From Lama guanicoe (lineage: Eukaryota): a stretch of 41,225 nt of DNA. The stretch is taken from positions 31,119 through 72,343 of the forward strand of contig MU053760.1 in assembly GCA_013239625.1 (NCBI GenBank), in the 5' to 3' direction. A program made the translations under genes and the position numbers. How positions within the stretch are numbered: position 1 is the first letter of the stretch; the number at the start of each line of letters is the position of its first letter. Shown here one piece after another: positions 1 through 41,225 of this stretch. Below the pieces are notes generated by a model. That model did no database searches and was not told where the DNA came from. It saw only the letters and a program-made list of their open reading frames with translations.

Positions 1-872
1 GGCACTTGCAAACAGACTGTGGAACCAGAGTAAGCGTCTCCACTGAAAACCGTTCCCTTTGGGCTAGATGAACGAACGTGTCTCCACATGCTCTGTTCTG
101 AGAGATAAGTGTGTTTGAAAGCCGCACTTCACCTTGCTTGTTAGGAAAACAAAGTTTCCTTTCAGTTGCAAACTCCACTACATACATATATTTGGGGTGG
201 TAAAAGCTCCAAATCGGTTTTACTGTGAAAACTGCAGGAAACTCAAACCGACACTAGGATACAGACTGATATGCCAGAGTAAGTGCTTCTACTGCAACCA
301 GTTCCCTTTGGGCTTTATAAACGAACGTCACTCCACATGCTGTGTTCTGAGAGATAATTGAGTGTGAAAGCCGTCCTTCATTTAACTTCTTGGGAGCTCA
401 AAGTTTCTTTTCATTTGAAAACTCCAATACATATATATATACGGGTAGTTACAGGCGCCAATTCGGTTTTACTGTGAACACTGCAGCAACTTCAAACTGC
501 CAGTAGGAAACAGAGTGAGAAACCAGAGAAAGTGTTTCTCCTGCAATCTCTTCCCATTTTGCTAGATGAACGAACGTCTCTCACCATGCTAAGTTCTGAG
601 AGATAATTATGTGTGAAAGCCGTCCTTCACGTAGCTTGTTGGGAACACATAGTTTCCTTTCAGTTACAAACTCCACTACATACATATATATTGGGTGTTA
701 AATGCTCCAAATCGGTTTTTCAGTGAAAACTGCAGGGAATTCAAACCGACACTAGGATACAGGCTGAGATGCCAGAGTATGTGTTTCTCCTGCAACCCCT
801 TCACTTTTTGCAAGATGAATGAGCGTCTCTCCCCATGCTCCGTTCTGAGAGATAATTGTGTGTTAAAGCCGT
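1..872. repeat. 249-bp tandem satellite, about 3.5 diverged monomers, truncated by the window start; candidate centromeric or pericentromeric satellite
   Basis: GTTCTGAGAGATAA recurs at 95, 344, 593 and 842, and PstI CTGCAG at 232, 481 and 730, all exactly 249 bp apart. Monomers differ by many substitutions. A centromeric role is inferred only from monomer size and context. Confidence 0.93.
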
Positions 873-3800
873 TCCAGGATTGTGCAGGCCCAGGAATCTG
901 CAGTCCCAGGAGAGGGCCGGCAAGGTGTGTGCATGCCCAGGTTTGTACAGGCATAGGGGGGAACAGGCACTGGATGTATCAGGCACAGGAGTGTTCAGAC
1001 ACAGGAGTGTGCTTCCACAGGATGGAGCAGGCACAGGAATGTTCAGGCACAGGGGTGTGCAGACACAGCTGAGAGCAGGACAACTGAGATCATTCTAGGA
1101 GTTTGGTTGCCCTGGTGTGTCCAGGCCCAGGAGTGGGCAGGCATAGGAGAGGGCAGGCCCAGGAGTGTGCAGACCTGGGAGTGTGCAGACCAAGGAAAGG
1201 GCAGGAATTTTGAGGGCCGTCCAAGGAGAGGGCAGGTCCAGGAGTGTTAAGGCCCAGGAGAGTGAAGACCCAGGGTTGTGCAGGCCCAGGATTGTTCAAG
1301 CCCAAAAGAGAGCAAGCCCCAGAGTGCGCAGACAAAGGAGAGGGAAGGAATTTTGAGTGCCCGCCAAGAAGAGGTCAGGTCCAGAATTGTGCAGGCCAGG
1401 AGAAGACCCAGGTTTGTGCTGGCCCAGGAATGTGGAGGCCCAGGAGTGTCAGACACAGGAGTGTGCAGGCCCGGTGTTGAGCAGACACAGCAGTGTGCAG
1501 GCCCAGGACTGTTCACGCCCAGCTGGTTGCAGACACAGGAGATGGCAGGACCTGAAGTGTGCAGAAACAGAAGTGTCCAGGCCCAAGTGTGTGCAGGCCC
1601 AGGAGTGTGCAGGCCCAGGAGACGGCATGTCCAAGAGGGTGCAGCCCAGGTGTGTGAAGGCCCAGGAGTGTGCTGTCCCAAGACTGTGGAGGCACAGGTG
1701 GGAGCAGGCCCAGGTGTGTGCAGGAACAGGAGGTAGCAGGCCCAGGAATGTGCAGGCCCAGGAATGTGCAGGCCCAATATTGTGCATGCCCAGGGGTGTT
1801 CTGTCACAAGAGAGAGCAGGCACAGATGTCTGCAGGCCCAGGGGTGTACAGGCCCAGGAGTGTGCAGGCACAGGATCGATCAGGCCCAGGATTGTGTAGG
1901 ACCAGGAGAGGGCAGGCCCATGTGTGGATAGGCCCAGGAGTGTGCTGGCCCAGGAGTGTGCAGACACAGGAGGGAGCAGGCCAAGGAGAGTGCAGGCCCA
2001 GGGGTGTGCAGACACAGGAAAGGTCAGACCCAGGAAGAAGCAGGCCCAGGATTGTGCAGGTCCAGGATTGTGCAGGCCCAATAGTGTGCATGCCCAGGGG
2101 TGTGCTGTCACAAGAGATAGCAGGCACAGGAGTCTGCAGGCCCAGAGGTCTTCAGGCCCAAGAGTGTGCAGGAACAGGTTCGATCATGCCCAGGGGTGTG
2201 CAGGACCTGTAGAGAGCAGGCCCATGAGTGGATAGGCCCAGGACTGTGCTGGCCCAGGAGTGTGCAGGCCCAGGAGTGTGCAGGTACAGGCGGGAGTAGG
2301 CCAAGGAGAGTATAGGCCCAGGAGTGTGCAGAAACAGGAAAGGTCATACCCAGGAGGAAGCAGGCCCAGGAGTGTGCAGGCCCAGGTGTGTGCAGGCCCA
2401 GGAGAGGGCAGGAGAAGGAGTTGCAGGCCCAGGGTTCTGCAGGCTCAGGAGTGTGCAGTCCCAGGAATGTGCAGGCACAGGAGGTAGCAGGCCCAGGAGT
2501 GTGCAGGCCAAGGGGTGTGTAGTCCCAACTGTGTGCAGGCCCAGCAGAGGCCAGGATCAGGAGTGTAAAGGCACAGGAGGTAGCAGGCCAAGGAGTGTGC
2601 AGGTCCAGGAGAGTGCATCCCCAACTGTGTGCAGGCCCAGTAGAGGGCAGGATCAGGAGTGTAAAGGCACAGGAGAAGGTAGGACAAGGAGTTGCAGGCC
2701 CAGGGGTCTGCAGGCCCAGGAGTGTGCAGTCCCAGGACTCTGCAGGTACATGAGGTTGTAGGACCAGGTTTGTTCAGGCACAGTAGGGAGCAGGCCCATG
2801 AGTGTGCAGGCCCAGGAGTCTGGAAGCCCAAAGGTGTGCAGACACAGGGGTGTGCAGTCCCAGGAGTGTGCACACTCAGGTGAGGGTAGGACAGGTGAGG
2901 TCCGGCTCAAGAGTAGGCAGGTTCAGGAATGGGCAGCTCTAGGAGTGTGCAGGCCCAGTTTTGTGCAGGCCCATGTGTGTGCAGGCCCAGTATAGTGCAG
3001 GCCCAGGAGAGGGCAGGCACAGGATTGTGCAGGCCCAGGTGAGGGCAGGCTCATGTGAGCACAGGTCCAGAAGAGGGTAGTCCCAGGAGTGTGCATGCCC
3101 ATGAGTTTGCAGGCCCAGCAGAGGCCAGGATCAGGAGTGTAAATGCACAGGAGGTAGCAGGCCAAGGATTGTGCAGGTCCAGGATTGTGCATTCACAACT
3201 GTGTGCAGGCCTAGGAGATGGCAGGCCCGTGCGTGTGCAGGCCCATTAGAGGGCAGGATCAGGAGTGTAAAGGCACAGGAGAAGGTAGGACAAGGAGTTG
3301 CAGGCCCAGGGGTCTGCAGGCCCAGGAGTGTGCAGTCCCAGGACTCTGCAGGTACAGTAGGGAGCAGAACCAGGAGTGAGCAGGATCTGGATTCTGCAGG
3401 CACAGGAGGGAGCAGGACCAGGTTTGTTCAGGCACAGTAGGGAGCAGGCCCATGGGTGTGCAGGCCCAGGATTCTGCAAGCCCAAAGGGTGCAGACACAG
3501 GAGTGTGCAGGCCCAGGGCTGTGCACACTCAGGTAAGGACAGTACAGGTGAGAGCCGGCCCAAGAGAAGGCAGGTTCAGGAGTAGGCAGCTCCAGAATTG
3601 TGCAGGCCCAGTTTTGTGCAGGCCCAGGAGTGTGCAGGCCCCGGAATGTGCAGACACAGGAGTGTGCAGCCCCAGGAGTGTGCAGACATAGTATTGTACA
3701 GGCCAATTGTCTGCAGGCCCAGGAGAGGGCTGGCCGAAGTGGGTGCAGGCCCAGGTGAGATCAGGTCCAGGAGTGTGCAGGCCCAGGATTCTGCAGTCCC

Positions 3801-6800
3801 AGGAGAGGGCAAGCCAGGTGTGTGCATGCCCAGGATTGTACAGGCACAGGATTGAGCAGGCACAGGAATGTGTAGGCCCAGGGGTGTGCAGACACAGCAG
3901 AAGGCAGGACAGTTGAGGGCATTCCAGGAGTGTGGAGGCCAAGGTGTGTCCAGGCCAAGGTGCGTGCAGGCATAGGAGAGGGCAGGCCCAGGATTGTGCA
4001 GGCCCAAGAGTGTGCAGAAACAGGAGTTTGCAGGCCCAAAAGAGGGCAGGCCCAAGAGTGTGCAGGCCCAGGTGTGTGCAGACAAAGAAAGGGCAAGAAT
4101 GTTGAGGGCCAGCCAAGGAGAAGGCAGGTCCAGGACTGTGAGGCCCAGGAGTGTGAAGACACAGGAGTGTGCAGGCCCAGGAATGTGCAGGCCCAAAAGT
4201 GGGCAGGCCCAGGGAGTGTGGAGGCCCAGGAGTTTCAGACACAGCCGTGTGCAGGCCCAGGAATGTGCAGGCAAAGGAGGGAGCAGGCTCAGGCGTGTGC
4301 AGGCCCAGGAGTGTGCAGGCCCAGGAGGGAGTAGGCGAAGGAGTGTGCAGGCCCAGGAGTGTGCAGGCACAGGTTGTAGCAGCCCAGGAATGTGCAGGCC
4401 AATGGTTGTGCAGTCCCAACTCTTTGCAGGCCAAGGAGAGGGCAGGCCCATGGGTGTGCAGGCCCAGCAGAGGCCAGAATCTGGAGTGTAAAGGCACAGG
4501 AGGTAGCAGGCCAAGGATTGTGCAGGTCCAGGAGAGTGCAGTCCCAACTGTGTGCAGACCCAGGAGAGGGAAGGCCCATGAGTGTGCAGTCTGAGGAATG
4601 TGCAGGCCCAAGCGTGTGCAGACAGTGGAGGAAGCAGGCACAGGGGTGCGCACGCCAAGGAGTATGCCGGCCCAAGATTGTTCAGGCACAAGAGTGTGCA
4701 GGCCCAGGAGAGTGCAGGCCCTGGAGTGTTCAGGTCCAGGATTTTTCAGTCCCAATATTGTGCAGGCCCAGGAGTGTGCTGTCACAAGGGAGAGCAGGCA
4801 GAGGGATCGGCAGGCCCAAGGTTAAACAGGCCCAGGAGTGTGCAGGCACAAGATCGAGCAGGCCCAGGAATGTGCACGACCAGGAAAGGGAAGGCCCATG
4901 AGAGGATAGGCACAGGATTGTGCAGGCCCAGGTGAAGGTAGGCTCAGGTGCGCGCAGGTCCAGGAGAGGGTAGGCCCAGGAATGTGCAGCCCATGAGATG
5001 GCAGGCCCAGGAGTATTCAGGCACAAGAGTGTGGAGTCACAGGAGTGTAAAAGCTCAGGAATGTGCAGGCCCAGGAGTGTACAGGCCCAGGAAATTGCTG
5101 GCACATTAGAGAGAAGGCACAGGAGTGTGCATGCCAAGGGGTGTAGAGGCCCAGTAGTGTGCAGGCCCAGTTGTGTGCCTGTACAGGACAGAGCAGGCCC
5201 AGTATAGTGCAGGCCTAGGAGAGTGAACACCCAGGAGTTTGCAGGCCCAGGAGTGTGCAGGCCTGGGAGTGTGCAGACAAAGGAGAGGGCAGGAATATAG
5301 AGGGCTGGCCAAGGAGAGGGCAAGTCCAGGATTGTGCAGGCCCAGGATTGTGAAGACCCAGGAATGTGCAGGCCCAGGAGTGTGGAGGCCCAGGATTGTC
5401 AGACACAGTATTGTGCAGGACCAGGGGTGTGCAGACACTGGATTGTCCAGGCCCAATCGTGTGCAGGCCCAGGTGAGGGATGGCCGAAGTGGGTGCAGGC
5501 CCAGGTGACAGCAGTTCCAGGAGTGTGTAGGCCCAGGAGTCTGCAGTCCCAGGAGAGGGCAGGCCAGGAGTGTGCATGCCCAGGATTGTACAGGCACAGG
5601 AGGGAGCATGCACAGGATGGATCAGCTACAGGAGTGTTCAGACACAGGAGTGTGCTGGCAAAGGATGGAGCAGGCTTAGGAGTGTGCAGGCCCAGGAGGG
5701 TGCAGACACAGCAGAGAGCAGGACATTTGAGGGCATTCCAGGAGTCTGGAGGCCTTGGTGTGTCCAGGCCCAGGAGTGCACAGGCATAGGAGAGGGCAGG
5801 CCCAGGAGTGTGCAGGCCCGGGTGTGTGCAGACAAAGGAAAGAGCAGGAATGTTGAGGGCCGGCCCAAGAGAAGGCAGGTTCAGGATTGGGCAGCTCCAG
5901 GAGAGTGCAGGTCCAGGATTGTGCAGGCCCAATAGTGGGCATGCCCAGGGGTGTGCTGTCACAAGAGAAAGCAGGCACAGGGTTCTGCAGGCCCAGGGGT
6001 GTACAGGCCCAGGAGTGTGCAGACACAGGATCGATCAGTCCCAGAAGTATGCAGGACCAGGAAAGGGCAGGCCCATGAGTGGATAGGCCCAGGAGTGTGT
6101 TGGCCCAGGAGTGTGCAGGCACAGGAGGGAGCAGGCCAAAGAGTTTGCAGGCCCAGGGGTGTGCAGGCACAGGAGGGAGCAGGTCAAGGAGAGTGCAGGC
6201 CCAGGGATGTGCTGGCCCAGGAGTGTTCAGAAACAGGAGGGAGCAGGCCTAGGGGTGTGCAGGCGAAGGAGTGTGCAGTGCCAGCTGTGTGCAGGACCAG
6301 GAGAGGGCAGGCCCTTGAGAGGATAGGCCCAGGAGTGTGCAGGCACAAGAGTGTGCAGACACAGGAGTATTCAGGCCCAGGAGAAGTCAGGCCCATGGAT
6401 GTGCAGGCCAAGCAGAAGGCAGGATCAACAGTGTACAGGCCCAGGAGAGAGCAGGCTGAGGAATTTTCAGACACAGGAGAAAGCAGGACAAGGAGTTGCA
6501 GGCCCAGGGGTATGCAGGCCCAGGGGTGTGGAGGCCCAGGAGTCTCAGACACAGGAGAGTTCAGGCCCAGGGGTGAGCAGACACAGCAGTGTGCAGGCCC
6601 AAGTGTGTTCAGGCCCAGCAGTGTGCAGACACAGGCGACGGCAGGACCTGGAGTGTGCAGAAACAGAAGTGTCCAGGCCCAGGATTGTGCAGGCCCCGGA
6701 GATGGCATTTCCAGAAGGGTGCATGCCCAGGAGTGTGAAGGCCAAGGATTGTGCTGTCCCACGACTGTGGAGGCACAGGTGGGAGGAAGCCCAGGAGGAT

Positions 6801-9800
6801 GCAGACACAGGGAGTATGTAGGCCCAGGAGACGGCAGGCCCAGGGGTGTACAGGACCAGGGGTGTGCCGGCACAGCTTCGAGTAGGCCCAGGAGTGTGCA
6901 GGACCAGAAGAGTGCAGGCCCAGTAGTGTGCAGGCCCAGGAGTCTGTAGGCCCAGGAGTGTGCAGACAAAGTAGAGGGCAGGATCAGGGATGTACAGGCC
7001 CAGGAAAGGACAGGCCCAGGAGTGTGCAGGCCTTGGATTGTGCTGGCACAGGAGGGAGCAGGCCCAGTTGTGTTCAGGCACAGTAGGGCGCAGGCCCAGG
7101 ATTGGGCAGGACCAGGATTGTACAGATACAGGGGAGGTGAGGTCCAGGAGGGTGCAGGGCCAGAAATGTGCAGACACAGGAGTGTGCTGTCCCAGGTGTG
7201 TGCAGGCCCAGTTGTGTGCATTCCCAGGGGTGTGGAGACACAAGAGGGAGCAGGCCCAGGATTGTGCAGTCCCAGGTGTGTGCACGCCTATGAGTGTGCA
7301 GACACAGGAGGTAGCAGACACAGGTGTGTCCATGCCAAGGGGTGTGCAGGCCCAGGAGTGTTCAGGCCCAGGAGTGTGCAGTCCCAGGTGTGTGCATGCC
7401 CAAGGTTGTGCAGACACAGGAGGTTGCAAGCACAGTGGTATGCTGGCCCAGGAGTGTGCAGGCACAGGAATGTGCATGCCTAGGAGTGTGCAGGCCCAGG
7501 AGAGGGCTGGCCCCGGTGTGTGCAGGCCCGGAGAGGGCAGGCCCAGTAGTGTGCAGGCCAAGGAGTATGCAGGCAAAGGAGGGAGCAGGCCCAGGAGTGT
7601 ACAAGCGAAGCTGTGTGCTGGCATAGGAGGGAGAAGTCCCAGGAGTGTGCTGGCCCAGGTGTGCGCAGTATCAGAAGTGTGCAGGCCCCGGAGTGTGCAG
7701 ACACAGGAGTGTGCAGGCCCAGGAGAATGCACACACAGGATTGTGCAGGCCCAATCATGTGCAGGCCTAGAAGAGGGCCGGCCGAAGTAGGTGCAGGCCC
7801 AGGTGAGAGCCAGTCCAGGAGTGTGCAGGCCCAGGAGTCTGCAGTCCCAGGATTGTAAAGGCACAGGTGGGAGCAGGCACAAGATGGAGCAGGCACAGGA
7901 GTGTGAAGAATCAGGAGTGTGCAGGCCCAGGAGAGTGGAGGCCCAGAAGTGTCAGACACAGGAGTGTGCAGGCCCAGGGGTATGCAGACACAGGTGGGTG
8001 CAGTCCGAAGCCTGTGCAGGCACAGGAGGAAGCAGAATCAGGAGTGTGGAGGACCTGTGTTGTGCAGGCACAGGAGGGAGAAGGCCTAGGTGTGTGCAGG
8101 AACAGTAGGGAGCAGGGACAGTAGGGTTCAGGCCCAGGAGTGTGGAGGCCCAATGGTGGGCAGACACAAGGTTGTGCAGGCCTAAGTGATGGCAGGCCCA
8201 GGTGTGTGCAGTTCCAGGAGAGGACAGTCCCAGGAGTGTGCATACCCAGGTGTGTGCAGGCCCAGGAGTGTGGAGGCACAGGAGGGAGCAGGCCCAGGAA
8301 TGTGCAGGCCCATGTGTGTGCATACACAGGAGGGTTTAGGCCCAGGATAGGGTAAGTCCATTATTGTGAAGGCTCAGGCGAGGGCAGGCCCAGGAGAGGG
8401 TGGGACCAGGAGAGGACTGTGCCAGGTGTGTGCAGGCCCAGGAAATGGCAGGCCCAGTAGTGTGCAGGCCCAGAAGTGTGCAGGCCAAGGTGTGTCCAGG
8501 CCCAGCAGTGCGCAGGCATAGGAGAGGGCAAGCCCAGGAGTGTGCAGACCCAAGTGTGTGCAGAAATCTGAGTGTTCAGGCCCAAAAGAGGGCAGACCCA
8601 GGAGTGTGCCGACAAAGGAGAGGGCAGGAATTTTGAGGGCCGGCCAATGAGAAGGCTGGTTCAGCAGTGTGCAGATACAGGAGTGTGAAGACCCAGGAGT
8701 TTGCAGGCCCAGGAGTGTGCAGACAAAGGGAGGGCAGGAATGTTGAGGGCCTGCCAAGGAGAGGGCTTGTCTTGGAGTGTGCAGGCACAGGAGTGTGAAG
8801 ACCCAGGAGAGAGTAGGCACAGGAGTGTGAATGCCCAGGTGTGTGCAGGCCCAGGAGTGTGCAGGCACAGAATGGAGCAGGCCTTTGTGTGTGCATTCCC
8901 AGTTGTTGCAGCCCAGGAGAGGACAGGCCCTGGAATGTGCAGGCCCAGGAGTGTGCAGACACATGAGTGTGCAGGCCCAGGAGAGGGCATGTCGAATTGA
9001 AGTCAGGTCCAGGAATGTGCAGGCCCAGGATTGTTCAGGCCCAGGAGTGTGCAGACACAGGATAGTGCGATCCCAGTAGCGTGCTAGCCAAGGGGTGTGC
9101 AGGCCCAGGAGAGAGCAGGCCCAGGATTGTGCAGGACCAATAGAGGGCAGACCCAGGAGTGTGCCAAAACAGAAGGGAGCAAGCCCAGATATGTGTAGAC
9201 CCAGGAGTGTGCAGACATAGTAGGGATCAGGCCAAGGAATGTGCAGTCCCAGGAGAGATAATGCCCAGGTGTGTGCAGGCCCAGGAGTATTCAGGCCAAA
9301 TAGTATGCAGGAACAGGATTGTGCAGGATCAGGAGTGTGCAGTCCCAGGAGTCTGCAGGCACAGGAGGGAGCTGGCCCAGGAGTGTGCAGGCCCTGGAGG
9401 GTGCAGACACAGGAGTTGCAGGACCACGTGTTTGCATGCACAGTAGGGAGCAGGCCCAGGAGTGTGCAGGCCCAGGAGCTTGCAGACACAGCAGATGGTA
9501 GGCCCAAGAGTGTACAGGCCCAAGTGTGTGCAGATCCAGAGGTGTGAAGATACAGAATGTAGCAGGCCCAGGACTGTGCATGCCCAGGAGTGTGCAGGCC
9601 CAGGAATATGCAGACACAAGAGTGTACAGACACAGGAGGGAGAAGGCCCCGGAATGTGAAGGACCAAGCGTGTGCATGCAAAGAGTGTGCAGACACAGTA
9701 GCGGGCAGGCCCAGGAGTGTGCAGGCCCAGGAGAGTCCAGACTCAGGAGTGTGCAGGCACAGGAGGGAGCAGTCCCAGGGGTGTGCAGGAACAGGAGAGA

Positions 9801-12800
9801 ACAGGCCCAGGAGTGTACAGACACACGAGGGAGCAGGACTAGAAGTGTGCAGGCCCAGGAGTGTGCAGGCCCTGTGGTGTTCAGACACAGGAGAGAATAG
9901 GCACAGGATTGTGCATGCCCAGAAATGTGCAGGCCCTGAATTGGGCAGGCCCAAGAGTGTGCAGGCCCAGGAGTGTGCATGCCCATGAGTGTGCAGGAAC
10001 AGGGGGAAGCAGGCCCAGGAGTGTGCAGGCCCAGGAGTGTGCAAGCCCAGGAGAGTACCGTCTGAAGTAGGAGCAGGCCCAGGTGTGGGCAGGTCCATGT
10101 ATGTGGAGCCCCAGAAGTGGGCAGCCCCAGGAGTGTGCAGGCCCAGGGATCGGCAGGCCCAGGAGAGTTCAAACCCAGGAGATTTCAGGCCCAGGAGAGT
10201 CCAAACCCAGGAGTGTGCAGGCCCAGGGGTGTGCAGGCCCTGGAGTGTGCATATACAGGAGGGAGGAGGACCAGAATTATGCAGGCCGATTAGTGTGCAG
10301 GGGCAGGGGAGTGCAGGTCCAGGAGTGTGCAGGCCTAGTAGTGTGCAGGCCCAGGTGTGTGCAGATACAAGAGGGAACAGGCACAGGAGAGTGCAGGCCA
10401 AGGAGAGGGCAGGCCCAGGGGAGGGCAGGCCCAGTAGTATGCAGGCCTAGGAGTGTGCAGACACAAGATAGTATGATCGCAGGAGCGGGCTAGCCCAGGG
10501 TTGTGCAGGCCAAGGAGTGTTCCAAAACAGGAGGGAGCAGGCCCAGATGTGTGCAGGCCTAGGAGTGTGCAGACAAAGGACGGAGCAGGCCCAGGAATGT
10601 GCAGGATGTGGTGTGTGCAGGCCCAGGAGTGTGAAGACATAGGAGGGATCAGGCCCAGGGGTGAGCAGGCCCAGGATTGTGCATTCCCAGGAGTGTGCAG
10701 ACACAGGAGGGAGCAGGCACAGGAGTGTGCAGGCCCAGGAGAGGGCAGGCCCAGCAGTGTGCAGGCGCAGGAGGGAGCAGGCACAGGAGAAGTCAGGATC
10801 AGGTGTGTGCTGTCCAAGGAGAGGGAAGGCCCAGGAGTATTCAGGCCAAGGGGTGTGCAGGCACAGGATTGTGCAGGATCAGGAGTGTGCAGGCCCAGGA
10901 GTCTGCAGGCACAGGAGGGAGCAGCCCCAAGCATGTGCAGGCCCAAGAGTGTGCATTGCCAGGGTTGTGCTGACACAGGAGGGTTCAGGCCCCGGAGAGG
11001 GCTGGCCGAATTGGAGGAAGGTGCATGAGAAGGCAGGTCCAGGAGTATGCAGGTCCAGGAGTATGCAGACAAGTAGTGTGCTGGCCCAGGGGAGGGCAGG
11101 CCAAGGATTGTGCAGGCCCAGGAGAGGGCAGTCCCAGGAGAATCTAGACCCAGGAGTGTGCAGGCACAGGAATATGCAGGCAAAGAGGGAGTAGTCCCAG
11201 GTGTGTACAGGCCCAGGGGTATCTAGGCCCAGGTGTGTGCAGGCCCAGCAGTGTGCAGGCCCAGGAGTGTGCAGGCCCAGGAGTGTGCAGGCCCAGGAGT
11301 GTGCAGACACAAGAGTATGCAGGCCCAGGATTGTGCAGGACCTGGAGAGTGCAGACACAAGAGTGTGCAGTCCAAGGAGTGTTCAGGACCAGGAGTGTGC
11401 AGACACAAGTTATTGCGATCCCAGGAGCGGTTTAGCCCAGGGGTTTGCAGGCCCATGTGTGTTCCAAAACAGGAGGTAGCATGCCCAGATGTGTCCAGGC
11501 CCAGAAGTGGGCAGACACAGGACGGAGCAGGCCCAGGAATATGCTGGATGTGTTGTGTGCAGGCCCAGGAGTGTGCAGACATAGGAGGGATCAGGCCCAG
11601 GAGTGAGCAGGCCCAAGGGTGTGCAGTGCCAGGAGTAGGCAGACACAGGAGTGAGCAGGCCAGGAGTGTGCAGGCCCAGGAGGGTGTAGGCCCAGGTTTG
11701 TGCAGATGCAGAAGTGTGCAGACACATCAGTGTGCAAGCCTAGGTGTGTGCAGAGAATTGTGCAGGCCCAAGTGTGTGTCACACAGGAGAGGGCAGGACA
11801 GGTGAGGGCAGGCCCAGGAGTGTGCAGGCTCAGGAGTGTGCAGGCCCAGAATGTAGGAGGCCCAGGGCTGTGCAGGCCCAGGGGTGTGCAGGCCCGGGTG
11901 TGTGCAGACACAGGCAGTTGTGTGCAGGGCCACGATTGTGTAGTCCCAGAAATGTTCAGGCCCAGGATTTGACAGACACAGGAGTGTGCAGGCACAAAGA
12001 GTGTACAGGCCCTGGAGTGTGCAGGACCAGGGGATGGTAGGCCCATTAATGAGCAAGCCCAGGAGTGTGTAGTCCCAGGTGTGTGCAGACACAGGTGTGT
12101 GCAGGCCCAGGAGTGTGCAGACACAGGTGTGTACAGACACAGGTGTGTGCAGCCTCAGGGGTTTTCAGGTCCATGAGTGTGCAGTCACAGCAGTATGTAG
12201 GCCCAGGAATGTGCAGGCTCAGAAGTGTGCTGGCCCTGGAGAAGACAGGCCAATGTGTGTGCAGGCACAGGGGTGTGCAGTCTCAGGAGTGTGCAGGCAC
12301 AGGAGGGGGCAGGCGCAGGATTGTGCAGGCCCAGAAGTGTACAGAAACAGTTGTGTTCAGGCCCAGGATTGTGCAGAAACTGGAGAGGGCAGGCCCAGTA
12401 TTGTTAAGGCCCAGGAGTGTGCAGACACAGGATAGTGCGATCCCAGGAGCGGGCTAGCCCAGTGTTGTGTAGGCCCAGGAGAGAGCAGGCTCAGGAGTGT
12501 GCAGGACCAGTAGAGGGTAGGCCCAGGCGTGTGCAGGGTCAGGAGTGTGCCGAAATAGTGGGGAGCAGGCCCAGATGTGTGCAGGCCCAGGAGTGTGCAG
12601 ACACAGGACAGAGAAGGCCCAGGAATGTGCAAGTCCAGGAGTGTGCAGGCCCAGGAGTGAGCAGTCCCAGGATTGTGCAGACCCAGGTGTGTGCAGATCC
12701 ATGAGATGGCCGGCCGAATTGGGGGAGGGCCCAGGAGAGTGCAGGCCCAGGTGTGTGCAGGCCCAGGAGTGTGCAGGCATAGGAGGGAACAGGCACAAGT

Positions 12801-13093
12801 GTGTGCAGGCCCAAGGGTATGGAGGCCCAGGAAGATGTAGGACCAGGTGTGTGCAGGCTCAGGAGTGTGCAGGCCCAGGAATGTGCAGACACAGGAGTGT
12901 ACAAGCCCAGGAGAGAGCAGACACAGGAGTGTGAAGGCCCAGGTGTGTGCAGTCCCAGGAGTGTGCATACCGAGGATTGTGCAGACGCAGGAGTGTGCAG
13001 TCCCTGGGAGGGCAGGCCCAGCAGTATGCAGGCCAAGGGGAGGGCAGGCCCAGGAGTGTGCAGGCCCAGGAGTGTTTAGGCCCAGGATTGTGC
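873..13093 (+). repeat. 16-bp GC-rich satellite, left arm, degenerate, G-rich strand on + (consensus GGCCCAGGAGTGTGCA)
   Basis: Continuous ~16-nt periodicity of CAGGCCCAGGAGTGTG with recurrent variants (GACACAGGAGTGTGCA, GGCACAGGAGGGAGCA, GGCCCAGGAGAGGGCA). About 760 monomers by length/16. Confidence 0.97.
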
Positions 13094-13110
13094 TTCCACT
13101 TGTGCCTGTA
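13081..13110. other. Orientation-switch (inversion) junction within the 16-bp satellite
   Basis: CCCAGGATTG-TGC-TTCCACTTGTGCCTG: the forward monomer ends in TGC (13091-13093). The same TGC starts a reverse monomer resembling TGCTCCCTCCTGTGCCTG. No spacer. Confidence 0.93.
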
Positions 13111-16100
13111 CACTCCTGGACCTGTTAACTCCTGAGCATGCACTCTCCTGTGTCTGCACACTCCTGGGCCTGAACACTTCTGTGTCTGCACACTCCTGGG
13201 CCTGCACACCCTTTTGACTGCCCTCTCCTGGGCCTGCACACTCATGGGCCTACCCTCTCCTGTGCCTGCACATTCCTGGGCCTGCCCTCTCCTGTGGAAT
13301 CACAATCCTGTGCATGCTCCCACCTGTGTCTTCACACTTTTGGGCCTGTACACTCCTGGGCTTGCACACTACTGGGCCTCCCCTCCCCTGGACCTGCCTT
13401 CTCCTCGGCCTGAAATCCCGTGGGCCTGCCCTCTCCTGGGCCTGCACACTGCAGTGTCTGCCCACTCCTCGACCTGAATACTTCTGGACATGCCCTTTCC
13501 TGGTGATGCCCCCACCTTGGCTGGCCCTCTCCTGGGCCTGTACACTCCTGGGCCTGCCCCCACTTGGATCTGCTATCTCCTGGGCCGGCCCTCAGCTGTC
13601 CTGCCCTCTCCCGTGTCTGCTCACCTCTGGACCTGCACACTCATGTGCCTGCACACCCCTGTGCCAGCACCCTCCTGTGTCTGCACATACTTGGGCCTGT
13701 ATACTCCTGGACTGCACACACCTGGGCCTGCTCCCTACTGTGCCAGCACACACCTGGGCCTGAACAATCCTGGGCCTGCACAATCCTGGGCCTTCACACT
13801 CCAGTGCCTGCACACTCCTGGACCTGACTTCACTTCGACATGCCCTCTCCTGGGCCTGCAAACTCCTGTGTCTGCACACTACTGGGCCTGCACAATCCTG
13901 GGCCTGCCATCACCTGGGTCTGTACACTCCTGTGTCTGCACAGCCCTGAGCCTGCCCATTCCAGGGCCTGTCCTCTCCTGGGCCTGCACACACCTGGGCC
14001 TGCTCCATCCCGTGCCGGCACATGCCTGGGCCTTCAGACTCCTGGGCCTTCACAATCCTGTGCCTGCTCTCACCTGGGTCTTCACAATCCTGGTCCTGCA
14101 CACACCTTGAACTGCACACTCATGGGCCTGCACACTCCTGGACCTGCTCAACCTTGGCCCTGCACAAAAGTGGGCCTGTACACTCCTGGTCCTGCACACC
14201 CCTGGGCCTGTACACTCCTGGGCCTGCGCACACCTGGGCCTGCCCTCTACTGGGGCAGCCCTCACCTGTCCTGCCATCTCCTGTGTCTGCACACTCCTGG
14301 GCCTGCACACTCCTAAGCCTGCCCTCTCCTGGGCCTAGACACTCCTGGGCCTGTGCACTCTTGAGCCTGCCCTATCCAGGGCCTAGACACCCATAGGACT
14401 GCACAGTCCTGGGTCTGTGCATTCCTGGGCATGCACACTCATGGACCTGTCTTCTCCTGGGCCGGCCCTCACCTGTCCTGCCCTCTCCTGTGTCTGCACA
14501 CTCCAGGGGCTGCACACTCCTGTCTCAGAACTCTCCTGGGACTTCACAATCCTGGGCCTCCACTCTCTTGTGTCTGAACACACCTGGGCCTGCACACACC
14601 TGTGTCTGCACACTCCTGGGCCTGGACAGTCTTTGGCCTGCTCCCTCCTATGCTTGCACACTCCAGGTCCTGCACACATCTGGGCCTGCTCCCTTCTGTG
14701 TCTACACACACCAGGGCCTGCACTCTCCTGAGCCTGCATACTACTGGGCCGGCTCCCTCGTGTGAATGCACACTCCAGGGCCTGCACAATCCTGGGTCTG
14801 TTGTCTCCTGAACCTGCCCACTCCTGGGCCTGCACCCTCCTGGGCCTGCCCTCTCCTGGGCCTGCATCCTTCTGGGCCTGCACACTCCTGTGTAGCATCC
14901 ACCTGGGCATGCACACACATGGGCCTGCTCCCTTCTGTGCCTGTAGACATCTGGGAATGCACACTCCTGGGCCTGCACAATCCTTGGCCTGCTCCCTCCT
15001 GTGCCTGCACACTCCTGTGCCTGCTCCCTCCTGGGCATGCACACACCTGGGCCTGCACTCTCCTGGGCCTGCCCTTTCCTGGGCCTGCCCCAATTTGGCA
15101 AGCCCTCTCCTGGACCTGCACACTCTTGGGCCTGCACACTAGAGGGACAGCTCCCTCCTGTGTCGGCACAATCCTGGGCCTTTATACAACTGGGCCTGCA
15201 CACTCCTGGGTCTGCACAGTCCAGGGCCTGCACACACCTGTCTCTGCACACTCCTGGGCCTGCCTCCACCTGTGCCAGAACACTCATGGGCCTGCACACT
15301 TCTAGGCTTGCACAATCCTGTGCCAGCACCCTCCTGTGTCTGCACACACCTTGGACTGCACACTCGTGGGCCTGCACATTCCTGGGCCTGATCCCTCCTG
15401 TTCCTGCACAGTCCTGGGCTTGCACAATCCTGGGCCTGCTCCCTCCTGTGCCTGCTCACTCCTGTGCCTGCTCCATCCTGTGCCTGCACACTCCTGGGCC
15501 TGCACATTCCTGGGCCTGATCCCTCCTGTTCCTGCACAGTCCTGGGCTTGCACAACCCTGGGCCTGCTCCCTCCTGTGCCTGTAGACGTCTGGGACTGCA
15601 CACTCCTGGGCTGCACAAACGTTGGCCTGTTCTCTCCTGTGCCTGCTCACTCCTGTGCCTGCTCCATCCTGGGCCTGAATACTCCTGGGCCTGTACACAC
15701 CTGGGTCTGATCCCTCCTGTGCCTGCCATCTCCTGGGCCTGCACACTCCTGGTCCAGCCCTCTCCTGGGCCTACACACTCCTTGAACTGCACACCCATGG
15801 ATCTTCACACTCCTGGAACTGCACAATCTTGGCCCTGCCAACAACTGGGCCTGTACACTCTTGGGCCTGCACACTCCTGTACAGGCTCCCTCCTGTGTTT
15901 TCACACTACGGGGCCTGCACACTCCTAGGTCTACACAATACTGGCCCTTTTGACACCTGTGTCTGCACACTCCTGGGCCTGCACACCACTGGCCCTGCCC
16001 TATCCTGGGCCAGCCCCCATTTCACCCGACCCTCTCATGGTACCTGCACACACCTGGGACTGCAAACACCTGGGCCTGCAACACCTGGACCACACACACC

Positions 16101-18391
16101 TGGGCCTGCACACTCCTGGGCCTGCACACTCCTGGGCTTGCACACTCCTGTACCTGCTCCCTCCTGTGAATGCATACTCCTGGGACTTCAAACTCCTGGT
16201 ACTGCACACCCATGGGCCTGCACAATCCTCAGCCTGCTCCCACCTGGGCCTGCACATTCCTGGGCCTACACACTACTGGGTCTGCTCCCTCCTTTGCCTG
16301 ACCACACCTGGGCCTGCACAGTACTGGGACTGACCTCTGCTGGGCGTGCACGGTCCTGGGCCTTCACAAAACTGGGTCTGCTCCCTCCTGTGACTGTCAT
16401 CTCCTGGGCCTGCACACACCTGGGAATGCACACTTCTGGGCCTGCCCTCTGCAGGGCGCGAACGGTCCTGGGCCTGCATATTCCTGGGTCTGCTCCCTGC
16501 TGTGCATGCACACACCTATGCCTGCCGTCTCCTGGGGCCGCACACTCTTGGGCCTACACACACCTGGGCCTGCTCCCTCCTGTTCCTGCACACTCCTGGG
16601 TCTGCTCCCTCTTGTGCCTGCACACTCCTGGGCCTGCACACACTTGGGCCTGCCCTCTGCTGGGCGTGCACAGTCCTGGGATTCCCCATTCCTGCACTTG
16701 ATCACACATGGGCAAGACCTCTCATGGGCCTGCACATCCTGGGGCCTGCCATCACCTGGGTCTGCACAATCCTGGGCCTGCACATGCCTGGGCTAGCCCT
16801 GTTCTGGGCCTGCAAACTCCTGTTCTTGCCCTCTCCTGGGCATGCACACACGTGGGCCAGCCCAATCCTGGGCCTGCACAATCCTGGGTCTGCCCTCACA
16901 TGGGGCTGCATATTCCTGGGCCTACTCCCTCCTGTGACTGCACACTGCTGGATCTTCACTGTCATGTGTCTGCACACACCAAGGTCTGCAAAATCCTGGG
17001 CCTGAACTATCCTGTGCCTGCTCCCTCCTGTGTCTGCACAAGAGTGTGTCTGCACACTCCTGGGCCTGCACACTGCTGGGCCTGCCCGCTCCTGTGTCTG
17101 CACAATCTTTGCATGCACACGCTTGGTCCTTCACATTCATGGGCCTTCTCAATCCTGTGCTTGCATAATCCTGGGCCTGCCCTACCCTGGGCTGCTTACT
17201 CCTGTGTGTGCACACTCCTGGTCCTGCACACTACTGGGCCTGCCCTCTCATGCAACTTCCCCAATTCGACTGGTCCTCTCTTGGGCCGGTTCCGTCTTGT
17301 GTCTGCACACATCTGGTCCTGCTCCGTCCTTTTTCTGCACACTCCTGGGCCTGCACACTCCTGAGCCTCTTCCGTCTTGTGTCTTCACACTCATGGGCCT
17401 GCACACTCATGGGTCTGCCCTCCCCGGGCCTGCACTTATCTGGACCTGCTCGGCCATGTGTCTGCACACTCCTGGGCCTGTTCCGTCTTGTGTCTGCACA
17501 CCCATGGGCCTGCACACTCATGGGTCTGCCCTCTCCTGGGACTGCACACAAATGGTCATGCTCTGCCCTATGTCTGCACAATCCTGGCCCTACACATTCG
17601 TGTACCTGCACACACGTGGGCCTGCACAATCCTCTGTCTGCACACTCTATGTCGGTACACAACTGAGCCTCCATTCTCCAGGGCCTGCTCACCCCAGGGA
17701 CTGCACACACATAGGCCTGCACATTCCTGGGCCTGCACAATCCTGGGCCAGCACACACCTTGGCCTGCTCCCTCCTGTGTCTGCACACTTCTGGGCCTGC
17801 CATCTCCTGGGCCCACACACACCTCTGTCTGCACAATCCTGGACCTGCTCCCACATGTGTCGTCACACCCCTGGGACTGCACACTTCTGCGCCTGCACAC
17901 TCCTGGGAATGCACAAAACTGGGCCTGCCCTATCCTGTTTCTGCACACTCCTGGGCCTTCACACTACTGGACCTGCACACTAATCGGCCTACACTCTCCT
18001 TGGATTGCATACATGTGTGCCTGCTCCCTACTGTGTCTGAACACTCCTGTGTATGCACATTACTGGACATGCACACTTCTGTGCAGGCACAATCCTGGTC
18101 CTGCTCCCCACTGTGCTGTCACACTCTTGGGACTGCACACATGTGTGCATGTAGACTCCTTGGCCTACACACTCCTGGCCTTTCTCACTCATGTGCCTGC
18201 ACAGTACGGGGCTGAACACTCCTAAGCCTGCTCCCTAATGTGTCTGCACACTCTTGGGCTGGCACAATAGTAGGTCTACTCCCTCCTGTGCCTACACACA
18301 CCTGGGCCTGCACACCCCAGGACTTGTACAGTCCTGGGCCTGCCCTGGCCTGGGCTGGAACACTACTGGGCCTGCCCTCTCCTGGCCCTAG

Positions 18392-20486
18392 ACACTCCTG
18401 GGCCTGTACACTCCTGGGCCTGTACACTCCTGGGCCTGTACACTCCTGGGCCTGTACACTCCTGGGCCTGTACACTCCTGGGCCTGTACACTCCTGGGCC
18501 TGTACACTCCTGGGCCTGTACACTCCTGGGCCTGTACACTCCTGGGCCTGTACACTCCTGGGCCTGTACACTCCTGGGCCTGTACACTCCTGGGCCTGTA
18601 CACTCCTGGGCCTGTACACTCCTGGGCCTGTACACTCCTGGGCCTGTACACTCCTGGGCCTGTACACTCCTGGGCCTGTACACTCCTGGGCCTGTACACT
18701 CCTGGGCCTGTACACTCCTGGGCCTGTACACTCCTGGGCCTGTACACTCCTGGGCCTGTACACTCCTGGGCCTGTACACTCCTGGGCCTGTACACTCCTG
18801 GGCCTGTACACTCCTGGGCCTGTACACTCCTGGGCCTGTACACTCCTGGGCCTGTACACTCCTGGGCCTGTACACTCCTGGGCCTGTACACTCCTGGGCC
18901 TGTACACTCCTGGGCCTGTACACTCCTGGGCCTGTACACTCCTGGGCCTGTACACTCCTGGGCCTGTACACTCCTGGGCCTGTACACTCCTGGGCCTGTA
19001 CACTCCTGGGCCTGTACACTCCTGGGCCTGTACACTCCTGGGCCTGTACACTCCTGGGCCTGTACACTCCTGGGCCTGTACACTCCTGGGCCTGTACACT
19101 CCTGGGCCTGTACACTCCTGGGCCTGTACACTCCTGGGCCTGTACACTCCTGGGCCTGTACACTCCTGGGCCTGTACACTCCTGGGCCTGTACACTCCTG
19201 GGCCTGTACACTCCTGGGCCTGTACACTCCTGGGCCTGTACACTCCTGGGCCTGTACACTCCTGGGCCTGTACACTCCTGGGCCTGTACACTCCTGGGCC
19301 TGTACACTCCTGGGCCTGTACACTCCTGGGCCTGTACACTCCTGGGCCTGTACACTCCTGGGCCTGTACACTCCTGGGCCTGTACACTCCTGGGCCTGTA
19401 CACTCCTGGGCCTGTACACTCCTGGGCCTGTACACTCCTGGGCCTGTACACTCCTGGGCCTGTACACTCCTGGGCCTGTACACTCCTGGGCCTGTACACT
19501 CCTGGGCCTGTACACTCCTGGGCCTGTACACTCCTGGGCCTGTACACTCCTGGGCCTGTACACTCCTGGGCCTGTACACTCCTGGGCCTGTACACTCCTG
19601 GGCCTGTACACTCCTGGGCCTGTACACTCCTGGGCCTGTACACTCCTGGGCCTGTACACTCCTGGGCCTGTACACTCCTGGGCCTGTACACTCCTGGGCC
19701 TGTACACTCCTGGGCCTGTACACTCCTGGGCCTGTACACTCCTGGGCCTGTACACTCCTGGGCCTGTACACTCCTGGGCCTGTACACTCCTGGGCCTGTA
19801 CACTCCTGGGCCTGTACACTCCTGGGCCTGTACACTCCTGGGCCTGTACACTCCTGGGCCTGTACACTCCTGGGCCTGTACACTCCTGGGCCTGTACACT
19901 CCTGGGCCTGTACACTCCTGGGCCTGTACACTCCTGGGCCTGTACACTCCTGGGCCTGTACACTCCTGGGCCTGTACACTCCTGGGCCTGTACACTCCTG
20001 GGCCTGTACACTCCTGGGCCTGTACACTCCTGGGCCTGTACACTCCTGGGCCTGTACACTCCTGGGCCTGTACACTCCTGGGCCTGTACACTCCTGGGCC
20101 TGTACACTCCTGGGCCTGTACACTCCTGGGCCTGTACACTCCTGGGCCTGTACACTCCTGGGCCTGTACACTCCTGGGCCTGTACACTCCTGGGCCTGTA
20201 CACTCCTGGGCCTGTACACTCCTGGGCCTGTACACTCCTGGGCCTGTACACTCCTGGGCCTGTACACTCCTGGGCCTGTACACTCCTGGGCCTGTACACT
20301 CCTGGGCCTGTACACTCCTGGGCCTGTACACTCCTGGGCCTGTACACTCCTGGGCCTGTACACTCCTGGGCCTGTACACTCCTGGGCCTGTACACTCCTG
20401 GGCCTGTACACTCCTGGGCCTGTACACTCCTGGGCCTGTACACTCCTGGGCCTGTACACTCCTGGGCCTGTACACTCCTGGGCCTG
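18392..20486 (-). repeat. Perfect homogeneous tandem array (ACACTCCTGGGCCTGT), 130 full copies plus 15 nt
   Basis: First unit starts at 18392 and the last partial unit at 20472; (20472-18392)/16=130. No variant seen, and the ORF track gives uninterrupted 16-aa repeats on both strands. Confidence 0.98.
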
Positions 20487-20490
20487 CTCC

Positions 20491-23400
20491 CTCCTGTGTA
20501 TGCACATTACTGGACATGCACACTTCTGTGCTGGCACACTCCTGGGCCTGCTCCCCCCTGTGCCGTCACACTCCTTGGACTGCACACTTGTGCTCATGCA
20601 GACTCATTGGCCTACAGAATCCTGGCCCTTCTCCCTCCTGTGCATGCACAGTATGGACCTGAACACTCCTGAGCCTGCTCCCTACTGTGTCTGCAACTCC
20701 TGGGCTGGCATAAGAGTAGACCTACTCCCTCCTGTGCCTGCACACATCTGGGCCTGCACACCCCTGGACTTGTACAGTCCTGGGCCTTCCCTGGCCTGGG
20801 CCGTCACACTACTGGGCCTGTACACTCCTGGGCCTGCCCTCTCCTGTGTCTGCACACTCCTGGGCCTCTACACTCCTGGGCCTGCCCTCTCCTGGGCCTG
20901 CAGATGCCTGGGCATTTTCCGTCTTGTGTCTGCACACTCATGGGCCTGCACAAATCTGGTCTTGATCTGCCCTGTATCTGCGCTCTCCTGGGCCTGCACA
21001 TTCGTGCGCCTGCACAAGCATGGGCCTGCACACCCCTGTGTCTTCCCAATCCTGTGTCTGCTCACACCTGGGACTCCATCTCCAGGGCCTGCTCAATCCT
21101 GGGCCTGCTCCCTGCTGTGTCTGAACAATTCTGGGTCTGCCATCTCCTGGGCCCGCACACTAATCTGTATGCACAAGCCTGGACCTGCTCCCTCCTGTGC
21201 CGTCACACACCTGGGCCTGCACACTTCTGCACCTGCACACACCTGGGGATGCACTCTCCTGGGCATGCACACACCTGGGCCTGCTCCAGCCTGTGAGTCA
21301 ACACTCCTGGTCCTGCACACTACTGGACCTGCACACTCATCGGCCTGCACTCTCCTTGGAAAGCACAACTGTGTGCCTGCTCCCTAATGTGTCTGAAAAC
21401 TCCTGGGTCTGCACACTCTTGTGTCTGCAAATTCCTGGACCTGCACACTCCTGTGCCATCACTCTCCTGGGACTGCACACTTGTGTGCCTGCAGAATCCT
21501 TGGCCTACACACTCCTGGCTCTTCTCCCTCCTGTGCCTCACAATATGGACCTGAACACTCCTGAGCCTGCTTCCTATTGTGTCTGCACAATCCTGGGCTG
21601 GCACAATATTAGGCCTACTCCCTCCTGTGCCTGCACTCTCCTGGGCCTGCACACCCCTGGAATTGTATAGACCTGGGCCTGTCCTGGCCTAGGCCTGCAT
21701 GCTACTGGGCCTGCACCTTCCTTGGCCTGCCCACTCGTGTGTCTGCACACCCCTGGGCCTGTTCAATCCTGGAACTGAACACTTGGATATGACCTCCCCT
21801 GTGCCTACACATCTGGGACTGCACAATCCTGGGCCTGCACATTCGTGTGTCTGCACACTCCTGGGCATGCACACTCGTGTGTCTGCATGCTCTTGGGCCT
21901 GAACACTCCTGGGCCTTGACACTCCTGTGTCTGCACAATCCTGGGCCTGTTACCTCCTGAGCCAAGAAACCCCTGGTCATAACAGTCCTGGGCCAGCACA
22001 CTCCTGGGTCTTCCATCTCCTGGGCCTGTACACTCCTGGGCCTGCTCCCACCTGGGATGGCCCTCAACTGTCCTACTCTCTCCTAGGACTGCACACTCCT
22101 GGGACTGAACACTTCTGTGTCTGCATATACCTGGGCCTGCACAATCCAGGTATTAACTTCTCCTTGGACTGCCCTATTCTGGGCCTGCACACTACTGAGC
22201 CTGTACACTCCTGGGCCTGTACAATCCTGGGCCTGCCCTCTCCTAGTCCTGCGCACTCCTGGGCCTGCCCTCTCATGTGTCTGCACACTCCTGGGTCTGC
22301 CCTTTCCTGGGAAAGCCCTCACCTGTACTGCCTTCTCCTGGGTCTGCACACTCCTGGGCATGCACACTCCTGAGCCTGCCCTCTCCTGGGCCTAGACACC
22401 CCTGGGCCTGCACAGTCCTGAGCCAGCCCTCTACTGGGCCTAGACACACCTGGGACAGCACAGTCCTGGGCCTGTACACTCCTGGCCCTGCCCTCTCCAG
22501 GGCCTGTGCACTCCTGGGCCTGCCCTCTCCTGTGTCTGGACACTCCTGGGCCTGCCCTCTCTGGGAGAGCCCTCACCTGTACTGCCCTCTCCTGTACCTC
22601 CACACTCCTGGGCCTGCACAATCCTGGGTTGCCCTCTGCTGAGTGTGCATGTTCCTGGAACTCCCCATTCCTGCACTTGGACACCCTTGGGCAAGCCCTC
22701 TCCTGGGCTTGCACACTCTGGGGACTGCCCACACCTGGGTCTGCACACTCTTGGGCCTGCACACTGCTGGGCTTGACAGAACAGCCCCTGTCCACTCCTG
22801 AGTCTGCACACCCCTGGGACTGCACCCTCCTTTGCCTGGACACTCCTGGGCCTGCCCTACCCTGGGCTGCTTACTCCTGTGTTTGCACACTACTGGGCCT
22901 GGACACTACTGGGCCTGCCCTCATATGCACCTTCCCCCACTTCGAACGGCCCTCTCTTGGGCCTGTTCCATCTTGTGTCTGCACATATCTGGTCCTGTCC
23001 ATCCTTTTTCTGCACAATTCTGGGAATGCTCCCTTCTGTGCCTGCGTAGTCCTTGGCCTGCTCACTCCTGTATTTGCACAATCCTGGGCTGTACACTCCA
23101 GTGTCTGCACATTCCTCGGCCTGCCCTCTCTTTTTCCTCTCTGAACTCCCTTGGGCTTGCACACTCCTTGGCCTGCTCCCTCCTTTGCCTGCACTCTTCT
23201 GGACCTGCCTTCTCCTGGGCCTGCCCCCACATTGACATAGCCTCTTCTGAGCCGGCACTCACCTGCCCTGCCCTCTCCTGTCCCTTCACATTCCTTCACA
23301 TGCACAGAAGTGTGTCTGCACACTCCTAGGCCTGCACACACCTCGACCTGCACACACCTCACCCTGCACTCTCATGGGCATGCTCCCTCGTGGGCTTGAA

Positions 23401-26400
23401 CACTCCTGGACCTGCCCAGGCCTGGGCATGCCCCTACTTTGGACAGCCCTCTCCTGGGTCTGCACACTCCTGGGCCTGCACACTCCTGAGACTGCTCCCT
23501 CTTGATCCTGCAGTCTCATGGGAATGTACACTCCTGGTCCTGCACACTACTGGGCCTGCCCTCTCATGTACATTCCCCCACTTCGACTGGTCCTCCCTTG
23601 GGCCTGTTCCGTCTTGTGTCTGCACACATCTGGTCTTTCTCCATCATTTTTCTGCATAAACCTGGACCTGCACACTCCTGGGCCTGTTCCGTCTTTTGTC
23701 ATCACACACATGGTTCTGCACTGCCCTCTCCTGGGCCTGCACACAAATGGTCCTGCTCTGCCATGGGTCTGCACACTCCTGGGCCTGCACATTGCTGTGC
23801 ATGCACACACATTGGCCTGCACACTCCTTTGTCTGCAAACTCCTGTGTCTGAACACACCTGTGCCTCACTTCTCTAGGGCCTGCTCACTACTGGGACTGC
23901 ACACACATAGGACTGCACACTACTGGGCCTGTACAATCCTGGGACTGCACACAGCTGGGCCTGCTCCCTCCTTTATCTGCACACTTCTGGGCCCGCACAA
24001 TCCTGTGTCTGCACAATCATGGACCTGCTCCCTCCTGTGCCATCACACTCCTTGGACTGCACATTTCTGTGCCTGAACAATCCTGGGTCTGCACAATCCA
24101 GGGTCAAACTTCTCCTTTGCCAGCCCTCTTCTGGGCCTGCACACTCCTGAGCCTGCCCTCTCCTGGGACAGCCTTCACCTGTACTGACCACTCCAGTGCT
24201 TGCACACTCCTGGGCCTGCACACACCTGGGTTGCCTTCTGCTGGGTGTGCATGTCAGGGCCTGCCCGCTCCTGTGTCTGCACAATCTTTGCATGCACACG
24301 CTTGGTTCTTCACCTTCATGGGCCTTCTCCCTCCTTTGCCTGCACACTCCTGGGCCTGCCCTACCCTTGGCTGTTACTCCTGTGCATGCACACTCATGGT
24401 CCTGCACACTACTGGGCCTGCCCTCTCATGCAACTTCCCCAATTCGACTGGTCCTCTCTTGGGCTGGTTCCGTCTTGTGTCTGCACACATCTGGTCCTGC
24501 TCCGTCCTTTTTCTGCACACTCCTGGGCCTGCACACTCCTGAGCCTCTTCCGTCTTGTGTCTTCACACTCATGGGCCTGCCCTCCCCTGGGCCTGTACAC
24601 ATCTGGACCTGCTATGCCATGTGTCTGCACACTCCTGGGCCTGTTCCATCTTGTGTCTACACACTCATGGGACTGCACTCTCATGATTCTGCCCTCTCCT
24701 GGGACTGCACACAAATGGTCATGCTCTGCCCCGTGTATGCACAATCCTGGCCCTACACATTCGTGTACCTGCACACTCATGGGCCTGCACAATCCTGTGT
24801 CTGCACACACCTGGGACTCCCTTCTCCAGGGCCTGCTCAACTCTGGGACTGCACACATATAGGCCTGCACATTCCTGGGCCTGCACATTCCTGGGCCTGC
24901 ACACAACTGGACCTGCACACTCCTGGACCTGCACACTCCTGGGCTGCCCTCTCCTGGGCCTGCACTCTCCTTGGCCTGCACACTCCTGGGCCTGCACAAA
25001 ACTGGGCCTGCTCTATCCTGTTTCTTCACACTTCTGGGCCTGCACACAACTGGACATGCACACTCATCGGCCTACACTCTCCTTGGACTGCACACATGTG
25101 TGCCTGCTCCCTACTGTGCCTGAACACTCCTGAGTCTGAACACTCCTGTGTATGCACATTACTGGACATGCACACTTCTGTGCTGGCACACTCCTGGGCC
25201 TGCTCCCCCCTGTGCCGTCACACTCCTTGGACTGCACACTTGTGCTCATGCAGACTCATTGGCCTACAGAATCCTGGCCCTTCTCCCTCCTGTGCATGCA
25301 CAGTATGGACCTGAACACTCCTGAGCCTGCTCCCTACTGTGTCTGCAACTCCTGGGCTGGCATAAGAGTAGACCTACTCCCTCCTGTGCCTGCACACATC
25401 TGGGCCTGCACACCCCTGGACTTGTACAGTCCTGGGCCTTCCCTGGCCTGGGCCGTCACACTACTGGGCCTGTACACTCCTGGGCCTGCCCTCTCCTGTG
25501 TCTGCACACTCCTGGGCCTCTACACTCCTGGGCCTGCCCTCTCCTGGGCCTGCAGATGCCTGGGCATTTTCCGTCTTGTGTCTGCACACTCATGGGCCTG
25601 CACAAATCTGGTCTTGATCTGCCCTGTATCTGCGCTCTCCTGGGCCTGCACATTCGTGCGCCTGCACAAGCATGGGCCTGCACACCCCTGTGTCTTCCCA
25701 ATCCTGTGTCTGCTCACACCTGGGACTCCATCTCCAGGGCCTGCTCAATCCTGGGCCTGCTCCCTGCTGTGTCTGAACAATTCTGGGTCTGCCATCTCCT
25801 GGGCCCGCACACTAATCTGTATGCACAAGCCTGGACCTGCTCCCTCCTGTGCCGTCACACACCTGGGCCTGCACACTTCTGCACCTGCACACACCTGGGG
25901 ATGCACTCTCCTGGGCATGCACACACCTGGGCCTGCTCCAGCCTGTGAGTCAACACTCCTGGTCCTGCACACTACTGGACCTGCACACTCATCGGCCTGC
26001 ACTCTCCTTGGAAAGCACAACTGTGTGCCTGCTCCCTAATGTGTCTGAAAACTCCTGGGTCTGCACACTCTTGTGTCTGCAAATTCCTGGACCTGCACAC
26101 TCCTGTGCCATCACTCTCCTGGGACTGCACACTTGTGTGCCTGCAGAATCCTTGGCCTACACACTCCTGGCTCTTCTCCCTCCTGTGCCTCACAATATGG
26201 ACCTGAACACTCCTGAGCCTGCTTCCTATTGTGTCTGCACAATCCTGGGCTGGCACAATATTAGGCCTACTCCCTCCTGTGCCTGCACTCTCCTGGGCCT
26301 GCACACCCCTGGAATTGTATAGACCTGGGCCTGTCCTGGCCTAGGCCTGCATGCTACTGGGCCTGCACCTTCCTTGGCCTGCCCACTCGTGTGTCTGCAC

Positions 26401-28907
26401 ACCCCTGGGCCTGTTCAATCCTGGAACTGAACACTTGGATATGACCTCCCCTGTGCCTACACATCTGGGACTGCACAATCCTGGGCCTGCACATTCGTGT
26501 GTCTGCACACTCCTGGGCATGCACACTCGTGTGTCTGCATGCTCTTGGGCCTGAACACTCCTGGGCCTTGACACTCCTGTGTCTGCACAATCCTGGGCCT
26601 GTTACCTCCTGAGCCAAGAAACCCCTGGTCATAACAGTCCTGGGCCAGCACACTCCTGGGTCTTCCATCTCCTGGGCCTGTACACTCCTGGGCCTGCTCC
26701 CACCTGGGATGGCCCTCAACTGTCCTACTCTCTCCTAGGACTGCACACTCCTGGGACTGAACACTTCTGTGTCTGCATATACCTGGGCCTGCACAATCCA
26801 GGTATTAACTTCTCCTTGGACTGCCCTATTCTGGGCCTGCACACTACTGAGCCTGTACACTCCTGGGCCTGTACAATCCTGGGCCTGCCCTCTCCTAGTC
26901 CTGCGCACTCCTGGGCCTGCCCTCTCATGTGTCTGCACACTCCTGGGTCTGCCCTTTCCTGGGAAAGCCCTCACCTGTACTGCCTTCTCCTGGGTCTGCA
27001 CACTCCTGGGCATGCACACTCCTGAGCCTGCCCTCTCCTGGGCCTAGACACCCCTGGGCCTGCACAGTCCTGAGCCAGCCCTCTACTGGGCCTAGACACA
27101 CCTGGGACAGCACAGTCCTGGGCCTGTACACTCCTGGCCCTGCCCTCTCCAGGGCCTGTGCACTCCTGGGCCTGCCCTCTCCTGTGTCTGGACACTCCTG
27201 GGCCTGCCCTCTCTGGGAGAGCCCTCACCTGTACTGCCCTCTCCTGTACCTCCACACTCCTGGGCCTGCACAATCCTGGGTTGCCCTCTGCTGAGTGTGC
27301 ATGTTCCTGGAACTCCCCATTCCTGCACTTGGACACCCTTGGGCAAGCCCTCTCCTGGGCTTGCACACTCTGGGGACTGCCCACACCTGGGTCTGCACAC
27401 TCTTGGGCCTGCACACTGCTGGGCTTGACAGAACAGCCCCTGTCCACTCCTGAGTCTGCACACCCCTGGGACTGCACCCTCCTTTGCCTGGACACTCCTG
27501 GGCCTGCCCTACCCTGGGCTGCTTACTCCTGTGTTTGCACACTACTGGGCCTGGACACTACTGGGCCTGCCCTCATATGCACCTTCCCCCACTTCGAACG
27601 GCCCTCTCTTGGGCCTGTTCCATCTTGTGTCTGCACATATCTGGTCCTGTCCATCCTTTTTCTGCACAATTCTGGGAATGCTCCCTTCTGTGCCTGCGTA
27701 GTCCTTGGCCTGCTCACTCCTGTATTTGCACAATCCTGGGCTGTACACTCCAGTGTCTGCACATTCCTCGGCCTGCCCTCTCTTTTTCCTCTCTGAACTC
27801 CCTTGGGCTTGCACACTCCTTGGCCTGCTCCCTCCTTTGCCTGCACTCTTCTGGACCTGCCTTCTCCTGGGCCTGCCCCCACATTGACATAGCCTCTTCT
27901 GAGCCGGCACTCACCTGCCCTGCCCTCTCCTGTCCCTTCACATTCCTTCACATGCACAGAAGTGTGTCTGCACACTCCTAGGCCTGCACACACCTCGACC
28001 TGCACACACCTCACCCTGCACTCTCATGGGCATGCTCCCTCGTGGGCTTGAACACTCCTGGACCTGCCCAGGCCTGGGCATGCCCCTACTTTGGACAGCC
28101 CTCTCCTGGGTCTGCACACTCCTGGGCCTGCACACTCCTGAGACTGCTCCCTCTTGATCCTGCAGTCTCATGGGAATGTACACTCCTGGTCCTGCACACT
28201 ACTGGGCCTGCCCTCTCATGTACATTCCCCCACTTCGACTGGTCCTCCCTTGGGCCTGTTCCGTCTTGTGTCTGCACACATCTGGTCTTTCTCCATCATT
28301 TTTCTGCATAAACCTGGACCTGCACACTCCTGGGCCTGTTCCGTCTTTTGTCATCACACACATGGTTCTGCACTGCCCTCTCCTGGGCCTGCACACAAAT
28401 GGTCCTGCTCTGCCATGGGTCTGCACACTCCTGGGCCTGCACATTGCTGTGCATGCACACACATTGGCCTGCACACTCCTTTGTCTGCAAACTCCTGTGT
28501 CTGAACACACCTGTGCCTCACTTCTCTAGGGCCTGCTCACTACTGGGACTGCACACACATAGGACTGCACACTACTGGGCCTGTACAATCCTGGGACTGC
28601 ACACAGCTGGGCCTGCTCCCTCCTTTATCTGCACACTTCTGGGCCCGCACAATCCTGTGTCTGCACAATCATGGACCTGCTCCCTCCTGTGCCATCACAC
28701 TCCTTGGACTGCACATTTCTGTGCCTGAACAATCCTGGGTCTGCACAATCCAGGGTCAAACTTCTCCTTTGCCAGCCCTCTTCTGGGCCTGCACACTCCT
28801 GAGCCTGCCCTCTCCTGGGACAGCCTTCACCTGTACTGACCACTCCAGTGCTTGCACACTCCTGGGCCTGCACACACCTGGGTTGCCTTCTGCTGGGTGT
28901 GCATGTC
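20491..28907. repeat. Higher-order duplication, offset 4652 bp (20491-24255 matches 25143-28907)
   Basis: CTCCTGTGTATGCACATTACTGG occurs at 20491 and 25143. Identical ORF translations are offset by 4652 (20500/25152, 22832/27484, 23696/28348). The match ends after CTGGGTGTGCATGTC at 24255/28907. Confidence 0.95.
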
Positions 28908-31900
28908 CCTGGGACTCCACATTCCTGTGCTTGAACATCATTGGGCAAGCTCTCTCCTGAGCCTGAACACACTGGAGCCTGCCCTCAACTGGGTCTGCAT
29001 ACTCCTGGGCCTGCACACTACTGGGCCTGCACCGACCTGGGCCTGTACACCCCTGAGCCTGCACACCCCTGGAACTGCTCCCTCCTGTGCCTGCACACTC
29101 CTGGTCCTGCCCTACCCTGGGCTGCTTACTCCTGTGTCTGCACACTCCTGGGCCTGCACACTCCTGAGCCTCTTCCGTCTTGTGTCTTCACACTCATGGG
29201 CCTGCCCTCCCCTGGGCCTGTACACATCTGGACCTGCTATGCCATGTGTCTGCACACTCCTGGGCCTGTTCCATCTTGTGTCTACACACTCATGGGACTG
29301 CACTCTCATGATTCTGCCCTCTCCTGGGACTGCACACAAATGGTCATGCTCTGCCCCGTGTATGCACAATCCTGGCCCTACACATTCGTGTACCTGCACA
29401 CTCATGGGCCTGCACAATCCTGTGTCTGCACACACCTGGGACTCCCTTCTCCAGGGCCTGCTCAACTCTGGGACTGCACACATATAGGCCTGCACATTCC
29501 TGGGCCTGCACATTCCTGGGCCTGCACACAACTGGACCTGCACACTCCTGGACCTGCACACTCCTGGGCTGCCCTCTCCTGGGCCTGCACTCTCCTTGGC
29601 CTGCACACTCCTGGGCCTGCACAAAACTGGGCCTGCTCTATCCTGTTTCTTCACACTTCTGGGCCTGCACACAACTGGACATGCACACTCATCGGCCTAC
29701 ACTCTCCTTGGACTGCACACATGTGTGCCTGCTCCCTACTGTGCCTGAACACTCCTGAGTCTGAACACTCCTGTGTATGCACATTACTGGACATGCACAC
29801 TTCTGTGCTGGCACACTCCTGGGCCTGCTCCCCCCTGTGCCGTCACACTCCTTGGACTGCACACTTGTGCTCATGCAGACTCATTGGCCTACAGAATCCT
29901 GGCCCTTCTCCCTCCTGTGCATGCACAGTATGGACCTGAACACTCCTGAGCCTGCTCCCTACTGTGTCTGCAACTCCTGGGCTGGCATAAGAGTAGACCT
30001 ACTCCCTCCTGTGCCTGCACACATCTGGGCCTGCACACCCCTGGACTTGTACAGTCCTGGGCCTTCCCTGGCCTGGGCCGTCACACTACTGGGCCTGTAC
30101 ACTCCTGGGCCTGCCCTCTCCTGTGTCTGCACACTCCTGGGCCTCTACACTCCTGGGCCTGCCCTCTCCTGGGCCTGCAGATGCCTGGGCATTTTCCGTC
30201 TTGTGTCTGCACACTCATGGGCCTGCACAAATCTGGTCTTGATCTGCCCTGTATCTGCGCTCTCCTGGGCCTGCACATTCGTGCGCCTGCACAAGCATGG
30301 GCCTGCACACCCCTGTGTCTTCCCAATCCTGTGTCTGCTCACACCTGGGACTCCATCTCCAGGGCCTGCTCAATCCTGGGCCTGCTCCCTGCTGTGTCTG
30401 AACAATTCTGGGTCTGCCATCTCCTGGGCCCGCACACTAATCTGTATGCACAAGCCTGGACCTGCTCCCTCCTGTGCCGTCACACACCTGGGCCTGCACA
30501 CTTCTGCACCTGCACACACCTGGGGATGCACTCTCCTGGGCATGCACACACCTGGGCCTGCTCCAGCCTGTGAGTCAACACTCCTGGTCCTGCACACTAC
30601 TGGACCTGCACACTCATCGGCCTGCACTCTCCTTGGAAAGCACAACTGTGTGCCTGCTCCCTAATGTGTCTGAAAACTCCTGGGTCTGCACACTCTTGTG
30701 TCTGCAAATTCCTGGACCTGCACACTCCTGTGCCATCACTCTCCTGGGACTGCACACTTGTGTGCCTGCAGAATCCTTGGCCTACACACTCCTGGCTCTT
30801 CTCCCTCCTGTGCCTCACAATATGGACCTGAACACTCCTGAGCCTGCTTCCTATTGTGTCTGCACAATCCTGGGCTGGCACAATATTAGGCCTACTCCCT
30901 CCTGTGCCTGCACTCTCCTGGGCCTGCACACCCCTGGAATTGTATAGACCTGGGCCTGTCCTGGCCTAGGCCTGCATGCTACTGGGCCTGCACCTTCCTT
31001 GGCCTGCCCACTCGTGTGTCTGCACACCCCTGGGCCTGTTCAATCCTGGAACTGAACACTTGGATATGACCTCCCCTGTGCCTACACATCTGGGACTGCA
31101 CAATCCTGGGCCTGCACATTCGTGTGTCTGCACACTCCTGGGCATGCACACTCGTGTGTCTGCATGCTCTTGGGCCTGAACACTCCTGGGCCTTGACACT
31201 CCTGTGTCTGCACAATCCTGGGCCTGTTACCTCCTGAGCCAAGAAACCCCTGGTCATAACAGTCCTGGGCCAGCACACTCCTGGGTCTTCCATCTCCTGG
31301 GCCTGTACACTCCTGGGCCTGCTCCCACCTGGGATGGCCCTCAACTGTCCTACTCTCTCCTAGGACTGCACACTCCTGGGACTGAACACTTCTGTGTCTG
31401 CATATACCTGGGCCTGCACAATCCAGGTATTAACTTCTCCTTGGACTGCCCTATTCTGGGCCTGCACACTACTGAGCCTGTACACTCCTGGGCCTGTACA
31501 ATCCTGGGCCTGCCCTCTCCTAGTCCTGCGCACTCCTGGGCCTGCCCTCTCATGTGTCTGCACACTCCTGGGTCTGCCCTTTCCTGGGAAAGCCCTCACC
31601 TGTACTGCCTTCTCCTGGGTCTGCACACTCCTGGGCATGCACACTCCTGAGCCTGCCCTCTCCTGGGCCTAGACACCCCTGGGCCTGCACAGTCCTGAGC
31701 CAGCCCTCTACTGGGCCTAGACACACCTGGGACAGCACAGTCCTGGGCCTGTACACTCCTGGCCCTGCCCTCTCCAGGGCCTGTGCACTCCTGGGCCTGC
31801 CCTCTCCTGTGTCTGGACACTCCTGGGCCTGCCCTCTCTGGGAGAGCCCTCACCTGTACTGCCCTCTCCTGTACCTCCACACTCCTGGGCCTGCACAATC

Positions 31901-33780
31901 CTGGGTTGCCCTCTGCTGAGTGTGCATGTTCCTGGAACTCCCCATTCCTGCACTTGGACACCCTTGGGCAAGCCCTCTCCTGGGCTTGCACACTCTGGGG
32001 ACTGCCCACACCTGGGTCTGCACACTCTTGGGCCTGCACACTGCTGGGCTTGACAGAACAGCCCCTGTCCACTCCTGAGTCTGCACACCCCTGGGACTGC
32101 ACCCTCCTTTGCCTGGACACTCCTGGGCCTGCCCTACCCTGGGCTGCTTACTCCTGTGTTTGCACACTACTGGGCCTGGACACTACTGGGCCTGCCCTCA
32201 TATGCACCTTCCCCCACTTCGAACGGCCCTCTCTTGGGCCTGTTCCATCTTGTGTCTGCACATATCTGGTCCTGTCCATCCTTTTTCTGCACAATTCTGG
32301 GAATGCTCCCTTCTGTGCCTGCGTAGTCCTTGGCCTGCTCACTCCTGTATTTGCACAATCCTGGGCTGTACACTCCAGTGTCTGCACATTCCTCGGCCTG
32401 CCCTCTCTTTTTCCTCTCTGAACTCCCTTGGGCTTGCACACTCCTTGGCCTGCTCCCTCCTTTGCCTGCACTCTTCTGGACCTGCCTTCTCCTGGGCCTG
32501 CCCCCACATTGACATAGCCTCTTCTGAGCCGGCACTCACCTGCCCTGCCCTCTCCTGTCCCTTCACATTCCTTCACATGCACAGAAGTGTGTCTGCACAC
32601 TCCTAGGCCTGCACACACCTCGACCTGCACACACCTCACCCTGCACTCTCATGGGCATGCTCCCTCGTGGGCTTGAACACTCCTGGACCTGCCCAGGCCT
32701 GGGCATGCCCCTACTTTGGACAGCCCTCTCCTGGGTCTGCACACTCCTGGGCCTGCACACTCCTGAGACTGCTCCCTCTTGATCCTGCAGTCTCATGGGA
32801 ATGTACACTCCTGGTCCTGCACACTACTGGGCCTGCCCTCTCATGTACATTCCCCCACTTCGACTGGTCCTCCCTTGGGCCTGTTCCGTCTTGTGTCTGC
32901 ACACATCTGGTCTTTCTCCATCATTTTTCTGCATAAACCTGGACCTGCACACTCCTGGGCCTGTTCCGTCTTTTGTCATCACACACATGGTTCTGCACTG
33001 CCCTCTCCTGGGCCTGCACACAAATGGTCCTGCTCTGCCATGGGTCTGCACACTCCTGGGCCTGCACATTGCTGTGCATGCACACACATTGGCCTGCACA
33101 CTCCTTTGTCTGCAAACTCCTGTGTCTGAACACACCTGTGCCTCACTTCTCTAGGGCCTGCTCACTACTGGGACTGCACACACATAGGACTGCACACTAC
33201 TGGGCCTGTACAATCCTGGGACTGCACACAGCTGGGCCTGCTCCCTCCTTTATCTGCACACTTCTGGGCCCGCACAATCCTGTGTCTGCACAATCATGGA
33301 CCTGCTCCCTCCTGTGCCATCACACTCCTTGGACTGCACATTTCTGTGCCTGAACAATCCTGGGTCTGCACAATCCAGGGTCAAACTTCTCCTTTGCCAG
33401 CCCTCTTCTGGGCCTGCACACTCCTGAGCCTGCCCTCTCCTGGGACAGCCTTCACCTGTACTGACCACTCCAGTGCTTGCACACTCCTGGGCCTGCACAC
33501 ACCTGGGTTGCCTTCTGCTGGGTGTGCATGTCCCTGGGACTCCACATTCCTGTGCTTGAACATCATTGGGCAAGCTCTCTCCTGAGCCTGAACACACTGG
33601 AGCCTGCCCTCAACTGGGTCTGCATACTCCTGGGCCTGCACACTACTGGGCCTGCACCGACCTGGGCCTGTACACCCCTGAGCCTGCACACCCCTGGAAC
33701 TGCTCCCTCCTGTGCCTGCACACTCCTGGTCCTGCCCTACCCTGGGCTGCTTACTCCTGTGTCTGCACACTCCTGGGCCT
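24512..33780. repeat. Higher-order tandem duplication, period 4625 bp (24512-29155 matches 29137-33780)
   Basis: GAGCCTCTTCC occurs at 24541 and 29166. Identical ORFs are offset by 4625 (25152/29777, 27484/32109, 28625/33250). The match ends at 29155/33780. Confidence 0.95.
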
Positions 33781-36369
33781 ACACACTACTGGGCCTGCCC
33801 TCACATACATCTTCCCCCACTTCGAACGGCCTTCTCTTGGGCCTGTTCCGTCTGTGTCTTCACATATCTGGTCCTGCTCCATCTGTTTTCTTCACACTTC
33901 TGGGAATGCTCCCTCCTGTGCCTGCGTAGTCCTTGGCCTGCTCACTCCTGTGTCTGCACAATCCTTGGCTATACAATCCTGGGCCTGCTCCATCTTATTT
34001 CTTCACACTCATGGGCCTGCACAGTCATGGGTCTGCCCTCTCCTGGGCCTGCAGACACCTGGTCCTTCCCTGCCCTGTGTCTGCACACTCCTGGGCCTGA
34101 GCCGTTTTGTGACTGCACTCTCATGGGCCTGCACACACAGGGGACTGCCCTCTCCTGGGCCTGCAAACACCTGGTCCTTCTCTGCCCTGTGTCTGCACAC
34201 ACCTGGGCCTGCACATTCATGTGCCTGCACACTCGTGGGCCTGCACTATCCTGTGTCTGCACACTCCTGAGTCTGCATTCATCTGGGCCTCACTTCTCCA
34301 GGGCCTGCTCACCCCTGGGACTGCACACACATAGGCCTGCACACACCTGGGCCTGCCCACTCCTGGGCCTGCCCTAGCCTGGGCTGCTTACTCCTATGTG
34401 TGCACACACCTGGACCTGCACACTACTGGGCCTGCCCTCTAATGCACCTTCCCCCACTTCGTCCAGCCCCCTTTTGGGCCTGTTCCGTCTTGTGTCTGCA
34501 CACTTCTGGTCCTGCTCCATCCTTTTTCTGCACAATCCTGGGCATGCTCCCTCCTGTGCCTGCATAGTCCTTGGTCTGCTCACACCTGTGTATGCACAAT
34601 CCTGGGCTGTACACTCCTGTGTCTGCACACTCCTCGACCTGCCCACTCCTGTTCCTCTCTAAACTCTCTTGTGCTTGCACACTCCTGGGCCTGCTCACTC
34701 CTGTGCCTGCAATCTTCTGGACCTGCCGTCTCCTGGGCCTGCCCCCACATTGACATACCTTCTTCTGAGCCGGCACTCACCTGCCCTGCCCTCTCCTGAC
34801 TATGCACATTCCTTGGCCTGCACAGTAGAGTGTCTGCACATTATTGGGCCTGCAAACACTTCGGCCTGCAAACAGCTCGGCCTGCACACACATGGGCATG
34901 CTCCATCCTGGGCTTGAACAATCCAGGACCTGCCCACTCCTGGGCCTGCCCCTACTTCGGACGCCCCTCTCCTGGGTCTGCACACTCCTGGGACTGCACA
35001 CTCCTGAACCTGCTCCCTGTTGGTCCTGCACACTCATGGGCTGGCACACTCCTGGGACTGCACAATCCTGGTCCTGCCCTTTCCTGGGCCTGCCCACTCC
35101 CGGGATTTCTCCCTAATTTTTCTGCACACCCCTGGGCCTGCACACACCTGGGCATGCTCCATCATGTGCCTGCACACTACTAGGCCGGTGGACACCTGGG
35201 TCTGCTCCTTCCTGGACCTGCACACACCTGGGCCTGCACATATCTTGGGATGCACACTCCTGGGACTCTTCCCTCCTGGGCCTGCCCACTACAGGGCATG
35301 AACTATCCTGGGCCACCTCCCTCCTGTGCCTGCACACTCCTGGGCCTGCACACTCCTGGGCCTGCTCACACATTGGCCTGCTGACTCTTATGCCTGTAGA
35401 CCCCTAAGCCTACACACTCCTTGGCCTGCACACCCCTGTTCTTGCCCTCCCTGGGTCTGCACACACCTGGGCCTCCCTCCTTCCAGGGCCTGCCCACCCC
35501 TGGGACTGCACACACATAGGCCTGCACACTCCTGGGCCTGCAATCTCCTGGGCCTGCCCAACCCTGGGCTGCTTACTCCTGTGTGTGCACACTCCTGGGC
35601 CTGCACAACACTGGGCCTGCCCTCTCATGCACCTTCCCCCACTTCGACTGGTCTTCCCTTGGGCCTGTTCCGTCTTGTTTCTTCACACTCATGGGCCTGC
35701 ACAGTCATCGCCTGCCCTCTCCTGGGCCTGCACACACCTGGTCCTATTCTGCCCTGTGTATGCACACTCCTGGGCCTGCACATTTGTGTGCCAGCACACT
35801 CATTGGTCTGCACACTCCTGTGTCTGCAAACTCATGTGTCTGCACACACCTGTGCCTCACTTCTCCAGGGCTGGCTCACCACTGGGACTGCACACACATA
35901 GGCCTGCACACTCCTGGGCCTGCACAATCCTGGGCCTGCACACAGTGTGTCTGTTCCCTCCTGTGTCTGCACACTTCTGGGCATCCCCTGACCTTCCATA
36001 ATGCTTTTTACAGCTGAGCAAGATAAGCTGAAATAGAGCCCCAGACATCCCTAAAAGGCATCTAAGGAGACGTCACTCCTGAAACCTCCCAGGACTCTCC
36101 TCCAAAAATGTTCCAACTTTGGACACCCCTCTCCCAAAACATCCTGACTCGGGGCTTGTGGCACTAAGAGCTTTAACAAGGTCTGTCTACCGCAGCATAG
36201 GCCTGGTCCTGCTCTTCCCAGAAAAGTCAGCCCCATTTCTACCAAGCCCAGGAGAACCTAAGCTTCTGTGGATGTCTCTTTGTGGTAGCTAAGCAGAGAT
36301 GTCACATTCATGTCACCAGGGTTGTCCAGAACAGCTGTGTTAAGAGTTGCTCAGCAGCAGCCCCAAGCC

Positions 36370-36860
36370 CCACGGCACCCCGAGTCGAGTTGGGAGAGTG
36401 GTTGCCTGTATTGCCAAACCATCTCCTGCGGGGAGGAGCCAAGAGTGCGGGAGGGACGCGGGTGAAGACAGAACAGGGAGAGGAACACTGGGTCGTGGGT
36501 TTCCTGGCTGGAGATGGGGGAGGAAGACAAACGGCGGAGAAAAGGGGATGCGGAAGGGGCAGCCGAGGGCAGACTCGGCGGGCGGAGGGGGGAGGAGAAG
36601 CCCCCTGCCCCCTGCCCCCCCCAGGCGCACAAGGAGACAAGTGGAGACTGGCTGGCCTCGGGCCACTGCTCACCCCGGGAAACCCGAGCCCCCGCCGCTG
36701 CCCCGCCTCTACCGCCACTGCCCGGAGGGTCTCCAGCCGGATGGAGCGGGGCGAGGTCGCTAGGCCGTAGCCAGGGCTCACGGAGCCTCCCCTGCCTGCC
36801 CTAGCGCTTCACTCAGACCTCCGTCGCTTCCCACTGGCAACGTCTTATCACTTCCACCCT
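36370..36860. promoter_or_regulatory. CpG island, probable promoter
   Basis: Dense CpGs and very high GC compared with CpG-poor flanks. GC-box-like CCCCGCC at ~36690 and 36701. Clustered RFX half-site GGCAAC (36836-36841), GATA (TGATAA on minus, ~36845) and ETS-type GGAAGTG (minus, 36849-36855). Confidence 0.7.
36674..36830 (-). other. Putative non-coding first exon (start approximate), splice donor at 36673
   Basis: The minus strand reads TTCCCGGG|GTGAGC, a good 5' splice site. It is followed by G-runs (GGGGCAGGGGGCAGGGGG, ~36601-36622) typical of GC-rich first introns. No ATG in the putative exon; gene not recognised. Confidence 0.45.
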
Positions 36861-37889
36861 AGTGCTTCATTGTCCTGGAGCCTCAAACCACAAAGAAGGA
36901 GAAAAACTGGGAGTTGACCAAGTGTGTCCCCCCAGGAGGCCTACCATCATCCGCCAGCCTTAGGGATGGTCTGAACCACTCTCTCCCTTTACCCATGACA
37001 GACTCCCATCTGACCCATACCGGGTCATTTTCACCTTGAAAATAATGGCACAGCTGGAATGCTGGCCTCCTAGCCCCCCTGACCCCACTGGGGCTGTTCC
37101 ACCCTGCTCTGTTCTTAAGCCTGCACCATCTCTCATTCTTGTGCACTGTTCTCAGCATTGATCCACTGCCTGTTCTTTTGATTCAGCACCCCACCCCGCC
37201 CCCTGCAGCTACAGCGATACTGTACTGCACCTAAGGCCTGCCTCGGGGCACATACACACATTAAGCATCTGTTTGGAGCCCTAGGGGCCGTAATCCAAAG
37301 ATTCTTTCCAATGGCAGAATTCCAGGCACTTGGATGACAACATTTTGGTCGACAAAGACTCCCCTTTCGATCCTCCTGCCCCAGCACAGGGCTGCCCCAG
37401 TGACCAGAAACCACAGGAACAGAGCCTCTCACCTGTTTTCCGGTGTCCTTCTCCATGGGCCACTGGCCAACAGGACAGTGAAGGTCCCCCGAGATGTGAG
37501 CGGGTCAGGGTTGGGGATGGACCTGTCTGGCCGGAGCTGAGAGCTTGCCAGCCTGTCCAGGGGAGGCCGCTCAGTCTCCCCCACCTCCACGTCAGAAAGC
37601 CTGTGAGTTTTCTTAACAGCGTTCTTAGCCAGCAACACAGCTGACCCGAATCAGACTTCAATCCGCAAGAGGGGGCTGTGGGAGCTTGAGGAGAGCTGGA
37701 GTACGCCCCCGCCCCTGCGCCCAGCACCTGCTTCCCTACCTTGTCAGGCCCTGATTTCTAAAGTGGCACCTCCCTCAGCTGCCCTCAATGGGCTGACTCC
37801 CCCCACCCCACCCTCCCAGCATGCCAGAGAGGCACCTGAGGAGGAAGCGGCTTCAAAGGCGAAGGAGAAAGAAAACAGAGGTTTGCATT

Positions 37890-38075
37890 AAAATAACAGC
37901 TGGCAATTTTTGAAGCCCTCAGAGCTCCTACCGCTAGATGGGACAGGTACTATTATCAGCAACCTCCTTTTCAAATGAAGAACAAGAGACATACAGAGTG
38001 GAAGGGACTTGCCCAAACTCACAGAGCTCATCGGTGGTGGAGGTAGGATTTAAACACACAGCCAGACTGGCACCA
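37890..38075 (-). mobile_element. MIR SINE fragment
   Basis: AGGTACTATTATC...TTTTCAAATGAAGAA...GACTTGCCCAAACTCACAGAGCT...GGATTTAAAC resembles the reverse-complement MIR core as recalled (not aligned computationally). Confidence 0.8.
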
Positions 38076-38419
38076 AGCTACTGTTGCCACTAGACCCTTG
38101 CACCTGGCGCAGTGACCTCCCTGACTCCAGTCCCGGATCCATCCCAGACAGACTGTCTCTGGGAGGACGCTAAACCCTCCCTCCGCCCCAGAGCCTCCGT
38201 GAACCAGCTGACATGAAGGTCAGTTCCATCTCTGGCCAGCCCGTAAGCTGCTTACAGCTGGAGGCCAGCACGTGCTCATTGAGACCTGAAGGCCTGGGCT
38301 TCCCAGCCAAGCCTGATCCCAACTAAGCCAGGCTGTTGTTAAATCCTGTGTGCGCAGCTGGTCCACACTGCCTCCGCTGACACCTCCCCTACCCCTGCAG
38401 CACTCTTGGGCTGAAATAT

Positions 38420-38635
38420 GGGCTGGGGTTCCCCAACAAAGTAAGTTTGGAAAATACCAAATTAAATTAAAGTTCTAGGCTTCTCAGAACCTTTAAAAAG
38501 AAAAGTGCTCACTGGTCATTGTTAAGAGGATGAGGTAGTATGCAGATTCAGAGGCCTGCCAAAGAGATATGACCAGGGAACAAACCCTTTATCATTGAGT
38601 ATCTTAAGGGAACCCACTTTGAGAAACACTTTCTA
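38420..38635. mobile_element. Old hAT-Charlie-type DNA transposon remnant (MER103-like)
   Basis: TAAGTTTGGAAA...TTCTCAGAACCTTTAA...TAGTATGCAG...TGACCAGGGAAC...GGAACCCACTTTGAGAAACACT resembles the MER103 consensus as recalled; shares motifs with 40600-40790. Confidence 0.55.
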
Positions 38636-38999
38636 GAGCAACATAATTAGTCCTGTTCCTACAGAGAGGCTCTCTCTAGTATCATCATCTGTGTATAGTA
38701 AGGAAGCATCGCAAGGATGGTGTAAATCTCCTGAGACTGCATACCGTAATATCCCCAGCAAGTTCAACCCAATCCCCCCACTACCTTCTCCCCTGGAGCT
38801 GATCTGCCCGAACTTGTTTACAATTTGTGGGCAAATTTACATTCTGAAAACCACCCTAGATCAGCCAGCTGAAGAAACGATTAAGTGAGGCTTCCAGACA
38901 AGAAGTGAAATCATCCCGCTGGGAAGTTCTAAGTTGATTTTAATGGACTTGGGGGCAGGGGATGCTGTGAAAACACTGGCTCCGTGCCTTCCGGCTCCT

Positions 39000-39215
39000 G
39001 AATAATAAGAAAATGCTGTCCATTGTACAGATTGCAGGATGCCTCCACATCCATTTCTGTCTTTGATCCTCGAAATAGCTCTGTATAGTGCTTAGGACAA
39101 ATATTGCTGCCATTTGCTGGTTCTAGAAACTGAAGCCCAGAGAGGGTAAGTGATCTCTCCAAGGTCACACAGCCATTTGTGGGTATACCTGGAAGCACTT
39201 TGAAGCTGGGTCCAG
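39000..39215 (-). mobile_element. MIR SINE fragment
   Basis: TTTGATCCTC...AGAAACTGAAGCCCAGAGAGGGTAAGTGATCTCTCCAAGGTCACACAGC matches the reverse-complement MIR core. Confidence 0.8.
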
Positions 39216-39499
39216 GGCTCATTCACGGGCCACATACCCAGTTTCTTTTGTTGTGGTATTTCCTTCAAGAGGGTCTAAGCAAATGTGTTCTTTTTGAAGA
39301 TGGACACTGCGAATAATACTTACTCAGGCTAAGGGTGCTTCCCTGCACCCACTACCTGTGCAAGGTCAAGGATCCATCTGGAAGCCACAGGTCATGCAAG
39401 CTCATGACTCCCTCTTCCAGGAGCTGCCCACTCAGTCACATGAGACCAGGGGGCCCACAACCTCACACAACTTCCACATTTGCCGAATCCTCTACCTGC

Positions 39500-39655
39500 A
39501 CGAGGAGTGCTCTGGGTCGGGAGTAGAGAGCCCGGGTCTGACTCCAGCTTCAGCCCTGCCCAAGCCACTGCATCACTCCCTGAACTTCTGCTTCCTCTGC
39601 CTGGCCCAGGTAAGTAACCTCACCCTGCCTGCTTGGCAGGTCTGTGTGAGGAGCA
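39500..39655 (+). mobile_element. Highly diverged MIR-like fragment
   Basis: GCTCTGG...GGGTCTGACTCCAGCT...CCTGAACTTCTGCTTCCTC...TGTGAGGA loosely follows MIR motif order. Confidence 0.4.
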
Positions 39656-40599
39656 CAGGGAGACTGTCTGGGGCTGTGGGCTTCCTGTCTGAACCTCAGG
39701 ATGGCTTCTTCCCAGCCTCTTGGAGGGTGTAATTGCAGGTTTCTGTTCTAGATGTCTCAAAACCAGCAACAGTGGGCCTAAGGGACTTTGAGGCGCTTTT
39801 CCCTGATGTTGGAGTGGAACCAAGCCCTAGATGTGGGAGCTGGACCAGCTGGAGTGGGCGGGGGCTGACTCCACTCCAAGCAGCATCTTCTCTGTGTCCT
39901 CTTGTGCCATCAGACAGGGCCCAGAGGGACTTAAGGGGAGGAATGTGAACGCGATGCAAGAATTAGAGGCCAGAAGTAAGGGCTGCTCACTGCCGCTCAG
40001 CCCTCAGCCACCCCAGCCAATACACACAATCCACCCAGCGGACACTGTCACCCTATCCCATGGTTGCCACCACATCCTTCCTGAACTGACGCTTGTGGGT
40101 GCTAGATGCATTCTGCATGCACTTGGCCCGAGTCCTGGCTGCCTCTGATGAACTGTGGTCACCCTGCACCCCAGTATGTCTATTTGCATGATTTAGATTT
40201 CTAAGGAGGTATGGGCACCTGCTCAGTGTAATTTAGGGGCAGAGTCAGAGATGACCTGAAGCTGATTCTCCAGCCTCCCTTAGAACAAGTGGGCCTATGA
40301 AGAGATGGTACAGATGGAAGCCAATGGAACTCTCTCCAAGCAACCCTGGGGCTCAAGTTGCAGGGCTGAGGACACAGTATGATTCAGGGCAGAGAGAGAA
40401 ACAGCTTCCCTTCTCACTCAGGACATCGGTGTGGCTCTGTACTCTAGCATATGGAACGGGGCACAATTCAGGGGACCATCTCTCACCAAAAGCCTACCTT
40501 TACCCCGCCTTAGGCTTTACTACTTGGAGCAATAATGGATTAGCTCAGTGTCCCCAAGTGTTATCTGCAGAGTACAGGTCCTTAAGATGCCAACACAGG

Positions 40600-40795
40600 G
40601 TCAGTAAAAGGGGTTCCATGGTAAACGGAGTTTGGGAAAGATAAACAGGTATCCTGGCCACAGGACTTCTCAGAGCCTTAAATATGATATGTTTATAGAC
40701 CCGACAAGGAGGATGTAGCAGGCAGCTGTAGTGCAGAGCATTCCACAATATCACTGTCACCTAGAAAATATTTTGAGAAAAGCTAAATTGACCAA
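40600..40795. mobile_element. Old hAT-Charlie-type DNA transposon remnant (MER103-like), second copy
   Basis: AGTTTGGGAAA...AAACAGGT...CAGGACTTCTCAGAGCCTTAAATATG resembles MER103 as recalled and parallels the 38420-38635 element. Confidence 0.55.
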
Positions 40796-41225
40796 AGGCC
40801 ACAAATAAAATACACACACTTTCCCTTTCCTATTAGTGTAGGACCTGGATTAGTTTCTTCTATTACAGAGCTTCCACTTAAGGGATGGAACTTTCATGTG
40901 GCCAGCAGAGTCCTGGAGGGCAGGAGCAAGAAGAAGATGGTCAAGGGGTGTCATAGTCCTGGCTTGAGCCAGCACTGACTGCAGTATGCTGTGATGGTGC
41001 GTCTTGCTTTGTTCAGTGGGGAATCTGCAAGGCAAAGACCTGGGACCTCAATGGATTCCTCTTACCGTTTACTGCCCAGCCCACCACCTGCAAGTCCCAG
41101 CCAGACCTCTCCCCCTCCACTGTCATGTTAGCCAAGCCACCCGGACATGCAGCAGCCTCCCAAGTGGTCTCCTGGCTTCCGCTTCTGCTGCCCTAGAGGT
41201 CAAATCAAATCCCTGCTTCGCTTCA

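What the first reader, a model, noticed from the sequence alone, without database searches (positions are those of the whole stretch)
18392..20486. 2.1-kb perfect expansion of a single minority monomer variant inside a degenerate array
Seen: ~131 identical copies of the TGTACA variant (consensus TGCACA), in an array where neighbouring monomers usually differ. The variant otherwise occurs as scattered copies (e.g. ~13538, 14208, 20819, 22026). Inference: a very recent burst (slippage, break-induced or rolling-circle synthesis) that regenerates a pure array from one unit. It may be satellite renewal caught in the act and is probably a hypervariable VNTR.
Basis: partly seen in the sequence, partly recalled or inferred. 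Interest (0 to 1): 0.7.

Follow-up and report, generated by a model that had tools for sequence, protein, structure and literature searches.

The report
Perfect repeat block at duplication junction
A 2.1-kb run of 131 identical 16-base repeats sits at the edge of a letter-perfect 4.6-kb triplication inside a camelid satellite array; three other animals appear to lack the triplication and the one that could be tested appears to lack the run, so it is slightly more likely an assembly error than a real, very recent mutation private to this animal.

Summary
The block is in the record as described: 18392-20486, 130.9 perfect 16-mers, while the next longest perfect run is 57 bp and this variant is 7 of 1539 monomers. 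It is not a simple expansion in a continuous array. It sits on a junction: the right flank restarts about 350 bp back in an 89%-identical paralog and begins a zero-mismatch triplication (3765 bp x3; 4644 bp x2). The array lies beside the llama 248-bp repeat, so it is camelid, probably pericentromeric. In three other animals the left flank and the tripled segment are real but single-copy. In the one testable run, pure tandem words occur about 18 times, not 129. None of these runs looks like the source animal, so this excludes a common feature, not a private one. Verdict: assembly or gap-fill product about 0.5, real private template-switch event about 0.37, shared VNTR about 0.13. A hairpin explanation for this variant failed. 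The scan had not noted this block; it had noted other unverified perfect duplications in the same genome (unchecked leads). Long reads of the source animal decide it.

The parts
18392..20486 (+). Pure block: 130.9 periods of the 16-bp TGTACA variant, no mismatch or indel
18376..18391 (+). 16 bp just left of the block; exact letters not seen in other animals' contigs (possible patch); 1 mismatch in 25 from the motif at 14323
   Evidence: (X15 record 16 leaves the window at 18376; X1 bin depth explained by two other contigs); a hole proves nothing on its own
20487..20490 (+). 4-bp patch between the block and segment c, completing a common monomer in register
17078..18374 (+). Older paralog a'b'c1' of 24257-25472 (95%, 91%, 89% identity by piece); 18055-18375 present at about single-copy depth in three other animals
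20491..24255 (+). Segment c, first copy; identical to 25143-28907 and 29768-33532 (3765 bp, 0 mismatches)
24256..24511 (+). Segment a; the c|a junction has no homology and is 2 bases out of monomer register
24512..29155 (+). Unit b-c-d plus 19 bp, identical to 29137-33780 (4644 bp, 0 mismatches); junction in register with 19-bp homology
29137..33780 (+). Last copy of b-c-d; locus-specific contigs of c in three other animals have at most single-copy depth
13104..35982 (+). Degenerate 16-bp GC-rich satellite, plus orientation (1434 periods in the record)
875..13093 (-). Same 16-bp satellite, opposite orientation (767 periods)
25..872 (-). 3.4 copies of a 249-bp satellite matching the Lama glama 248-bp candidate centromere repeat

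Best explanation
The pure block and the identical 3.8-4.6-kb copies beside it are likely products of sequence assembly at one difficult spot in a real satellite array, not DNA of the animal. Shown: the flanking array is real, the block sits on a junction between two paralogs, and it abuts a zero-mismatch triplication that three other animals do not show. Inferred: the assembly broke near 18375; a gap-filling or repeat-graph walk would have looped on a short real TGTACA tandem (such tandems exist, about 18 per genome in X1) until it met segment c; segment c and unit b-c-d would have been written more than once and then read or polished to identity. A short real run of a few TGTACA units at this site is compatible with this reading; the length and purity are what would be false.
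For: (1) Three separate zero-mismatch features (2095, 3765 and 4644 bp) touch or overlap within 15.4 kb, while no other exact direct repeat in the non-redundant array exceeds 115 bp. Independent mutations are unlikely, so one cause is needed. (2) No intermediates: 3.6 perfect periods at most elsewhere against 131 uninterrupted. (3) Individual contigs in segment c have depth 10-18 against 30-41 in the unique flank (X1), 25-29 against 37-44 (X15) and 81.5 against 104-126 (X5); tripling is seen in 0 of 3 (24 of 18,661 pieces were shown). (4) The X1 record covering two tandem TGTACA units has depth 670, about 18 copies; the block predicts about 4900 (homozygous), 2450 (heterozygous) or 1225 (one of four haplotypes). 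(5) Both ends carry short patches, and other animals' contigs appear to leave the window's path at about 18376. (6) The c|a junction breaks monomer register, whereas all 56 verified large indels in Arabidopsis centromeres kept it (10.1101/2025.06.02.657473, section 7). (7) Copies without distinguishing words are the homotype class of false duplication, and wrongly filled gaps between them are described (PMC9516828, passages).
Against: The window has no N. The unit is a minority variant, so simple collapse to consensus does not explain it. The block starts where the paralog has TACA-type monomers. The d|b junction is in register with 19 bp of homology, as real unequal exchange gives. None of the three contig runs looks like the source animal (unique flank differs by 0.25%, 0.85% and 0.7%; best word share 0.80), and zero divergence allows an age up to 70-180 thousand years (assumed rates), so absence elsewhere is also what a private allele predicts. 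Raw reads of X23 were too thin to exclude a heterozygous block (6 of 10 reads with T at 18439; 5-14 expected if heterozygous). Human genomes carry singleton simple-repeat expansions of 5-700 kb (PMC11305138, passages). Long-read satellite assemblies can be very accurate. The assembly method is unknown to me.
Confidence: 0.5

Rival explanations
1. A real, very recent, private complex rearrangement. One replication-based repair event (break-induced replication with template switching) would have slipped about 130 times on a TGTACA monomer at the end of the old paralog, switched to the start of segment c, and copied a-b-c and b-c-d again.
For: One event explains the clustering. A local seed exists in the paralog. 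Block junctions and d|b keep register. Complex tandem duplications made of mosaics of nearby units, 1-31 units long, are verified in Arabidopsis centromeres. RAD52- and PIF1-dependent array expansion is shown for human centromeres (PMC11034957, abstract). Singleton simple-repeat expansions exist in humans. Other animals' haplotypes are 0.25-0.85% diverged, so need not share it.
Against: No read support could be obtained. c|a is out of register. The array's own record shows old duplications (about 84-95% identity) and no exact repeat above 115 bp. The variant has no special folding advantage (rank 22 of 61).
Confidence: 0.37
2. A hypervariable minisatellite shared in the population: a TGTACA run of variable length at this site, the window holding a long allele.
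For: Tandem TGTACA words exist in X1 at about 18 copies per genome and could in principle all be one short allele here. X23 has 6 of 10 reads with T at 18439.
Against: No shown record joins the left flank to a pure run in X1, X15 or X5 (24 of 363 pieces shown). The listed loose ends at 18392 and 18438 in X23 are not pure repeat. It does not explain the triplication or the restart in a paralog.
Confidence: 0.13

Closest known systems
Homotype false duplications with wrongly filled gaps (Ko et al. 2022, PMC9516828; passages read)
   Same: Adjacent copies with no distinguishing words; odd sequence at the join; at most single-copy depth in other animals
   Different: Their diagnosis needs reads of the assembled animal (depth, depth gap, discordant pairs), which I lack; no open gap here; a pure monomer filler is not described in the passages I saw
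Tandem and complex tandem duplications in Arabidopsis CEN178 arrays (10.1101/2025.06.02.657473; abstract and sections 5 and 7 read)
   Same: Kilobase-scale identical copies of adjacent units, mosaic breakpoints, new hybrid monomers at junctions
   Different: All 56 kept periodicity, whereas c|a does not; largest gain was 31 units and no 130-fold single-unit run is reported in those sections; their array is homogeneous and active, this one is 79% identical to consensus
Rare or singleton simple-satellite expansions in humans (PMC11305138; passages read)
   Same: A unit under 20 bp expanded to kilobases in one or few individuals
   Different: Those were counted in raw reads; this one is known only from an assembly and is tied to a triplication
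Lama glama 248-bp candidate centromere repeat (Melters et al. 2013, PMC4053949; supplement passages)
   Same: Window 25-872 matches it on the minus strand (19-nt motif, 2 hits with 1 mismatch, 0 expected; the rest by eye)
   Different: It is the neighbour of the 16-bp array, not the finding; two 12-nt motifs of the 16-bp monomer had no hit in those supplements
Alpaca satellites VpaSat01-13 (PMC13751797; parts 1-3 of 8 and one supplementary file searched)
   Same: Camelid, GC-rich, near centromeres; the VpaSat05 forward primer resembles the monomer's reverse strand by eye
   Different: Units of 1.8-8.5 kb; '16 bp' is not mentioned; centromere-associated diffuse arrays were left out; that primer has no match within 3 mismatches here; their consensus sequences were not visible to me

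Membership tests
Hypervariable minisatellite (VNTR) | Head-to-tail unit of about 6-100 bp (definition recalled) | tested here: met
   16-bp unit, 130.9 periods
Hypervariable minisatellite (VNTR) | Several length alleles at the same locus between the same flanks | tested here: inconclusive
   X1 lacks a long allele; no short allele joined to the left flank was shown
Hypervariable minisatellite (VNTR) | Flanks collinear with an unexpanded copy | tested here: not met
   Right flank restarts about 350 bp back in a paralog
Homotype false duplication | No single-copy words that tell the copies apart | tested here: met
   0 mismatches over 3765 and 4644 bp; a very recent real duplication would also meet this
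Homotype false duplication | Low read depth over the copies in the assembled animal | not testable with these tools
   No run looks like the source; other animals show single-copy depth
Homotype false duplication | [quoted passage not shown] | tested here: inconclusive
   No N in the window; a filled gap needs source reads
Homotype false duplication | Discordant read pairs across the copies | not testable with these tools
   No source reads
Homology-directed satellite tandem duplication | Junctions keep monomer register | tested here: inconclusive
   Met at both block ends and d|b, not met at c|a, which may be an older junction
Homology-directed satellite tandem duplication | Gained sequence identical to, or a mosaic of, nearby units | tested here: met
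Homology-directed satellite tandem duplication | Confirmed in spanning reads or replicate assemblies | not testable with these tools
   No source reads; no own genome held
Structure-driven repeat expansion (hairpin-forming units) | Expanded unit folds unusually stably | tested here: not met
   Rank 22 of 61 variants; -28.1 against -24.4 kcal/mol for the consensus per 10 units, strongest -57.3

The most novel reading that the evidence does not exclude
The block is real: one replication-repair event in a decayed camelid pericentromeric satellite produced, together, a 131-fold pure run of a rare monomer and a 4.6-kb triplication. That would be a snapshot of a new homogeneous satellite and a new kilobase-scale higher-order unit both being born at one breakpoint, in a 16-bp family that I could not find described.
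Probability: 0.35. Interest if true: 0.55.

Novelty: not a real feature. Interest (0 to 1): 0.25.

Why it matters
If it is an assembly product, it is a warning: perfect blocks and zero-mismatch duplications in this assembly's satellites should not be read as evolution without reads. If real, it links two scales of satellite renewal (single-unit amplification and kilobase duplication) to one breakpoint and could be genotyped directly, though both processes are known separately. The label 'not a real feature' follows a narrow lean (about 0.5) and applies to the block; the surrounding 16-bp satellite is real, abundant and apparently uncatalogued.

Tried and rejected
Hairpin advantage of the palindromic TGTACA variant: rejected, rank 22 of 61. 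Collapse to consensus: rejected, since the unit is not the consensus. Left-junction pattern in metagenome contigs: 0 matches. Pure two-unit pattern: 0 in viral, metagenome and prokaryote genome contigs; uninformative for a mammal. Rfam: 0 hits. ORFs in the unique flank: 30 stop-to-stop frames of 70 aa or more, none followed up and no gene named. Joint and loose-end tables were cut to the best-supported rows (15 of 156 joints), all high-depth, so presence or absence of the c|a, d|b and block|c junctions in other animals could not be read. X23 raw reads were too shallow to decide. Five motifs of the two satellites gave 0 papers in full-text search; searches listed no paper on a camelid 16-bp satellite by title or abstract start. 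Earlier-findings look-ups near this place, by sequence, by words and in relatives returned nothing.

Full report
Observation. The window holds a perfect period-16 run at exactly 18392-20486: 2095 bp, 130.94 periods, 130 complete TGTACA monomers. The next longest perfect run is 57 bp. After removing duplicated copies, the array parses into 1539 monomers at 79% mean identity to consensus; the block variant occurs 7 times, the consensus 47 times, and 3 of 1535 neighbouring pairs are identical.

Setting. The window runs: 249-bp satellite (25-872), 16-bp satellite in minus orientation (875-13093), the same satellite in plus orientation (13104-35982), then unique DNA. The 249-bp unit matches the Lama glama 248-bp candidate centromere repeat in the supplement of PMC4053949 (passages; 19-nt motif found twice with one mismatch, none expected). 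I infer a camelid pericentromeric boundary. Earlier notes on this genome gave that lead. The 16-bp family is abundant genome-wide: summed contig depth reaches 52,000 in X1 against about 38 in the flank (a sum, not a copy number). I found no description of it: five motifs gave 0 papers, and the alpaca satellite catalogue PMC13751797 (parts 1-3 of 8, term search, one supplementary file) lists 1.8-8.5-kb units and set centromere-associated diffuse arrays aside. Its consensus sequences were not visible to me and could bear on this.

The block is not an insertion between collinear flanks. To its right, 20491-24255 (segment c) is identical to 25143-28907 and 29768-33532, and 24512-29155 is identical to 29137-33780, with no mismatch in 3765 and 4644 bp. 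To its left, 17078-18374 is an older paralog of 24257-25472 at 95%, 91% and 89% identity by piece. The order is a' b' c1' [block] c a b c d b c d e. The block ends four bases before the identical copy begins, and that copy restarts about 350 bp back in the paralog. The paralog has a TGTACA monomer at 25464 and a one-mismatch TACA monomer at 25512, at about the site where the block begins. The d|b junction keeps register with 19 bp of homology; c|a has no homology and loses two bases of register. Elsewhere in the array no exact direct repeat exceeds 115 bp. Zero divergence caps the age of the duplications at about 70-180 thousand years for assumed rates of 2.5e-9 to 1e-9 per site per year.

Other animals. 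Of 23 listed runs, 19 runs under six organism labels hold 0.69-0.80 of the words of 32000-41225. I laid four of them (X1, X15, X5 as contigs; X23 as raw reads). Their unique flank differs from the window at 11 of 4338, 43 of 5073 and 36 of 5037 shown bases, so none looks like the source. Individual contigs inside c have depth 10.2-17.7 (X1; flank 30-41), 25.3-29.4 (X15; 37-44) and 81.5 (X5; 104-126): c is real but tripled in 0 of 3 (24 of 18,661 pieces shown; the tool warns that contig depth is a rough measure). The left flank 18055-18355 is present at depth 31.9, 30.1 and 64.1. One X1 record spans two tandem TGTACA units with no difference at depth 670, about 18 copies; those words occur 129 times in the window and would give about 4900, 2450 or 1225 for two, one of two, or one of four haplotypes. 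No such record was shown for X15 or X5, so the block itself was testable in X1 only. An X15 record leaves the window's letters at 18376, and the X1 depth over 18368-18384 (42.2) is reproduced by two contigs that match only 18360-18380 (42.25), which suggests that the 16 bases before the block also differ in other animals; one mismatch with clipping, or filtered records, could give the same picture. X23 had 10 reads at 18439, 6 with T, against 28 or 14 expected at local depth and 10 or 5 at genome-average depth; this does not exclude a heterozygous block.

Mechanism. Shown: the junction anatomy, the real single-copy flanks, the absence of tripling in three animals and of the long run in one. 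Inferred: one cause for all three perfect features. An assembly cause (about 0.5) would be a gap-filling or repeat-graph loop on a short real tandem, with neighbouring segments written twice; homotype false duplications joined by wrongly filled gaps are described in PMC9516828 (passages). A real cause (about 0.37) would be one template-switching repair event; complex tandem duplications are verified in Arabidopsis centromeres, though all 56 large indels kept register (10.1101/2025.06.02.657473, sections 5 and 7), array expansion needs RAD52 and PIF1 in a human cell line (PMC11034957, abstract only), and singleton simple-repeat expansions of 5-700 kb occur in humans (PMC11305138, passages). Against the artefact: no N, a minority unit, a plausible local seed, and other animals too distant to be expected to share a young allele. 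A shared VNTR (about 0.13) lacks a second allele and does not explain the triplication. A folding advantage of the palindromic variant was tested and failed (rank 22 of 61). My odds before looking at earlier notes were 45/45/10. Those notes list several other unverified perfect duplications in this genome; I did not check them and do not count them as evidence, but they and the re-reading nudged me toward the artefact. The way gap fillers loop on tandem units is recalled knowledge, not a call result, and the assembly method is unknown.

Verdict. The block is accurately described but unverified as DNA; it belongs to a 15-kb cluster of zero-mismatch copies that is either an assembly error or a private recent rearrangement, both of known kinds. 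Interest 0.25; if real, about 0.55.

Noticed in passing
window 875-35982: A GC-rich 16-bp degenerate satellite, abundant genome-wide in three other animals, beside the 248-bp repeat; no description found in the searches made.
   Followed up: partly
window 13093-13104: The array flips orientation across a spacer of about 10 bp; the two arms share no exact inverted match much above 40 bp, so the inversion looks old.
   Followed up: partly
window 24255-24257: The c|a junction is out of register and coincides with the start of a'/a homology; it may be the breakpoint of an old tandem duplication whose diverged copy of c was overwritten in this record.
   Followed up: partly
window 26935, 27703, 28471 against 14226, 34569, 35810: Scattered 128-bp tiles at 89-91% identity show older multi-monomer duplications across the array.
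   Followed up: partly
window 2641-2750 and 3247-3356: 110-bp exact repeat 606 bp apart in the left arm, one of the two longest exact repeats outside the triplication.
   Followed up: no
window 36540-36830: CpG-rich, promoter-like stretch about 600 bp from the array's end, judged by eye; no gene identified.
   Followed up: no
window 35985-36130 and 37940-38080: An LTR-like and a MIR-like fragment, judged by eye and from recall; no tool confirmed either.
   Followed up: no
run X1, window 37233-40899: Allele depths split about 1:3 or 1:2 rather than 1:1, so X1 may be a mixed sample; this is why a one-in-four-haplotype expectation was also computed.
   Followed up: partly
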